Positions 1 through 57,812 of a stretch of DNA of 57,812 nucleotides are shown in pieces; position 1 is the stretch's first letter, and the number at the start of each line of letters is the position of its first letter. The notes under the pieces are model-generated. The model saw nothing but the letters and a program-made list of their open reading frames with translations. It did not search any database and had not been told where the DNA came from. This DNA is from an uncultured virus (IMG/VR IMGVR_UViG_3300028048_003162). Taxonomy: Duplodnaviria > Heunggongvirae > Uroviricota > Caudoviricetes. The translations under genes were made by a program, and so were the position numbers. Where the stretch lies: the IMG/VR virus record IMGVR_UViG_3300028048_003162, one strand, 5' to 3'.

Positions 1-372
1 ATTCCTACAAACCTGATTGGAGATAGACCAGAGGAAAGAAGAAAGAAGGACATTGCAGCTTTAGCTAGATACCTTAAGTCAGAGTATGATAAGGGTAACA
101 CACAATTGGAGTTAGCATTGTTTAGTAGGAACACTACACATAAGATTAGAATAAATGGAAAAGGACCTCGTGGAGAGGCATTGGTAATTGAGTACAATGC
201 ATATGCAATTAGACATTGGGATATCGAGTTACTTAATGAAAAATTGTTAATACCTTGTGGGTTTAGAGTATGCAGGATTCAACCTTGTGAGGTACTTCCT
301 TCTAAAACAGGGGTATCATTTATGTTTACTCTTGAGGACGTAAGAGATAAAATTGATATGCATAGGTTCTAA
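1..372 (+). CDS. Hypothetical protein, 5'-truncated by the window edge
   Basis: Frame is open from base 1 (IPTNLIGDRPEE...) through the track ORF 106..372. Confidence 0.7.
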   Translation: MPTNLIGDRPEERRKKDIAALARYLKSEYDKGNTQLELALFSRNTTHKIRINGKGPRGEALVIEYNAYAIRHWDIELLNEKLLIPCGFRVCRIQPCEVLPSKTGVSFMFTLEDVRDKIDMHRF

Positions 373-400
373 GATGATTTGAATAAGGTAGGACAGATAA

Positions 401-748
401 ATGGCAATTGTAATTGGTATAGTACTTATATTTTTATTGTGTCTAGCAATAAAAGCTTTTTTGAATCTTAGAGAAATAAAGAGAGAGTTCACTTGTAGTA
501 ATTGTGGACATATGTCAGATATATTGGAGTCTGGGTTAAAATGTGATAAATGTCATAGGACTTATGCTAAGACATATAAGAAATGGATATTTTATTTCAC
601 AGCTACAGTGGTGACTTTAGATACCAGACATAATTGGTTTAAGTATAGATACAAAGAAGTAAGAAAATATTTCTTAAGGGAAATAGTAATAATCAGTTTA
701 TGTATGATAATGCTTGGGGCATTTTTAGTAATACAGTTAGCTAAATGA
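401..748 (+). CDS. Small membrane protein with Zn-ribbon
   Basis: N- and C-terminal hydrophobic helices; CxxC...CxxC; AGGA RBS. Confidence 0.7.
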   Translation: MAIVIGIVLIFLLCLAIKAFLNLREIKREFTCSNCGHMSDILESGLKCDKCHRTYAKTYKKWIFYFTATVVTLDTRHNWFKYRYKEVRKYFLREIVIISLCMIMLGAFLVIQLAK

Positions 749-763
749 AAGGACAGTTAAAGA

Positions 764-1702
764 ATGAAATTAACAGTTAGGCAACCAATAGCAAAAAATG
801 ATGGAACATGTGAATTAAGAAATGTATCAGTAACAGACATTGTAGTTAATGGATATGCACTTATGGCTATTGATGGTTCTACATCTAATTCAGGTGTGGC
901 TATTATGAGACAGCATGATTGTGCAATATTATACATTATTTCAGCTGAAAGAGACAAAAAGAATGAGTCACCTGTCAGGTACAAAATTGAGTTGAAACGT
1001 GCAATTAAGGATATACTTGCACGAAATAGATTTATTGATCAGATATACTATGAGGAACCTGTCATTGCTAATTTGAGTGCAGTATCTAATTTGTTTATGT
1101 TAAGGGCTTTCATTGAGGAAATGATCATTGAAAATGAGCCTGACTTTGACTACTTACAGCACTATGAAGTTCCTAATATGCGTTGGAAAAAATTATTCCT
1201 GGAGCCTGAAAAAGTACCTCAGTTCACAGATAATCAGAAAGAAGCAGTTAGAAATAAATTGATTACAGGGCTTCCTTTCTTAAGTGTCATCACACAAGAT
1301 GAGGTTGATGCATTATGTATGGGATTTGTATGTTGTCAGACACTAGCAAAGGGTGGTTCTGGTGAGGACATTCAGGCAAAGAAGAAAGCACATAGGTTTA
1401 AGTATAATATCAAGTTTATTGGTGCCGACGACAATGACTCAATGTTAGTTGAGCTTTGGGACATTTATGATGGACCTGAAAGCATTTTACAGAATGGCAT
1501 TAGATTGACAGAGATTGACAGTAAGACAAAGTTTGAACAGCACATATTTGAGACAATGGGCGACGATGATGCTTTGATAATCGTCAAATTTTCATCTAAA
1601 CATCACTCAAATCTTGTGCTTGAACATAGAATTGGTAACTTGTCTGCTATGTATGATTATATATACGCAGTTGTTTGGAGAGTTGCAAGGAAAAGAAATT
1701 AG
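764..1702 (+). CDS. RuvC-like Holliday junction resolvase (RNase H fold) with C-terminal extension
   Basis: MAIDGSTSNSGVA, IYYEEP, WKK and DEVDALCMG match the RuvC-family acidic tetrad layout. Confidence 0.7.
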   Translation: MKLTVRQPIAKNDGTCELRNVSVTDIVVNGYALMAIDGSTSNSGVAIMRQHDCAILYIISAERDKKNESPVRYKIELKRAIKDILARNRFIDQIYYEEPVIANLSAVSNLFMLRAFIEEMIIENEPDFDYLQHYEVPNMRWKKLFLEPEKVPQFTDNQKEAVRNKLITGLPFLSVITQDEVDALCMGFVCCQTLAKGGSGEDIQAKKKAHRFKYNIKFIGADDNDSMLVELWDIYDGPESILQNGIRLTEIDSKTKFEQHIFETMGDDDALIIVKFSSKHHSNLVLEHRIGNLSAMYDYIYAVVWRVARKRN

Positions 1703-1740
1703 CTATACACTATATTAAATTGAAAGGCGGTAGCAAGAAA

Positions 1741-2319
1741 ATGAGTAAGTGTGAATGGTGTGGTAATGAGCAAGGAATATTAAATCAGTACACAGATGCA
1801 ATTGGTGAGACACATAGTATTTGTAAGGATTGCCTTAGTAAAGTAAATGATTGCATTTGTAGAAAGTGTGGTACACCTACAGATTCTGAAATGATGATCA
1901 ATGGACTTTGTACAAATTGTGTTCAGGCAGACATGATGGAGAAGAGCAAGAAAAGAGAAGAAATCAGCATGGGGCTTCTTGACATTGATGGTGAGTGCTC
2001 AGCAGACACAGAAATGTCAGAGGCAGATTATGATGCTTGGGTTACATCAAGACCTATTTATGGACCTAAGGATTTGGCAAAGAGTTTAATTGCTAGAAAG
2101 ATGTGGATCATGGTCAAATTAAATGCATCAGGTATTTATGATGAAAAGACCATTGGAGATTATTATAAAGACATCGAAACACTTCTCGACAGATGCTTGA
2201 GTAAGTTGATTGGAAATAAGTGTCAGCTGGTAATTGGAAATAACGCTGAAAGAAGACGGCAGATCAGAGAAGGAAATGTAATTGACTTCGAGAATGAAGT
2301 TTATATTTTAGCAAAGTAG
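1741..2319 (+). CDS. Hypothetical double Zn-ribbon protein
   Basis: Four CxxC pairs in the N-terminal 65 aa; ATG 1741 preferred over the overlapping TTG 1675. Confidence 0.7.
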   Translation: MSKCEWCGNEQGILNQYTDAIGETHSICKDCLSKVNDCICRKCGTPTDSEMMINGLCTNCVQADMMEKSKKREEISMGLLDIDGECSADTEMSEADYDAWVTSRPIYGPKDLAKSLIARKMWIMVKLNASGIYDEKTIGDYYKDIETLLDRCLSKLIGNKCQLVIGNNAERRRQIREGNVIDFENEVYILAK

Positions 2320-2332
2320 GGGATAATACAGG

Positions 2333-3499
2333 ATGATTAATGAGAATACATTGAAGAGTTTGAATAAATATGCATTTGGAGCAGATGTGGACTCGCTTGA
2401 GTCTTTTATAATTGATTGTAAACAGGCTTCAGTACTTGCAGACTACAGAAAGTATGGTGACTCATACATGAGATTGAGTAAGTTGTTTAAGGAAATCAAG
2501 TCTGAATCAAAGGCTTTTAGTGATTCTACATCTATTGTTGATGAGATACCTATGGGGGATTTTGATTTCATATTTGATGAGCATAGGAACAAGAGGCTTC
2601 ATAGGGTGTATGGTAATCATTTAGAGAACACAGTGGACTTCAAGAATAGTATCAATAATCATCCTGAAAAAGTAGTAGACCTGGTTGGAATGGTAAATGT
2701 ACTTGGTGTTGATATAATTTGCACATATGTTTATGGGAACTTATACAAGATATATGCAGTTGGAGCAGATAGTTTGTATTTGGATCTCACAGAAGAATTA
2801 AGTGGTGCAGCCCCTAAAAGATTAGAGGGCATTAAGAAATATATGCTAGCACAGTTAAGTGGTGTGGCAATATCAAGTTTAAGAAATAACAAACATGGAA
2901 ATTGTATTACAGATACAATTAGGTGTTTAAGATGTCATAGGAATTACGATTCTATTTCTTTGGTATTTAAGAATATGTACCTTGAGGCTGACGATGATGA
3001 CACTGAGTTACCTTATGATAATCAATGGGATAAATTGGAGTACATGAGAGGAATGGGGTTAACAGTTCCTAATCATGGTTTAGTCAGAGGGGTGGACAGT
3101 GAGACAGTAGGAAGTGCATTTAATGCATTAGATGACTTCTTTGTAAAGAGTAAAAGTGCTGATTCATTAGAAGCAGGGCTTGATAAAGATGGCTATATCA
3201 TCAAAGTAAATGATTTGACCAGTGATGAAATTTTAGAGGAATCAGTAATATACATATCCGATTGCATAGATTCACAGGAAGTTTTTAAGGCTAAAGTTAA
3301 GGGCATAAAGTTGTGTAATGGAGAATATGGAATTGAGCAGGTAGCAAGTATAGTTGAGCATAGATGTAATGTAAGATGCACAGTTGATACAGTTTTTATA
3401 AATGATATATACAGAGTAGAAGAACAAGGGATAACAGTTGGAAAACCAATAAGCTTTAGAGTAATTGATAATGTGGCAGAGATATTCATAGGAAATTAA
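2333..3499 (+). CDS. Degenerate NAD-dependent DNA ligase N-terminal half (adenylation + OB domains), lacks KxDG lysine
   Basis: VNVLGVDIICTYVYGNL aligns by eye to the KxDG region; DGYIIKVND resembles motif IV; C-terminus resembles the LigA OB fold. Confidence 0.65.
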   Translation: MINENTLKSLNKYAFGADVDSLESFIIDCKQASVLADYRKYGDSYMRLSKLFKEIKSESKAFSDSTSIVDEIPMGDFDFIFDEHRNKRLHRVYGNHLENTVDFKNSINNHPEKVVDLVGMVNVLGVDIICTYVYGNLYKIYAVGADSLYLDLTEELSGAAPKRLEGIKKYMLAQLSGVAISSLRNNKHGNCITDTIRCLRCHRNYDSISLVFKNMYLEADDDDTELPYDNQWDKLEYMRGMGLTVPNHGLVRGVDSETVGSAFNALDDFFVKSKSADSLEAGLDKDGYIIKVNDLTSDEILEESVIYISDCIDSQEVFKAKVKGIKLCNGEYGIEQVASIVEHRCNVRCTVDTVFINDIYRVEEQGITVGKPISFRVIDNVAEIFIGN

Positions 3500-3606
3500 G
3501 TAAAAGACATGCAGAACGTCCTGTCAATTATATAAAAATAAAATTAGTTTAATTTTTGTCTTGAAATTGGACTAGTTTTGAAAGGATTCATGCGGAGGAA
3601 AGTGTA

Positions 3607-5187
3607 ATGGACAAAACAAATATGTTTGATGATGCTCTTCTAGATGATATGGACTTAGCAGATGAATTTGAGGACATGGATTTAGAGGAGGAAAGTGAAG
3701 ATGATGCAGGGACAAATGAGGAGGAGTTACTAGACGACTTTGATATTGAGGATGATGAGCCACTGGCAAAGGCACTTGAGAACAGTGATGAAAGTGATAC
3801 AGTATCTGAAATTGAGGAAAATGCACAGGATTATTCAGATGGTACACCTGTAGAAGATGACTTACATGAAGAAGATGAGGAAGAGACACTTCATGAGGAA
3901 TCTAGTTTTATAAGTGACACAGGTAATATTGTGGTGCAGGACACTGATGATAATGGTAATGGCTTCTCATTGGTGTATATACCTATTGAGAATATTGCCA
4001 TTACACAGAGAATTAGAAAGATTGGCTCTGTAGAGGGTTTAGTTAAGTCAATTAAAAGTACTGGACTTCTGAAACCTATTGTTGTAGCACCTACTTTGAC
4101 AGATAACCTTTATGTATTATTGGATGGCTATCAGAGAATACAGGCTTGTGCACGAGCAGGAAAAACGGTCATGCCTTGTATTGTAAACAACAGAGTAAAT
4201 ACACCTGAAATACCTATTTTGGAGGCTATGTACAATCACTCAAAGAAGTACTCAATTAAAGAGCAGGTTGACTACATTGATTACTTGGAGAATCAGAAGG
4301 GTATTATGAATCCTTCAATGATTGAGTATTTGTTACAGATGAATAGTGGTGATTACACTAAGTTAAAAGATATACTTGATGATAATGACGACGACATTGT
4401 AACTAAAATGTTTGATGGCGTATATGATATTGCAACTGCATTCAAGAAATTGGAGCAGAGGCGTAAGAAAGAATCACAGGAAGAGAAAGAAAATAAGAAG
4501 GCAGCTAAGGTTTATGAGAATGAAGAGACCTCTGGAGCAGCTCAAATTGAGGGTTCAGGCGAGGAGGCTGAAGGAGAGGCACTCAGTGAGGAACAGATTA
4601 AGTCATTGGCAGTAAACCTTGACAACCTGGATGATGAGGTTGAGAATGAATCCTTAAATGACATGGTTGAAAAAGACAATAACATTGAAGGATTTGAACC
4701 TCATAAGCAAAAAACAGGTGAACGTGAGTTTATTGATCCTGCTATTAAGAAATCAGCAATGGCACGTGATAATTTCACTTGTAGATGCTGCAATAGGGGT
4801 GGTGAGCAGTATGTAGATATTCTTGATGCACACCATGTAGTTCCTGTATTTCTTGGTGGTGTAGACAGTTTGGATAATACAGTAATGCTTTGTGTAGCTT
4901 GTCATAGACTTGTACACTTGTATTCTACAGGAGATTTGAACATTGACCCTGCTTTGAGTAAAGACAACTATGGTGAATTGACAGAGGATCAACAGAAAAG
5001 ATATGAGAACAAAGAGATTTTTGAGGATGAAAAGAGAAGATTCAAGAAGATCATTGTTTTTGGAAGTAGAATTAGACATGGCATTGCTGATAAAGGAATG
5101 AACAGAGAGAAATATAAGAAAGAGCATCCTAATACAGGAATTGGTCGTAGAAAACCTGGAGCTAAGACACCTCAAGATTATGCATAA
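3607..5187 (+). CDS. ParB/Srx-like domain + HNH endonuclease fusion with acidic N-terminus
   Basis: SIKSTGLLKPIVV...LLDGYQRIQAC (ParB N-domain); RDNFTCRCC...DAHHVVP..GG...NTVMLCVACHRLVH (HNH). Confidence 0.85.
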   Translation: MDKTNMFDDALLDDMDLADEFEDMDLEEESEDDAGTNEEELLDDFDIEDDEPLAKALENSDESDTVSEIEENAQDYSDGTPVEDDLHEEDEEETLHEESSFISDTGNIVVQDTDDNGNGFSLVYIPIENIAITQRIRKIGSVEGLVKSIKSTGLLKPIVVAPTLTDNLYVLLDGYQRIQACARAGKTVMPCIVNNRVNTPEIPILEAMYNHSKKYSIKEQVDYIDYLENQKGIMNPSMIEYLLQMNSGDYTKLKDILDDNDDDIVTKMFDGVYDIATAFKKLEQRRKKESQEEKENKKAAKVYENEETSGAAQIEGSGEEAEGEALSEEQIKSLAVNLDNLDDEVENESLNDMVEKDNNIEGFEPHKQKTGEREFIDPAIKKSAMARDNFTCRCCNRGGEQYVDILDAHHVVPVFLGGVDSLDNTVMLCVACHRLVHLYSTGDLNIDPALSKDNYGELTEDQQKRYENKEIFEDEKRRFKKIIVFGSRIRHGIADKGMNREKYKKEHPNTGIGRRKPGAKTPQDYA

Positions 5188-5214
5188 CATAGAGAAAATA
5201 GGAGGACATAGAAC

Positions 5215-5442
5215 ATGTTTAGGAAAAACAATGAAAACGAAGAAAATGAAGTAAGTGGCGGACAAGTATTTGGTTACATACTTATTGGTTTAGCAGTTGT
5301 AATTATAATTGCATTTGTTATCTTTGTAGGAATAAAGATGGCAACAGGTGGTGGTAAGAAAGATGCAAAGCCACAACAGGTTGCCAGCGTAGAGGTTTCA
5401 ACATTGGCATTGGAAGATGAGGAAAAGCCTGTGGTTGAATAA
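5215..5442 (+). CDS. Small single-pass membrane protein
   Basis: One hydrophobic helix; GGAGG RBS. Confidence 0.7.
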   Translation: MFRKNNENEENEVSGGQVFGYILIGLAVVIIIAFVIFVGIKMATGGGKKDAKPQQVASVEVSTLALEDEEKPVVE

Positions 5443-5496
5443 GGAACAGACATAACTAAGTAAGGAAGAGTAAAGAAAGAGCAGGAGCATAGATAG

Positions 5497-6483
5497 ATGG
5501 GAGTATCATTTAGTGAGGCAGTAAAAAATGAATTAGTGTCAGAGGAAACACTAAAGGTAATACCTAAAAGATGTTTATGTGGCAGTGAGTTAGAGTTTTC
5601 AGACTCACTAAAGGAATTGAAATGTACAGATAAGAATTGTAAGCAGACAGTAATTGCTAGAGTTTGTACATTTTGTAAAAAATTGGGCATACCTTTAAGT
5701 TATGAGGATGTAAGTTATATTGTAAATAACATTGGAATTGTAACACCTTATCAAATTATGATGCTTGATGAATTAAATAAAGAGAACAGTTCTTTATTGG
5801 GAATGGTCTACAACATTGATGAGGTGCTGCAAGTTATTGAAAATATAAAACAGAATGAATATCTTTTGAACTATGTAGTTGAATTATGTGGCATTGAAGA
5901 TATTGCTAATATAGCAGAGAAAATGTTTTATGGTTTTAAAAGTTTAGATGAGGCATACAACGAAATTGAGATTGGACAGGTAACATTTGTAAATGAACGT
6001 TTAGGAATTAAGAAGCCTGACAGTAGTATTATTTCAGTAAGGATTTATAATGAATTGTTAGACAGTAAGGAAGAGCTTTTGTTTGGAGAGACACAGTTCA
6101 AAATAAAAGAGTATGACTCCCCTAGATTGAATATAGCATTTTGTGATAATACAATACCATTTATAAATAAATCTGAACTTATAGAGGAATGGAATTACAA
6201 GTATGGTTGCATATTTAATCAAGTGACAATCATTGGAGAGAATACAGATATACTTGTGAAAAATGTAGATGGAGCAAGTAGTAAGGTTAGGGCAGCTAGG
6301 ACAATAAATGATGAGTACACAGCTGAATTGATGAATAATACTGGTATGGAGTTAAGAGACATAGGAAAATATGAAGAGGGCAAGCTAAAACCTATTGGTA
6401 GCAAGTTGTTTGTTGAGTCATTAGCAAACATAGAGAGTAGGTTGCAGTATATGATAGATAAGGGATACACAATAAAGAGTTGA
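5497..6483 (+). CDS. NAD-dependent DNA ligase C-terminal-half-like protein (Zn finger, HhH, BRCT)
   Basis: PKRCLCGSEL...LKCTDKNC Zn finger; LGIP/CGIEDI HhH-like; ENTDILVKNVDGASSKVRAAR BRCT-like. Confidence 0.65.
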   Translation: MGVSFSEAVKNELVSEETLKVIPKRCLCGSELEFSDSLKELKCTDKNCKQTVIARVCTFCKKLGIPLSYEDVSYIVNNIGIVTPYQIMMLDELNKENSSLLGMVYNIDEVLQVIENIKQNEYLLNYVVELCGIEDIANIAEKMFYGFKSLDEAYNEIEIGQVTFVNERLGIKKPDSSIISVRIYNELLDSKEELLFGETQFKIKEYDSPRLNIAFCDNTIPFINKSELIEEWNYKYGCIFNQVTIIGENTDILVKNVDGASSKVRAARTINDEYTAELMNNTGMELRDIGKYEEGKLKPIGSKLFVESLANIESRLQYMIDKGYTIKS

Positions 6484-6513
6484 GAGGGCAAGGAAAATTG
6501 GAGTGATTAGACA

Positions 6514-6960
6514 GTGTACAATTTAATTGGTAAGTGCTATAAAGATTTAGACATATATGAGTTTAAGGTTGAACATGAAGGAAACATAGAGTATTTAAGT
6601 AGAGACAGGGTAATTGAATTGGCATCAGCAGGAGAAATTGAGGGTGTGCATACAGTTACTGATATAGATGGCAAGATAAAATTGTTAGTGGACAAAGGGT
6701 TAAGTAGTTTAGACACTTGTGTTAATGAAGATAGACATAAAATGAAAATAATAGGCAGGATGGTAAATTCAGACGAGAGATGTATAGGCTATGTGGTAGT
6801 TGGAGACAACAAGAAAGAATACAGACTTAGCATTGGTAAGGTTTGGGAAATGACCATTAATCATAATATAGATGGTGTGAAAGCAGTTATTAAAAATGAT
6901 AGAAAGTATTTATTGAGTATTGACCCAGGGTTTTTAAGTAACCTGCCTAAAATAAAATAA
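6514..6960 (+). CDS. Tandem DUF3892-like domain protein
   Basis: Two ~70-aa repeats (LSRDRVIELASAGEIEGV; LSIGKVWEMTINHNIDGVKAV..RKYLLS..LSNLP). Confidence 0.55.
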   Translation: MYNLIGKCYKDLDIYEFKVEHEGNIEYLSRDRVIELASAGEIEGVHTVTDIDGKIKLLVDKGLSSLDTCVNEDRHKMKIIGRMVNSDERCIGYVVVGDNKKEYRLSIGKVWEMTINHNIDGVKAVIKNDRKYLLSIDPGFLSNLPKIK

Positions 6961-6974
6961 GGTAAGACATCAAT

Positions 6975-7003
6975 TTGACAAATAACTAGTTGTGTGTTAT
7001 AAT
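6975..7003 (+). promoter_or_regulatory. Sigma-A type promoter
   Basis: TTGACA-N17-TATAAT with extended TG. Confidence 0.7.
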
Positions 7004-7060
7004 ATAAGAGTAATAAGGAGATAGTTTGAACAATGATGTACACAGTTGAACGAAAGAATA

Positions 7061-7100
7061 GACCCAATAGACTAGTTAATCTTTAGGCTATTGGGTTTAT
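7061..7100 (+). terminator. Intrinsic terminator-like hairpin
   Basis: GACCCAATAG/CTATTGGGTT inverted repeat followed by T-rich sequence. Confidence 0.55.
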
Positions 7101-7128
7101 TGCTTTATTTGGAACATTGTGGTATAAT
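7100..7128 (+). promoter_or_regulatory. Sigma-A type promoter for infC
   Basis: TTGCTT-N17-TATAAT with TG at -15. Confidence 0.6.
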
Positions 7129-7171
7129 AAAGAAAAAATAAAAAATAAAAATAAAAAGGAGAGCAATTTAA

Positions 7172-7681
7172 TTGAAAACAAAAGACAGACCTGTAGAAAT
7201 TAAGTCATCAGTAGTGAATGTAATCATGGAGGATGGAAAGATCAATCAGATGGTTACAAAAGAGGCACAGAAGTTAGCAGAAGAGCAGGGTTTAGATTTG
7301 ATTCTGCTTAACAATTCAGGGGATGTGCCTGTAGTTAAAATTGGAGATTACAACAAATATATCTATGAGAAAAACAAGAAAGCAAAAGAGAGTAAAAAGA
7401 GACAGAAAGCAAGTTCTCAGACACTGAAAGAGATTCAGATCAGTGACTCAATTGCAGAGCATGACTTGGAAATCAAGGCTAAATCAGTGGACAGGTTATT
7501 ATCAGAAGGACATAAGGTTCAGCTGTCAATCAGGTACAAAGGAAGAGCGATCGCCTTTATTAAAGGTGGTATTGAAAAGCTTGAGCACTTGGAATCAAGA
7601 GTGACAGTGAATCATAAGATAGATAAAGCAGCTAAAATTAGTGGTAATCAGGTTACAATGATGATATCACCCACTAAGTAA
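7172..7681 (+). CDS. infC: Translation initiation factor IF-3
   Basis: EAQKLAEEQGLDL, PVVKIGDYNKYIYE, LKEIQISDSIAEHDL, GHKVQLSIRYKGR; TTG start with AAGGAG RBS. Confidence 0.93.
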   Translation: MKTKDRPVEIKSSVVNVIMEDGKINQMVTKEAQKLAEEQGLDLILLNNSGDVPVVKIGDYNKYIYEKNKKAKESKKRQKASSQTLKEIQISDSIAEHDLEIKAKSVDRLLSEGHKVQLSIRYKGRAIAFIKGGIEKLEHLESRVTVNHKIDKAAKISGNQVTMMISPTK

Positions 7682-7705
7682 GCATGGACATGGAGGTGTT
7701 TAACT

Positions 7706-8350
7706 TTGACACAGAAACAAAAAGACATTTCACTTGTAGTTGGTGTGATAATTGCACTGATTATAATTGGATTGACAGGTAGGTACATAACTAATCATAG
7801 TGGAGGAACAACTGCAGACAATGTAGTTGAGAATACACAGTCTGGGAAAGATGATAGCATTACAATCAATGGAAGAGACAGTGATGCAAGTTCAGTAGAT
7901 CCTAAGATTAAGGCTAAATTGGACACTGATAAAAATATGAGTGCTCAGGGAATTGAACAGCAGAGCATTTCGGAAGAGACAGAGGATGATGCAGATGTAC
8001 AGACAGTTGAAAATGATGTGTACATAGTTAAACAGTCGGGTGATGCATTAGCAAGTTTAGTTGGTACTTGGGCAACTAACAATGGAGACATTGTTAAAAT
8101 TGTTGAGAGTAATGGAACTTGGAGCTACACAGCATACAAAATTGATAGCAACAAGACTTATAGCAATAAGTTGGTTTGTACTAGCAAAAAATTAAAGTTT
8201 AAGACAAACAAGAATAATAAGAAGTACAAGGAATATAGAATTGTAACATTACCTAGATCAGTTGAGAACAAGGTAACTGGGAAGAAATCAACAGTGTTTA
8301 CGATTGAGAGTACTAAAGGAAAAGCAATAATGCTTACTAAAGGTGAATAG
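7706..8350 (+). CDS. Membrane-anchored extracellular protein (possible lipocalin-like beta domain)
   Basis: N-terminal TM helix; LVGTW motif; GGAGGTG RBS with TTG start. Confidence 0.65.
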   Translation: MTQKQKDISLVVGVIIALIIIGLTGRYITNHSGGTTADNVVENTQSGKDDSITINGRDSDASSVDPKIKAKLDTDKNMSAQGIEQQSISEETEDDADVQTVENDVYIVKQSGDALASLVGTWATNNGDIVKIVESNGTWSYTAYKIDSNKTYSNKLVCTSKKLKFKTNKNNKKYKEYRIVTLPRSVENKVTGKKSTVFTIESTKGKAIMLTKGE

Positions 8351-8359
8351 GTACTTTTG

Positions 8360-8401
8360 TATAAGGTGATCAAGCAGTGAGTTTGATTACCTTATATTTT
8401 T
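8360..8401 (+). terminator. Intrinsic terminator
   Basis: TATAAGGTGATCAA/TTGATTACCTTATA stem + T run. Confidence 0.75.
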
Positions 8402-8537
8402 GATCTTTTTGAGATCAGATAGTTTAAGCATTGGGTGGTGCATAATTAAAATTAAGTATTTTGGTATGTCTCAAAGATGAGCACTTACATGATATAATAA
8501 TGAAATTATTATTTTATTTGATTGGAGGATTTTGATT

Positions 8538-9434
8538 ATGCAGTTGGTACTCATAGCAATCATTAAAGGTGGTAGGCAGTATAAACAAATTAGTGGGTTT
8601 AGAATAATTGACAGTGATACACGAGAAGTACAGGATATTGCATATAATAATGTAATTAGTACATTAAGAAATGGAAATGCAACAGTTGATGGAATTGATG
8701 TATCAGGGTCTGAACCTAAGGGCAGCAATGGTAGTTTTGATAGATATGCACAGATTGCTGATGGAGTACCTGTTGGTAAATGCCCTGCAGTGATATTAAA
8801 AGAGTATGCAAATAAGGTTTATGATGTGTCAGACCCTTTTGGTAGAGTGGTTCAGATGACAGAGCAATCAATAATTGATTATGCATCTGTAGAGGGTTTA
8901 GCCAACGGTAAGGTAGTAAATGAGCATATTAGCAGTATAAATGGATCATATAATGCTGATAAGTCATTACTTAGGGCAAAATCAGGAGACAAGCTGAAAC
9001 AGAAAATGCGTATACTTGGAGAGACTAATACAGTACTGAATGATGATAATTACTTAGAAAGTATAAAGTCAGACGAAGAAGCAGTATCAGTTGGCGTAGG
9101 TTGTTTAGGTATATGCAGTGAGGCGTTTAGGGAGTGTCCTAATGTAAAAGAGATACACTTACCTTCAACTTGTGTAAACTTTGATGAAAAAGCCTTTGCA
9201 GGTTTGAAATACTTGGAGAAGATAAATATACCTGATGGTACAGTGGAGATTTCTAGAATGTGTTTTTTGAATTGTAGGGCACTTAAGGAAATTGAGTTAC
9301 CTAACTCTATAAGGAAAGTTGGAGACAGTGCTTTTAGAGGAACAGCACTCAAGAAAGTAAGTGTAGGACCTGTAAGGTTTAGTCAGGGTAGGACTTGCTT
9401 CCCTGCATCAGCTAGGTTACAAATAAGACATTAG
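8538..9434 (+). CDS. Shared N-terminal module + BspA-type leucine-rich repeats (LRR_5)
   Basis: AFRECPNVKEIHLP, AFAGLKYLEKINIP, CFLNCRALKEIELPNSIRKVGDSAF; N-terminus paralogous to 9452 and 12194. Confidence 0.85.
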   Translation: MQLVLIAIIKGGRQYKQISGFRIIDSDTREVQDIAYNNVISTLRNGNATVDGIDVSGSEPKGSNGSFDRYAQIADGVPVGKCPAVILKEYANKVYDVSDPFGRVVQMTEQSIIDYASVEGLANGKVVNEHISSINGSYNADKSLLRAKSGDKLKQKMRILGETNTVLNDDNYLESIKSDEEAVSVGVGCLGICSEAFRECPNVKEIHLPSTCVNFDEKAFAGLKYLEKINIPDGTVEISRMCFLNCRALKEIELPNSIRKVGDSAFRGTALKKVSVGPVRFSQGRTCFPASARLQIRH

Positions 9435-9451
9435 GAGGAGGAAAGATAGAC

Positions 9452-12163
9452 ATGAAGATTTTTATTATTGCACAGATAGTAAATGGAAATGACATAGTAG
9501 GTTATAGGATGTTGGACGTAGATGATAAGAATAAGGTACTTGATATTCCTTTGAATAACCTAGTGCAAACACTTGGATCTCCTCAGGGAGAGGGACTTAT
9601 TAAAAATGCTAAACTTGTGAATGGAAAAGTGACAGGCACTAATGGTAGTTTATCACGTTATGCAAAAGTGGATGCAAACACTGGTAGATTAGTTGATGCA
9701 AGTCCTTTAGTTGTAATCAACAAGATTGAAGATGTAGGATACACAGTGGCTGACTTCAATGGCAGGGTAGTAAAAATGAAAAACTCTGATGTAGTTGACT
9801 ATGCAAAGAAAAATGGCATTGCTAATGGTAAGGTAGTCATTCAGGATGGAGTGGAGTTTATAAGTAGTATTTCAGATACATATGAGGTAAAAAAGATTAG
9901 TCCTAGCAAAGTTGGTAAGACAAGGACAATGGGGATGCCTATACATATAAGTAATAATAACAGCAGTATTGCTAAACACACCAGAGAAGATGTAGACACG
10001 GAGATTCAATACACAGACGTATTTGCAGCGATGACTGCAGAGCAGAGAAACACACTTAAGCAGTACTATTCATGGTATACAGTAGATGAATTTGAGAAGC
10101 TTGCACATAGTGTTAGACTTTCATTAGCACCTGGTAAGGCAGAGAAATTGGCTGCACTACGTGGAGTTGATGATTGGGTGTTTGCAGGAATAAATGATAG
10201 TTACCTTGAAAAGAGGTTTGATGCAAAGTGTGAATTAGGTCATAACTTAAGATATGAGTATTTTGCAATACCTGATGATAGTGCAACAGATAAGGATAGA
10301 CAAAGACATAGGGGTGAAAATTGGAAAGAAAGACTTAGTTCTTTTGATGCATTAAGAGAAAATGGTGCAATAGTGTTTGGTGAGAAATGCTCTGCTGATT
10401 TCTTCAATATCTCTACAGATGATATGAAAAAGCTTGTTAAAACACGTAAGAACATGACAGAAGAGATTGAACTTACATCTAATGTGATAACTAATCATTT
10501 GGAAAAAGAATACATGGAAAAATGTAAGTTATTATATAGCATTATTCAGGAACTTGGGTCAGCTAGTGAAGTGGTAAGAATCTTTGGAGATAAGGTGGGA
10601 TATACACTTCTAATGTTTATTAAGACAAATATACCTTTTGTAAAGAGTCTTGTGCTTTTAGCAGGGGAGAAGGCAAGAGAGAACAAGAAAGAATTATTCA
10701 AAGCATTGTATAAAAAGAATGCAGACCTGATTGATATAATATACAGTGGCGGTTTATCTAATGGGGCACGTCAGGAGAGTGCAGTGCTTGATCATATTGT
10801 AACATATTCTATTGAGGGTAAATATCAGTATGATCCTTTACACGACGAGGAAAGAACAAGAAGAGACATAGGTAAATATAATGAAGAGACACGTAATGAA
10901 AGGAGAACAGAGAATGCATTCTTCTTTAGTAGATCATTGATTAGGGATGATGAGTCATTAGAGGAAATTCAGGGATACTTAGCAACATTGGATATGATGT
11001 ACACTATATTTGGTGCAAGTGATCATTATATTAGAAGTAGGGCAGAGGATGTTGAATGTAAGTATCCTGCTAGTAATACTAGCAGAAGAGGAAGTAGGTA
11101 CTTACCTTTGCAATATTTCTTAAATGATATGTATACATGGGTAATCTATAATACAGACAGGACAGATGTGAATAGTCTTACAGATTATTCAGCAGTCATT
11201 AGTAGTTTATCTGTTACAAATAGGTATTCACGCAGACCTGACTATAAAAACTTAATACCTGAAAGTAGAATGGGTAGAGACTATAATACTGTATTGGAAC
11301 TTAAGGAAGTAGTTGAGACAGCACTAGGTAATAGCAGTGACATTAACACACTTGTAGTAAATACAGTAGGAAAATATATAGATGCAATTTCAGCAGATGA
11401 AAGGGCAAAGAGAGAAGAAAGACTTAACAAGATAAGTTATTGTGTAGCACTGCTAAATGATGATACAGGCAATAGAGTATTATTTGAGGCAGACAAGGAT
11501 ACAAAGTTAGCATTGCAGAATAATCAGAGTCATATGGTGAATACAATTGGACATGAAGAAATGAATGTGCAAGACTTTAAGAGTGTAGAATTCATCAGTA
11601 CTTTTGAATATAATGCATATAAAATAAGAATGTCTGGTTTAATGAATGAGCCTGTTGTAAAAGAGAGTAGGACAACAGCTAAACGGGCTGATGCATATTT
11701 AAGTGAGAATGGTACAGATGGGGATAAAGCAGATGCAGGTACTAAAGATAAGGTTCAGCTTGTAAAAGAGTTATTAGATCAATACAAAGGAGATATGGAC
11801 TATGGTTTAATGACTGCACAGAACATTGCAAGTAGAGGAATTGCATATGATAAATTATCTGACAAGCAGAGATGGAGAATAGATAAAACATATGAAATAT
11901 TAACTGATACAAGTTCGAATGGGCAGAGTACACAGGTAAATGAAGAGAGTAGCAATAAGAATTTGTTGAAAGATCATCATGATGTTTCAGAGAAGATTGA
12001 AAAATTGTTAGAGATCAGGGTTAATGGAGATATGGATGCACTGGCTAAAATCAATACAGCATCAAGAATTGTTTATAATATCATTCAAACTGTTGAAAGA
12101 ACAGGTGAATATTCAGATAAACAGTTGAAACATATTGAAAAAGCATATGAGGTAATTAAATAA
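9452..12163 (+). CDS. Large protein: shared N-terminal module, putative Zn site, C-terminal SDKQ helical repeats
   Basis: GTNGSLSRY/GIANGKVV module; CELGH...GEKC; LSDKQRWRIDKTYEIL and YSDKQLKHIEKAYEVI. Confidence 0.75.
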   Translation: MKIFIIAQIVNGNDIVGYRMLDVDDKNKVLDIPLNNLVQTLGSPQGEGLIKNAKLVNGKVTGTNGSLSRYAKVDANTGRLVDASPLVVINKIEDVGYTVADFNGRVVKMKNSDVVDYAKKNGIANGKVVIQDGVEFISSISDTYEVKKISPSKVGKTRTMGMPIHISNNNSSIAKHTREDVDTEIQYTDVFAAMTAEQRNTLKQYYSWYTVDEFEKLAHSVRLSLAPGKAEKLAALRGVDDWVFAGINDSYLEKRFDAKCELGHNLRYEYFAIPDDSATDKDRQRHRGENWKERLSSFDALRENGAIVFGEKCSADFFNISTDDMKKLVKTRKNMTEEIELTSNVITNHLEKEYMEKCKLLYSIIQELGSASEVVRIFGDKVGYTLLMFIKTNIPFVKSLVLLAGEKARENKKELFKALYKKNADLIDIIYSGGLSNGARQESAVLDHIVTYSIEGKYQYDPLHDEERTRRDIGKYNEETRNERRTENAFFFSRSLIRDDESLEEIQGYLATLDMMYTIFGASDHYIRSRAEDVECKYPASNTSRRGSRYLPLQYFLNDMYTWVIYNTDRTDVNSLTDYSAVISSLSVTNRYSRRPDYKNLIPESRMGRDYNTVLELKEVVETALGNSSDINTLVVNTVGKYIDAISADERAKREERLNKISYCVALLNDDTGNRVLFEADKDTKLALQNNQSHMVNTIGHEEMNVQDFKSVEFISTFEYNAYKIRMSGLMNEPVVKESRTTAKRADAYLSENGTDGDKADAGTKDKVQLVKELLDQYKGDMDYGLMTAQNIASRGIAYDKLSDKQRWRIDKTYEILTDTSSNGQSTQVNEESSNKNLLKDHHDVSEKIEKLLEIRVNGDMDALAKINTASRIVYNIIQTVERTGEYSDKQLKHIEKAYEVIK

Positions 12164-12193
12164 CATATATAAAGGAAAGGAGGTGCATCTAAA

Positions 12194-14482
12194 TTGAAAA
12201 TACATCTTATTGGAGTGCATTATGGAAATAATAGCAAGGCAGACATTACAGGATTTAGACTTTTAGATTCCGATAGTGGACAAGTAATGGATCAGACATA
12301 TCAAGCAGTTTATAGTGTATTAACACAGGGAAAAGTGGAAATACAAGGCATTAAATTAGACAGACATAAAGGTTTAGTTGGAAGCAATGGAGCCTTTAGT
12401 AGATATCCTTCATTTGTAGTTGGAAAGACAGCAGGACAGTCTATAATAATTATAGGCAGTTATGATAATGTTGGTTACAAGATTGCAAACTGTAATGGAC
12501 AGATGGTTGATATTAAGTCAGAGGATTTAATTAGAAAGCTACTGGGTAAAGAGTGTAAGATCGCTAATGGTAAGGTAGTAGACAAGGATGGTTTACAGTT
12601 TATTTCTGCAATAAGTGGCAGTTATGACAATTTGGGTACACCTAAAATCAAGAGACAACCAGTTAAACAGAAAAGTGCACAGGCCGAAAGAAAACCTGTG
12701 CAGGTTGAAAAGAAGCAGGTACAACATCAAAAGAAACAGGTGCAGGCTGAAAAAGAGGATAAGTCAGTTAATAATAAAATAGACATTAGTGATAATGAAA
12801 AGAGACATGCAGCTATGACTACAATACTTAGAAATCACAGGTTTGTATCAGAGTTAAGTGATGCTGAATCCCTGATGAAAACTGTAGATCCTAATACAGG
12901 AATGACAGTAGAAGAAAAAATGAATTACGCACAGGTTGCATTGAGGACATTGAAACCTTTTTATTACTCATTGTATTCAGGCTTCAATAAAAAAGAATCA
13001 GACAGGAAGCATGGAGTGAAAACACTTGGTGTAACACTAAATACATTGTATTTCAATTCAGAGTTTGTACTCAAATTACCTTTGGAAGAGCTGGTGTTTA
13101 CAATAATTCATGAGTTATCTCATGTGGCTATGAGACATAGATCACGTGAGGGTAAGAGAGATCATAAGAAGTTTAATTATGCATGTGACTATTACATCAA
13201 TAGAGAAATTGCTTTAGACTTTAATTTAGAGCCTGGGGTACCTGTAAAAGCAATTAGTGCAGTGGAAAGAGAGAAGATGACATCTGAACAAATAATGGGT
13301 GAACTTGGAAATAAGAATAGATACACAATAAAGTTACCTACTTGGGTTTTGTACAATCCTGACGTTGACATAGAAAAGGATACACCTGAAAGTATATATG
13401 ATGAGATTGAGAATCCTCCAGAGGATCCTAATCAAAGCAATGGGAACAGTGATAATAGTAAGGATAGCAATGATGACAATGATGATTCATCAGACAACAG
13501 CTCGAATAATGATTCAGACAATGGAGACAATGAGTCATCAGAGGGTGGAGATGCTGAGCAGGATGGAAATGCTGAGTCATCAGAGGATGAAGATGCTGAG
13601 CAGGATAGCAGTGATAGCAGCACTGGTTCAGGAGATAAAGACAGTGAGGATGGAGACAGCAATGATAAAGAGGGTGGCTCTGGTGATTTAGGTGATGAGG
13701 ATAACGGAGATAAAGTAACTTTCAGAGGGACAACACAGAGTGCTCCTGAAGACGACATGGTTGATGATGAAGAGACAGCAGGTATGTCAGATGAGACCAT
13801 AGAGCAGAAAGAGAAAGGCGTACTTAAGGCAGCAATACAAAGACATAAATTATCTGGTCATAACTTTGGTGGAGAGAGTGGGGATTGGATCGAACGTTAT
13901 GTAGAAAAGTCATTAGCACCTAAAGTAAACTGGGTAGCTCTGGTAAGAAACTATTTAACAGTGTCTCAACAAAAGACAATGTCTTATTCATCACCTGACA
14001 GGAGATTCTTGTCACGTAATAAGATATTTCCTGGTCCTAGGAAAATAGAACCTGATACATTAGGAGATGTTAAGTTCTGCATTGATACAAGTGGTTCTAT
14101 TTCAGATACAGATTTAGGTGTGGTATTTAATCAAATGCAGCAACTACTTAGAAAGTTTAATGCTAAGGCAGAGGTAATTTACTGGGATACACAGATAAGG
14201 TCAATTCAACCTTTTGAAAATATAAGGGAACTTGTAAAAACTAAACCTGTTGGAGGTGGAGGCACTGATGCAAATTGTATCTTCAGGTATTTTGAAGAAG
14301 ATAAGCAGTATAGATTAAGAATGAGACCTCAACCTACCTTAATTGTCATATTTACTGATGGTTATATACCTCAGGTTGATATGAAGCATAAGAAATATAG
14401 AAATACAATATGGGTTGTAAATGGAAACAACTATGAAAGGTTTGATGCACCTTTTGGAAAGAAAGCAAAGCTTAAACCATAG
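12194..14482 (+). CDS. Shared N-terminal module + DUF2201-like HExxH metallopeptidase + acidic linker + vWA domain
   Basis: IHELSHVAMRH, NYACDYYIN; IDTSGSI, GGGTD, IFTDG (MIDAS). Confidence 0.88.
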   Translation: MKIHLIGVHYGNNSKADITGFRLLDSDSGQVMDQTYQAVYSVLTQGKVEIQGIKLDRHKGLVGSNGAFSRYPSFVVGKTAGQSIIIIGSYDNVGYKIANCNGQMVDIKSEDLIRKLLGKECKIANGKVVDKDGLQFISAISGSYDNLGTPKIKRQPVKQKSAQAERKPVQVEKKQVQHQKKQVQAEKEDKSVNNKIDISDNEKRHAAMTTILRNHRFVSELSDAESLMKTVDPNTGMTVEEKMNYAQVALRTLKPFYYSLYSGFNKKESDRKHGVKTLGVTLNTLYFNSEFVLKLPLEELVFTIIHELSHVAMRHRSREGKRDHKKFNYACDYYINREIALDFNLEPGVPVKAISAVEREKMTSEQIMGELGNKNRYTIKLPTWVLYNPDVDIEKDTPESIYDEIENPPEDPNQSNGNSDNSKDSNDDNDDSSDNSSNNDSDNGDNESSEGGDAEQDGNAESSEDEDAEQDSSDSSTGSGDKDSEDGDSNDKEGGSGDLGDEDNGDKVTFRGTTQSAPEDDMVDDEETAGMSDETIEQKEKGVLKAAIQRHKLSGHNFGGESGDWIERYVEKSLAPKVNWVALVRNYLTVSQQKTMSYSSPDRRFLSRNKIFPGPRKIEPDTLGDVKFCIDTSGSISDTDLGVVFNQMQQLLRKFNAKAEVIYWDTQIRSIQPFENIRELVKTKPVGGGGTDANCIFRYFEEDKQYRLRMRPQPTLIVIFTDGYIPQVDMKHKKYRNTIWVVNGNNYERFDAPFGKKAKLKP

Positions 14483-14541
14483 CATGTATAACATATTATA
14501 ATAATTTTTATTATAAAATTTTTGATTGGAGGTAGTAACAG

Positions 14542-15723
14542 ATGGGTAACGACGAACTTGAATTACAAGCCGAGACCATGAATATGATGGCAATAAACAT
14601 TAAACAGTTCACTGATGAAATCAGGATGGACATGGAAGATGGAAACTATGACCCTATTATTGGTTTAGGTAAGTCAGGTATTGGAAAGACAGTGTCTATT
14701 GCAGAATTAGCACAGGAACTTGGAATTGGCTATAAGGAAATCAGATTAGTTGCAATGCAGGAGCAGGACTTACTTGGTGTTCCTGAGGTATATGATCATA
14801 GAACTTCATATGCAGCTAACACACTATTACCTGATGCTAGCAGAGATGGAGAAGTTGGACTTCTGGTGTTTGATGAAATTACATCCTGTTCACAGACATT
14901 AAGAGCAGCAGCTTATCAGTTGTTAGATAGTCAGAGGTCAGTAGGAAATTATCACTTGCCTGAAAAGTGGAAAGTAATTGCACTTGGAAATGGTTTAGGT
15001 GATGGGGGTGTGTTTACTGGCATGGAGTCAGCATTTCTATCACGTGCAACTTGTTTTAGGGTTGACGTTAACTTTAACGTTTGGAAAAATTGGGCAACAG
15101 CTCATGATGTGAATAAGACAGTAGTTGCTTTCTTGGAAAACAATAAGGAATTGATTCACAAGATGAATCCTGACGACATTGCAACAATATTCCCTTGTCC
15201 TAGAAGTTGGACAGCATTGAGTAAAAAGTTAAATGCAAGAGAGAAAAGAGCAAGCAATGGGATTCTAAGTCCTGAGCAGGTTGAAATTTATGCAGCTGGG
15301 GCAATTGGTAGCGATGTTGCATCAAGTTTTGCTGCTTTCTACGCTTATAACAGGGATGTACTTTCTGTAGATGATATTCTGGCAGGTAGAGTAAAAGCTA
15401 AAGACATGCAGGGAATTGAACAGCAGGCTATGTATATTACAATCAGAGAGGTTGTAAGTGAATGCAAGAAAATTCTTGAGCAGGGCAATACAGGTTTAGG
15501 TGAGTTTACAGATGATGCAATTAAGACAACAATCAATATCATCAGATGGATTGGTGAGGCATGCAACGTAAGACTCGACTATGCAACAGTGGCATTGAAT
15601 GATATGATGCAGGGCATTCCTCAATTTAGAGACTTGGTATTAGTAAATGAGGACTTTAGTTTAGACTGTCCTGAATTTACAGCACTCATGGATAAATTGA
15701 ATTTATCATTTACAGCAAGATAA
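14542..15723 (+). CDS. MoxR-type AAA+ ATPase (DUF2201/vWA partner)
   Basis: GKSGIGKT Walker A, LVFDEI Walker B, DLLGVP, ALGN, LSR, PCPRSW. Confidence 0.9.
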   Translation: MGNDELELQAETMNMMAINIKQFTDEIRMDMEDGNYDPIIGLGKSGIGKTVSIAELAQELGIGYKEIRLVAMQEQDLLGVPEVYDHRTSYAANTLLPDASRDGEVGLLVFDEITSCSQTLRAAAYQLLDSQRSVGNYHLPEKWKVIALGNGLGDGGVFTGMESAFLSRATCFRVDVNFNVWKNWATAHDVNKTVVAFLENNKELIHKMNPDDIATIFPCPRSWTALSKKLNAREKRASNGILSPEQVEIYAAGAIGSDVASSFAAFYAYNRDVLSVDDILAGRVKAKDMQGIEQQAMYITIREVVSECKKILEQGNTGLGEFTDDAIKTTINIIRWIGEACNVRLDYATVALNDMMQGIPQFRDLVLVNEDFSLDCPEFTALMDKLNLSFTAR

Positions 15724-15771
15724 TCATACAGTGGGAAATAGAAATAAAGTATTAAAATAGGAGGAAGCAAC

Positions 15772-16770
15772 ATGGCAGTAAAGAGATTTGGTGCAGTGGT
15801 AGGTATTGAAGAGAATAAAGAAAATAAGGTATACAGAGTTGTAATTGCACAGTACAATCAAAATGCTGATGGACAGACAGATTGGCAGTTCAGTTGTAGG
15901 AAAATGACTGAATCAGAATTATTTGGTACATTGACAAATGGAGCACAGTACATAAATGTTTCATTGGGTGGCTCTGGTAAAATTGAGTGGAAGTCAGGTG
16001 CAGCTAGTAGGTTTAACAGCAATAAAAGGCATAGACCTTATGTAATTATTTCACAGATCTTAAATAATGATGATAAGATCATAGGTTTTAAGGTTGCAGA
16101 CTTTGATGGAAATGTAAAAAACATTAAAGCAAAAGAGATGATTGCATATGGTTACAGAATGACAAAGTTTGGAGACACACCTGTTCAAAATGCAATGTTT
16201 GTTCCATCTGATGAAAAGACAGGTAAGAAAGCTTTCTACAAGGCTTATCCAGGTAGTAAACTTTTTAAGGAAAAACTGGTCGTTAATAAAAATAAATACA
16301 ACAAGCAGGCTAAGAAACCTGACATCAATAAAAATAAAGAGTCACTTAGTAAATTGGAGCAGATATACACTCCTGAACAAATTAAGCAGTTGAAAGAGGG
16401 TAAAGCACAGGGAGTTGACATTAAGATCTATGCAAATCCTGCTTTATCAGCAGAGCAAATGAAATGGCTTAAGTTTGGTTTAACTAAAGGTGCTGATGTA
16501 AGATGTATTGCATTTCCTGAATTTAAGTTAGAAGCAATGCAGTATTATGTATGCGAGTTAATTGATGGAATGGACATTAAGAAGTATTTAAACACAGAAT
16601 ACAATGCTGAACAGATTGCAGAATTGAGTTTAGCAGTTGAGGAGGGATTGGACATTAGTAATATGGCTAATCCTAAGAATTCAGCTTCTGACATGGCTGA
16701 GATAAGAGAGAGATTAGAGTATAACATTTGGAATGATATGTTAGTCACTAAGGATGGAAGTTGGAAGTAG
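15772..16770 (+). CDS. Divergent shared N-terminal module + ~26-aa helical repeats
   Basis: YVIISQILNNDDKIIGFKVADFDGNV; repeats of type EQI..L..G...GVDI..YANP..SAEQM. Confidence 0.75.
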   Translation: MAVKRFGAVVGIEENKENKVYRVVIAQYNQNADGQTDWQFSCRKMTESELFGTLTNGAQYINVSLGGSGKIEWKSGAASRFNSNKRHRPYVIISQILNNDDKIIGFKVADFDGNVKNIKAKEMIAYGYRMTKFGDTPVQNAMFVPSDEKTGKKAFYKAYPGSKLFKEKLVVNKNKYNKQAKKPDINKNKESLSKLEQIYTPEQIKQLKEGKAQGVDIKIYANPALSAEQMKWLKFGLTKGADVRCIAFPEFKLEAMQYYVCELIDGMDIKKYLNTEYNAEQIAELSLAVEEGLDISNMANPKNSASDMAEIRERLEYNIWNDMLVTKDGSWK

Positions 16771-16773
16771 TTT

Positions 16774-17267
16774 ATGAGTGTGGATGGCAGTATTAAATTA
16801 AAGGACACTAAAAATAAATACATCTTCTGGGATATTGATGGAACTTTAGCACCTTATAGGTTTAATGATCATGTAGGAGATCCTGATGGCACAGAGAATG
16901 GAATGAGCATTGAGGAAATAAATGAGCATGTATTTTTGTATAGGGATCCATCAAGACATATGCAAAGGTATTAAAAGAGTGCATGGCTAAAGAAAATATA
17001 GTCATGGGGCATTGTCAGATAAGACAGGAGCTAGAGGATAAGCAGGTATGGTTGGATAGGCATTATCCTGAAATTGTGGAACGTCTGCTAGTATATGAGA
17101 GTCATTCAAAAGCAGATACAATAATTGAGTACTGTAAAGAGAAAGGCATTGAGTTAAAAGATGTGGTGTTTGTAGATGATGTGATACCTTTCTTAAGAGA
17201 GGCAGAGAGAAAAGGAATAAAGTCATATCACATAAGCAGTTTTCTTGATTGGGATTTACAGTGGTAA
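16774..17267 (+). pseudogene. HAD-superfamily hydrolase interrupted by a -1 frameshift near 16965
   Basis: FWDIDGTL in the first ORF, K and FVDD in the second; one extra A in CAAAGG restores MQKVLKECMAKEN. Confidence 0.7.
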
Positions 17268-17286
17268 AATTAAGAGTCATTAGGTT

Positions 17287-17322
17287 TAGGGTGTACTTAA
17301 AAAAGTACACCCTATTTTATTG
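17287..17322 (+). terminator. Intrinsic terminator
   Basis: TAGGGTGTACT/AGTACACCCTA + TTTTATT. Confidence 0.8.
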
Positions 17323-17346
17323 CTTTACAGAAATTTTCAAAAATTA

Positions 17347-17375
17347 TTGACAAAATAATTTGTCTAGGGTATAAT
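17347..17375 (+). promoter_or_regulatory. Sigma-A type promoter
   Basis: TTGACA-N17-TATAAT. Confidence 0.75.
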
Positions 17376-17493
17376 GATATTAAGAATTAAGAGAAAGGCA
17401 GAACTGGCATGAGTAAGGTTGAGGACTTCGCTTAAACTGATTGCAGGTACTTGGTTTAGAAAATGTTAGGATCTGTACAAGGAGGAATAAATC

Positions 17494-17706
17494 ATGTATA
17501 TTTTACAGAATGGACAGTTTAGTACATTTGTACTTGGTAGTGTTGGAGGTAAAGCAATCAATGCAAATGTACTGGCATCTGAAAAGGAAGTCAAGAAATT
17601 AGTGGAGCAGTCTGCAAGAAATAATGAATCATTACAGACAACTTTACGTCTTAACAGAGTAGACTATGTACCTGTAAATGAAAGAGAGGTTGCAGTATGT
17701 TTATAA
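17494..17706 (+). CDS. Hypothetical protein
   Basis: AAGGAGG RBS, 70 aa. Confidence 0.65.
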   Translation: MYILQNGQFSTFVLGSVGGKAINANVLASEKEVKKLVEQSARNNESLQTTLRLNRVDYVPVNEREVAVCL

Positions 17707-18314
17707 ATATGGGTGATGGAACTTCATATGACTCTGATGAAATGTCTGACTTTGCATATCATTATGCGAGAAGTGCCCTGGATATTGATAGAATAGACCT
17801 GGCAAGAAGGATTACACGTTTATACTTTGATGGTGCAGATGATGAGTACATTGCAGAAGCAATGAGGAGCAATGGAGATTTTCATGTACTCATTAACGAA
17901 TATGAGTTTAGACATGCACTTGAAGAGGCTCATAATAAGAGACTAAGAAAAGAGATCAGTAGTGGACTAGGCAAGGTGATCAGAGATAAAGTTAGTGACA
18001 TTCTTAAAAAAGAGATGTCTAACAAAAGGTTTGAAGTACGTACTTTTGGTGCTATTGGAATTTGCATTAAAGTTTATGAGAGCGGACATGAAATATGTGC
18101 AATGTCAGTCTATAATCTGCTTGGAACATGCAATAAATTAGAGTATGGCTTTGAAGCTTTTGGTAAGATTCAGGATAGAGATAATATCATTAAGATTGAT
18201 CCTAAGAAAAATGCAAATGAGCAAAGAGAAAACATTGTTAAACACCTTGCAAGTGAGTTTGGGCAGTTTGTGCAAGCAGTAGAGGAAGTTAGAGAAGAAA
18301 TGGCAGTGGATTAA
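17697..18314 (+). CDS. Hypothetical protein
   Basis: GAGG RBS, overlaps the upstream ORF, 205 aa. Confidence 0.7.
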   Translation: MFINMGDGTSYDSDEMSDFAYHYARSALDIDRIDLARRITRLYFDGADDEYIAEAMRSNGDFHVLINEYEFRHALEEAHNKRLRKEISSGLGKVIRDKVSDILKKEMSNKRFEVRTFGAIGICIKVYESGHEICAMSVYNLLGTCNKLEYGFEAFGKIQDRDNIIKIDPKKNANEQRENIVKHLASEFGQFVQAVEEVREEMAVD

Positions 18315-18323
18315 GGAGATAAC

Positions 18324-18776
18324 ATGGGACAGAAAAAGCTTAACGTTCAGAATAAGAAAGCATATCATGACTATTTTGTAGAGGACAAATTAGAGTGTGG
18401 TATTGCACTTAAGGGAAATGAGGTAAAGAGCATAGTAAGTGGTAAGGCATCCATTAAAGAGGCATGGGTAGACATTGTGAATGGTGAACTTGTGTTGAAA
18501 CAGATGCATGTCACACCTTGGGATACATCAAATGGTTTCGATGTGGACGAGTTGAGAGCAAGAAAGCTGCTTGCTCATAAGAAAGAGATCAGAGAATTTG
18601 ATCAGAAAGTACAGAGAGATGGATACACACTCATTCCTTTAAGTGTGTACAGCAGTCATGGAAAGATCAAAGTCAGTGTTGGTTTGTGTAAGGGCAAGCA
18701 CGATTATGACAAGAGAAATTCTCTGAAAGATAAGCAGGTCAAAAGAGACATTGCAAGAGAATTGAAAAACAGATAG
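18324..18776 (+). CDS. smpB: SsrA-binding protein SmpB
   Basis: NKKAYHDYF, ECGIALKGNEVKS, RKLLAHKKEI, GYTLIPLSVY, KGKHDYDKR. Confidence 0.97.
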   Translation: MGQKKLNVQNKKAYHDYFVEDKLECGIALKGNEVKSIVSGKASIKEAWVDIVNGELVLKQMHVTPWDTSNGFDVDELRARKLLAHKKEIREFDQKVQRDGYTLIPLSVYSSHGKIKVSVGLCKGKHDYDKRNSLKDKQVKRDIARELKNR

Positions 18777-18907
18777 AAAGAAGGTGGATACATTGAATAT
18801 TGTAGATGGACAAGTACTTATTTAGAAGTACTTGTTTATTTGCGCTGGTCTTTATAATCGACTTTATAATTATAAGAAATAAAATTTATTTTTTATATTA
18901 GGAGGTT

Positions 18908-19111
18908 GTGAGGACAGTGAGTAAAATTAGAGTTGACATTGAAGACTTAGTTGGTCACCTTAATGAGATGTTAGAGGATGATTATATAACTGCTGAATTA
19001 CATATTGAGGAGGATATGTACAGTAGTGAACTAAGAGTTTGTGCAGTGGGTATTGATGACGAGGCACCTGTAGACTACGGTACATTGTCTGAAGTAAGTG
19101 ATGAGCTTTAA
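18908..19111 (+). CDS. Small acidic hypothetical protein
   Basis: AGGAGG RBS; GTG start (18908 or 18917). Confidence 0.6.
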   Translation: MRTVSKIRVDIEDLVGHLNEMLEDDYITAELHIEEDMYSSELRVCAVGIDDEAPVDYGTLSEVSDEL

Positions 19112-19310
19112 TCTAATATTTACTCTTAATCTGATAAATGAAAGATAAAGTGCATATTTTAAATAGTGCATATCACAAAAGATTAAGGGAATTTAAAGAA
19201 ATTTGATGTACATTCAAAATTAAAAGCTTAGCATGTGCGAGTGCATGTGGTGATAGGCATATGATTTTGAAAAGTAAAAATTTTTAGTAGAGGATTGGAG
19301 CATTTGAGTA

Positions 19311-20144
19311 ATGAAAGAACTTCAGAAATTGACTGATATGCTCGGGCTAGAAATAATAGTACACTCTGTTGTGTACATATGTATTGCATTTGTACTTGTC
19401 AAACTTGTCAATAAGGCATTTGATAAAGATAAGGTTGCAAATATGATACATATGAAATTCATTAAAAATGCACTTGTGACAATTATATGGGTCATTGCAG
19501 GTTGTACAGTAGCAGGGCAATTTAGCGGAGTCAGTAAGTTAGCAAGTACAATACTTGCTGGTTCAGGTATATTAGCAGCTATAATTGGTTTAGCTGCACA
19601 GGAATCCTTTTCAAATATATTCAGTGGGCTGTTTATTTCTATATTCAAACCATTCAATATTGGTGATAGAATCAGTATTGTTGGGGATAGTACAGCAGGG
19701 TTTGTTGAGGATATAACTCTTAGACATACAATAATTAGGACTTACACTAATGTGAGTGTGATTATACCTAATTCAATTATTGCATCTTCTAAGATTGAGA
19801 ATAGTACATATACTAAAGGGTGTTCATACCCGATAGAAGTGGATATTGCATATGAGGATAAAGAAAAGCGTCATAGAGCAATGGAGATCATGGAAGAAGT
19901 TGTGATCAATCATCCTAAGTTTTATGATATGCGGAGTGATGAGGCTAAGGTACTTGGTGTTAAACCTGCTCAAGCATTATGTACTGAGCTTGGAGATAGT
20001 GGAATACATATGAAAATTCTTATGTGGACAGAGGAGTTTAGTGATAATGCAGAGGCTTGTAGTGAATGTCGTATGAAAATACTTGATAGACTTGAGGAAG
20101 AAGGAATAGAGATTCCATATAACAAGATTGAACTTATTAAGTAG
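19311..20144 (+). CDS. mscS: MscS-family mechanosensitive channel
   Basis: Three TM segments; GLAAQESFSNIFSG, KPFNIGDRI, VEDITLRHT, IIPNS, GIEIPY. Confidence 0.92.
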   Translation: MKELQKLTDMLGLEIIVHSVVYICIAFVLVKLVNKAFDKDKVANMIHMKFIKNALVTIIWVIAGCTVAGQFSGVSKLASTILAGSGILAAIIGLAAQESFSNIFSGLFISIFKPFNIGDRISIVGDSTAGFVEDITLRHTIIRTYTNVSVIIPNSIIASSKIENSTYTKGCSYPIEVDIAYEDKEKRHRAMEIMEEVVINHPKFYDMRSDEAKVLGVKPAQALCTELGDSGIHMKILMWTEEFSDNAEACSECRMKILDRLEEEGIEIPYNKIELIK

Positions 20145-20197
20145 CAGTTAGATATAATAAGGGTATTTATTATTAAATTAAAAAGGATGGTATAAAA

Positions 20198-22558
20198 ATG
20201 GCGAATAACAATGGAAGACATATTGGTGGACTTAGTTTTATGGGAGCAAGCAAGGGTGCAAACGATGCATTACTTGAGGCAGCTAACCTTTGCATTGATA
20301 ATTGCTGTGAAGGGCTTGAGCCAGTTGAATTCTTCATTGCTTTATTAGATAAGACAAAGTTAGGTAAAAAGATCTTGAAAGATTCAGGAAAGACAAAGGA
20401 TGATTTCCTGTTTGCATTTGAAGGTTTAGCAGCAGCTGGTGAGTACGGATATATGGACTATGGCAATGATGGCAGTAAGGTAGATCCACAGAGATTACTG
20501 ACACCTACAATTATGAGTTTCATTGCTCCATTAGTACTTCAGTCTCAAATGTCTGGTCAAGGCAAGGGTTTTACTTGTGATGATGCAATGGATGGTTTCT
20601 TTGAGACAGATGAAGAAACAGGTAAGGTTGAGGAAATCGATGAAGGCATCGAAAAACTGCTTGACATGGTTGGTTACAGCTATGAAAAAGTGGCTGCAAT
20701 GGTAAATAAGGAGTTCACCATTCCTGCTGAATTAAAACCATATGTTACATATCTGAATACATCAACTAAAGTGACAGATGGCACCTTTACAAATATGGGT
20801 GACATTGTAAAACAGATGATTGAGATCCTTGGAAGAAAGAGAAAGAGTAATCCTTGTTTAGTAGGATACCCTGGAGTTGGTAAGACAACAGGTGTTTATG
20901 CATATACTCAGTATGTTGTAGACAATAAAATTGATCAGCATATCTGTGCTTTGAATATGGGTACCCTTGTAGCAAATACAAAGTACAGGGGAGAATTTGA
21001 AGAGCGCATGCAGAAAATTATCAAGTGGGCTTCAAATAGTAACATTGTACTGTTTATGGACGAGATTCATACATTAACATCATGCAATTCAGGCAGTAAT
21101 TCAGCATCTGCATCTGATATGATTAAAGGAGCATTAGCAGATGGGGAGATCAAGGTAATTGGTGCAACTACACCAGTTGAGTTTCATAAGAGCATTGAGA
21201 AAGATACAGCTCTTAAGAGAAGATTTCAGAGGGTAGAGTTTAAGGAGCCTTCAGTAGAGGAGGCAATCACTATTGTTAAGGCAGCAGTACCTGAATATGC
21301 AGGATTTCATCATGTAGGAATTAGCAATGGCATTGCTGAGCAGGTGGTTAAGCTTTCAGTTAAGTATATTAAGTCAGAGTATTTACCTGATAAAGCATTG
21401 ACAATCTTGGATCAGGCAGCTAGTCATGCTAAGCAGGATAAAAGTAAGTATGCAGTAACTGAAGATGATGTGCTTTATGTAATCAGCAAGAATACAGGGG
21501 TTGCAGTTGAGAAATTAAACAGTGACCAGAGTAAGAGACTGATTAGACTTGAGGGAATTTTGAAAAAGAACATTATTGGTCAGGACACAGCAGTTGAAGT
21601 TGTGAGCAAGGCAGTAAGAAGAGGAAAGGTTGGCATTAGAGAGAATGCTAAACCGATCGCTTCATTTATGTTTGTTGGACCTACAGGAGTAGGTAAGACA
21701 GAGATCTGTAAGGTTTTAAGTAATGAACTTGGTTTAGGACGGAATAGCTTTATCAAGATTGATATGTCAGAGTATTCAACAGAGACATCAGTGACAAAGT
21801 TGATTGGTTCTGATCCTGGTTACGTAGGATATGAAAGTGGTGGCATCTTAACAGAGAAAGTTAAGCAGAATCCTTACAGTATTGTGCTTCTTGATGAAAT
21901 TGAGAAAGCGCATCCTAAGGTGTTTAGCATGTTGTTACAGTTGTTAGACGAGGGAAAAATGACAGATAATACAGGTGTAGAGGTTGACTTTACAAACTGT
22001 ATTGTGGTTATGACATCAAATGCTGGTTATGGAGCATCTGGTTGCAAGCCTTTAGGGTTTGGGGCAGCATCTGAAGAAAAAGATCCTGCAAGAGAAGCAG
22101 AGGACAGAGCACGTGAGGCATTAAAACTGACATTTGCTCCTGAGTTCCTTAACAGAATCGACAACATTGTTGTGTTTAACAGCTTAACAAAAGAGAATTG
22201 CAAGAGCATTAGTAAATTGTTACTGGACAAGCTGGCAAAGAGAATGTCAGAGGATAAAAATATGGTTCTGACATTCGATAATTCAGTAGCGACAGCAGTA
22301 AATGAAGCTGGATACAGTGAGAAATATGGTGCTCGTAATATTAAGAGAGCAATTCAGGACATTGTTGAAGATGGAATTACAGATGCAATTCTTGATGGTA
22401 CCTTGTATGATGGATGCATTGCATCAATTAAATACAATAAGACAAGTAAGAAAATCAAGGTTACAGATAATACACCTGAAACAGTAAAAGAGACTGGAAC
22501 AGCATCAGGAAATAAAGGTGTAAGCAGTGAAGATATTTTAGTACCTATTCTTCAGTAA
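20198..22558 (+). CDS. Clp/Hsp100 ATPase with two AAA+ domains, ClpP-docking LGF loop, no middle domain
   Basis: GYPGVGKT/LFMDEIH; GPTGVGKTE/LLDEIEKAHP; YLPDKA; PLGFG; PEFLNRID; YGARNIKR. Confidence 0.92.
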   Translation: MANNNGRHIGGLSFMGASKGANDALLEAANLCIDNCCEGLEPVEFFIALLDKTKLGKKILKDSGKTKDDFLFAFEGLAAAGEYGYMDYGNDGSKVDPQRLLTPTIMSFIAPLVLQSQMSGQGKGFTCDDAMDGFFETDEETGKVEEIDEGIEKLLDMVGYSYEKVAAMVNKEFTIPAELKPYVTYLNTSTKVTDGTFTNMGDIVKQMIEILGRKRKSNPCLVGYPGVGKTTGVYAYTQYVVDNKIDQHICALNMGTLVANTKYRGEFEERMQKIIKWASNSNIVLFMDEIHTLTSCNSGSNSASASDMIKGALADGEIKVIGATTPVEFHKSIEKDTALKRRFQRVEFKEPSVEEAITIVKAAVPEYAGFHHVGISNGIAEQVVKLSVKYIKSEYLPDKALTILDQAASHAKQDKSKYAVTEDDVLYVISKNTGVAVEKLNSDQSKRLIRLEGILKKNIIGQDTAVEVVSKAVRRGKVGIRENAKPIASFMFVGPTGVGKTEICKVLSNELGLGRNSFIKIDMSEYSTETSVTKLIGSDPGYVGYESGGILTEKVKQNPYSIVLLDEIEKAHPKVFSMLLQLLDEGKMTDNTGVEVDFTNCIVVMTSNAGYGASGCKPLGFGAASEEKDPAREAEDRAREALKLTFAPEFLNRIDNIVVFNSLTKENCKSISKLLLDKLAKRMSEDKNMVLTFDNSVATAVNEAGYSEKYGARNIKRAIQDIVEDGITDAILDGTLYDGCIASIKYNKTSKKIKVTDNTPETVKETGTASGNKGVSSEDILVPILQ

Positions 22559-22600
22559 AACAGACAGGGCAGATATAGAGGATTGGCACTAGTAAAGAGG

Positions 22601-22642
22601 ATTGGCTATGTAGGTGTAACTGACTTACATAGCCAATAAAAA
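22601..22642. terminator. Hairpin, possible terminator (U-tract on the minus strand)
   Basis: ATTGGCTATGTA/TACATAGCCAAT stem followed by AAAAA. Confidence 0.55.
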
Positions 22643-22680
22643 TTAGTACATAGGAATTAAGAAATGGAGGACATGGTAAA

Positions 22681-23181
22681 TTGGCAAAGATTTTAGTTTG
22701 TGGCTCATACAAAATTGTTGGGATACCTGCAGAGGTAGAGAGATGGCTTGAGGAATATACAAAGCAAGGTCATGAGTTTATTGTTGGAGGCAGTAGTGCT
22801 TTAGATAATGCATTGCATCGAACATTATCTGGAGTAGGGGCAGCTGATAAGACAACAGTGTATTGTATGGGATATGCAAGGTATAATAAGTTTAACTTCA
22901 AGGTAAGGGAGTTTGATACAGTATATGATGCAGAAAAGAAACAGGCAATAATTACAGAGCATGGTAATTCAGAGACATTACCATATGTAATTGATGATGT
23001 TAACATTGAGGCTGATGTACAGAACAATAGAGAGTGGTATGAATACTTGAACAATAAGATGATTAACGATTGTGATGCAGCTATCGTCCTGTATGATGGA
23101 GAGAGCAAGACACTTAAAAACATGATGCAGAAGATTAACATTAAGAATAAGCCTTGTTATACTTTTACTTTACAGGTGTAA
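22681..23181 (+). CDS. SLOG/YspA-like Rossmannoid protein
   Basis: ILVCGS, FIVGG..ALD, MINDCDAAIVLYDGESK...KNKP. Confidence 0.55.
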   Translation: MAKILVCGSYKIVGIPAEVERWLEEYTKQGHEFIVGGSSALDNALHRTLSGVGAADKTTVYCMGYARYNKFNFKVREFDTVYDAEKKQAIITEHGNSETLPYVIDDVNIEADVQNNREWYEYLNNKMINDCDAAIVLYDGESKTLKNMMQKINIKNKPCYTFTLQV

Positions 23182-23184
23182 GAA

Positions 23185-24078
23185 ATGAGAATTGGCAATG
23201 GAGTTGTAGGAGCTGCACAGCTTTATGAGTCTATGCAGTTGCTAAAGACAGAGTTTGACAATATAATATTAGTAAACCCATTGGAACAGAGCGAGATAGG
23301 CGTTACTGAATATGGTTTACAGGATTTGAATAGGTGTTGCACTGAAACATGTCCTTTGGCAAATGATAAAGTTGGTTGCATTTGCAAAAGTTGTTTATCA
23401 GCAAAGGAGAACAGATGTAGATACATTTATGATAAAACTAATGCATATCTTGTAATTGCTAAACCCATTAAAATGAGGTACAAGGAATATGCACTGGTGA
23501 TGATTATGAGACTTAATCCTGCATTTCAATTTGGTGGTAATACAGAGAGTGAAGCGATTGAGAGCATCACTAAACTAAGCAGTAGCTTGGTACTTGATCC
23601 TCTGACAAAGATTTTCAACAGGCAATACCTTATGGAAAATGTACAATACATGCTAGAGTTTTGTCTAAAACAGAATAAACCAATGTGTTTAGCATGTATT
23701 GACATTGATAACTTTAAGAGGTTTAATGATACATATGGGCATGAGTTTGGAGACAAAGTATTAAAGAGTGTTGCAGACAACATGGTTAAATGTACAACTA
23801 GTTTAGAGGATGCATACAACATCAGAATTGGTGGTGATGAGTTTGTCATTGTTGGTGTGAATGTTGACAAACAAAGGTTTAAGGCAGTCATGAACAAATT
23901 GTGCATTACAGTTGATAATACTAAACTTCCATATGGTAAAGAGATGGTAAGCATTAAGATAAGTGTAGGAGTCAGTGAGTTATTATCCGATAGACTTTCA
24001 AGTTATAAAGAGCTTTATAATAAAGCAGATGGGCAGTTGTATAAGGCTAAAGAGGCAGGTAAGGGTTGTGTAAGATAG
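23185..24078 (+). CDS. Diguanylate cyclase (GGDEF) with Cys-rich N-terminal region
   Basis: DPLTKIFNR, DIDNFKRFNDTYGHEFGD, RIGGDEF, ADGQLYKAKEAGK. Confidence 0.93.
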   Translation: MRIGNGVVGAAQLYESMQLLKTEFDNIILVNPLEQSEIGVTEYGLQDLNRCCTETCPLANDKVGCICKSCLSAKENRCRYIYDKTNAYLVIAKPIKMRYKEYALVMIMRLNPAFQFGGNTESEAIESITKLSSSLVLDPLTKIFNRQYLMENVQYMLEFCLKQNKPMCLACIDIDNFKRFNDTYGHEFGDKVLKSVADNMVKCTTSLEDAYNIRIGGDEFVIVGVNVDKQRFKAVMNKLCITVDNTKLPYGKEMVSIKISVGVSELLSDRLSSYKELYNKADGQLYKAKEAGKGCVR

Positions 24079-24079
24079 C

Positions 24080-24685
24080 ATGGGAAATGAAAAATGCAAG
24101 CATAATGTGATATTTATTGACATAGATGGAGTGTTAAATTCACTTGAGTTTCATAACAGAGACAGGTCAAAGAAAAAGCTATTTGACAGGGAGTGTGTTG
24201 AGAGACTTGCAGAAATAGTAAGGGAGTTAAATTGTTTAGTGGTTCTTGCATCAACTTGGATAGTACTTAACACTAAAGAAAAAGTGGAGAGATGCACTAG
24301 ACAAGAAGATGGTGTGAAAAGTTCAAGTGCTATGTACTTTAAGTTATTGAATGAACTTCAGTCTGTAGGAATTGGGCTTTATGATCAGATAGAGGATGAG
24401 CATATAAGACCAATAGGAATCAATGACTGGTTGATAGAAAACATTGAGATTGTAAAGAATTACGTTATAATAGATGATGATTACAGATTCAATGATTATG
24501 CTAGCATAGGGAATGGCTTAGAGAGTCATTTAGTTTCAACAGAGTATTTTTGTGATGTGCCTGGTGGAATACAGAATGAGCATATGGTTAAAATAAGGGG
24601 CATACTGAATAATTGGGAATTACATTTGGACTTAGAGGCTTGGCAAAAGCGGTTTAAGAGTTTGCAAAGAAAAATAGACAAGTAA
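24080..24685 (+). CDS. HAD domain protein (Swiss-Army-knife RNA-repair-like)
   Basis: FIDIDGVLNS, VVLASTW, INDWL, YVIIDDD. Confidence 0.8.
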   Translation: MGNEKCKHNVIFIDIDGVLNSLEFHNRDRSKKKLFDRECVERLAEIVRELNCLVVLASTWIVLNTKEKVERCTRQEDGVKSSSAMYFKLLNELQSVGIGLYDQIEDEHIRPIGINDWLIENIEIVKNYVIIDDDYRFNDYASIGNGLESHLVSTEYFCDVPGGIQNEHMVKIRGILNNWELHLDLEAWQKRFKSLQRKIDK

Positions 24686-24749
24686 ACAACAAGATAGTAA
24701 GTAGAGCAGTGTAAAAGTAAAAGTCAAACCATAGGAAGAGGGAAATGGC

Positions 24750-25553
24750 ATGATATATTTAGTTCAGAAAGAAAATAATGAACTTACATTAGATGAACAT
24801 ATCATAGTAGATTTACTTAAACAGCATAAATATCAGTTTGAGTGGCAACTAAATAGTTTAGCTGGTATTGAGAAAATGAGTCAAGAGCAGTTGGAGTGTG
24901 TAGTACCCATTGGAACAATTCAGTTTGTCACTAAAGTACTGAACATTGGACATGGGTTTATTAAGGAAAATCCTGTTGAAATACCTAAGTATTTAAGAAC
25001 AGACAGATACTTAAAACGTGATTACAAGATAGTTAAGGGGAGTGAACTACCTAGGACAGGATATTACTTTATTAAAAACGCAAGTACACTAAAGGACTTT
25101 AGTTACTTGGGGCAGTTAGACTATTTCTTGTTTGATGAGATGTTTTACAATAAAGGACAAGAAGATGCAGCTAAATGTAATGATTACACATTGAAGATAT
25201 GCAATGATGACTTATTTGTAGTAAGTTCGAACTTCAATCCTCAAGCAGAATACAGGGTATATGTGGTAGATAACAAGATTATTAACATTGGAAATTATGA
25301 TGGAAATATTTGTGAATTTCCACCTGACTTTCAGCTAATAAAAGATGCAGTGAGCGAAATAAGAGATCATGAGGAATGGTTAAAGAGTTATACATTGGAT
25401 ATCATGGTCAATATGACTGGTACAGCTATTATTGAGATTCATAACCTTACGAGTTGTGGTTTATATGCAACTGTGTTTGGTTCAGAGTTACTTTATGGCT
25501 ATAAGCAGGGCATTGATTATTTGTTAAATGACAATCATTTATTGGAGGTATAA
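24750..25553 (+). CDS. ATP-grasp domain protein (DUF4343/R2K-like)
   Basis: PIGTIQFV, YLKR, FIK, EYRVYV, YTLDI, IIEIH..TSCGLY. Confidence 0.75.
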   Translation: MIYLVQKENNELTLDEHIIVDLLKQHKYQFEWQLNSLAGIEKMSQEQLECVVPIGTIQFVTKVLNIGHGFIKENPVEIPKYLRTDRYLKRDYKIVKGSELPRTGYYFIKNASTLKDFSYLGQLDYFLFDEMFYNKGQEDAAKCNDYTLKICNDDLFVVSSNFNPQAEYRVYVVDNKIINIGNYDGNICEFPPDFQLIKDAVSEIRDHEEWLKSYTLDIMVNMTGTAIIEIHNLTSCGLYATVFGSELLYGYKQGIDYLLNDNHLLEV

Positions 25554-25557
25554 GGAA

Positions 25558-26367
25558 ATGAGACCTAGTGAGGTATTAAGTAAGGTCATTGATAATGATT
25601 GGTTACTTGAAGAAATGGATAGGGTACAGGAGTCAGGCAAGCATGAGTTTTCAGTAAGTGAACTTTCAACACTGGTTTGGCAGAGCTTCAAGAGCATCAA
25701 AGAGAAGAAAGAAGCATTAAGAGATTTGGAAAAGACATTGGATAAGTCTGATGTAAGTAGAACAATGATACCTTTATTTAAGGCATTGGATGAAGCAGAG
25801 GCAGCTATTAAGGGAAATAAAAGTAATGTTTGTTTGCTGTTTGACATTTTAGATAATGGATGTACAGAGGAAGACGATGAAGACAGCATAAAAACATATG
25901 TTAGAGCAGCTAAGGATATTGATACATTTAGGAAAGTGGTAAGTAAGTACACTGAAGTTTCAGGAAGCTTAAGATGTGTAGATTTAACTACATCTGATGT
26001 ATTGTATGATATTTTTGTTAATGAAGATGGGCAGGTAATTGGCATTTCAAGTGATGAATTGGATGCACTTGAAATTGTAAATACAAGTATTGACTGGTCA
26101 ATTATATTCAATGTAGGAGACACAATCAAGTTTGTAGATAATAAAGATGATACATTTGTGGTTTGTGATGCAAGCAATAAGGCAGGAAAGAACAGACTCT
26201 ATGTAATAGATGATGGGTACATAAATAAGCATTTATCAACCGAAGAATTAAATAAACAGATTGAAGCAGCACTATCAGATGGAGAGAACAGTGAGTGGTC
26301 ATTATACTCAAGAATATTAGGGGAGAGCATGTTAATAGGAAAAGTTACATCTTTTGTAAAAGAGTAA
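25558..26367 (+). CDS. Hypothetical protein
   Basis: Long ORF with GGAGG/AAGGA RBS before ATG 25558. Confidence 0.7.
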   Translation: MRPSEVLSKVIDNDWLLEEMDRVQESGKHEFSVSELSTLVWQSFKSIKEKKEALRDLEKTLDKSDVSRTMIPLFKALDEAEAAIKGNKSNVCLLFDILDNGCTEEDDEDSIKTYVRAAKDIDTFRKVVSKYTEVSGSLRCVDLTTSDVLYDIFVNEDGQVIGISSDELDALEIVNTSIDWSIIFNVGDTIKFVDNKDDTFVVCDASNKAGKNRLYVIDDGYINKHLSTEELNKQIEAALSDGENSEWSLYSRILGESMLIGKVTSFVKE

Positions 26368-26464
26368 ACATTAAATTTGACAGAATGGTGTTTAGATGTT
26401 AAAATAGTATTTGTAAGTGAGAGAGATATTAAAGAAAAGTTAAAAAAATAAATGAAATTGTTTA

Positions 26465-26493
26465 TTGACTTTTCTGGAAGGAAATGGTATAAT
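26465..26493 (+). promoter_or_regulatory. Sigma-A type promoter for the tRNA-Gln/ncRNA/tmRNA unit
   Basis: TTGACT-N17-TATAAT with extended TG. Confidence 0.75.
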
Positions 26494-26570
26494 AAATAAT
26501 GTTGAGAGAGATAAGTGATAGACATTAAGAAATGTAAGGAGCATATCTAATCAACATAATGTTAAGGTTT

Positions 26571-26643
26571 TGGGCATTCGCCAAGTGGTAAGGCACGGGA
26601 TTTTGATTCCCGCATTACGTTGGTTCGAATCCGACATGCCCAG
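26571..26643 (+). tRNA. tRNA-Gln (TTG)
   Basis: TGGGCAT/ATGCCCA acceptor; CGGGA-TT-TTG-AT-TCCCG anticodon arm; TTCGAAT T-loop. Confidence 0.93.
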
Positions 26644-26711
26644 TTCCGGGGAGGGATAAACCGTTAAGACAACCTGCCTGGTATGGAACAAAGTGTTCCA
26701 TTTAAAATTTA

Positions 26712-27400
26712 TATGTTGCATTTTGGAAGTGATTGAGCAGGATAACGCGAGCTTTTAGCATGAACGTTGTTTGTAGCAAGGCAAATGTACATAGTACGTT
26801 TAAGAGATCACCGACTGCATTGATTGGCGAGTTGAGGATGCAGGGCTTGACAAGGGTAGTCAAGTCGAATATGAATGGATGCGGCGTAGGAGGCGGTTGG
26901 CAATTCCGAGTTGAGGATATGCTTAGGATGCGCCTCAGCCGGTCCGTGAGATGAACTCGTGTGAACCCGCATGGGCGTGATGTAGTGACCAAGGGAGATG
27001 ACATTGTTGCAGGATAACAGTGTTAGCTACATCATGTAATTAAAGCTTGGCGCAGCTATGATGCGATAAGTACATAGAGGGCAACATGAGTGACTTAGCA
27101 TTAAGTCATTTAGCATTGTTGATGTGTCGTATGTGGAGAGGTAAGGCGACAAAGTTAATATCCAATACGCGTTAAGGGTATTCGCGACTACATTGATCTT
27201 CAACTGAGGCAGAGAGGTTTGTTGGGATTGGTTCACACAATTATGCAGGTGGGCACCATTTCGGATCATTGGTGTCATTGAAGGATAAGCCGGCATCGCA
27301 GAGGCAGGCAGGCAGTAGATGAAAGGTGCGAACTTAAGGTAGTGATCAGGTGAGTCACTAGTGTAGGTTGGAGTAATCATTGTAGATTTAATGAAATGTT
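26712..27400 (+). ncRNA. Large ornate structured ncRNA (ROOL/GOLLD-class candidate)
   Basis: ~690 nt, GC-richer than the flanks, no credible ORF, more than 12 helices including a 5'/3' closing stem, located directly after a tRNA. Confidence 0.72.
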
Positions 27401-27414
27401 TGGAGGAAAGTGAA

Positions 27415-27546
27415 ATGAACAAAGAAGCAAAGATTGCATTAGCAGAGAACAGACTCGCTAATCTTCAGGGAAGTCCTAAGAACATCAAGTGTCCTGGAGT
27501 AGCACGTAAGGTAGCACGTCAGTTGCGTAACCTTAAGAAGGACTAA
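27415..27546 (+). CDS. 43-aa basic small protein (not in ORF track)
   Basis: GGAGG RBS at 27402; MNKEAKIALAENRLANLQGSPKNIKCPGVARKVARQLRNLKKD. Confidence 0.7.
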   Translation: MNKEAKIALAENRLANLQGSPKNIKCPGVARKVARQLRNLKKD

Positions 27547-27673
27547 TACATAGAACTTGTAGGTAACAATTATTAGAAGTTAGACCTGGTTGAGAGGTTG
27601 AACTACTCATTCATTACTTCTAGTGACAAGGAAAACCTTGGGTTAAACCTTCAAAAATAAAACAATAAAACAT

Positions 27674-28040
27674 GGGCTAGCTCTGGTTTCGACAGGGGCT
27701 TGAAAGCAAAATACGACAGCAAGGGTGGATTCCCTTAACAGCCAAACAAAAATAAATGCTGACGAAAAATTAGCAATGGTTGCCTAGTTTATTCTGGGTT
27801 TAACCCTCTTAGCTGATAGAAGCCATAGGTATTCAGTAAGAGTTAAGAACGATTGGCATTGTTGTTGATTCACAGATTCTCAGAACGCATTGACGGCATG
27901 AAAGAGTGAGATGTCTTATGTTAAATGCTTTAGGTAGCATAGTCAGTAAGAGGAAGGCTTTGACAAATACCGAGAGATTGCTGTAGTGATGTATTTGTAA
28001 GTACAGTTTTTGGATAGGGGTTCGACTCCCCTCTAGTCCA
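27674..28040 (+). ncRNA. ssrA: tmRNA; tag peptide (A)ADEKLAMVA
   Basis: GGGCTAG/CTAGTCC-A acceptor with G3-U70; GGTTTCGAC 5' motif; GGGGTTCGACTCCCC T arm; tag ORF 27758-27787 after ATAAAT. Confidence 0.93.
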
Positions 28041-28102
28041 CTGGGCACCATTCAGAGGAATGGCTGTCCTGATTTCCCAATTTTCACATTAAACTCAATC
28101 TT

Positions 28103-28151
28103 AAGGAAAAGGAGGTGCACATTATTGAAATGTGTGCCTCCTTTTTCTTTT
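28103..28151 (+). terminator. Intrinsic terminator after tmRNA
   Basis: AAAAGGAGGTGCACAT/ATGTGTGCCTCCTTTT + T tract. Confidence 0.85.
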
Positions 28152-28222
28152 ATAGGGAATATACATAATCATTAACATTGATATTACTTAAATAAAATTT
28201 TATTTTTATTTAGGAGATAGAT

Positions 28223-31200
28223 ATGTTTACATGGTTATTGTATTTTGTGCTTATACTGATGGCAGTGTGTGCATTCTTTGTAGTGTTTAATCTACTTGGT
28301 TTGTTTATATGTCATAAGTTAAAAGATAAGGCAGCAAAAGCTGGTGGGGAAGCAGCTAAAAGATATGTAAGTCACATGAATCCCTTGTTTAAGTTACTTA
28401 TGAAAAGTAAGAAAATACAAGAGGGAACAGATGCAGCTGCAGAGAAACAAGTAAATAAGCAGTGTAAAAGAGCAAGTAGGATATTCTTTTGCGGGGCTGC
28501 TATATCATTAGCATTGTTAATTGCACTTGGTGTATTGGCAGAGACATTGTATGAAATGAATTTGTCAATGACGTCAACTACATCAGTAATTAGTATACTT
28601 ACAAGGAATAAGGATTGTACCTGCTATGTAAAATGTACAAATGATGCAGATGATGATCATAAGTCAACATATGAATTATTGTTTGGACCTACTGAATTTG
28701 CTACATTTGCAGGTCATATGAAATTGAATCCTCAGGAACAAGATGAGTGGAAAGCATTATATCCTGATGTGAAAGACGGTGAGACAAGAGATTATGACAA
28801 GTTAGACGGTAAAAAGCAGAATGAGTTTATTGCTGAACATCTAAACGATAAAATGGTTGATGATTATAAGACCATACTACAGGACTATCAGAACTTTATG
28901 AAGTCTGCTGATGGCAAAGACAGAATGAAAATGTCTAATGATGAATTGATGGCAGACTTAAAGAAAATGTGTAAAGACTATAAAGTCAATGGTAGGAATC
29001 CTAATTGTAAGGTTTGTAAGTCAGCTAATACTTCTTCCTTACAGCGTAAATGTAATGGAATGAACAAATGGGTTAAGGGTTGGACATGGCAAGAAATTGC
29101 AGATGCAAATGGAAATAATAAAGATGATAAAAATAAGGGTTCAGTTGAGGTTCCTGCATTAGGTCATGCATCTGGAAAATATGCAGTTACATTAGGAGAT
29201 GGGAATAGCTATTATTGGTATCATCAGACACAGGAGGCTTGTAAGTATAACGTAGTTAAATATGGACAGCGCTATGGATTTGTAAACCTTGGAGGTCTTG
29301 GTCCAGCATATAGCAGAGGTTGTAGTTCATATGCAACTGCAATGGCAATAAGTAATGTACTTGGAGAAGAGGTCACTCCTTTTGATGTTCAAGAAAAACT
29401 TGAGGGTGTTAAGCCATCTAAAAGTTCAAATGGCACAATCACTTACTATGGAAAGTCACCTATAGATTTCTGTAGTACCATTGGAGTAACATTTAATGGG
29501 GTAGGAAAAAAGGCAATGGTAAAGAAGGCATTAGATGTTTATGGGAATGATGGACTTCAAGCAGCTTACTTAGGGCATAGTCAGAAGGAATTTGATAAAT
29601 ACTTGGATAAAGGAGCACTAATCGTAGTTTCTATAATAAATGCTGGTGGAAGTTACGATAGTATGCCTTGGTACAGAGGCGGTGGACACTATATAGTAAT
29701 TAGAAAGAAAGAAAATGATAAATACTATCATCTAAACAGCTGTGTCATTGGCAGTCTAAGCAGTCATTATTCGGGTAGTGGCACTGATGAAAAAGCTAAA
29801 TCACTAATGAATATAGGAATTTCATGGAATACATTATCAAGTCACTTCAAAGCAGAGGGGGCAGTAGCATTTTGGTCAGACAACAAAGTCATGATAGATG
29901 GAGATAGTAGCACTGGAACAAATACGTTTAGCAATTATGAATACAATAAAGACGTACTAAAAGCGGTTATTAAAGCATTTGAAAAAATAGATGGAAAAAG
30001 TTATAAGGATTTAGCAGACATCAAGAAAAAGAGTACCTGGACTTACTCAAAAGTAATAGTGACCACTGTGTTATTTACAGAGTTATCTAAAAAGTATGGA
30101 ATAGAGGCATTATGTGGTATAGGGGGCAACATAGCAGTAGAAGGAGCATCAGGTTTGATCGAGGATTTTGGGTGTGGTAAAGCATTTAGTCTAGATCATA
30201 AGTTTGTTAAGAGTGATGCAGATGTGAATAAAGCTTTAGCAGAGGCAAAGAGGCATGCACTTAGGGGTAGTAATGTAGTGTACACTGGTCCTATGGGTGA
30301 TTTAATATATGGAAAGTGGACATCATTTTCAGAACAGCCTGGATATAGCTTATGCCTAGGTTATAAGGAAACCGATTATTCATTAGAGGCAATGTCCCTA
30401 TCAGATGCACGCTGTTATTTAACAACAGATAAAAAAAGTAAATTCTACATTCAAAAATTCTGGGATTCGATTAACGGAATGAAGGGCAATAATAATGTGA
30501 TAAGCTGCTCAGATCATTGGATGAAGGCCTATGAACGATGTGTAAACAGAGATGGAACATACCAAAAAGTTTCCGAGAGAAGAAGTGCATCTAATTATTT
30601 GTATAAATACCTTAAGGATGTTCATGTGTCACCTACAATAGGTAAAAACAACAGTTTAAAACCTGGTTCAAGCAACAATAAAAACAATAAAAACAAAGAT
30701 AAAGGAAAAACAACCATTACTAGTAATGGTTGGGAAACAACTTATACTGATTTAGGTCATAAAGTTTATAAACAGAAGTCTGGTGATGGAACATACGACG
30801 CAAAGGGAGCAATTAAGAACATATTAAAATATACAAAAGACACTGATTCTTCTAAGATAGGTTCAGAGGTAGTAATATATGGTACAAGGTTTATAGGAAA
30901 CCGTTACGTCTGGGGTGGAGCTAGCCTTACAAATGGATGTGACTGTTCAGGCTTTATTATGTCATTATATGCTCATTTTGGAGTAAATTTACCTCACTCC
31001 TCAGGTGGCATGAGAAACGTAGGTGTAAACGTAGCAGAGAATGACATTCAACCTGGAGACATAGTTTGTTACCATAATCACGTAGCCTTATACATTGGTG
31101 GAGGTAAGATACTGCACGCATCAAGTGCTGATTCAGGTATAAAAATAGGAAATAAGTATAACTATAGGACTATACTGGCAATTCGTAGACCTACAGGAGT

Positions 31201-31231
31201 TAAGAGTAGAGGCAACTTATATAAGAAATAA
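28223..31231 (+). CDS. Membrane-anchored multi-domain peptidoglycan hydrolase (C39-like peptidase, lysozyme-like, NlpC/P60)
   Basis: Two TM helices; GCSSYATAMA...GGGHYIVI; LCGIGGNIAVE...KAYER; YVWGG...DCSGF...HVALYIGGGKILHAS. Confidence 0.85.
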   Translation: MFTWLLYFVLILMAVCAFFVVFNLLGLFICHKLKDKAAKAGGEAAKRYVSHMNPLFKLLMKSKKIQEGTDAAAEKQVNKQCKRASRIFFCGAAISLALLIALGVLAETLYEMNLSMTSTTSVISILTRNKDCTCYVKCTNDADDDHKSTYELLFGPTEFATFAGHMKLNPQEQDEWKALYPDVKDGETRDYDKLDGKKQNEFIAEHLNDKMVDDYKTILQDYQNFMKSADGKDRMKMSNDELMADLKKMCKDYKVNGRNPNCKVCKSANTSSLQRKCNGMNKWVKGWTWQEIADANGNNKDDKNKGSVEVPALGHASGKYAVTLGDGNSYYWYHQTQEACKYNVVKYGQRYGFVNLGGLGPAYSRGCSSYATAMAISNVLGEEVTPFDVQEKLEGVKPSKSSNGTITYYGKSPIDFCSTIGVTFNGVGKKAMVKKALDVYGNDGLQAAYLGHSQKEFDKYLDKGALIVVSIINAGGSYDSMPWYRGGGHYIVIRKKENDKYYHLNSCVIGSLSSHYSGSGTDEKAKSLMNIGISWNTLSSHFKAEGAVAFWSDNKVMIDGDSSTGTNTFSNYEYNKDVLKAVIKAFEKIDGKSYKDLADIKKKSTWTYSKVIVTTVLFTELSKKYGIEALCGIGGNIAVEGASGLIEDFGCGKAFSLDHKFVKSDADVNKALAEAKRHALRGSNVVYTGPMGDLIYGKWTSFSEQPGYSLCLGYKETDYSLEAMSLSDARCYLTTDKKSKFYIQKFWDSINGMKGNNNVISCSDHWMKAYERCVNRDGTYQKVSERRSASNYLYKYLKDVHVSPTIGKNNSLKPGSSNNKNNKNKDKGKTTITSNGWETTYTDLGHKVYKQKSGDGTYDAKGAIKNILKYTKDTDSSKIGSEVVIYGTRFIGNRYVWGGASLTNGCDCSGFIMSLYAHFGVNLPHSSGGMRNVGVNVAENDIQPGDIVCYHNHVALYIGGGKILHASSADSGIKIGNKYNYRTILAIRRPTGVKSRGNLYKK

Positions 31232-31257
31232 CATTCAAAAAGAAAGGATAGACCATT

Positions 31258-32061
31258 ATGAAGAATAAAAAACCATTGATTTTAACATTATTGTGCATAG
31301 TAGCAGTTGCACTAATCATCATTGCAGTTTTAGTAACACCAATGTTAAATAAAACTAGCAATGCAAATAAGAAGTATCAGCATGGAGATTCTTTTAGTAG
31401 ACTTACAGCTAATAATGAGGTTTATGAAGATAGTACAGGTGGGAAGTTTAGTGACAACACCTCAAATTCCTCAAATACAAACTCAAATTCATCAGATGCA
31501 TCGACTTCAAACAATTCAACACAGGAGACACAGAGTGAGGACACTCAAGATGAACAAAATAAGAAGTTAATGGATGATAAGGACACTGATGTAGTAGGAT
31601 ATACAGACTCAAATGGAAAGATGCATGTTAATAAAGATAAGATTAACAAGATAAATGAAGAGGTTGCATCTGAATTGGCAACAGAGACAGAAACAGAGGA
31701 TGAGGGATATGGAAAATCAACCAGTTCAGATGTAGTGGCAGACAAGTTAAAAGTAAGTAAAGACGTTGATAATATCAAGGTAATGGTTTATAGGATAAAC
31801 CAATTAGCATTGGATAATAACTACAAGACAGTAAAGGTTTGGGATAAGCCATCAAAGTCAGATATAAGAGATGCTAAAGAAACTAATGGATCATTAGTTT
31901 ATGTAGTTGAACTTGACTATGATTTTTACTGGATCACCTATTATTATGATAGTAACGAGGCAACTTCAGATAGAGACTTTGATGGTTCATTGGCTAGTCT
32001 TTATATTGCAGATACAGAAGAGGATGATAATGATGTGGACACAGAGGTTGTAGTGTGGTAA
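31258..32061 (+). CDS. Single-pass membrane protein with Ser/Asn-rich linker
   Basis: N-terminal TM helix; low-complexity linker; acidic C-terminus. Confidence 0.7.
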   Translation: MKNKKPLILTLLCIVAVALIIIAVLVTPMLNKTSNANKKYQHGDSFSRLTANNEVYEDSTGGKFSDNTSNSSNTNSNSSDASTSNNSTQETQSEDTQDEQNKKLMDDKDTDVVGYTDSNGKMHVNKDKINKINEEVASELATETETEDEGYGKSTSSDVVADKLKVSKDVDNIKVMVYRINQLALDNNYKTVKVWDKPSKSDIRDAKETNGSLVYVVELDYDFYWITYYYDSNEATSDRDFDGSLASLYIADTEEDDNDVDTEVVVW

Positions 32062-32092
32062 ACATAGTATGATAAGAAAGGGCAGTAGGAAA

Positions 32093-32739
32093 ATGAAATT
32101 TAGACAACTTGGTTTAATTTTATTAGCAGTATTAAGTTTAACATCTTGTGGAAGTTCAGATATAGACTCTACAGAAAATTCAGCGGAGCGTACAACTTTT
32201 CAAGCAGATTCATACTCGATTAGAAAAGAGAATGAGAATGAAGAGTTGAAGTCACAGGAGGATGAGAAGTCAGACAGTAATGATACAGATGGTACAGACT
32301 ATGAATACAAAGTGGCACAGGTAAATTAAAGAACAGCACTAATACAAAAGATTATGTCATTAAGAAAAATGATATAGTATCATATGATGATAGAACATTT
32401 CATGAGTTGTATAAGTGTTTATCACGAATTAAAGCACCATACAGTGTAAATGAAATGGCAAACTTCATAACAAAAACTTATGCATATGATGATAAAGATA
32501 TATACACAGAATGTACGAAGATGTCAGATCTTACTGAAGATTATGACATAGGATTTGATGGAGATCTGGCAGGGATTGATAAGTATGAGGAACTTGAGGA
32601 TCAATATGGTGCAGTAGAATGGAAATTGGATGTCTTTAGATATGGTAGAGAGGACACATTAACACTATATGGAAACAGTAAATATATTTTAGCAGCAGGT
32701 TATAATAATGATATAATCATTGATATGGATAAACAATAG
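32093..32739 (+). pseudogene. Lipoprotein interrupted by a -1 frameshift near 32305
   Basis: Lipobox LTSC; downstream frame is open from ~32305 into ORF 32407; one extra A in GAATA joins them (YEIQSGTGKLKN). Confidence 0.6.
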
Positions 32740-32760
32740 CTTGTAAAGGAGAGAAAAGCA

Positions 32761-33174
32761 TTGGATAAGAGACATATAAATTTTGGAGTAGTCTTTATAG
32801 CTTGTTTAGTGGTGCTTGCGATAATAAGTAGTCTAAACACAGCTAATAAAAACTCAACAAAAGAAAAAGAGCAAGACATAACAAAGGTTTATAGAAGCAT
32901 AGATAAAAAAGATATAACAGAGGACCTGTTGGAGGTAATACAGTCAGGAGATACAGCTGAGTCAACATACTGCATAGGTAACTTTGATATGGACGATGAA
33001 GATGTACTTGCAGATGCAGTATTGAATAAGAGTTACATGTCAGATTCAGCAGTATACTTACAGGTAGAGTCAGATGAGTCATCAAGTGTAAATAAGAATT
33101 ACATGTATAGATTTCAGTTAGACACTGATACAGATGTGGTTGTGTCATATATAAAATATACATTGGAGCATTAA
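32761..33174 (+). CDS. Single-pass membrane protein
   Basis: N-terminal TM helix; AAGGAG RBS with TTG start. Confidence 0.7.
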   Translation: MDKRHINFGVVFIACLVVLAIISSLNTANKNSTKEKEQDITKVYRSIDKKDITEDLLEVIQSGDTAESTYCIGNFDMDDEDVLADAVLNKSYMSDSAVYLQVESDESSSVNKNYMYRFQLDTDTDVVVSYIKYTLEH

Positions 33175-33218
33175 AGAAAAGAGCAGAGCAAGGGAAAAAG
33201 AGAAGGCAGAGGTAGAAA

Positions 33219-33695
33219 ATGAGAGAGTCATTGAAATTAAAAAACAACACCATAGGAAAAAGAGTGATAGTTGCAGTACTATGTTTAGTAGTTGCATTGA
33301 CAAGTTTAATCTACTATAGAGAGCAAGCATTTGGGGAAAACAAGATCTTAGATGAGTTTGATATGACATCATCTAGTAAATGTCAAGATCAGGTTACCGA
33401 ATTGATAGAGGCAATAATAACTGGAGACAATACAGAGTTAGATAAGTTTCAACGAGTAATACCTAGTACAATACTTAAAGAAATGAAGGGGTATGCATCT
33501 AACAATAATATTGACAGCACAGTGTTTAGTGACAAGTCAGTTGAGTTTATAAATGCAGACAACAGTTCAACAGAAGATACAGTTATAATGGCTAATGTGA
33601 AGCTTTACTATAAAGATTATAACAAGTTATATTTGTTTGAGTTTCATATGAATGAGAGTGGTTCAATCTATGGCTATAACATCTGGCAGTGGTGA
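33219..33695 (+). CDS. Single-pass membrane protein, possible NTF2/VirB8-like ectodomain
   Basis: TM helix, then helices and a terminal beta-meander (TVIMANVKLYY..KLYLFEFHMNESGSIYGY). Confidence 0.6.
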   Translation: MRESLKLKNNTIGKRVIVAVLCLVVALTSLIYYREQAFGENKILDEFDMTSSSKCQDQVTELIEAIITGDNTELDKFQRVIPSTILKEMKGYASNNNIDSTVFSDKSVEFINADNSSTEDTVIMANVKLYYKDYNKLYLFEFHMNESGSIYGYNIWQW

Positions 33696-34062
33696 GAAAG
33701 GCTGATGCACTGGTAGAAAAGAGCAGATGCACTGGTAGAAAAAGAGATGCAGTGGTGAGAATGAAATAGAGACATCACTTAGTGAAAATAGATGCACTGG
33801 TATGAATGGGTGATGCACTGAATGAAATATGGCTGATGCATCACTAAATAAACTAGATGCTTCGCTATTGAGAACTAGATGCTTCGCTAAATGTGATTGC
33901 ATACTTCACTATTAAAAGAATTAGCATAGCAAATTAAATGTTTAATCATACAAACAAAGCTGATGCATAGCAAAATGAAAAATTAAAGCATTAACAATAG
34001 ACCATTAGTAATAAAAATTGATGCATTATATGAAAAAATTGTATCATAGCAAAAATGAAAAG
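33685..34062. repeat. Degenerate direct-repeat array with ~21-22 bp period (GATGC core)
   Basis: GATGC at 33704, 33726, 33746, 33791, 33812, 33835, 33856, 33878; exact pairs GATGCACTGGTAGAAAA x2 and AACTAGATGCTTCGCTA x2; CATAGCAAA x3. Confidence 0.75.
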
Positions 34063-34078
34063 AAAGGACATATAAAAC

Positions 34079-34834
34079 ATGACATTTAAGTTTAGGAAAA
34101 GTAACAATAGAAAAAGAGGGTTGCATATCAATTTTATAGCAACAGGCATTGCAGTGTGTTTAACACTGCTTGTTGGAATAGTTTGTGTCAAGGGTTATGT
34201 AGATGAATACAGCAATGAATTAGAAACTGAGCATGAGCAAATGGAAAATGAACAAAAGGTAAGTGTGGCGGAGCAGTCACTACAGAGTTCACTAGCAAGT
34301 GCAAGTGAGATGAAAGACAACATGAATAATGGTAGATACAATGGAACAATTGATACACTCAAGTTTATTGTTGAGGTTACAAATATTAAAAAGGGAGATA
34401 CACAGACAGTTGTAACTGGTAACACAGTAATGACTGGTAAATACATTGGTCAAATCAAGATAGTTTATAACAATGAAAACATTGACATTGAAATTAAGAG
34501 ATTTGGAACATATAAGTTTACTACAGAGCCTTTAATGACAATGGGTGATCCTGTAAAGGTGAATATGGTATCATGTACAAAGGCGAGTAATAAAGATAAA
34601 AAGAAATTAGCAAACAATAAGAAAAAGAGTTCAACATACGCTGATAGGATGTTAAGCTATAAGAGAATGATACTAAAAGACATTATTAAAGATGCTAACA
34701 GTAATTATTATAGTTGGACAGATGGAGAAATTAAGAACTATCAAGCATTTTTAAGGTCTAAGGGTTATAAAGGTAAGGACAGTAAGGTTTATACAATTAA
34801 GCAGTTAAAAAGTAAAGCTGGGCGTAAAAAATAG
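34079..34834 (+). CDS. Single-pass membrane protein with basic C-terminus
   Basis: TM helix at aa ~18-37; AAGGA RBS. Confidence 0.7.
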   Translation: MTFKFRKSNNRKRGLHINFIATGIAVCLTLLVGIVCVKGYVDEYSNELETEHEQMENEQKVSVAEQSLQSSLASASEMKDNMNNGRYNGTIDTLKFIVEVTNIKKGDTQTVVTGNTVMTGKYIGQIKIVYNNENIDIEIKRFGTYKFTTEPLMTMGDPVKVNMVSCTKASNKDKKKLANNKKKSSTYADRMLSYKRMILKDIIKDANSNYYSWTDGEIKNYQAFLRSKGYKGKDSKVYTIKQLKSKAGRKK

Positions 34835-34894
34835 CTTAAAAATAATATAAATTGTATTTTAATTTTTATTTTTTGTTGAAAGGTGGGAATACAA

Positions 34895-35368
34895 ATGAAC
34901 TTGGCAGGTTTAGTAGAGGCTTATAACCATGGCGTTACAAAAGTAAAGAAAGACAAGGATACTCCTTATGCTGCATTACAGGTGGCAGAGGTTGGAGGTC
35001 AGGCAATGAATGTTGATACAGCTAGACAGCTATGTGCTAGTTTAGGCGTAGTTGAAATGTATTGCAATCCTTTTGAGGAATTGAGTAACCTTAACAAATA
35101 CATTAAGGAGTTTAGCAAGTTTAAGGAGATGCCTCAGGTATATGCAAATACACAGGTGGATTTCATGAATAGACGTGGAGATTTACCTGGTTCATCATAT
35201 AACAGAGTACATTTCAATTGTCCGGGCGTATTTGAAGTTTCAGTAATCATTGGAATGAAGAGTTGTGGAGCATCACATGTGGTTTATGACTCGTTTACAA
35301 ATAATGCAATTGGAAAATACAGAACATTTGGTAAAGCAGTTGAGGGCATTATCAGTAAGATTGATTAG
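34895..35368 (+). CDS. Hypothetical protein
   Basis: AAGGTGGG RBS before ATG 34895. Confidence 0.7.
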   Translation: MNLAGLVEAYNHGVTKVKKDKDTPYAALQVAEVGGQAMNVDTARQLCASLGVVEMYCNPFEELSNLNKYIKEFSKFKEMPQVYANTQVDFMNRRGDLPGSSYNRVHFNCPGVFEVSVIIGMKSCGASHVVYDSFTNNAIGKYRTFGKAVEGIISKID

Positions 35369-35416
35369 CCTTGAACATTAAAAATAAAAGTATTGAAAAT
35401 TTAGGAGGATAACAAT

Positions 35417-35887
35417 ATGAAGGCAAGAGATGTGTTATTAGGAGTAGTAGTTGGTGCAGGAGTTGCAGTAGTTGGTGCTAAAGTTGCAACAAAGAAATAC
35501 ATGGATACACATGGTTTTTCTGATGTAGCACAGAGAATGGCAGCTGATGGCAAGAGAATCGCAGAGGATAGCAAGGATCTTGGTAGAGTGATGGCAGAGA
35601 GTGCTAAAGAGGCAGCTGGTAAGGCAAAGGCTCATGGAGAGAGATTCGTAAGTGATGCAAAGGAAAAGATCAATGAGGCAGTTGCTAAAAAGAGCAGTGA
35701 CATAGGTGAAGCTGACGAAGATGCATTTGAGGATGAGGAATTCAAGGAAAGTGCAGAGGCAGAGAAAGAATACGGCTTCGACGATGATTATGACGAAGAG
35801 GAGTCAGAAGAGGCTACAGTGGAAAACGGTGACAGCAGCGAAGATGCAGGGGAAAAGTCATCAGATGATGAGGACCTGCTAGATTAG
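35417..35887 (+). CDS. YtxH-like membrane-anchored helical protein with acidic tail
   Basis: LLGVVVGAGVAVVG N-terminus, Ala/Lys-rich helix, D/E tail; AGGAGG RBS. Confidence 0.55.
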   Translation: MKARDVLLGVVVGAGVAVVGAKVATKKYMDTHGFSDVAQRMAADGKRIAEDSKDLGRVMAESAKEAAGKAKAHGERFVSDAKEKINEAVAKKSSDIGEADEDAFEDEEFKESAEAEKEYGFDDDYDEEESEEATVENGDSSEDAGEKSSDDEDLLD

Positions 35888-35911
35888 TTTATAAGAGAGG
35901 ACAGTTAAAGA

Positions 35912-38650
35912 ATGGAACAGCAGAAATTCATTGACTTAGCAGAAGATATATTAGCTACGATAGGAACTCGTAAGCATGATATGGAAAATAGCAGACCTGC
36001 TACAAATGATTTGATTGTCACTGATATTTTGATGGGTCTTGGTTACAATATGAGAAGAGATACATCAGTTGAGAGGATATACTCTGGGGACTATGATTGG
36101 TCTCTGGAGTCAGCTCAAGGTGACGCAGTAGCAGTTTATACAGTACCTGCTTGTAAGGAAATCACACTTGATAATGATTTGATGGTTGCATTTGAAACAT
36201 TGTCTGGTGTACCTTACAAGGTTGTCTTGGTAACAAATGCTGAGACATTAGAGATTTGGAAGTATGATAATGAATCAGAGAACAAATACAAAAGAGTTTA
36301 TACAGTAGACTTTAAGAGTTTGGACGATACAGACTTTAAGGTGTTAGATGCAGTATCAAAACAGGGTTTTGATGAGGATATACTGGATGAGATCAGTAAG
36401 GACTGTGAAGTTACAGTAGAAAAAATCAAGAAATTATTTGATACACACATCAAGGGAATGTTACTCAACTTGGTTACAAATTCAGGCGCTGACGAAAATG
36501 AGGCAAGCAATGTCATTGACGAGTTTATGAACAAGATGTCATTTGACAATGAGAGTATTGTCTCTGGTGGAATTGACATCAGCAATGAAGAAGTAAACAA
36601 ACTCAGGGCAATGTTGAATGAGAGCAATGAGAAAATCAAGAGACTTGAGAGCAATGAGGCACGTGCAGAGAGTGATAAGGTTGACAGCTATATTGAACAG
36701 ATTAGAGACCTTAACATTAAGATGAGTGACAAAGATAAAAAGATTGAGGAACTTGAGGAAGAGAATAAAGACCTTAAGGACCAAATCAATCAGCTATCAG
36801 GTTCTGATAGAAAGCGTGCTCAGGAAATGTTAGACTTGATGGATGATAACCCTGAATCACCTAGAAATTACGTGGCAGTTGTAAATTCTGAATTGTTACA
36901 GAATGATAATTTACATACATTTGTAGGTAGAGTAATGCAGAAGTTGTATGGCATTAAGAGTTTAGAGGCTTCACAGTACATTTTTAATGGAGAGCTGTTC
37001 AAGTTAAACAGCAATGCAGTTAGAAATGACTTGAGAATGAACTCAAAGAATTATGACATTGACTTTAGAGAGGGTGAGACAGAGGATGAAATCCTTAACA
37101 AGTTAAGGGTTTTGATGAGCAACTTCAGTGATGTTGTGTTTGAGTGTAAAAAGATTGGTTCATTACATCCTGTTAAGAATCAGGCATATGAGGATGGATT
37201 TGAAAACCCTGGGGATTCTGGAGAGAGTCAAGGATTTGATGGAAATGAGCAGGACTTCAATGGAAATGAGCAGGACTTTGATGAATCAGACAGCTATGAG
37301 GAAGATGGTTTAGCAATTGATTCAGAGAATGGCAACTTTGAAGGAAACATTGGAGCATTTGATTCAGGAGAGCAGGGCTTCAATGAAGAGGCAGATGGAC
37401 AAGGCTTTGAAGAAAATGAATCAGCAGAGGATTCAGGTTTTGACAGCATGGCTGGGTTTAATGCTGACAACAATGAATTTGAGCCTGGTTTTAATTCAGA
37501 GACAGATAGTTTTGGAGAGTTTATTCCTGATGAAACAGAAGTACCTGAAGAAAATGATGAATTTACATCTGATAAACAGAGAAAACCTGTATTGTTAGCC
37601 TGTCAGCTTTCAACAGTTGACGAACTCATTTGGTCAGATGAAGAGATCAATTTCAAGAGTGTTAAATACATTACAGATGATCAAATGAAGCTTGTGTTCT
37701 CAATCAATAATGATGGTGGAAATGATAATACATTATGTAAATGTATCAATGCAATGTTAGCAATTGAGGCACATAAGAAAAATAAAGATATCATTAAGCA
37801 GGTTAAGCTTAAGAATTTCTCACAGGTCAATTCATTTATTAAGCTATACACAGAGCAATATAAAGATTGTCCTAGAATCAATGGTACTAAATACGCTATA
37901 TGCGGTGTGAGTACAGTAGGAAATATTGGTTCTGCACTGAATGATATTGGTAAGGCACTGAATATTGATACATCTTCAATGTTTATTTACTTTGAGGCTG
38001 AAACAGATTCATATTCAATTTTGGATAATTACCAGTATGATGAGAACTATATCACACCTAGAGAGAATGTGAACTTTGTAAGTAGTGGAAACAACACTAT
38101 GAAAGAAGTAGTTCTCCGTGGAGATATGTTGAGTAGCATTGTTATTACTAAGAATTCATTACAGGTTCAGAAAGAGATCTTATCAAATATTGTAGCAGTT
38201 AAAACAAAATACATTGGTAAGGTAATTCATTCATCAGAGGGATCTGATGGTGCCTTGGTAAATAGCAATGAGGATGTTGCAGAAGTCTTCAGTAAAATGT
38301 TGATGGAGGCTAGGGCAAATGGAACTAACATTGATCCTAAAGATATATGCACTGTGATTGGTACAGGATATAAACTTATGTCCTATAATGAAAATGATGT
38401 GGCACCTGATCATATGGAAATGAGCATTGAGGGAGAAAAGATTTACATTTCTAAATTAGAGAATTGGCAAATGGTTGAATCCCTTGTAAAGGTTCATACA
38501 GTGTTGTTTAATAATACTGGCATTGCTATTAAAATTCATACAAATGTGGATGCAATTAACTTCTATGGTACACAGTTCTGCACAGCAGAGCCAACATTAA
38601 GTTTAGCAGTGAACAGTTTAGTTAACTACGTTACAAGTTGTTTTAAGTAA
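35912..38650 (+). CDS. Large protein: degenerate HSDR_N-like N-terminus, coiled coil, acidic linker, unknown C-terminal domains
   Basis: ATNDLIVTDILMGLGYN...DYD...VLVTNAETLEIW pattern; heptad-rich aa ~225-305. Confidence 0.6.
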   Translation: MEQQKFIDLAEDILATIGTRKHDMENSRPATNDLIVTDILMGLGYNMRRDTSVERIYSGDYDWSLESAQGDAVAVYTVPACKEITLDNDLMVAFETLSGVPYKVVLVTNAETLEIWKYDNESENKYKRVYTVDFKSLDDTDFKVLDAVSKQGFDEDILDEISKDCEVTVEKIKKLFDTHIKGMLLNLVTNSGADENEASNVIDEFMNKMSFDNESIVSGGIDISNEEVNKLRAMLNESNEKIKRLESNEARAESDKVDSYIEQIRDLNIKMSDKDKKIEELEEENKDLKDQINQLSGSDRKRAQEMLDLMDDNPESPRNYVAVVNSELLQNDNLHTFVGRVMQKLYGIKSLEASQYIFNGELFKLNSNAVRNDLRMNSKNYDIDFREGETEDEILNKLRVLMSNFSDVVFECKKIGSLHPVKNQAYEDGFENPGDSGESQGFDGNEQDFNGNEQDFDESDSYEEDGLAIDSENGNFEGNIGAFDSGEQGFNEEADGQGFEENESAEDSGFDSMAGFNADNNEFEPGFNSETDSFGEFIPDETEVPEENDEFTSDKQRKPVLLACQLSTVDELIWSDEEINFKSVKYITDDQMKLVFSINNDGGNDNTLCKCINAMLAIEAHKKNKDIIKQVKLKNFSQVNSFIKLYTEQYKDCPRINGTKYAICGVSTVGNIGSALNDIGKALNIDTSSMFIYFEAETDSYSILDNYQYDENYITPRENVNFVSSGNNTMKEVVLRGDMLSSIVITKNSLQVQKEILSNIVAVKTKYIGKVIHSSEGSDGALVNSNEDVAEVFSKMLMEARANGTNIDPKDICTVIGTGYKLMSYNENDVAPDHMEMSIEGEKIYISKLENWQMVESLVKVHTVLFNNTGIAIKIHTNVDAINFYGTQFCTAEPTLSLAVNSLVNYVTSCFK

Positions 38651-38664
38651 GATAAATTAAGGTG

Positions 38665-38704
38665 TAAGCGGTGCTTAATGGAGTTGAGCATCGCTTATAT
38701 TTTT
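38665..38704 (+). terminator. Intrinsic terminator
   Basis: TAAGCGGTGCTTAA/TTGAGCATCGCTTA + T run. Confidence 0.7.
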
Positions 38705-38734
38705 ATAAGAGTGCGTGATTTATGGGTGGAGCAT

Positions 38735-39478
38735 ATGAATATCAGTGAGGTTTGTAGAAGAGGCTATTTTGACAATGTAATTATTGATGGTTATACAATG
38801 CCATTGTATAATAGCATGGGAATTGAATTACATAACAATGAGTCTTTGAATGAGGCATTGGACTTAAAAACACAAGCATATTTACATGGTTTAGCTAAAA
38901 TCAGAGTAAATATTTATGGCAAGGTTGAAAATTATGAATCTGCAGAGGATATAACGCAGATGCAATTATATAGAAGCGAGGAACTTGGTTTAATAAGACA
39001 AGCAATAGGAAAATTTGATAGATACTTGATTGGATATGTGGATATCATTATTGTAAAAGGGAATTGTGTTTTTCCTACTGATGTGGAAAGCAAGGGAATT
39101 TCAGAAGAGACAGCAGTTAAATTGGCAAAGTCAGATGGTCAGTTTAACTTAATCATTCAGGCAATAAAGATGCAAAAAGATAAGGATATCAATATAGCAA
39201 TTATAGACAAGATATTCATAGATAAGCACTTCAGAAGGTGTGGAGTGGCATCTTGGATGCATGATAACATTCAGGAAGTGGTTAAGGTATTTGGTTTAAT
39301 TGACATAAACGATGTGCTGTTAACACCTGGTGATTTTACACAAGCAGCTGAAACAGAGTTCAACATGAGTACAAAACAGTACAATAAAATGTTGGCTAAG
39401 CACTACAAGGGGCTTGGGTACAGATTTATTGCACCTGATATAATGTGTAAGCATATAAGGAAACAATTATTATTTTAG
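38735..39478 (+). CDS. GNAT-like acetyltransferase (C-terminal domain)
   Basis: IDKIFIDKHFRRCGVAS motif A; HYKGLGYRF motif B. Confidence 0.6.
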   Translation: MNISEVCRRGYFDNVIIDGYTMPLYNSMGIELHNNESLNEALDLKTQAYLHGLAKIRVNIYGKVENYESAEDITQMQLYRSEELGLIRQAIGKFDRYLIGYVDIIIVKGNCVFPTDVESKGISEETAVKLAKSDGQFNLIIQAIKMQKDKDINIAIIDKIFIDKHFRRCGVASWMHDNIQEVVKVFGLIDINDVLLTPGDFTQAAETEFNMSTKQYNKMLAKHYKGLGYRFIAPDIMCKHIRKQLLF

Positions 39479-39727
39479 TTACAAGCAAAAATTTGGGTGT
39501 TTTAAGGGGTTTTTATTGTTAAGTGGTAAAGTGTTAGGGTAAGTATATAAAACTTGAATTTGGGGTGAAATTCAAAGCCACAGAGGTATTCTAGGATAGA
39601 AAGAGTTTATGTACTGGAAAATGGAAATTTCAAAAATAATTGAAAAATGTGCATGTATTTGGACATGTAATTATAGAAATTAAGAATTTTTAATTTATAA
39701 CAGAAAAAGAAAGGAAAATTAAACAGC

Positions 39728-40318
39728 ATGAAAAGAATATTTTTAGACACTGAGACATCAGGATTAAGACCTGGTCAGATTGGACAACTTTCAATTATCA
39801 TTGTAACAGACAATGAGAAAGAGGGAGAAGCAGCAAAGATAGAGAGCTATAACTACTATTTTGAAATGGATTACATTGAGCGTGGTGCAGAAGAAGCATG
39901 CGGAAGAGGATTGGACTTCTATAAAGAGGCTTCAGGTGGTAGAAAGTTTAAGGATGATGCAGCAGAGATTTTCAATCTGCTTAAAGATGGAACAGTGATT
40001 GCACATAACATCAAATTTGATAACAATTTCTTAAGTACAGAATTTTGGAGATTAGGTCTGACATATGCACCTCAGGGAGTATTTGATACGATGGCTTATT
40101 TTAAGGATGTGCTTAAAATTCCTGGTAGGAGGACAAAGTACAAGAATCCTAAGCTTTGTGATGTTACAAACTTCTTAGGAATTACAGAAAAAGACATTGA
40201 GGAAGAGACAGCAAGGTTATTTGATAATGGTGCAGCAGAATTTCATGATGCAACATTTGATACAGCAGCATTATATTTGATTTACTTAAAAGAAAGTGAA
40301 AGACGAGCAAATGGCTAA
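39728..40318 (+). CDS. DEDDh 3'-5' exonuclease (DnaQ/epsilon-like)
   Basis: FLDTETSGL, AHNIKFD, FDTM, HDATFD. Confidence 0.9.
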   Translation: MKRIFLDTETSGLRPGQIGQLSIIIVTDNEKEGEAAKIESYNYYFEMDYIERGAEEACGRGLDFYKEASGGRKFKDDAAEIFNLLKDGTVIAHNIKFDNNFLSTEFWRLGLTYAPQGVFDTMAYFKDVLKIPGRRTKYKNPKLCDVTNFLGITEKDIEEETARLFDNGAAEFHDATFDTAALYLIYLKESERRANG

Positions 40319-41030
40319 AAAGAGAACTTATAAGAAAAAGGCAGACAGCACTAAACCAATACCTGTACTTAAGCCTGTTGAAGCAGGTGCACCTGGAAGC
40401 TTCTTGGGGCAAGCAAGTAAATTAGGTGTGCAGAGGGCAGATGAAGAGGTACATAAGATTGAAAAGATGGATACAGAGTTTCCTTATATACCTGCAGTGT
40501 TAATGACTAGGGCGGAAATCAAATTATACAGGTTTCTTTTGAATAATCTTGACTTAATTGATAGAGTTACAATATTTACTAAAGTAAGACTGGCTGATAT
40601 AATTCAGGTCAATGATAAAATTACTAGAGATCCTGTGTATTTTTACAAGATAGCAAGTAAGCATATTGATTTCCTTATTGTAAATAAAGAGACACTTGAT
40701 GTAATATGTGCATTGGAATTAGATGATTATACACATAAATCAGAAGATAGACAAAAAAGGGACTTCTTTGTTGAATCAGCATTGAGAGCAGCAGGGGTGC
40801 CTCTTGAAAGAATAGGTGTCAAGATAGATAACATTAAGAAATGTGATCTGTCATTACTTGAGGAAAGAGTTTATAATGCATTTGCACCTGCTTGTGAAAA
40901 GTGTGGTAAGAAAATGGTGCTACGTGTAAACAATTGGAATGGACGTAAGTTTTATGCTTGCATAGACAATGTAAAGTGTAGACATACATTGAATCTTTGG
41001 GAAGTTTTTGATACTATAGGAAAAGCATAG
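40311..41030 (+). CDS. DUF2726 domain + topoisomerase-type C4 Zn ribbon
   Basis: KVRLADII, KHIDFLI, ELDDYTH, KRD, AAGVPL; CEKCGKKMVLR...FYAC...C. Confidence 0.85.
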   Translation: MAKKRTYKKKADSTKPIPVLKPVEAGAPGSFLGQASKLGVQRADEEVHKIEKMDTEFPYIPAVLMTRAEIKLYRFLLNNLDLIDRVTIFTKVRLADIIQVNDKITRDPVYFYKIASKHIDFLIVNKETLDVICALELDDYTHKSEDRQKRDFFVESALRAAGVPLERIGVKIDNIKKCDLSLLEERVYNAFAPACEKCGKKMVLRVNNWNGRKFYACIDNVKCRHTLNLWEVFDTIGKA

Positions 41031-41049
41031 GAAATGAGGGATAGGGCAA

Positions 41050-42339
41050 ATGGCTAGATTAAAAAGCAAGAAAATGAGAAATTCAAACTTTGGGGATACA
41101 GTGACAACATTCTTTTTATGGTTTATACCTATTGTTATAATTGTGTCCTTCATATGGGCACAAAATAATTACATAACAGTTTCAATGAATACATTTGAAT
41201 CAGAGAGTATGCCTAAGAAATTTGTAGGGTACTCAATTGTTCAGGTATCAGACTTAGATAACTCAAGTAAGGTAGGTAAAATTGTAAGTAAGACAAAAGA
41301 GTTAAAGCCTGACATCATTGTATTAACAGGTGGTTACTATGATAAAAATGGTAATTGCAATAATTCAGTTAAAGCAGTCACTAAATTAGCAAAGATTGCA
41401 CCTACTTATTATGTTACATCACCTGATGATAAAGAGGACTGTTTAGCAAGTACAGGTGCAATAAATGTATCAAACACATTAGCAAGAATAGAGCCTGAGC
41501 AATTAACAGCAGAGCAGTTTATAAAGAAAAACTACGGCGATGACATTATTAACAAGGCAAAGGCAGGAGATAAGAAGTCCTCTGAATATGTGAAATACAT
41601 TGAGACAGAATTAAGTAAGTCATCAGATGGACAAATGGCACTTAGTTTAATTGGTTTGACTTCAGATTCAACAAGTGAAAAAGTGAATGTGGATGATGCA
41701 CAGCTTAGTACAGAAGAGGCTATGCAGAGACAGATAGACACAACACTTGAGGAATATAAGGAGACACATCCTGATGCAACAGAAAACACTGATTCAGACT
41801 TAAATGCATTACTTGGAACAGATACAGCAAGTTCAGATTCAAGCGAGACAGAGTCAAATGAAAGTGTAGACAGTACACAGAGTAGTGAAGATGAAGGAAC
41901 AGTCATTGATACTGATGAAAACGAGCTTAAGAAGGCAACAGATGCACTTACAAAGTATGATGACTCACATTACAGAATTGCATTACTTGGTGATATCAGC
42001 AAGGCAGACTTGCTTAATGGAGCAAAGTTAAACCTTATTTTTGCAGGTGGTACACATGGTACATCTGATGTAAGTCAGTATAGTAAGGGAATGTATACAG
42101 TTGGTAATATATCATTATTAGTAAGTGGTGGCATTGGTAAACCTGATTCAGGCAGTAGATTTCTGAATTTACCTGAAATAAATTACATTAGATTGTCAGA
42201 TGGTACAATCAAACAAAAAAATACACTAGAGAAGTTTATTGATAAGTTTTATAAGGGCGACGTCAAAACTATTTTTGACAATGATGGTGGTTTTTCTAAG
42301 CATACTTACAGAGTAAATAGCAGTGGAGAAATGAAGTAA
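41050..42339 (+). CDS. Membrane-anchored YkuE-like metallophosphoesterase with degenerate metal motifs
   Basis: VQVSDLD, PDIIVLTGGYYD, YYVTSPDD, FAGGTHG, VSGGIG...RFLNLPEI. Confidence 0.7.
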   Translation: MARLKSKKMRNSNFGDTVTTFFLWFIPIVIIVSFIWAQNNYITVSMNTFESESMPKKFVGYSIVQVSDLDNSSKVGKIVSKTKELKPDIIVLTGGYYDKNGNCNNSVKAVTKLAKIAPTYYVTSPDDKEDCLASTGAINVSNTLARIEPEQLTAEQFIKKNYGDDIINKAKAGDKKSSEYVKYIETELSKSSDGQMALSLIGLTSDSTSEKVNVDDAQLSTEEAMQRQIDTTLEEYKETHPDATENTDSDLNALLGTDTASSDSSETESNESVDSTQSSEDEGTVIDTDENELKKATDALTKYDDSHYRIALLGDISKADLLNGAKLNLIFAGGTHGTSDVSQYSKGMYTVGNISLLVSGGIGKPDSGSRFLNLPEINYIRLSDGTIKQKNTLEKFIDKFYKGDVKTIFDNDGGFSKHTYRVNSSGEMK

Positions 42340-42438
42340 GGTTTGGCAATAGCATTTGGTGGTAAGAGTTATTACCTGTTTAATGTCATTGGTTTTAAGA
42401 GAAAGAAAAATTAAAAATAATAATTAGAGAGGTAATAA

Positions 42439-43398
42439 TTGGAAATGAGCAAGTATAGTCCAGAATTTTTGACAAGTATGCATAGGGAGCCTATGACACT
42501 TAATTTTATAAAGCAGGCAATTAAAGATAGATCTATGCTGGAGGGTTTAGTAATTGCATGCAGCGAATCACATGAATTGACTATTGATATTGGACGTGGG
42601 ATTGTAGGAAAGGTTGCATTTGAGGAGGTTGAGTACCATTATGATGGTTCACCTATCAAAGAAGTTTCTGCAAGGTCACGTGTAGGAAAATACATTAAGT
42701 TTATTGCCTTGGGTATTGAGAAAGTGGGAGATAGCTATGTTGTAGAGTGTTCAAGACGTGAGGCACAAAAGGAGTGTCATGAGAATTTTATTTCTAAGCT
42801 TGAGCCTGGAGATATAGTACCTGCTAGATTATTGAGGATTGAAGATTATGGAATCTTCTGTGACATTGGTTGCGGTATTGTGGCCTTATTACCTACAAAT
42901 AATATTAGTGTCACACATATTGTAAATCCTAAGGTAATATTAAGGGATGTGAAGAGACTTTCAGTAGTAATTCAGAGTATTGATGAAAATTACAAGATAC
43001 AGTTAACACACAAGGAATTGCTTGGAACTTGGGAAGAGAACATTGCAAAGTTCCATGAGGATGAAATTGTGCATGGTGCAGTGATCTCTGTTGAAGATTA
43101 TGGTGTCTTTGTTAGATTAAGTCAAAACCTGTCTGGTTTATCAGAGTTACCTGATGATATTCAGGTAGAGCCTGGTAATATGGTGGCAGTAAAGATTAAT
43201 CACATTTCACCTAAGAATATGAAGGTTAAGCTTCTGATTATGGATAGGACCATGGAAGATGAACCTGAATCATTAAAATTTGAATACAAGAAAACAAGTG
43301 GACATATAGATGAATGGCATTACTCCACACCAACAGCAAAGAAACAGATTGATTCTGTGTTTAGACCTGTTGATAATGGAGGAAAGCAGGAAGGTTAG
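42439..43398 (+). CDS. Multi-S1-domain RNA-binding protein (ribosomal S1-like)
   Basis: IEDYGIFCDIGCGIVALLP; VEDYGVFVRLSQNLSGL; a third degenerate S1 domain at the N-terminus. Confidence 0.85.
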   Translation: MEMSKYSPEFLTSMHREPMTLNFIKQAIKDRSMLEGLVIACSESHELTIDIGRGIVGKVAFEEVEYHYDGSPIKEVSARSRVGKYIKFIALGIEKVGDSYVVECSRREAQKECHENFISKLEPGDIVPARLLRIEDYGIFCDIGCGIVALLPTNNISVTHIVNPKVILRDVKRLSVVIQSIDENYKIQLTHKELLGTWEENIAKFHEDEIVHGAVISVEDYGVFVRLSQNLSGLSELPDDIQVEPGNMVAVKINHISPKNMKVKLLIMDRTMEDEPESLKFEYKKTSGHIDEWHYSTPTAKKQIDSVFRPVDNGGKQEG

Positions 43399-43407
43399 AG
43401 GTTAGAC

Positions 43408-44214
43408 ATGATATTTGTTACAGGTGATACTCATGGTTACTTCAAAAGCAGGTTTAACACTAAGAATTTTCCAGAGCAATACAGTATGACAAAGAATGAT
43501 TACGTTATAATCGTTGGGGATTTTGGTGGTATTTGGGATGAGCGTGGAGAAACTAAAGAGGAAAAGCACTGGCTAGATTGGTTTGACACTAGACGATATA
43601 CTTTGTTGTTCATAGATGGTAACCATGAGAATTTTGACAGGCTTTATGATTATCCTGTAATACCTTGGCATGGCGGTTATGTACATCAAATTAGGAATAG
43701 TGTTTACCATTTAATGAGAGGTCAGATTTACAATTTGTGTGGTAAGACAATATTTACTTTTGGTGGCGCAAGGTCAAGTGATGCTGAGGGCGGAATATTT
43801 GAGTCTAAGAAAGATCCTAGATTACTTGCTAATAAAAAGTGGTTGCATAGGAATAATGTGAACTACAGAATAAATCATGTGTCTTGGTGGGCACAAGAGA
43901 TGCCTACAGAGAATGAGATGCAGTTGGGCATGAAAAATTTAGCAGATCATGGTTTATATGCAGACTTGGTATTAACTCATTGCTGTGCAAATAGTACACA
44001 GACACTAGTTGAGGAAGAGTTAAACAATAAAATTATGTTGTTACATAAGAATAAAGAGCTAAAGCAATTCAAATATAATGAATTGACAAGTTATTTTGAA
44101 TTTATTAAGCAGCATATAAGATATGGCAAGTGGATTTTTGGTCACTACCATGATAATATGAATGTTACACCTAATGAAATTCTAATATATGAGCAGATAA
44201 TTAGAGTTGCATAA
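43408..44214 (+). CDS. Calcineurin-like metallophosphoesterase
   Basis: GDTHG, GDFG, DGNHENF, THC, FGHYH. Confidence 0.9.
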   Translation: MIFVTGDTHGYFKSRFNTKNFPEQYSMTKNDYVIIVGDFGGIWDERGETKEEKHWLDWFDTRRYTLLFIDGNHENFDRLYDYPVIPWHGGYVHQIRNSVYHLMRGQIYNLCGKTIFTFGGARSSDAEGGIFESKKDPRLLANKKWLHRNNVNYRINHVSWWAQEMPTENEMQLGMKNLADHGLYADLVLTHCCANSTQTLVEEELNNKIMLLHKNKELKQFKYNELTSYFEFIKQHIRYGKWIFGHYHDNMNVTPNEILIYEQIIRVA

Positions 44215-44243
44215 GGAGTAATGAGGAAGGACAAGTTAAGTTT

Positions 44244-45029
44244 ATGAGTAACACAGAGGTTGGTTTGGGTAATGACAATGGAATTGAACAGCTTCAGCAT
44301 ATGATTGATGAAGCTAATCATATTGTATTCTTTGGTGGTGCAGGAACTTCAACAGATAGCGGCTTACCAGATTTTAGAGGGGCAAATGGTTTATACAAAG
44401 GAGCAAATTCACCTGAAGAGATACTTAGTCATGGATACTATGTTAAGCATACAAAAGACTTCTTTGACTTTTACAGAGAGAATATGATCTTTGATGGAAA
44501 AGCAAAACCTACAGAAATTCATGAGAAGCTTGTTGTTCTTGAGAAAAAGCATAAGTTAGATGCAATAATCACTCAGAATATAGATAGTTTACATCAGATG
44601 GCAGGTAGTAAGAATGTGATTGAACTTCATGGGACATCAGCAACTAACACATGTCGTAGATGTAAAGCTAAATATACAGCTAAATGGATGTTGGGTACAA
44701 AGAATATACCTAGATGCACACAGCTAGTTGATGGACCTGGAGGACAAAAGGTTGCATGTGGTGGAATCGTTAAGCCTGATATAGTATTGTATGGGGAAAA
44801 ACTTCCTGTCAGGGCTTTGAATAAGGCATACATGGCAGTTAAGGGTGCAGATCTTATGATTGTAGCTGGTACATCATTGGTGGTTTATCCTGCAGCAGGG
44901 TTAGTAAGCGAGCTTAGTGAAGACTGTAAGCTGATCGTTATAAATAATGACAAGACAGGGGTGGATGAGGCTGCTGATCTGGTAATTCATGGAAATATAC
45001 TCAATGTGTTTAAGCAGTTAGAGGTTTAA
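44244..45029 (+). CDS. cobB: Sir2/CobB NAD-dependent deacylase
   Basis: GAGTSTDSGLPDFRG, TQNIDSLHQMAG, ELHG, KPDIVLYGE, GTSLVVYPAA. Confidence 0.93.
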   Translation: MSNTEVGLGNDNGIEQLQHMIDEANHIVFFGGAGTSTDSGLPDFRGANGLYKGANSPEEILSHGYYVKHTKDFFDFYRENMIFDGKAKPTEIHEKLVVLEKKHKLDAIITQNIDSLHQMAGSKNVIELHGTSATNTCRRCKAKYTAKWMLGTKNIPRCTQLVDGPGGQKVACGGIVKPDIVLYGEKLPVRALNKAYMAVKGADLMIVAGTSLVVYPAAGLVSELSEDCKLIVINNDKTGVDEAADLVIHGNILNVFKQLEV

Positions 45030-45050
45030 TAACATGATAAACTTGGTAAG

Positions 45051-45081
45051 AAATGGGGCATGGTTGACATGTCCTATTTTT
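45051..45081 (+). terminator. Intrinsic terminator
   Basis: AAATGGGGCATG/CATGTCCTATTT + T. Confidence 0.6.
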
Positions 45082-45132
45082 GTGCATTATTATATAGTGT
45101 GGTAAATAATAATTTTAGTTAGGAGTAGAAAA

Positions 45133-46401
45133 ATGAGGAAAAAAGTAAAGTACATTGTAGGTGGAGTAGTTGCATTGGTAATTTTATGTGGATCAATTCC
45201 ATTAGTAAATGTCACACATAAATATAATGCAGGAATTGTAAACGCAGCAGTTAATGGGAACAATGAGACAGTTGGAAAGAGCATTGATGAAGTAAGTGGC
45301 ATTATTTCAGCAAGTGAATTGCATAGACTTGGAGACCTTGACATTTCAGGTGCAGTTAGTTTGGATGTTGATACATCACCTATTGAAAGCTTAAGCCTCA
45401 TTGAATACATGACTACAGATAATGTAGAGTGTACATATAAAACAAATGTTAACTACAATAAGTTAAAAGAAATCATAAAAGATTATAATAAGTCACAGAA
45501 GAAGAGTACAAATGCAACATATAAAAGAACAGAGGATGGACATTTTGAAGTAGTTGCAGAAAAGAAAGGAACAGTGATTGACAGTAAAAAGTTGATCTCA
45601 CATATCAAAGAAAATGGTTTAGACAATATTGAATTAAGTGATTACATTAAGGAACCAAAGGTCACTACATCTGATATGAAAAAGATTGTGAAAAAGGCAA
45701 ATAAGGTGCTTGATTGGAAAGCAACATATACAGATGGAAACACCTATACAGTACCAAGTGATAGTGTCACAATTACAACAGGTGGGGCAGTTGAGATTGA
45801 TTACAGCTTCGTAGATGATATTGTAAAGTCATTAGAAAAGACATATGATAATGTAGGAGCAGCTAGAAAGTTTAAAACACACAGTGGAAAGAAAGTGAAA
45901 GTAACAGGTGGTACATGGGGAACAATCATGGATTCTGCTAAAGAGAAAGATATGCTTATGTTGAGCGTTCATACAAATGATGACCTTAATAATAGGACAC
46001 CTTATATGAAGCAGGATTACACTGATATTGGAGATACATACATTGAGGTAAGTATAAGTAATCAGCATGTATGGGTTTATAAAGATGGTAAACAGATTAT
46101 GGACAGTGCATGTGTGACAGGTAATTCAAATAAAGGACATGACACACCTAAGGGTACATATTTCATTTCTGAAAGAGTGAATGGTAAGTACTTAACAGGA
46201 GATAACTATAAGACATGGGTAAATAAGTGGATGCGTCTGACAAATACAGGTGTGGGCTTACATGATGCTTATTGGAGATACTCGTTTGGAGGACAGATAT
46301 ACAAGAGCAATGGTTCACATGGATGTATCAATCTTCCTAAAGACTTTGCATATAAGTTATATGATAAGACATATGTGGGTATGCCTGTAATTGTATATTA
46401 G
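45133..46401 (+). CDS. L,D-transpeptidase (YkuD) with peptidoglycan-binding domains
   Basis: N-terminal TM; CVTG, TPKG, GLHDA, GSHGCINLP. Confidence 0.92.
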   Translation: MRKKVKYIVGGVVALVILCGSIPLVNVTHKYNAGIVNAAVNGNNETVGKSIDEVSGIISASELHRLGDLDISGAVSLDVDTSPIESLSLIEYMTTDNVECTYKTNVNYNKLKEIIKDYNKSQKKSTNATYKRTEDGHFEVVAEKKGTVIDSKKLISHIKENGLDNIELSDYIKEPKVTTSDMKKIVKKANKVLDWKATYTDGNTYTVPSDSVTITTGGAVEIDYSFVDDIVKSLEKTYDNVGAARKFKTHSGKKVKVTGGTWGTIMDSAKEKDMLMLSVHTNDDLNNRTPYMKQDYTDIGDTYIEVSISNQHVWVYKDGKQIMDSACVTGNSNKGHDTPKGTYFISERVNGKYLTGDNYKTWVNKWMRLTNTGVGLHDAYWRYSFGGQIYKSNGSHGCINLPKDFAYKLYDKTYVGMPVIVY

Positions 46402-46403
46402 TA

Positions 46404-46432
46404 TTGACTTCTACATTTGTTTGTGGTATAAT
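46404..46432 (+). promoter_or_regulatory. Sigma-A type promoter
   Basis: TTGACT-N17-TATAAT with TG. Confidence 0.7.
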
Positions 46433-46481
46433 TTATATAGGGAGTGGAGAAAATATAATCAATAGATAAAAACAGGGAGGC

Positions 46482-46823
46482 ATGTTTGGAATGAAATTAG
46501 CAAAGGTAAAGGGAACATGTATAAAGCTAGTAAGGACTGTAAACTATGGTGATAGCGTTACAGACAGATATGTATGTGAGTACACATATGAATATAATGG
46601 TAAATCCTTTTATTCTCATTATTGTCAACATACTAATGATAAAAGGACATTCATAGATGATGTAGCTCCTAAGGTTGGCAAAGAGTATACATTGTATATA
46701 GATGAGAGTGACCCTGAACATGTGGTGTTCAGGCCATTTGCATATGTGCAGTGGTTGGGTAGTTTAGCAGTAGGAGTAATTGCTGCAGTGGTTATAGGCA
46801 TAGCAATAGCAGCAATTAGCTAG
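46482..46823 (+). CDS. DUF3592-like membrane protein
   Basis: YTYEYNGKSF, VGKEYTLYIDESDP, C-terminal TM helix. Confidence 0.65.
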   Translation: MFGMKLAKVKGTCIKLVRTVNYGDSVTDRYVCEYTYEYNGKSFYSHYCQHTNDKRTFIDDVAPKVGKEYTLYIDESDPEHVVFRPFAYVQWLGSLAVGVIAAVVIGIAIAAIS

Positions 46824-46862
46824 AAATAAATAGTTGCAATTTGTAATATAGGAGGTAATGTC

Positions 46863-47543
46863 ATGGCAAAGAATTATATGATCATTGGAATTAGTTACGA
46901 TTGGATAAGAAAGGTATATACCTGGCGTACAGACTATATGACAAGAAAAATGTTTATACATAGGATTGCAATTAACTCAACTTATGCTAAAGATGATTCA
47001 ATACTCGCTAAAAGATTGTCAGGCTTTAGTACTGTAGAGTTAGACATGATTCTGAACAAGGCTATTGAGTATGACTACCATAAATCAGGTTATATACTCG
47101 TGACTAAAATAAAAGATATCATTAGCGAAGTTGACATTAACAGTATGGTGACAGAGATAGAGTCTGAAAGACTTAGGATTTTAGAGCATAAGGCAAGAGT
47201 AAAAGCTAAAATTGCAGCAGAACAAAGATCACAGCAAAGTGAGTTTAGGAGAGGACCTGTGGCATACACAAGTCATACAAAGTATAGTAAATACTTTAGA
47301 AACCCTAGACTTGGCAGAGTAAAGAGGCAGGGTTCAATTGTGGAATACAAGGAGTTTATGACACCTGACATGAGTTATAAAAACTTACCTTGCTTTGATG
47401 ATAGAAAGAGACATTACGATAAAAGTTGGAAATCATCTTATAAAGTAAAGAAGCAATGGATGAAACATCAGGACAGACATATAGATACTTATGACAGTTC
47501 AGTAAAAAGAGTTGATTTATTTAAGGATTTGGAGGCAAGTTGA
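46863..47543 (+). CDS. Basic hypothetical protein
   Basis: AGGAGG RBS; C-terminal DKSWKSSYKVKKQW. Confidence 0.7.
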   Translation: MAKNYMIIGISYDWIRKVYTWRTDYMTRKMFIHRIAINSTYAKDDSILAKRLSGFSTVELDMILNKAIEYDYHKSGYILVTKIKDIISEVDINSMVTEIESERLRILEHKARVKAKIAAEQRSQQSEFRRGPVAYTSHTKYSKYFRNPRLGRVKRQGSIVEYKEFMTPDMSYKNLPCFDDRKRHYDKSWKSSYKVKKQWMKHQDRHIDTYDSSVKRVDLFKDLEAS

Positions 47544-47545
47544 TT

Positions 47546-48079
47546 ATGTTAAAGATCATACTTGGTAGTGATTATGCAGAGGAAAAATTAGGAATACACG
47601 TAATGTATGGCATTGAGAGTGTATTTAAGGCATCTAAAAAGAAAGAATGGTTCAGAGATGACTTCGTTAAGAAAATAATTTCAGACATTGATAATGCAGA
47701 TGTCATACTTGACTTTTCCATATACAGTAGAATGTATGAGACTGGGTACAGTGTAGATAGTTTATCTGCAGGTGCAATGTCACTTATTATGGCATATGAG
47801 AAACCTGAACTTAACATAGTACTTAGAATGGGAGACAATTGTACTGACTTATTAGAGCAAATAGTAAGTAAGTATGACAAGCAGGGAAAAGACATTACAA
47901 TTATATGTAATTACATGCATATGTTTAACTTCAAATACATTGATAAAATAGAGTATGTAAATTGGGGAATCACCTGTAAATCTAGAGCAGACATTGTTAA
48001 TAAGGTGATGGACAAATGGTATAAGCAGGAGAATCCAGATTGGGATCAAAAGAAAAGAGAGGATAGCAGTAATGATTGA
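47546..48079 (+). CDS. DUF4869-like protein
   Basis: EWFRDDFVKKIISDID, SLSAGAMSLI, MGDNC. Confidence 0.7.
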   Translation: MLKIILGSDYAEEKLGIHVMYGIESVFKASKKKEWFRDDFVKKIISDIDNADVILDFSIYSRMYETGYSVDSLSAGAMSLIMAYEKPELNIVLRMGDNCTDLLEQIVSKYDKQGKDITIICNYMHMFNFKYIDKIEYVNWGITCKSRADIVNKVMDKWYKQENPDWDQKKREDSSND

Positions 48080-49154
48080 GTTAGAGTTAAATAAGATAAT
48101 TGGAGACATTACAGCATCTTTTAAGACAGAGTTAAAATATAGAATAAACATTGTTACAGGTGAGTCAGCATCTGGTAAATCTTTTCTTGTGCAGGGATTC
48201 AGAGAAGCAATAAACCTTACTGGAACTTGGGAGTACAGCTGTAATAAAGAGGTTGTACTTATACAGGATGTAAGTGCACTTCAGGTAATGTTGCAGAGCA
48301 AAAAGGATTGTTTGTTTATCATTGATGAGGATACACTTGACACAGTGAGATCAAATAGAGTATCAGTATCAATGAGGGATATCATTAAATCACATAATTA
48401 CTTCTTATTGTTTGATAGACAGTCATCAATTAAAATAGAGTGTGACGTAAAGGCAGTTTATGCATTGACTAGCAATAAGGAGAATGAGCATGTAACATAC
48501 AGCTTGGATCCTTATTTTAAGTTAGGGGACACAGGAGATATTGATGTTAGCAAGTATAAATATTTGATAACAGAGGATTCAATGTCAGGAAAGACATTCT
48601 TTAAGAAGTTGTTGCATAAACTTGAGGTTGTAGACTTAAATGGAGATGGTAGTGGAGCATTAGCAAAGACAATTACACCTGAATTATTAAAGGATGGTGT
48701 AGTGATTGCATTAGATTATGATTGTGGAGCAGTTGCTTTACAGAGTATACTTCATAAATGTAAGGAAAATGGTTGGTCAGGTACAGCAGGGTTAATACCT
48801 ATGGAATGCTTTGAAGAAATTGTTTGTAACTCAGATTTCATATTGGATGCATTTCCTGAAATGAGAGATAAGGTAATAAATTATGAGAAGTACTTATCAG
48901 CTGATGATAAACATACAGGTAAATATTTTGCAAGGCTTCTAAAAGAATATGTAAAGCAGAGACCTCCTGTAGAGACACATAGTGATAGGAATGTGGAGAA
49001 ATTTTATTCTAAAGGAGCAGGTCATATTGAGAATTGTTTAACAGAAGATTGTTGTAAATACAATAAAGAAGATGAGTGTAGACTCTATGTAAATGGAGAT
49101 AAGCAGGATAAGATGTTAAGTAATAAATTTGATTGGTTAAATGCCTTCAGATAA
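48072..49154 (+). CDS. P-loop NTPase-like N-terminus + TOPRIM-like domain
   Basis: GESASGKS, LFIIDED; LITEDSMSG, DGSG, IALDYD, ECFE. Confidence 0.6.
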   Translation: MIELELNKIIGDITASFKTELKYRINIVTGESASGKSFLVQGFREAINLTGTWEYSCNKEVVLIQDVSALQVMLQSKKDCLFIIDEDTLDTVRSNRVSVSMRDIIKSHNYFLLFDRQSSIKIECDVKAVYALTSNKENEHVTYSLDPYFKLGDTGDIDVSKYKYLITEDSMSGKTFFKKLLHKLEVVDLNGDGSGALAKTITPELLKDGVVIALDYDCGAVALQSILHKCKENGWSGTAGLIPMECFEEIVCNSDFILDAFPEMRDKVINYEKYLSADDKHTGKYFARLLKEYVKQRPPVETHSDRNVEKFYSKGAGHIENCLTEDCCKYNKEDECRLYVNGDKQDKMLSNKFDWLNAFR

Positions 49155-49177
49155 ATAAAAGGAAAGAGAGAAAAATA

Positions 49178-49678
49178 ATGATTGACTTAAAGAAAGCAAA
49201 GGTTGTACTTTTTGATTTTGATGACACATTGTGTTTGCACCCACAGCATAGAAAAGATACACAGGTAGAACATGAGAAGTTCATGAGTGATAATGTGTTT
49301 ACTTCTGGGGATTTTACAGAAACATGGGATGATACAAAGATAAGCACTACAATGGACAGGTTCATGCATAAATGTAATGAGTTAGGACTTGAACTTGGTT
49401 TAGTTTCAAGCGTTGAAAATTATAGGGTAGCAAAGAATAAGGTGAGATGGGTCAAGGCAGTTTATGGCTTGAAGCTTAGAAATTATTGTACATCAGCTTC
49501 AGATGGTGGAACTGCAAAGGTTAATATGATGCAGGCTATTGCAGATAGCAAAGGTTTAGCAAATGAACAGATCTTAATCATTGATGATTGGTGGGTTGTC
49601 CTGGAGGCAGCAGCTAACAGAGGATTCCAGGCAGCTAGTCCAATGGAGTGCATTGCATATATTGAGGAACATGAATAA
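49178..49678 (+). CDS. HAD-superfamily hydrolase
   Basis: FDFDDTL, VSS, K, LIIDD. Confidence 0.8.
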   Translation: MIDLKKAKVVLFDFDDTLCLHPQHRKDTQVEHEKFMSDNVFTSGDFTETWDDTKISTTMDRFMHKCNELGLELGLVSSVENYRVAKNKVRWVKAVYGLKLRNYCTSASDGGTAKVNMMQAIADSKGLANEQILIIDDWWVVLEAAANRGFQAASPMECIAYIEEHE

Positions 49679-49820
49679 AAGAGAGGGCATAAAAATGAGA
49701 AAGGATACACTTGTAAGAAATTCATATTGGCATGGTTATTACTGGTATAACAATACTGGTTATTTGTCGTGCAATTAAATATGAAAGTTTAGCAAGTGAA
49801 TTATCTTTGTGTACATATAA

Positions 49821-49863
49821 TAAAGCACCTAAGGCATGGAATAATTGACTTAGGTGCTTTTAG
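49821..49863 (+). terminator. Intrinsic terminator
   Basis: AAAGCACCTAAG/CTTAGGTGCTTT. Confidence 0.7.
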
Positions 49864-50053
49864 TATGTATAAAAACATAGAATGGAAGTGATGCATATGG
49901 ATAGTGACTATGACTATTGGTGGCAAAAGAGAGACATGAATAATAAAGAGTTTAGCAAGTACTTTGAGAAGTAACTGTAAAGTCCTTGGAGATACTTTAC
50001 TTAAAAATAGGGTATGCATTGTAAAATTTTTCAATAAAAATTATAAAAAGGTG

Positions 50054-50082
50054 TTGACAAATTGGTTTAGATGGTGTAATAT
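50054..50082 (+). promoter_or_regulatory. Sigma-A type promoter for tRNA cluster 1
   Basis: TTGACA-N17-TAATAT. Confidence 0.6.
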
Positions 50083-50110
50083 GTATTTAGAGTTAAGGGA
50101 AAGAAAATAT

Positions 50111-50194
50111 TGGTAGGTATGCAAATGGCTGAAGCAAGCGGTCTGTAAAACCGTGACGTAAGATACAGTGTGGGTTCAAATCCCACCCTACCAA
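50111..50194 (+). tRNA. tRNA-Tyr (GTA)
   Basis: TGGTAGG/CCTACCA; GCGGT-CT-GTA-AA-ACCGT; long variable arm; GTGGG-TTCAAAT-CCCAC. Confidence 0.88.
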
Positions 50195-50208
50195 CTTTAT
50201 AAAAATTT

Positions 50209-50297
50209 GCGTCGGTGAGCAGAATTGGCATCGCAGCGGTATGTAAAATCATGGTTGGGGAGACCTGACATTTCTGGTTCAAGTTCAGAGCGGCGCA
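50209..50297 (+). pseudogene. Degenerate tRNA (Tyr-like GTA)
   Basis: GCGTCG/CGGCGC acceptor and TTCAAGT T-loop, but mismatched anticodon stem GCGGT/ATCAT and A32. Confidence 0.6.
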
Positions 50298-50305
50298 CTT
50301 AATAA

Positions 50306-50376
50306 AGGTCTTTGGTGTAGTGGTAACATGTCGTTCTCCAAAAACGAAGTCATCAGTTCAACTCTGATAGGGCCTG
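50306..50376 (+). tRNA. tRNA-Trp (CCA)
   Basis: AGGTCTT/AGGGCCT; TCGTT-CT-CCA-AA-AACGA. Confidence 0.88.
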
Positions 50377-50418
50377 TTCTAAATATTAGATTACAAATAA
50401 ATTTAAGGAGTAGGACAT

Positions 50419-50688
50419 ATGAAACAGAATGTAATCATAGGAAAACATGTTTGTGAACCTTGGTTAATGTTTGCAAATGATAAAAATGACTGGAAAGACA
50501 ATGAGGAAAGGAATACACTCATCACAGAAGAAAGGTTTCTACCTAGGATTTTGGTAGAGTGTGGGGTAGTTAAGAGCATTAACGAAGTAAAGCGTAACAA
50601 GCCTGACTTTGTTAAGACATTGGATGGTGTAGACTTCATTGAGGTTAAGTGGGGTAAAAAGAGGGTGTTCATTCAGGTTGGAGAATAA
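50419..50688 (+). CDS. Small protein resembling the S4-like C-terminal domain of TyrRS
   Basis: LPRILVECGVVKSINEVKRN...IEVKWGKKRVF; AAGGAG RBS. Confidence 0.55.
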   Translation: MKQNVIIGKHVCEPWLMFANDKNDWKDNEERNTLITEERFLPRILVECGVVKSINEVKRNKPDFVKTLDGVDFIEVKWGKKRVFIQVGE

Positions 50689-50692
50689 TCAT

Positions 50693-50727
50693 TAAGAGAA
50701 TTACTAATTACAGTAATTCTCTTTTTT
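50693..50727 (+). terminator. Intrinsic terminator
   Basis: AAGAGAATTACT/AGTAATTCTCTT + TTTT. Confidence 0.75.
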
Positions 50728-50731
50728 ATTG

Positions 50732-50760
50732 TTGACAAGGCAGGTTTAGTTTGATATAAT
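50732..50760 (+). promoter_or_regulatory. Sigma-A type promoter
   Basis: TTGACA-N17-TATAAT with TG. Confidence 0.75.
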
Positions 50761-50794
50761 ATGTATATAAGTAAAGAAAGAGAGGAAACATGGC

Positions 50795-51034
50795 ATGGTA
50801 AAAGCTTCAGAGATACATACTTTTGGAAAAGAAAGCATTGGACATGTGCAAGAATATGGAGAATCATTCATTGTTGTGAGAGACAGTGACAAAGAGGTTC
50901 TTGCAATGTCACAAGGATGGTGTAACTTTAATGGGTTACCTGTATACACTAAGCAGTTGGATAATGGACTTAAGGTGTTAGAGGTAGATACACCTAATGG
51001 AAAGGGCGAGATCATTTATTATTTCCATGAATAG
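50795..51034 (+). CDS. Hypothetical protein
   Basis: Own promoter, GAGG RBS and terminator. Confidence 0.7.
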   Translation: MVKASEIHTFGKESIGHVQEYGESFIVVRDSDKEVLAMSQGWCNFNGLPVYTKQLDNGLKVLEVDTPNGKGEIIYYFHE

Positions 51035-51048
51035 CATAGAGTATGTGG

Positions 51049-51086
51049 TAGGCACTGACTAGTTTAGGCTAGTTGGTGCCTATTTT
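51049..51086 (+). terminator. Intrinsic terminator
   Basis: TAGGCACTGACTAG/CTAGTTGGTGCCTA + TTTT. Confidence 0.75.
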
Positions 51087-51251
51087 AATGCTCATATATG
51101 CTCAACTCTAAGCATTATGTGCAATTAGAATTATAAATTTTAATTAAAATAGTTTGGAGCTACCTAACTATTCATCTAACATTAGACAAGAGTTAGTCAA
51201 GATGGCGAAAAATGATGCAGACAGTAGTATTATAAAATAAGAGCAGTGGAA

Positions 51252-51280
51252 TTGACAAATAGTATGAAATGTGTTATAAT
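51252..51280 (+). promoter_or_regulatory. Sigma-A type promoter
   Basis: TTGACA-N17-TATAAT with TG. Confidence 0.75.
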
Positions 51281-51317
51281 AAAAGAGAAGTAAGAAAGAA
51301 AGGAGATCTTGGATAAA

Positions 51318-51440
51318 ATGAATCAGACACTTAGATTTTTTGATGAACATGATTTTATTATTGCCGAGGCGCATGATGAGCGTGTCGACTTATTTTCATG
51401 TAATCAAATAAAGAAATCTAAGCATAGTGGTTTATTTTAG
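51318..51440 (+). CDS. Possible 40-aa small ORF (or structured sRNA)
   Basis: AAGGAG RBS; MNQTLRFFDEHDFIIAEAHDERVDLFSCNQIKKSKHSGLF; bracketed by a promoter and a terminator. Confidence 0.4.
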   Translation: MNQTLRFFDEHDFIIAEAHDERVDLFSCNQIKKSKHSGLF

Positions 51441-51471
51441 GACAAGTTCTTTATAATTTAATGCACGTGGT

Positions 51472-51515
51472 AAAGCACCAGAGGCTTAGAAATAAGTTTC
51501 TGGTGTTTTTTATTT
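51472..51515 (+). terminator. Intrinsic terminator
   Basis: AAGCACCAGAGGCTTA/TAAGTTTCTGGTGTTT + T run. Confidence 0.8.
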
Positions 51516-51541
51516 GCATTAAAAGTCAGGAGGAAAATGGT

Positions 51542-51688
51542 ATGGAACATGAAATTAAAAGTGATGAACATGACATTGAAAGTGATGATCATGATGCGGA
51601 TGATTTTGAACATCACTTTATAAGAAAATGGCACATTGATAACGTAAAAGTACATTCAAAAGGTATGCAAGCATGTAAGTTGGTTTAG
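51542..51688 (+). CDS. 48-aa His/Asp-rich small protein
   Basis: AGGAGG 8 nt upstream; EHEIKSD-EHDIESD-DHDADDF-EHH heptads. Confidence 0.4.
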   Translation: MEHEIKSDEHDIESDDHDADDFEHHFIRKWHIDNVKVHSKGMQACKLV

Positions 51689-51769
51689 CATATAAGGTCC
51701 CTAGGTGGACTATAACCTTTTTTAGGTTAAGCATTGAAAAATTTATTTGAACTTTTTATATAAAAAGTG

Positions 51770-51798
51770 TTGACAAAGAATAAGAGGTATGATATAGT
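51770..51798 (+). promoter_or_regulatory. Sigma-A type promoter upstream of small ORF and tRNA cluster 2
   Basis: TTGACA-N17-TATAGT with TG. Confidence 0.7.
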
Positions 51799-51845
51799 AT
51801 AGTTGTGGTTGAGAGATATATAAAATAAATAAGGAGGTCAGTGTT

Positions 51846-52037
51846 ATGGGATATTATGACGATGATGACTTTTACAGCTACAGTGATAGGATGGCTCGTA
51901 GGAGAGAAAGAACTGCTCAGGAATTAAGAGCATCTGGACTTCGTGATAATGGATATGGCACTTGGGAAGATCCTGATAAACCATGGAGAACATCTTGGCA
52001 TATAAACCCTGATGGGAGTAAATTTGCTGACATGTAG
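51846..52037 (+). CDS. Hypothetical protein
   Basis: AAGGAGGT RBS, 63 aa. Confidence 0.7.
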   Translation: MGYYDDDDFYSYSDRMARRRERTAQELRASGLRDNGYGTWEDPDKPWRTSWHINPDGSKFADM

Positions 52038-52091
52038 GAAGTTAGGAGGTAGCCTTGAAATTGTTTGGCTACCTCCTGGATAAAAATTTAT

Positions 52092-52164
52092 GGGGTTTTA
52101 GCTCAGCTGGGAGAGCACCTGCCTTGCAAGCAGGAGGTCAAGGGTTCAAGCCCCTTAAGCTCCA
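52092..52164 (+). tRNA. tRNA-Ala (TGC)
   Basis: GGGGTTT/AAGCTCC with G3-U70; CCTGC-CT-TGC-AA-GCAGG. Confidence 0.93.
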
Positions 52165-52177
52165 CTTAAAATAATTT

Positions 52178-52249
52178 GGTCTTATAGTATAAAGGTTAGT
52201 ACATCTGACCGTCTATCAGAAAATGAGGGTTCGATTCCCTCTAAGATCG
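52178..52249 (+). tRNA. tRNA-Asp (GTC), atypical anticodon loop
   Basis: GGTCTTA/TAAGATC; TCTGA-CC-GTC-TA-TCAGA (C33, U37). Confidence 0.82.
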
Positions 52250-52273
52250 CTATGGAACATATAATTTAGTTAT

Positions 52274-52346
52274 GGCGCAAGTAGCTTAAAGGTAGAGCAG
52301 TGGATTGTGGATCCACCATATGTGAGTTCAAATCTCACCCTGTGCC
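52274..52346 (+). tRNA. tRNA-His (GTG)
   Basis: G-1 with C73; GTGGA-TT-GTG-GA-TCCAC. Confidence 0.88.
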
Positions 52347-52361
52347 CTTATACAAATACAT

Positions 52362-52433
52362 CGGTGATTACTCGAGCGGATCAGAGGCAGGCCTTTCAAG
52401 CCTGTTAGATGGGGTCAGCACCCATATCATCGA
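52362..52433 (+). tRNA. tRNA-Glu (TTC), atypical T-loop
   Basis: CGGTGAT/ATCATCG; CAGGC-CT-TTC-AA-GCCTG; T arm ATGGG-GTCAGCA-CCCAT. Confidence 0.7.
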
Positions 52434-52479
52434 CTATGATAAACACTTGGGTTTAAGGGTTTGTCATTAAATTAAATAT

Positions 52480-52551
52480 GGGGCATTAGTCTAATGGCTA
52501 CGATGAGTGATTCTCAGTCACTAGATGTAGGTTCGATTCCTACATGCCCTA
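52480..52551 (+). tRNA. tRNA-Glu (CTC)
   Basis: GGGGCAT/ATGCCCT; AGTGA-TT-CTC-AG-TCACT; GTAGG-TTCGATT-CCTAC. Confidence 0.85.
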
Positions 52552-52616
52552 CTAGAAACATATGAAAGGAGAGTGGTTGTAATGTTTAGTGAATTTGACA
52601 ACAGTGGATTTACTTA

Positions 52617-52688
52617 GGGTTGCTAGCTGAGATGGATTAGCGACAGACTGAAAATCTGTAGAGAGTGGTTCAATACCACTGCAGCCCA
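52617..52688 (+). tRNA. tRNA-Phe (GAA)
   Basis: GGGTTGC/GCAGCCC; ACAGA-CT-GAA-AA-TCTGT. Confidence 0.9.
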
Positions 52689-52701
52689 CTAAAATGAATA
52701 T

Positions 52702-52773
52702 TGATGCTTAGCTCAGTGGTAGAGTAGTCGTCTGATACGCGATTGGTCATTGGTTCAAATCCAATAGCATCAA
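52702..52773 (+). tRNA. tRNA-Ile (GAT)
   Basis: TGATGCT/AGCATCA; GTCGT-CT-GAT-AC-GCGAT. Confidence 0.88.
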
Positions 52774-52779
52774 CTTAAT

Positions 52780-52817
52780 AAACCATAGCATTGTTAAAAA
52801 TGTTGTGGTTTATTTTA
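52780..52817 (+). terminator. Intrinsic terminator after tRNA cluster 2
   Basis: AAACCATAGCATT/AATGTTGTGGTTT + ATTTT. Confidence 0.65.
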
Positions 52818-52846
52818 TTGATTTCTTCAATAAAATGTGATATAAT
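52818..52846 (+). promoter_or_regulatory. Sigma-A type promoter
   Basis: TTGATT-N17-TATAAT with TG. Confidence 0.65.
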
Positions 52847-52867
52847 AAATTACAGGAGGTATGGGAA

Positions 52868-53233
52868 ATGGGTGCATTAAGTCAGAAAGCGAATAACATT
52901 AAATATACACTGAATCATAGAAAAGCGTTTAGAGGACTTGAAAGAAGACTGCTAGGACATAACACTTTTCGTTCTCTATTCCATGATTTAGATAAAGTAT
53001 TCTTGTATATGATATTTGATCATGACAAAGTGCATAATATGCATGTCAAACACGCTCATCACCATGAGTTAAAAGCAAAGACACATGGAGATTATGTTCA
53101 GATGGTCATTGATTGGGAATGTGCACGTTTCACTAAACCTGATAAACCATTAAATGCAAGACAGACACTTGATAAATACTATCCTCATTTGAAAGATAAG
53201 GTATTACCTGTAATTGAGGAACTTGGATTATAA
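52868..53233 (+). CDS. HD-like (DUF5662-like) protein
   Basis: H...HDLDK...HAHHHE...MVIDW. Confidence 0.7.
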   Translation: MGALSQKANNIKYTLNHRKAFRGLERRLLGHNTFRSLFHDLDKVFLYMIFDHDKVHNMHVKHAHHHELKAKTHGDYVQMVIDWECARFTKPDKPLNARQTLDKYYPHLKDKVLPVIEELGL

Positions 53234-53255
53234 AGTTTATAAGGAGGACAAAGAG

Positions 53256-53504
53256 ATGAGTTTTCAAAAGAGATATTTAGTCATTGCTGAACCTTTGGAT
53301 GATCCTTTCAGTTATGCAGTGAACATCTATGATACAAAGAATAAAAATGAGAAAATGACTACTGGACAATTTGAGTTTGATTTGAACATGCAGCATGTGG
53401 ATCATGGGCGTAATTTTTTGAATGGTAGTCTTACTACTTATGGGGATGCAATCAAAGCAAAGAGAGTATTCAATTTATTTACTAGGTATTCAGTAGACTT
53501 TTAA
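53256..53504 (+). CDS. Hypothetical protein
   Basis: AAGGAGG RBS before ATG 53256. Confidence 0.65.
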   Translation: MSFQKRYLVIAEPLDDPFSYAVNIYDTKNKNEKMTTGQFEFDLNMQHVDHGRNFLNGSLTTYGDAIKAKRVFNLFTRYSVDF

Positions 53505-53820
53505 AAGAAGGCGTTTACAGAACAGTTCAGACAATTAAGTTTTGGTATTAGATGCATAATCAGTATGACATAGGGTGAAAATTAGATATGCAGTGGGGTC
53601 AAAATTAGTATCAACAAGAATGAAATTAGATTGTGTGAAATGATAAATGAAAGGTCAATTAAAAAGATAAGAGATGCTATTGATAAAAGAGGCAATCAGC
53701 ATTGAAAAATTGAATGAAAATGAGAGAAAAATCAGTGATGCAATGGGCTAAAAAGTGGTATACAGTGAGTGATGGGCATTGGTTTTTCAAAATTAAAATT
53801 TTTATAAGGGAGCGAGAGCA

Positions 53821-54120
53821 TTGGATGAATTGAACATCTGGTTAGATGATGTAAGGGAGGCACCTGATGAAAGTTTTGTTACTTGTCATTCAGTGAATGA
53901 GGCAAAGAGAGTAATTGAACAAGCAGAGGAACTTGGGGAGCAGGTAATTGGTTTAATTGATATGGATCATGACCTTGGAGATTATGCATATGATGGCGGA
54001 GATGGTATCTGTTTAATGGATTGGTTAGTTGAGAGAGGAACATTATATAACATAGCTTTTCATACAGCAAACCCTGTTGGAAGATCTAATATGCAGCGAA
54101 TGAAAGATAGGTTTTGGTAA
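53821..54120 (+). CDS. Cyclic-phosphate-processing receiver domain protein
   Basis: IWLDDVR, DMDHDLG, HTANPVGR. Confidence 0.8.
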   Translation: MDELNIWLDDVREAPDESFVTCHSVNEAKRVIEQAEELGEQVIGLIDMDHDLGDYAYDGGDGICLMDWLVERGTLYNIAFHTANPVGRSNMQRMKDRFW

Positions 54121-54234
54121 TGGGCATTTAGATAAAGAGATTGACATGAATATGGACAAGATTGACTAGATGTGCAACCTTATAATAATATAATATAAAT
54201 TATATTATTTTTAGTAAGGAGTTGAAAAGGAGAG

Positions 54235-55020
54235 ATGGGTACATATGTAGTTGGAGATGTACATGGATGTTTAAGCCAGTGGCTTGCATTCAAAGAGAAG
54301 ATCGAAAAAACGGACAGGGATGCAAGATTTATTTTGGTAGGAGACATTGTTGATAGAGGAAAAGAAACATTTGAGATGATTGAATGGGCAATTGAAAACA
54401 TATCAGACAATGGGAAATATCAAATGGTTATTGGTAATCACGAGCATGAAAAAATTGAGTGGTGGGACATTATAGTGTCTAGGTGCATAGAGGAGCATGC
54501 ATTAGATGTAAATTCAGACAACTCAGAAGATTTAGATAACATATATGAAATAAGATATGACTTCCTAAAACATTACAGAAACAGATGTTTAGGGTTAAAG
54601 ACAATAAAGAGGCACATAGACTTCTTCAAAACACTTAAATACTATAAGGATTTGGAGATAGGCAGTAAGAGGTTTATTGTAGTACATGCAGGTTTAACTG
54701 ATTCTGTCATTAAGGAAGATGGATCACTCAAGGATGTAGGAGAGATGAGCAAGAAAGAATTAGAGTACATACTTTGGGATAGATCCTTGGAGCCCTTTAC
54801 AGGTTTAAGTGGTACTATGGTAGTGCATGGACATACACCTACAGTTAGTCATTGTGCTTTTACAGAGAGCACTAGATTTACAGATAGGAAATTAGGTAAG
54901 ATTGCATATTATGGTAATAGATGCAATGTGGATTGTGGTTTAGTATTTAAAAGTAATCATGAGTTCGCTAATTTAGGGGCTTTAAGGTTAGAAGATGGCA
55001 AAGAGTTTTATTTATTTTAG
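54235..55020 (+). CDS. Ser/Thr protein phosphatase-like metallophosphoesterase
   Basis: GDVHG, GDIVDRG, GNHE, VHAG, LWDR, HGHTP, VDCG. Confidence 0.92.
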   Translation: MGTYVVGDVHGCLSQWLAFKEKIEKTDRDARFILVGDIVDRGKETFEMIEWAIENISDNGKYQMVIGNHEHEKIEWWDIIVSRCIEEHALDVNSDNSEDLDNIYEIRYDFLKHYRNRCLGLKTIKRHIDFFKTLKYYKDLEIGSKRFIVVHAGLTDSVIKEDGSLKDVGEMSKKELEYILWDRSLEPFTGLSGTMVVHGHTPTVSHCAFTESTRFTDRKLGKIAYYGNRCNVDCGLVFKSNHEFANLGALRLEDGKEFYLF

Positions 55021-55050
55021 ACATTAAGAATGTCAGAAAGGCGTGTAATT

Positions 55051-55461
55051 ATGAGACAGGCAATCAGATCATTTTGGGGAAATTATTTTAATTTCTCTGG
55101 TAGGGCAACAAGGGCAGAATATTGGTACTATGTTCTGTTATATGCAATCGTTGGTTTTGTGATTGGAATACCAGCAAGTTCAAGATTTTGGCTTGTGAAA
55201 ATTCCATTTGGCATCATAGGATTTATCTGGGTGGTGGTAAGCTTCATTGGATTTTTAGCCTTGACAATCAGGAGATTGCATGACTCAAATAAGTCAGGTT
55301 GGTGGCTTTTGTTATGTATTGTGTTATCAGGGTTTGTAATTGGTGAGATCATCTTCATTGTGCTTATGGTACTTCCTAGTAATGATGGAGGCAACAGGTT
55401 TGGACCTGGAAACAATTATGCAAATGGATCAGGCATGAACAATAATGGGTATACTTACTAA
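55051..55461 (+). CDS. DUF805 family membrane protein
   Basis: YFNFSGRATRAEYW, IRRLHDSNKSGWW, NRFGP. Confidence 0.9.
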   Translation: MRQAIRSFWGNYFNFSGRATRAEYWYYVLLYAIVGFVIGIPASSRFWLVKIPFGIIGFIWVVVSFIGFLALTIRRLHDSNKSGWWLLLCIVLSGFVIGEIIFIVLMVLPSNDGGNRFGPGNNYANGSGMNNNGYTY

Positions 55462-55472
55462 GTAAAATAGAA

Positions 55473-55508
55473 TAGGCACCTGTCAAGAAAAAGATTGACA
55501 GGTGTCTA
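55473..55508. terminator. Hairpin, probable terminator
   Basis: TAGGCACCTGTCAA/TTGACAGGTGTCTA. Confidence 0.6.
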
Positions 55509-55529
55509 AAAATTATTTTGAAAAAGTTG

Positions 55530-55558
55530 TTGACAAAATAATTTCTTGGTATTATAAT
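55530..55558 (+). promoter_or_regulatory. Sigma-A type promoter
   Basis: TTGACA-N17-TATAAT. Confidence 0.75.
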
Positions 55559-55583
55559 AATATGTATAAGGAGAGAGGAAATC

Positions 55584-56420
55584 ATGAGTAAGAGAAACAA
55601 AGATGGTTTAACTTTAGAGCAGTTCCTTGAGAGATACAAGCCCGGAGATTATGAGAGACCTAGTGTTACAGTAGATTCTGTAATACTTGGTGTAAAAGAG
55701 GACTACAGTACATTAAAAGTTCTGCTTATTCAAAGAGGGGATCACCCTTACATAGGAGATTGGGCACTACCTGGTGGGTTTATCAACATGGATGAATCTG
55801 CTGAGGATGCAGCCAGTAGAGAACTCAAAGAAGAGACTGGACTTGAGGCAAATTACCTTGAACAGTTGTATACAATGAGTGAGCCTGGCAGAGATCCTCG
55901 AATGAGAGTAATTAGCATTGCATATATGGCTTTGACAAAGATTACAAGTGTTAAAGCAGGGGATGATGCAAGCAGAGCAGTATGGTGTGACATTAAACTT
56001 AATAAGGGCACTGAAAGTAATGAACTTGTCATTGAGAATCAGGACTGTGGCATTTGCATTAAGTATAATGTCAAGGGAAGTATTGAAGAGTACATGAGAA
56101 ATAAAAAGGCAAGTGAGGAAAAATTTGCAGTAAGGGCAGCTTCAGATATGAAACTTGCATTTGATCATGTGTTCATCATACTTATGGCACTTGAGAGGCT
56201 TAAGAATAAAGCTAAGTATACAAATGTAATGTTTAGTGTGGCAGAGAAGATGTTCACACTGCCTGATATTCAGGCATTGTACAGTTTAATGATCAATGAA
56301 AAGGTTTATGATAAGTCATTCAGAGACAAGATTAAGCCTATGTTGGAGGATACAGGGTACAAGGCTAAATCAATTGTTGGCAATAAGGTAAGTAAGCTAT
56401 ACAGTTATAAAGAAATTTGA
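55584..56420 (+). CDS. NrtR-like Nudix (ADP-ribose) hydrolase/regulator with C-terminal wHTH
   Basis: YERPSVTVD, WALPGGF...ESAEDAASRELKEETGL, LEQLYT, RDPR, LAFDH, FTLPDIQALY. Confidence 0.88.
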   Translation: MSKRNKDGLTLEQFLERYKPGDYERPSVTVDSVILGVKEDYSTLKVLLIQRGDHPYIGDWALPGGFINMDESAEDAASRELKEETGLEANYLEQLYTMSEPGRDPRMRVISIAYMALTKITSVKAGDDASRAVWCDIKLNKGTESNELVIENQDCGICIKYNVKGSIEEYMRNKKASEEKFAVRAASDMKLAFDHVFIILMALERLKNKAKYTNVMFSVAEKMFTLPDIQALYSLMINEKVYDKSFRDKIKPMLEDTGYKAKSIVGNKVSKLYSYKEI

Positions 56421-56438
56421 TCATAGGAGGATAAAAAG

Positions 56439-57026
56439 ATGTTAAAGAGTAGAATTTTAGTAGTCATTGATATGCAAAATGACTTCTTAACTGGTCCATT
56501 AGGTTGCATGGAACCTGAAAGAGTTTGTAACAAGGTATTAAAGCGGCTGAACAGTGGAAAATACGATAAGGTCTTTGCTACAAGAGATACACATTATCAG
56601 AATACATATGCATCTACGATGGAGGGCAAAAAGCTTCCTGTTTTACATTGTGTGCAGAGTACAGATGGTTGGTGCATTGAGAAAAGAATTCAGGAGGCGC
56701 TGGATAAGCTGGCAGCATCTGATGAGTTTAAGGTGAGTATCATCAACAAGGAAACATTTGGTAGTCTTGACCTTGCATATCAGATTAAGAATTGGACTAA
56801 TAGAGAGTGCTTAGATGAAGATGACCTGATCATTGATATTTGTGGAGTGTTTACAGATATCTGCGTGATTAGCAATGCAACTTTGATTAAGGCAGCTGTG
56901 CCTAATGCAACCATTAGAATTATTTCTAATGCATGTTCATGTGGCAGTGAGGAGGATCAGGAGAGAGCACTTAAGAGTATGGAGAAAATGCACATGGACA
57001 TATTGTATCCTGTGACAATGCAGTAG
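56439..57026 (+). CDS. pncA: Nicotinamidase/isochorismatase-family cysteine hydrolase
   Basis: IDMQNDF, TRDTH, LHC, K, GVFTDICV. Confidence 0.82.
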   Translation: MLKSRILVVIDMQNDFLTGPLGCMEPERVCNKVLKRLNSGKYDKVFATRDTHYQNTYASTMEGKKLPVLHCVQSTDGWCIEKRIQEALDKLAASDEFKVSIINKETFGSLDLAYQIKNWTNRECLDEDDLIIDICGVFTDICVISNATLIKAAVPNATIRIISNACSCGSEEDQERALKSMEKMHMDILYPVTMQ

Positions 57027-57047
57027 TTATTAAGAGAGGACATAGAA

Positions 57048-57812
57048 ATGACAAAGCCTGACATGATAAAAGAACTTAAGGTTTATGGTGCTGATGATAA
57101 AAGCATCAAGATCATTTTAAGACGTGGAGAACCTACATATAAGTTTAACGTTGGGGACATGGTTAAGCATGGTGGGTTTGCAGAGACAGTAGTGAAGGAC
57201 CAGTTATGTAATGGAATGGCTTACATTGTAGAATGTAAGACAGATAAGGGAGAAAGGGTAGAGCATCTGGTTCCTTGGACAGAAGTAAGAAAATTAGAGA
57301 GAAGCAGTGAAATTATCTCAACTAACAATGATGTTGATTTACTGTTTCACCCTAAGGACTTAACAGAACTTATTGGAACTTACTACTACAGTTTTGGTAT
57401 TGATACTGATCCTGAATATCAGAGAGGTTACGTGTGGAACGAGGCAGATAGAGAAGAGCTGATGGACAGTGTGTTCAAGTCAATTGACATTGGTAAAATA
57501 GTGCTGGTAGACAAGGAACACGCAGGAGATACAGATGATTGGTATGAGATCCTGGATGGTAAGCAGCGGCTTTTAACACTTGTTGCATACTTTGAAGATA
57601 GATTCCCTTATAAAGGCTTGTACTACAGTGATCTTTGTAGGGAGGACAAGAGAAAGTTCGACAATACAAGTGTTTCAGTGGCAATTGTCAGAAACGCTAG
57701 TAAAGAATTGATATACAGATTGTTTATCATGCTCAACACGGCAGGAAAGTCAATGAGCAGCGAGGACATGGATAGAGCATTGAAACTTTACAAAGAAAGC
57801 ATTGAGAAATAG
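57048..57812 (+). CDS. DUF262 (ParB-like/GmrS-type) domain protein
   Basis: PEYQRGYVW, LMDS, EILDGKQRL, LFIMLNTAG. Confidence 0.85.
   Translation: MTKPDMIKELKVYGADDKSIKIILRRGEPTYKFNVGDMVKHGGFAETVVKDQLCNGMAYIVECKTDKGERVEHLVPWTEVRKLERSSEIISTNNDVDLLFHPKDLTELIGTYYYSFGIDTDPEYQRGYVWNEADREELMDSVFKSIDIGKIVLVDKEHAGDTDDWYEILDGKQRLLTLVAYFEDRFPYKGLYYSDLCREDKRKFDNTSVSVAIVRNASKELIYRLFIMLNTAGKSMSSEDMDRALKLYKESIEK

Follow-up and report, generated by a model that had tools for sequence, protein, structure and literature searches.

The gene cluster and its features

The window, by which we mean the whole stretch of 57,812 nucleotides that was analysed, is non-structural huge-phage DNA encoding IF3, SmpB, tmRNA and 10 tRNAs, and the genes around the cluster described here are non-structural as well (RuvC-like, HNH/ParB, ligase-like, IF3, SmpB and ClpB-like). 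Contigs of its relatives reach 465-600 kb; one locus in our comparisons (L120) comes from a 464,735-bp contig near-identical to the window. The cluster comprises the following features, with ORFs named by their first nucleotide.

6514..6960, + strand: 6514-type protein, 148 aa, stand-alone, two DUF3892-like units (Pfam DUF3892, hhalign)
8532..9434, + strand: LRR-type protein, 300 aa, N-terminal module then BspA-type LRR (LRR_5, module HMM)
8538..8957, + strand: module copy 1, aa 3-142 of ORF 8532 (alignment, BLASTP, module HMM)
9452..12163, + strand: 9452-type protein, 903 aa, module then a mostly helical region of ~750 aa, unknown fold
9452..9889, + strand: module copy 2, aa 1-146 of ORF 9452, the copy modelled by AF2
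12194..14482, + strand: ORF 12194, 762 aa, module, linker, DUF2201_N zincin peptidase, acidic insert, DUF2201 vWA
12197..12631, + strand: module copy 3, aa 2-146 of ORF 12194 (BLASTP, module HMM)
13109..13123, + strand: HExxH (HELSH, aa 306-310 of ORF 12194)
13400..13720, + strand: D/E/S/N/G-rich low-complexity insert, aa 403-509 of ORF 12194, between peptidase and vWA
14084..14098, + strand: MIDAS DxSxS (DTSGS, aa 631-635) of the ORF 12194 vWA domain
14542..15723, + strand: AAA_5 (MoxR-like) ATPase, 393 aa (Pfam AAA_5, PHROG 1297)
14668-14691, + strand: Walker A of ORF 14542, GKSGIGKT
14860-14877, + strand: Walker B of ORF 14542, LLVFDE
15772..16770, + strand: 15772-type protein, 332 aa, diverged module then five 26-aa helical repeats
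15898..16152, + strand: diverged module core, aa 43-127 of ORF 15772 (BLASTP, module HMM)
16369..16758, + strand: repeats of 26-aa period, aa 200-329 of ORF 15772 (autocorrelation)

As the original prediction had proposed, ORFs 8532, 9452 and 12194 share one N-terminal module of about 145 aa: their alignment contains all five of the motifs listed at the time, and in BLASTP comparisons of the first 160 aa the modules are 36% identical both between ORFs 9452 and 12194 (E 1e-21) and between ORFs 8532 and 9452 (E 4e-22). The LRR-type gene had been started at the ATG at 8538, which is indeed residue 1 of the module, although the longest open reading frame opens at a TTG at 8532. The diverged copy suggested for ORF 15772 proved to be real, being detected by BLASTP (E 1e-5) and by module HMMs built from 3 sequences (E 1.2e-5) and from 150 (E 6.2e-8), the latter also matching the orthologues at three other loci (3e-12 to 1.6e-7). 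Neither HMM revealed further copies in the six-frame ORFs of the window.

Beyond the module, the C-termini are wholly different, again in agreement with the earlier description. ORF 8532 carries LRR_5 (PF13306) at aa 194-281 (E 9e-20, 71.3 bits against a cut-off of 27.7), which identifies its repeats as BspA-type, and ORF 12194 carries DUF2201_N together with the DUF2201 vWA-like domain. The C-terminus of ORF 9452, which matches no Pfam family, has a conserved C260-x3-H264...C313 motif and, near its end, the SDKQ repeats previously seen, two in number (aa 803 and 888). The 26-aa repeat period of ORF 15772 is likewise borne out by autocorrelation, z being 8.0 for an offset of 26 and 5.0 for one of 52. 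Searches of the ESM Atlas with ORF 15772 and the 9452 C-terminus yielded unnamed viral clusters (scores 0.75-0.80) and no lead, and those of NCBIfam and PADLOC with the cluster proteins just a generic LRR match and a weak match to DolB (E 0.0058).

The module defines a family of N-terminal domains

From 1.84 billion cluster representatives, a profile of eight modules retrieved 1078 at E<=0.001, of which 569 reach E<=1e-10, family size being counted in clusters at 50% identity; Pfam, PHROG and NCBIfam hold no model for this family. The match begins at residues 1-19 in all 150 proteins listed, so that the module is strictly N-terminal. Among the matches listed, 144 proteins exceed 200 aa, and of these 51 have a 9452-type, 32 an LRR-type and 20 a DUF2201-type C-terminus, while another 24 form a group of 630-704 aa, four scanned members of which gave no Pfam match. 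Rarer C-termini include WG_beta_rep (3/29 proteins scanned) and DUF285 (1/29). Across all architectures, about 25 columns of the module reach at least 80% conservation, R, N-G, R and N-G-K among them. The net charge of the domain has a median of +2 and its pI one of 8.8 (n=150), which makes it mildly basic.

The AF2 model of the module, built from eight sequences (pLDDT 93.2), predicts two beta-beta-beta-alpha-beta-beta units, with strands at residues 3-11, 14-22 and 28-33 and a helix at 34-42 in unit 1, and strands at 86-92, 96-100 and 106-110 and a helix at 111-121 in unit 2. Since hhalign places the two units in register yet only weakly (E 0.0028, probability 11%), the tandem nature of the module is suggested mainly by this model. 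Searches with the module gave no enzyme-like family or fold match, no catalytic motif and no clear structural match; the domain looks non-catalytic by these searches, which in themselves do not disprove an activity. Queries with the module, the 6514 family, ORF 12194 and ORF 14542 against the sequences of solved structures returned no meaningful match.

We met the module solely in huge-phage contigs from metagenomes. It is absent from GenBank phage records by tblastn, and megablast left the region likewise unmatched. Among bacterial and archaeal species genomes, none of 91 loci with a back-translated GIANGKVV pattern contained the module by HMM; this pattern spans, by our estimate, about a sixth of modules, so that the absence from these genomes is weakly supported. 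Dispersed copies are present in two other phage genomes (G002 and G003), and single units of the fold recur in other, scattered proteins of these phages.

ORF 6514 and the relationship to DUF3892

The module had been called DUF3892-like, and ORF 6514 a stand-alone tandem version of it. For ORF 6514 this is upheld at the level of families, but not by pairwise similarity (BLASTP E 0.36): its orthologues match the 150-sequence module HMM at E 2.2e-6, 2.6e-4 and 5.3e-4 (0.053 for the window's own copy), and hhalign relates the two families with a probability of 71% (E 3.7e-5), laying 6514 unit 1 on module unit 2. ORF 6514 also matches Pfam DUF3892 (PF13031) at E 3.6e-5 and 24.6 bits, above the gathering cut-off of 22.3, with a match at E<=1 in two of four orthologues. 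For the module, a remote relation and the strand order speak for the name, but the domain stays below the Pfam gathering cut-off, none of eight modules matching at E<=10; unit 2 yields sub-threshold matches in 3/12 module proteins (E 0.046-0.14, 13.1-14.6 bits), and such matches are also seen in 3/8 small proteins (E 0.007-0.023).

According to the accessible text of its description, DUF3892 is a three-stranded meander plus helix, an arrangement shared with ribosome hibernation factors and dsRNA-binding domains, and its predicted role is the sensing of RNAs or ribosomes (10.1101/2025.01.14.632903). Compared with that description rather than by superposition, both AF2 units of the module have the same strand-strand-strand-helix order. 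The module differs in being a fixed tandem of two diverged units, each with two extra strands, and in always standing at the N-terminus of long phage proteins, whereas the contexts given for DUF3892 in the accessible literature are bacterial defence-type operons.

This likeness raises the possibility that the module targets its bearers by binding a ligand: each of them would bind the same host or phage molecule alone, most plausibly RNA or the ribosome. The bearers would then act in parallel, for example on the translation apparatus, and contacts between modules or with the MoxR-like ATPase would not be needed. Besides the shared strand order and the recurring sub-threshold matches at unit 2, the genomic setting is consistent with such a role: ORF 6514 lies just upstream of the IF3 gene, IF3 is among the next two genes at 10/10 loci of related phages, and SmpB, tmRNA and the 10 tRNAs are nearby. 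The mildly basic module, its dispersed genes and the single-unit proteins would also suit a general-purpose binding domain. The DUF3892 relation of the module is sub-threshold, however, a role of DUF3892 with RNA or the ribosome is, in the text accessible, itself a prediction, the IF3 synteny is confined to related phages, and the charge of the module is not strongly basic. On balance, we consider this explanation rather unlikely, if worth keeping in view.

A conserved core of peptidase-vWA protein, ATPase and 15772-type protein

ORF 12194 passes both Pfam cut-offs, for DUF2201_N (E 8e-30, 104.8 bits) and for the DUF2201 vWA-like domain (E 1.6e-13, 51.3 bits), and its residues 237-759 match PHROG 1314 (E 3.9e-73). 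The layout, with the vWA domain at the C-terminus (aa 628-760) and the peptidase N-terminal of it, is constant in 19 aligned family members, in which H306, E307 and H310 of the HExxH motif and the MIDAS residues D631, T632, S633, G634, S635, T691 and D722 are invariant. The MoxR-like ATPase expected in the same gene run is ORF 14542, which matches AAA_5 barely above the cut-off (22.9 vs 22 bits), falls below that of AAA_3 (16.7 bits against 27), matches PHROG 1297 'ATPase' at E 3.3e-60 and has both Walker A and Walker B.

We surveyed the synteny of this core at 85 loci with 84 DUF2201 genes, clustered at 70% identity, 23 clusters having enough flank; DUF2201 proteins with an N-terminal extension are termed the long form and those without it the short form. 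An ATPase gene lies within 6 kb of the DUF2201 gene in 23/23 clusters. A 15772-type gene is found within the same distance in 35/36 long-form loci (17/18 long-form clusters), and near none of the short-form genes (0/5 loci, 0/5 clusters), and the linkage of the module to MoxR and vWA genes, as predicted, is conserved. In one long-form cluster (L185) there is no 15772-type gene and the ATPase is a 179-aa fragment alone. The N-terminal extension resembles the module weakly in three long-form clusters (best E 6.7e-7, 1.7e-3 and 7.6e-3), with members of the weakest of these reaching up to 0.4. In the DUF2201 tree, short and long forms each make up one clade, which leaves 1 independent pair (sign test p = 1). 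The association between long form and 15772-type gene thus counts as one event, not as 23 observations, and we dropped the contrast of 17/18 with 0/5 (Fisher p 1.8e-4) as strong evidence. The 15772 orthologues are 50-67% identical across the repeat part, and the triad of DUF2201, ATPase and 15772-type genes also occurs in a distant, complete phage of 264.6 kb (G002). The core conserved in this huge-phage lineage is the module-bearing DUF2201 peptidase-vWA protein, the AAA_5 MoxR-like ATPase and the 15772-type protein.

Accessory genes and the history of the module copies

The LRR-type and 9452-type genes are accessory to this core and not bound to the MoxR genes: the distance of the pair from the core is 6 kb or less in just 6-7 of 19 clusters and some 115 kb in G002; members of the 24-member module family (630-704 aa) were not found near DUF2201 in the surveyed loci. 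At one locus (L121) a single ORF of 1180 aa reads module-LRR-module-9452, and the same order is found in P0001 (1156 aa) and, split, in L124; these fusions tie the LRR-type and 9452-type proteins together functionally.

In a tree of 67 modules, the protein-type label changes 10 times, against a mean of 31.8 for shuffled labels, and the locus label 58 times; the 9452 module of the window is 61-63% identical to its orthologue at another locus (L001) and 36-38% identical to its own neighbours. By these comparisons, the modules are old paralogues grouped by protein type, and not by genome or as co-evolving pairs. Such a history might suggest that the shared N-terminus was merely left behind as a fast-expanding paralogue family duplicated serially and shuffled its domains, the proteins being independent and having no common partner. 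Huge phages are rich in paralogous families, the paralogues track the C-terminal type, and some lineages show local expansion, as at L167-L171, with 4-5 module genes in a row. A mere legacy would sit poorly, however, with the strictly N-terminal position in all 150 proteins listed and with the ~25 columns conserved across every architecture. Moreover, the module has been kept on four protein types across distant phages, which speaks for a single function that the module as such has conserved. We therefore regard the legacy explanation as improbable.

A putative docking domain

Taken together, we infer that the module is a docking or adaptor domain that would draw all its bearers to one common site, an explanation to which we assign a probability of roughly 0.45 and which draws on analogy with described adaptor domains. 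The site would most likely be the bearers themselves or the assembly of ATPase and vWA-peptidase. The module, added to the vWA-peptidase and borne also by the 15772-type protein, would bring to this site accessory bearers with unrelated C-termini (BspA-type LRR, WG repeats, DUF285, the 9452-type helical protein and others); their repeat-bearing and unknown C-termini might provide target specificity or act as clients, and the ATPase-driven vWA-peptidase could then remodel or cleave what is brought to it, all steps taking place inside the infected cell. The original prediction had seen in the module an address tag for a MoxR-powered machine. The shared N-terminal domain and the conserved linkage of the core agree with this proposal, while the linkage of the LRR-type and 9452-type genes and the kinship of adjacent copies do not. 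A complex prediction with the full-length 12194 family and the 9452 module, run without controls, gave a score of 0.00, which is evidence neither way. The docking pattern would be explained equally well by a common external ligand.

The same prediction had offered, as another option, that the module targets cargo to a virion or secretion apparatus, for which we found no support here. In its virion form, the module would anchor variable proteins such as those with LRR or WG repeats in the particle, where they would bind receptors or be ejected, and the MoxR-like ATPase and the vWA protein would be assembly chaperones. Phage fibres and spikes usually combine a constant N-terminus with a variable C-terminal part, LRR_5, WG_beta_rep and DUF285 are binding-type repeats, and a paper that contains the terms MoxR and von Willebrand deals, by its title and the opening of its abstract, with proteins in the virion of an archaeal virus whose tails develop extracellularly. 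The cluster sits among non-structural genes, however, module proteins have zero matches to PHROG structural families, and a peptidase-vWA protein bearing its own module would be odd virion cargo; the MoxR pair of phage 0305phi8-36 is, in the accessible text, classed as non-structural (PMC2147016). A role in the virion thus seems to us quite unlikely.

Under the docking explanation, the vWA-peptidase shares its domain with a fixed third partner and with changing repeat proteins, and the cluster would in this way name its own candidate partners and clients. MoxR-vWA pairs are widespread in phages, and the present lineage offers a handle on their role there. The domain family itself is large, with more than 1000 clusters and no Pfam, PHROG or NCBIfam model, and defining it should improve the annotation of huge phages.

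Comparison with known systems

We considered whether the cluster could work as a phage 'handle-pulling' machine like Rea1/Midasin, whose Ytm1 and Rsa4 substrates share a small N-terminal UBL handle followed by a repeat domain. Common to both are an AAA_5-type motor and a MIDAS/vWA domain. The MIDAS would grip the module at a conserved acidic residue while the AAA_5 ring pulls, so that the handle proteins, including LRR and WG-repeat adaptors on host targets, could on demand be extracted, remodelled or cleaved. Given the DUF3892-like fold and the constant IF3/SmpB/tmRNA neighbourhood, the host ribosome or its factors would be a possible target, and the cluster would then be a new kind of phage device for translation takeover. 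The likeness is one of analogy alone, with no match in sequence or fold, and motor and MIDAS are separate proteins here; we consider this scenario very unlikely.

Like the MoxR-vWA ternary conflict systems (Kaur et al. 2020), as far as their accessible description goes, the cluster has an adjacent ATPase and vWA protein, in 23/23 clusters here, with a conserved third protein beside them. Those systems are found in multicellular bacteria whereas the present cluster is phage-encoded; its ATPase is AAA_5 and not a clear AAA_3 MoxR; and in place of variable effectors C-terminal on the vWA, it has a peptidase N-terminal of it in a constant layout. The third component is described, in the text accessible, as VMAP, an inactive STAND, FtsH or a beta-propeller fused to vWA (PMC7159879). 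The 15772-type protein belongs to no Pfam, PHROG, NCBIfam or PADLOC family, and library scans with STAND, FtsH and propeller models gave zero matches to any cluster protein. We do not count the cluster among these ternary systems.

The effector-associated domains (EADs) of such systems are, in the same accessible text, small domains without enzymatic features for which homotypic binding between copies is expected. A core component bears one copy, and variable proteins, often encoded next to it, bear others, as do genes elsewhere in the genome; copies from adjacent genes are closer to one another than to the remaining ones (PMC7159879). The module resembles them in lying on the vWA-peptidase and on the LRR-type, 9452-type and 15772-type proteins, with dispersed copies too. 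It differs in being a beta-rich tandem of 145 aa, most EADs being described there as helical (PMC7159879), and in that adjacent copies are not mutual closest relatives, since modules group by protein type. An analogy to the EADs of bacterial MoxR-vWA systems nonetheless appears to be the best reading of the module, and it would carry over to phages the logic of a shared adaptor domain, which has until now been described in bacterial conflict systems.

Closest to the core is the phage pair of ATPase and DUF2201 protein (PHROG 1297 and PHROG 1314; PF13203/PF09967), to which ORF 14542 and aa 237-759 of ORF 12194 correspond. GenBank has 568 phage records with related DUF2201 proteins, among them Schitoviridae-classed phages and jumbo phages, and an ATPase gene lies near DUF2201 in both of the GenBank phage regions inspected. 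RefSeq labels such as 'HNH endonuclease' for phage DUF2201 proteins do not agree with the Pfam domains found here. The GenBank proteins differ from ORF 12194 in their length of ~390-460 aa and match it at aa ~207-760 alone, never at the module. Thus, as judged from these matches, the pair of ATPase and DUF2201 protein is already common in phages, and the added module appears to be the special feature of the present lineage.

A shared N-terminal module in a MoxR gene cluster

Alignment of ORFs 8532, 9452 and 12194 (named by their start coordinates) revealed a common N-terminal module of ~145 aa, consisting of two units, in which all the motifs of the original prediction are present. As anticipated there, the similarity between these N-termini is significant (36% identity, pairwise E 1e-21 and 4e-22), and a copy that has diverged is present in ORF 15772 (E 1e-5 by BLASTP; E 6.2e-8 with a 150-sequence profile), with its orthologues matching the same profile at E 3e-12 to 1.6e-7. 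The proposed kinship of ORF 6514 failed in pairwise comparison (E 0.36) but held at the family level: the 6514 family matches the module profile with E 2.2e-6 to 5.3e-4 (0.053 for the window's own copy), and hhalign pairs unit 1 of this family with unit 2 of the module (probability 71%, E 3.7e-5). Beyond the module, the C-termini (LRR in ORF 8532, a ~750-aa region in 9452, DUF2201 peptidase-vWA in 12194 and 26-aa repeats in 15772) and the AAA_5 MoxR-like ATPase of ORF 14542 agree with the earlier description in Pfam, PHROG, repeat and motif analyses.

The module had also been called DUF3892-like. DUF3892 is described, in the part of the source available, as a three-stranded meander plus helix (10.1101/2025.01.14.632903). 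Because the likeness consists of this fold description and of sub-threshold matches on unit 2 (3/12 module proteins, and also 3/8 small proteins), with a Pfam match in 0/8 modules, we regard the module as remotely DUF3892-like and not as a member of that family; ORF 6514 itself does pass the Pfam DUF3892 cut-off. Compared by hhalign, the two units align in register, but weakly (E 0.0028). Single units of the module fold also occur in dispersed proteins of 108-513 aa (loci L015-L023; records G001-G004), one of which shows a weak match to DUF4379, a treble-clef zinc finger, below the cut-off (21.9 vs 24.5 bits).

A large and nameless domain family

A profile of eight modules matched 1078 of 1.84 billion cluster representatives at E<=0.001, and the match begins at residues 1-19 in all 150 of those listed. 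Among the 144 listed matches longer than 200 aa, 51 have a 9452-type C-terminus, 32 are of the LRR type and 20 of the DUF2201 type, and in one protein, P0001, LRR and 9452-type parts occur together; clustering of the listed module proteins adds one group of 24 (630-704 aa) and another of three, besides 14 singletons. A Pfam scan of 29 module proteins identified WG_beta_rep in three and DUF285 in one, and gave no match in the four scanned members of the 24-member group. The family members derive from metagenome assemblies, with the JGI label 'WD40 repeat protein' as the sole name among them. No relative was found among solved structures by sequence search, no copy was found in GenBank phages, and the module was present in 0/91 pattern matches in prokaryote species genomes. 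The module is a large, nameless N-terminal domain family that is phage-restricted, as judged for prokaryote genomes by a test of low sensitivity.

When 67 modules were placed in a tree, protein type required 10 changes (shuffled mean 31.8; 0/200 shuffles as low) and locus label 58; the module copies are therefore old paralogues that track their C-termini, rather than locally homogenised pairs.

Conservation of the cluster across loci

Three IMG/VR loci (L001, L004 and L005) are syntenic with the window and share the order HNH/ParB, ligase-like, 6514-type, IF3, variable genes, module-DUF2201, ATPase, 15772-type and SmpB. A metagenome scan for the DUF2201 family provided 80 more loci; in all, 85 loci were annotated using custom HMMs and 84 DUF2201 genes were tabulated, of which 43 were dropped, a gene being kept if its 5' end was complete and 4 kb or more followed downstream. 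In 23/23 clusters (70% identity), no more than 6 kb separates the ATPase from DUF2201. A 15772-type gene lies within the same distance in 35/36 loci with the long form, in which DUF2201 has an N-terminal extension (17/18 clusters), and in 0/5 short-form loci (0/5 clusters); in the lone long-form exception, L185, the ATPase is a 179-aa fragment only. The extension is a strong module match in most long-form clusters and a weak one in three (best E per cluster 6.7e-7, 1.7e-3 and 7.6e-3). The contrast between the two forms has a raw Fisher p of 1.8e-4 that ignores kinship: the short forms constitute one clade in the tree (99% support) and therefore provide one independent contrast, so that the association of the 15772-type gene counts as one event. 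The original observation is confirmed, and extended to the module family described above and to a conserved five-gene cluster.

Of the accessory genes, an LRR gene is found no more than 6 kb from the core in 7/19 clusters (in one of them merely a 109-111-aa LRR ORF without module) and a 9452-type gene in 6/19. Phage G002, complete at 264.6 kb, has the triad of module-DUF2201, ATPase and 15772-type genes near 172 kb, and adjoining LRR-type and 9452-type genes near 53 kb. Furthermore, locus L121 (997-4539, + strand) has a single 1180-aa ORF of the order module-LRR-module-9452, an order also seen in L124 (5296 onward) and P0001. Because of these fusions, the adjacency far from the triad in G002 and the 6-7/19 clusters, we conclude that the LRR and 9452 proteins belong with each other and that their tie by position to the MoxR genes is only loose. 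The genes joined in the fusions stand separate in the window, with a gap of 17 nt. In loci L167-L171, module genes follow one another in runs of four or five.

The enzymes and the 15772 repeats

Across 19 members of the ORF 12194 family, no variation occurs in the HExxH motif (aa 306-310) or in MIDAS residues D631, S633, S635, T691 and D722, and the ORF 14542 ATPase has intact Walker A and Walker B motifs. Phages commonly encode the peptidase-vWA core, which is matched in 568 GenBank records, where the matches start at ~aa 207-285 of ORF 12194 and never cover the module; an ATPase gene was close to the DUF2201 gene in both GenBank phage regions opened (n=2). According to the part of the source available, phage 0305phi8-36 has a MoxR-type pair among its non-structural genes (PMC2147016). 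A full-text literature search, judged by titles and the start of abstracts, found no account of DUF2201 function. Many RefSeq phage genomes and PHROG 1314 label the DUF2201 peptidase-vWA gene 'HNH endonuclease', which is at odds with the Pfam domains found in ORF 12194. The phage genome of record G003 (behind L004) has a second, short DUF2201 gene without module (22362-23210, 449 aa), and BLASTP with the window's ATPase found no match among its neighbours within 10 kb.

In ORF 12194, a ~107-aa low-complexity insert rich in Asp, Glu, Ser, Asn and Gly (13400-13720) separates the peptidase part from the vWA part. The length of this insert appears to vary between family members, as the alignment has 1179 columns for a first sequence of 762 aa. 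ORF 15772 (15772-16770) has five 26-aa helical repeats at aa 200-329 (roughly x-x-E-Q-M/I...G-x-D-I/V...P, z 8.0), for which searches gave no family match; this is the best-conserved region of 15772-type proteins (50-67% identity, 55/57 matches listed).

The window as part of a huge phage

The + strand encodes every long ORF of the window, which has ~35% G+C and, over its whole length, a strongly positive GC skew. Ten tRNAs complete a translation set that includes:

7172-7681, IF3
18324-18776, SmpB
27674-28041, tmRNA, tag ADEKLAMVA

and that also occupies 26570-26644 and 50111-52774. The window further encodes an HNH/ParB and a RuvC-like protein, a 1002-aa NlpC/P60 protein matching tail PHROGs and, within 19311-26367 and 44244-46401, host-like accessory genes for an MscS channel, a ClpB-like double AAA ATPase, a GGDEF cyclase, Sir2, a YkuD L,D-transpeptidase, HAD_SAK_2 and an R2K ATP-grasp of the RNA-repair type. 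The ligase-like gene (5497-6483), kept upstream of the 6514-type gene in the syntenic loci, encodes a 328-aa protein that matches NAD-dependent DNA ligase over that enzyme's C-terminal half only (LigA 385-524; PHROG 3869 381-640), and family profile searches did not detect an adenylation domain in it.

Relatives lie on viral contigs measuring 88-268 kb, of which one is complete and has terminal repeats; L120, part of a contig of 464,735 bp, is 93% identical to the window across the matched stretch, and ORF 15772 orthologues occur on contigs as long as 600 kb. Given this gene content and these large contigs, the window belongs to the non-structural part of a huge phage.

Comparison with described MoxR-vWA systems

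In the best available reading, drawn from architecture and synteny alone, the module may act as an adaptor, to which we tentatively assign a probability of roughly 45%. The main rival, that the module bearers all bind one external ligand (RNA or the ribosome, perhaps), seems to us rather unlikely. The cluster can be compared with MoxR-vWA ternary systems, whose definition, in the part of the source available, is the presence of a third component (VMAP, inactive STAND, FtsH or a beta-propeller), and with effector-associated domains (EADs), defined there by three features (Kaur et al. 2020, PMC7159879). The original prediction did not recognise this architecture as described, and literature searches found no account of the module or of the architecture in the material accessible; eLife source data may list architectures related to it. 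Judged against the same partial source, the cluster shares with the ternary systems a MoxR-vWA pair, and with EADs a module copy on a core component plus copies on neighbouring proteins. However, library scans of the cluster proteins did not detect the third components so defined, the effector position differs and, unlike EADs, adjacent module copies are not each other's closest. On this comparison, the cluster is not a member of the described systems, yet in its action it may well resemble an EAD-coupled MoxR-vWA system.

Follow-up and report, generated by a model that had tools for sequence, protein, structure and literature searches.

A structured non-coding RNA of about 717 nt between tRNA-Gln and tmRNA of a huge gut phage, probably of a class absent from Rfam

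The tRNA-Gln/tmRNA locus and its RNA-library contigs

The window, that is the whole stretch of 57,812 nt analysed here, is phage-like and derives from a huge phage; it carries 10 tRNAs in total (ARAGORN), including tRNA-Gln. SmpB, IF3 and an S1-domain protein are also encoded by this phage, which gives a translation setting. On the + strand, two promoter-like sites are followed by tRNA-Gln, an RNA of about 717 nt, a small ORF and a tmRNA. An earlier note, made from the letters of this DNA, had placed a structured non-coding RNA between tRNA-Gln and tmRNA. For comparison we used a human-gut contig of 464,735 bp (L001), the sole diverged homologue available (n = 2 alleles), and a near-identical bovine variant (X19) as a second source of natural changes. 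The features, all on the + strand, are the following.

26377..26405, +: upstream sigma-70-type promoter-like site, TTGACA-17-TAAAAT, TG-extended (consensus match alone, 11/12 positions)
26465..26493, +: second promoter-like site, TTGACT-17-TATAAT, TG-extended (consensus match, 11/12 positions)
26570..26644, +: tRNA-Gln, anticodon UUG (ARAGORN; Rfam tRNA 56.3 bits)
26646..26701, +: 5′ leader, conserved, containing hairpins 26646-26681 and 26683-26701, both found in both alleles
26654..27370, +: large non-coding RNA, about 717 nt (RNA-library contigs; folding energy; no Rfam match)
26711..27183, +: hypervariable central cassette with most of the hairpins (473 nt; 455 nt in L001; blastn gap)
26975..27037, +: best-supported hairpin, outer stem 26975-26986/27026-27037, inner stem 26999-27009/27015-27025, 12-nt internal loop (covariation)
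26985..27000, +: invariant island GTGACCAAGGGAGATG, the only 16-mer common to both cassettes
27045..27056, +: invariant island GCTTGGCGCAGC, a 12-mer common to both alleles in the same order
27184..27228, +: near-invariant block opening the 3′ domain and tentatively paired, as 3′ strand, with 26806-26843
27248..27279, +: 3′-domain hairpin, GGCACCA/TGGTGTC plus extension (pairs kept in L001)
27281..27330, +: variable-length linker (18 extra bases in L001)
27329..27371, +: 3′-terminal hairpin, AACTTA..TAGTGAT/GTCACTA..TAGGTT (pairs kept in L001)
27415..27546, +: small basic ORF of 43 aa in the same transcription unit as the large RNA (GGAGG 8 nt upstream)
27674..28043, +: phage tmRNA closing the unit as its last RNA gene, tag ADEKLAMVA (Rfam tmRNA 86.6 bits, full model; ARAGORN)

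Both promoter-like sites are kept in L001, the upstream one at 6841-6869 and the second, the promoter named in the earlier note, at 6928-6956. No terminator-like site was found in 26200-28400, and neither promoter- nor terminator-like sites were found inside the large RNA of the window allele. The two flanking RNA genes are well kept between the phages, with 71/75 identical bases for tRNA-Gln and 350/370 for tmRNA. The protein of the 43-aa ORF belongs to just 3 protein clusters, all 90-98% identical. Searches of Pfam, NCBIfam and PDB gave no match to it, and its candidacy as a ribosomal-protein-like partner was rejected on this ground.

The stretch flagged in the earlier note (26712-27400) differs from its surroundings in composition, as had been claimed: GC is 0.454 compared with 0.355 window-wide, and the observed/expected ratio of CpG is 0.92 compared with 0.25. 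The large RNA forms the largest CpG-rich block of the window, the others being tRNA arrays and a coding stretch near 35600-35900. Its non-coding character was also upheld. Between 26645 and 27673, each of the three + frames contains 25-29 stops, and alternative genetic codes were rejected since every frame has stops of all three kinds. The longest ORFs over the RNA (131 and 100 aa, both - strand, and 73 aa, + strand) gave nothing below E 0.06 in Pfam and are not retained in L001; in an exact look-up, 0/10 spurious ORF translations were present in a collection of 15 billion proteins. Neither a frame kept between relatives nor a family match, taken here as marks of a protein-coding stretch, was found.

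Sequencing runs of bovine gut DNA and RNA from 11 studies contain the large RNA. Metatranscriptome contigs span it in all four runs, from four studies, in which they were inspected (X3, X8, X19 and X20). In X3, a contig lying wholly inside 26605-28031 had a mean word depth of 4208, compared with 21, 12 and 9 for contigs of flanking genes; in X8 the depths were 1032 and 8, respectively. The ratio over flanking genes is thus 130- to 460-fold in the two runs covering both, contig depth being a poor measure of expression. X19 and X20 have no contigs on flanking protein genes, and this lack of cover was not counted as evidence. In X20, separate contigs represent the RNA (depth 35), part of the ORF (2.5) and the tmRNA (48). 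The large RNA is found at a contig depth like that of tmRNA and far above that of flanking genes.

As to its extent, the X20 contig of 717 nt spans exactly 26654-27370. Position 26654, which lies 10 nt behind the 3′ end of tRNA-Gln, is the contig start in both X19 and X20 (two studies), and a contig end at 27370 occurs in 1/4 runs (X20). In 3/4 runs a contig on the RNA continues into the ORF or the tmRNA; being assembled, these contigs carry no strand and no true ends, and a multi-gene contig does not prove a single transcript. The 5′ end at 26654 is thus weakly hinted by the RNA contigs, and the 3′ end is uncertain, from 27370 to about 27400. The region delimited by the earlier note is real, and its borders are better placed at about 26654-27370 than at 26712-27400.

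Anatomy and folding of the RNA in two alleles

As judged from the two alleles, the RNA has three parts: the 5′ leader is conserved, the centre is a cassette of many hairpins, and the 3′ domain is again better conserved. In blastn against L001, positions 19487-26710 and 27184-32385 align at 89.5-89.7% identity, with nothing between. The leader has 56/66 identical bases and a single change within its hairpins, A-U to G-U. The borders of the cassette are sharp (26710/26711 and 27183/27184), and its global alignment yields 276/473 identities compared with 260 ± 5.6 in shuffled sequences (58% and 55%). In two phages of otherwise 89.5% identity, nearly the whole cassette has been exchanged, though invariant, mostly unpaired islands persist. 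In the 3′ domain, 170/217 bases are identical, which is not above the 89.5% background of the two genomes. Its linker also varies in X19, where a 9-nt tandem duplication follows position 27313. At least 10 related protein clusters in public assemblies imply that more alleles exist; ten of these, from Logan and ENA assemblies, are 68-85% identical to the protein of the gene upstream, and one lies on a contig of 457,589 bp.

The GTGACCAAGGGAGATG island lies mostly within the internal loop of hairpin 26975-27037. By eye, its CCAAG (26989-26993) is complementary to CTTGG of the GCTTGGCGCAGC island, and both are invariant in the two alleles. The GGCGCA of the GCTTGGCGCAGC island may in turn pair with a complementary TGCGCC at 26927-26932, which is also common to both alleles.

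The dense structure proposed by the earlier note, whose listed helix sequences are all present, was borne out by an excess of hairpins. We counted perfect hairpins, defined by 8 or more uninterrupted pairs, at most one G-U and a loop of 3-8, and compared them with 300 dinucleotide shuffles. The + strand has 5, compared with 0.25 ± 0.48 in shuffles, none of which reached 5 (0/300). Only 1 was found on the - strand, a number reached by 41/300 shuffles, because each of the other four contains a G-U pair. The L001 allele has 3 (0.40 ± 0.60 in shuffles; 0/300 reached 3). The + strand excess is thus 20-fold in the window allele and about 8-fold in L001. Folding energy gave z-scores of -1.44 for 26712-27400, -2.50 for 26654-27370 and -3.33 for the L001 allele; for the last two, 0/20 shuffles folded as well.

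Pairing is maintained through substitutions in at least three hairpins, all of them listed in the earlier note. The best supported is that of 26975-27037, formed by GTGATGTAG/CTACATCAT enclosing TGACATTGTT/AACAGTGTTA. With an ungapped mapping from its invariant flanks, 18/23 pairs are canonical in L001 (slid controls give 1-8), 11 being changed on both sides and 5 broken; RNAalifold gives 13 pairs for the same hairpin, 7 compensated and 0 broken. The bovine variant X19 adds further changes: 27007 U>C together with 27017 A>G exchanges U-A for C-G, and 26986 U>C, opposite G27026, turns U-G into C-G. All 3 substitutions of this 1016-nt contig fall within the hairpin. Hairpin 27248-27279 has 10 pairs, of which 5 are unchanged, 4 kept through a one-sided and 1 through a both-sided change, and 0 broken. 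Among the 15 pairs of hairpin 27329-27371 the corresponding numbers are 12, 2, 1 and 0. Over the whole 3′ domain, 38/41 pairs of the minimum free energy (MFE) structure are kept in L001, including 7/8 changed pairs, and of the 31 pairs that RNAalifold finds there, 4 are compensated, 8 carry a one-sided change and 0 are broken. This covariation is drawn from two sequences, and the helices that it supports are local hairpins, long-range ones being tentative. The closing stem 26728/27374 of the earlier note was rejected, since only 4/8 pairs are kept in L001; it also passes the contig 3′ end at 27370 (X20).

In a sequence-only alignment, the cassette keeps 62/142 MFE pairs compared with 48-56 in slid controls, a weak signal. 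We also aligned the two cassettes with a purpose-written LocARNA-like aligner in C. The structure-aware score was 31,221, about 2.2 sd above 22 shuffles (mean 24,112, sd 3,269, maximum 29,662), and a reversed control reached 27,432. Only this total score stands out: neither the matched arcs (106, compared with 101 ± 15 shuffled) nor the both-sided changes (56, compared with 60 ± 11) were in excess, and matched-arc counts, the same as in shuffles, were rejected as structural evidence.

A long-range helix between 26806-26843 and the block 27184-27228 is proposed tentatively. The block differs from L001 by TC>CT at 27197-27198 and a 2-nt gap, with no other difference. AGUUGAGGAU, present at 26830 and 26909, can pair with 27196-27205; in L001 it is GGUUGAGAGU that matches the altered strand, GA>AG standing opposite TC>CT. 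More broadly, both alleles allow pairing between 27197-27229 and the cassette's 5′ part. The helix belongs to the MFE structure of L001, and in the window allele it can be enforced at a cost of 1.3 kcal/mol. Shuffled cassettes gave a duplex energy as good in 71/500 cases for the window and 137/500 for L001; duplex energy, not better than in shuffles, was rejected as support for the helix.

Searches for known families and further relatives

The 4227 families of Rfam 15 were searched with cmscan over stretches of 753-1801 bases with permissive filters. The window allele gave 0 matches at E ≤ 10; the covariance models of RNase P, group I/II introns, OLE, raiA, HEARO, 6S, SRP, rRNA fragments and T-box were among those left unmatched. 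The L001 allele gave just snoZ40 and SECIS_3 (E 9.2 and 4.7), which are at chance level and unrelated. The ROOL and GOLLD models matched neither at their gathering score window-wide nor at E ≤ 10 on either allele. Since no family was matched in either allele beyond these chance hits, there is no recognisable ROOL or GOLLD RNA here. A divergent member of one of these two families, as the earlier note had suggested, is accordingly disfavoured, and its alternative of a new class, for which it had asked for this search, is favoured. The 3′ segment ATGAAAGGTGCG, likened there to ROOL, differs in L001 and has no ROOL match. A CsrB/RsmZ-type sponge for CsrA was also rejected, as GGA is not enriched: compared with dinucleotide shuffles, the window allele has 15 (14.6 ± 2.7; z 0.15) and L001 18 (13.9 ± 2.7; z 1.5). 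GGAUAA is enriched in the window allele only.

Relatives were sought in several collections. Blastn of 26645-27673 against 50,697 phage records gave no match. In IMG/VR, no relative was obtained by way of the 279-aa and 786-aa neighbour proteins and an 11-row alignment; five RNA patterns retrieved 5, 15, 3, 0 and 0 stretches there, which were chance pattern matches as judged by blastn, nhmmer and alignment. Among GTDB genome contigs, the protein alignment yielded 378 pattern-matching stretches, none encoding a relative, and an RNA pattern 24 stretches, none related; the sole match in a ruminant-gut MAG (L034) lies within a protein-coding gene and was rejected. Blastn against 400 genomes of the class of G001, with one further genome unscored, gave matches of 23-47 nt in 9 genomes (E 0.0015-0.0085 per genome), taken as chance. 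The regions adjoining the tmRNAs of two phage records (L022 and L023) contain no similar RNA. Full-text literature searches, judged mostly from the lists of hits, gave no paper on a large RNA between tRNA-Gln and tmRNA of huge or rumen phages.

Interpretation and comparison with GOLLD and ROOL

Our reading is that a huge phage of gut Firmicutes encodes here one stable non-coding RNA of about 717 nt, highly structured and of a class absent from Rfam; we give this reading a probability of roughly 0.6. That the stretch is a functional structured RNA is very probable, and it is likely that it represents one RNA of a class not in Rfam.

Other explanations were weighed against this. The stretch might act in cis as part of the tRNA-Gln/tmRNA precursor, a structured spacer or leader guiding processing, protecting against nucleases or controlling translation of the ORF at 27415. 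That it shares promoter-like sites with tRNA-Gln, the ORF and tmRNA and is co-linear with them would fit, as would the lack of a terminator-like site, the contigs running on downstream in 3/4 runs and the rapid turnover of the central 473 nt, expected under low sequence constraint. However, the X20 contigs, in which the RNA stands apart from the poorly covered ORF and near the depth of tmRNA, fit a stable product, and the invariant 16- and 12-nt islands together with 11 both-sided changes point beyond the constraint on a spacer. To our knowledge, 700-nt spacers in tRNA operons are not usual, and we consider this explanation rather improbable. Several shorter structured RNAs could also lie side by side, for example leader, cassette and 3′ domain. 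Most supported helices are indeed local hairpins, the cassette is an independently exchangeable module with sharp borders, long-range helices have no statistical support, and contigs cannot prove a single transcript. Against this stand the single X20 contig of one depth, the contigs spanning the whole RNA in 4/4 runs, the lack of internal promoter- or terminator-like sites in the window allele, and the capacity of 27197-27229 to pair with the 5′ part of the cassette in both alleles, the only two substitutions of the block being matched by its partner. Such an arrangement is, in our view, quite improbable.

A very divergent ROOL or GOLLD member, for which the Rfam models would be too narrow, would share the setting (phage-borne, by tRNAs, abundant, several hundred nt, rumen or gut) and the GOLLD pattern of a less conserved 5′ and a conserved 3′ part. 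Yet two deeply different alleles, searched with permissive filters, matched neither model even at E ≤ 10, and the supposedly ROOL-like segment is not conserved. True family members normally score far above the Infernal threshold, and we regard this possibility as very unlikely. Finally, the stretch could be non-functional, either what a decayed gene has left behind or a hotspot of recombination, and be transcribed only through its position between strongly expressed RNA genes. The central part is near saturation, with an identity hardly above that of shuffled sequence, and the searches made found no relatives beyond the phage lineage. Decay, however, would neither preserve stems across 11 both-sided changes nor spare invariant islands, and it would not give a strand-specific hairpin excess in both alleles or near-equal cassette lengths of 473 and 455 nt; the CpG content, as in tRNA genes, within a CpG-poor genome also argues against it. 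We find this explanation highly improbable.

For the stable, structured RNA that we favour, the following course can be proposed. The primary transcript would be cut free at the 3′ end of tRNA-Gln by host tRNA-processing enzymes, and the folded RNA would then accumulate. By analogy with GOLLD and ROOL, it might act as a scaffold or an RNA-only assembly, a mechanism that we put forward as a doubtful suggestion. Such an assembly could bind a translation component (tRNA, ribosome or rescue factors) during the takeover of host translation by the phage. Contacts or tertiary pairings would be made by the invariant islands, and the exchangeable cassette would serve as a module, either peripheral or for specificity.

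A bolder and, on balance, unlikely possibility is that this RNA adds a third family to the giant ‘ornate’ phage RNAs, GOLLD and ROOL being the other two. It would be specific to huge phages of gut Firmicutes, be made in the rumen at levels like those of tmRNA, and be built from a conserved frame, the 5′ leader and 3′ domain, carrying an exchangeable module of 470 nt. If so, the module would swap between near-identical phages in the manner of a tail-fibre cassette, keeping a few invariant unpaired islands. The cassette would then act as a specificity module for a variable host target (the ribosome, a tRNA set or a defence that senses RNA), its constant catalytic or assembly core being formed by the islands.

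Large structured RNAs whose function is not known are few, and every one has proved informative. The present RNA would be a further example of the GOLLD/ROOL kind in a new setting, a phage of more than 450 kb with its own tmRNA, SmpB, IF3 and tRNAs, and it could show whether RNAs of this kind are generally associated with translation RNAs. It lends itself to testing, with deep contigs in public rumen RNA libraries and two alleles that share frame and islands and differ in the central domain.

The published accounts of GOLLD and ROOL, in the parts consulted, describe both as forming RNA-only homo-oligomeric nanocages, as recently shown. According to these parts, GOLLD occurs in phages as well as prophages, frequently next to or around tRNA genes, and is several hundred nt long, with ‘many members exceeding 800’ nt, a 3′ region that is conserved universally and a 5′ region that is less well conserved. 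The RNA described here is likewise phage-borne, 10 nt from tRNA-Gln and several hundred nt long; its 5′ two-thirds differ between the two phages and its 3′ third can be aligned (n = 2). It differs from GOLLD in its length of about 717 nt, in a 3′ part no better kept than the genomic background (89.5%), in forming one unit with tmRNA, which the consulted parts of the GOLLD account do not mention, and in the absence of a family match in either allele. ROOL, in the same partial accounts, was first obtained from cow rumen metagenomes, is found in phages and prophages near tRNAs, is very abundant in one bacterium and has an average length of 581 nt, one example having 659 nt. The phage setting near tRNA genes (tRNA-Gln, tmRNA and 9 more tRNAs), the high-depth contigs in RNA libraries and the bovine gut are all found again at this locus. 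The difference from ROOL lies in the Rfam model, which our RNA does not match, and in the 3′ segment likened to ROOL, which is not conserved in L001.

Transcription of the region between tRNA-Gln and tmRNA

The large RNA, a non-coding RNA candidate of about 717 nt, has a defined place in the gene order, is transcribed and has a folded, partly covarying structure. Its counterpart is L001, a single diverged homologous locus carrying a second allele. The features concerned are:

7172-7681 and 42439-43398: IF3 and S1-domain protein
18324-18776: SmpB (Pfam E 4e-53)
26377, + strand: second promoter-like site (11/12 consensus positions; kept in L001)
26654-27370, + strand: large RNA
27674-28043: tmRNA, full-length, tag ADEKLAMVA

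Four metatranscriptome runs, each from a different study (X3, X8, X19 and X20), had their contigs placed on 24500-29000, and all four covered the large-RNA region. In X3, a 1441-nt contig wholly within 26605-28031 had a mean word depth of 4208, with 21, 12 and 9 for contigs of flanking genes, contig depth being a poor measure of expression. X8 gave a depth of 1032 for a contig over 26087-27882 versus 8 downstream. In any of the runs, one contig across several genes is not the same as a single transcript. X20 gave three separate contigs: one of 717 nt and depth 35 for the large RNA (26654-27370), one of depth 2.5 in the small-ORF region (27417-27613) and one of depth 48 for the tmRNA. In X19 the depth was 157 for a contig over 26654-27660 and 127 for one on the tmRNA. 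Transcription of the large-RNA region greatly exceeds that of the neighbouring genes, since uniform DNA carry-over would not yield steps of 130- to 460-fold. Contigs give neither strand nor true ends, so that contig starts at 26654 in two studies are a weak hint of the 5′ end; the 3′ end near 27370 appeared in one run. At 26465, where the earlier note had placed a promoter, a promoter-like site is present, with 11/12 consensus positions, and is kept in L001.

The stretch originally flagged (26712-27400) has a GC content of 0.454 versus 0.355 for the window and an observed/expected CpG ratio of 0.92 versus 0.25. In a 200-nt scan no other CpG-rich block in the window is as large; the remaining ones are the tRNA arrays and one coding stretch. 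Stop codons of all three kinds occur over 26645-27673, with 25-29 per + frame. The longest ORFs of the region had no family match and are not kept in L001, and 0/10 ORF translations were present in a 15-billion-protein collection.

On the + strand of 26654-27370 we counted 5 hairpins with at least 8 contiguous pairs, versus 0.25 ± 0.48 in dinucleotide shuffles (0/300 reach 5). The - strand shows only one, a number reached by 41/300 shuffles, because the other four each contain a G-U pair. The excess is limited to the + strand, which fixes it as the sense strand. Folding z-scores were -1.44 for 26712-27400, -2.50 for 26654-27370 and -3.33 for the L001 allele.

Internally, GCAGGATAAC and CGAGTTGAGGAT each occur twice as exact copies (26737-26746, 27009-27018, 26828-26839, 26907-26918) and GGATAA occurs 4 times versus 0.2 expected; the internal repeats are not kept as such in L001. 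A U-rich run follows the second hairpin of the leader, or 5′ part (26683-26711; L001 7144-7172). Together they are terminator-like by score in L001 and not in the window, RNA-library contigs read through, and the element may attenuate transcription from tRNA-Gln into the large RNA.

Conserved helices and the exchanged centre

No relative was found in INPHARED, IMG/VR, GTDB species genomes or 400 genomes of one class. In a protein collection, ten clusters were related to the upstream gene, all from Logan or ENA assemblies. The L001 locus belongs to a human-gut assembly and has the same gene order as the window (tRNA-Gln, 1017 nt, tmRNA). By blastn, 19487-26710 and 27184-32385 aligned to it at 89.5% and 89.7% identity, respectively, and nothing aligned in between. 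This centre of 473 nt (455 nt in L001), the cassette, is 58% identical by global alignment versus 55% for shuffles. Long shared words are limited to a 16-mer at 26985 and a 12-mer at 27045, whose order is the same in the two alleles. Across its central two-thirds, the large RNA exists in strongly different versions in two otherwise alike phages, which provides a natural distant comparison, made here with two alleles and one near-identical variant (X19).

The columns of the hairpin 26975-27037 can be mapped without gaps because its flanks are invariant sequence. L001 keeps 18 of its 23 window pairs canonical, 6 of them without any change, 1 with a change on one side and 11 with changes on both, and the other 5 are broken; when the partner was slid by 1-5 positions as a control, 4-6/12 and 1-8/11 paired. 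RNAalifold on a MAFFT alignment of 26970-27060 gave 17 pairs, 7 compensated and 0 broken. A 1016-nt contig of X19 has three base differences from the window, all in this hairpin: the partners 27007 U>C and 27017 A>G turn U-A into C-G, and 26986 U>C lies opposite G27026. In a linker where L001 is 18 bases longer, this contig also has 9 nt duplicated behind 27313. In the 3′ domain, from 27184, the L001 sequence allows canonical pairing at 38/41 MFE pairs and keeps 7/8 changed pairs; of the 31 pairs that RNAalifold gave, 4 are compensated, 8 have a one-sided change and 0 are broken.

Evidence of structure conservation is weaker elsewhere in the cassette. With a sequence-only alignment, 62/142 MFE pairs were canonical versus 48-56 in slid controls. 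Our own LocARNA-like alignment of the cassettes scored 31,221, versus a mean of 24,112 (sd 3,269, max 29,662) for 22 controls with the L001 variable parts dinucleotide-shuffled and 27,432 for a reversed control; its counts of matched arcs and both-sided changes carry no weight, because they equal those of shuffles.

A long-range helix between the cassette and 27196-27205 is a tentative candidate. AGUUGAGGAU, present twice in the cassette (26830, 26909), is complementary to 27196-27205; in L001 this conserved block has TC>CT and the cassette segment GGUUGAGAGU a matching GA>AG, and a second cassette segment pairs with an overlapping strand of the block. In both alleles, pairing is possible between nucleotides 27197-27229 and the 5′ portion of the cassette. 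The helix lies within the MFE structure of L001, whereas forcing it in the window costs 1.3 kcal/mol; duplexes as stable arose in 71/500 (window) and 137/500 (L001) shuffled cassettes. The two invariant islands (26985-27000 and 27045-27056) are mutually complementary (CCAAG with CUUGG), and GGCGCA is complementary to a shared UGCGCC at 26927; as the islands do not vary, this neither supports nor refutes pairing.

Phage setting and neighbouring elements

All long ORFs of the window are on the + strand. Among their products are an NlpC/P60 protein of phage tail type and a ClpB-like ATPase; many belong to no family. Relatives of a neighbouring gene are located on contigs of 457,589 and 464,735 bp, and we read the window as part of a huge phage. 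Bovine gut runs, both DNA and RNA, from 11 studies contain the stretch. The host would be among Firmicutes, because of TTGACA/TATAAT promoter-like sites with a TG extension and GGAGG ribosome-binding sites. CpG depletion is very strong over the whole window, with RNA genes as the exceptions, and GC skew is positive and steady on the coding strand.

Translation genes comprise SmpB, IF3, an S1-domain protein, 10 tRNAs and the tmRNA; the trans-translation pair is complete, and the tmRNA tag in L001 is ADKKVLMAA. Nine further tRNA genes (Tyr, Trp, Ala, Asp, His, Glu x2, Phe, Ile) form an array at 50111-52774, ~23 kb downstream. RNA-repair-type domains occur near RNA genes (24080-25553 and 53821-55020): HAD_SAK_2 (E 5e-18) and R2K ATP-grasp (E 1e-11) ~1.1-2.6 kb upstream, and a cyclic-phosphate-processing receiver domain (cREC_REC, E 5e-20) with a metallophosphatase near the tRNA array. 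An MscS-type mechanosensitive channel, the ClpB-like ATPase (786 aa) and a GGDEF diguanylate cyclase (E 6.5e-36) at 19311-24078 are host-physiology genes, unusual for a phage. A Sir2-family protein, a NUDIX protein with an NrtR winged-helix domain, an isochorismatase-family protein and a GmrSD N-terminal-domain protein (44244-45029 and 55584-57812) have NAD-related and restriction-related functions, and may serve in counter-defence.

Downstream of the large RNA, a small basic ORF (43 aa, 27415-27546) is preceded by a good GGAGG site but matched no family. It shows 4 amino-acid changes and 1 silent change versus L001, a proportion unusual for purifying selection on a protein, and an additional K>R at 27539 in a bovine variant. 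The 127 nt between it and the tmRNA (27547-27673) are almost invariant; ORF and spacer share 256/273 bases with L001, above the 89.5% background. GGGTTAAACC (27640-27649) is perfectly complementary to 27797-27806 within the tmRNA, and the spacer may be a tmRNA precursor element.

Readings of the large RNA and known families

Taken together, we consider the large RNA a functional structured RNA (probability about 0.85), and probably one RNA of a class absent from Rfam. It would be released from a precursor by tRNA-processing enzymes and accumulate as a stable RNA. It might then act as a scaffold or assembly engaging the translation apparatus, the invariant islands serving as constant contacts and the cassette as the exchangeable part; this scaffold mechanism is a doubtful proposal.

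Other, less likely explanations have to be weighed. A non-functional spacer would fit a centre aligning little better than shuffles, and the pairs compensated between alleles speak against it. The region could also be a processing or leader element, given its place between tRNA-Gln and tmRNA, or several small RNAs side by side, the cassette being exchangeable as a module; the separate 717-nt contig speaks against both. A functional structured RNA remains our preferred reading. A CsrB-like sponge was rejected, GGA not being enriched in the large RNA.

The earlier note had suggested either a divergent ROOL or GOLLD member or a new class. Across all 4227 Rfam 15 families, cmscan of the whole window at gathering score returned tRNA and tmRNA only; the large RNA had no match at E<=10 in the window allele, and the L001 allele gave chance-level matches to unrelated families only. 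Rfam reportedly includes GOLLD and ROOL profiles, and membership of either family fails on its one testable point, a match to either model in either allele. The ROOL alignment in the supplement of PMC5737381 could bear on membership; here ROOL was compared through its Rfam model. No description of the large RNA was among the papers listed in literature searches. Published accounts describe ROOL as discovered in cow rumen, averaging 581 nt, occurring in prophages near tRNAs and very abundant in one species, and both GOLLD and ROOL as forming RNA-only cages. The large RNA differs from GOLLD and ROOL in matching neither Rfam model, and shares with them a setting in phages beside tRNA genes.
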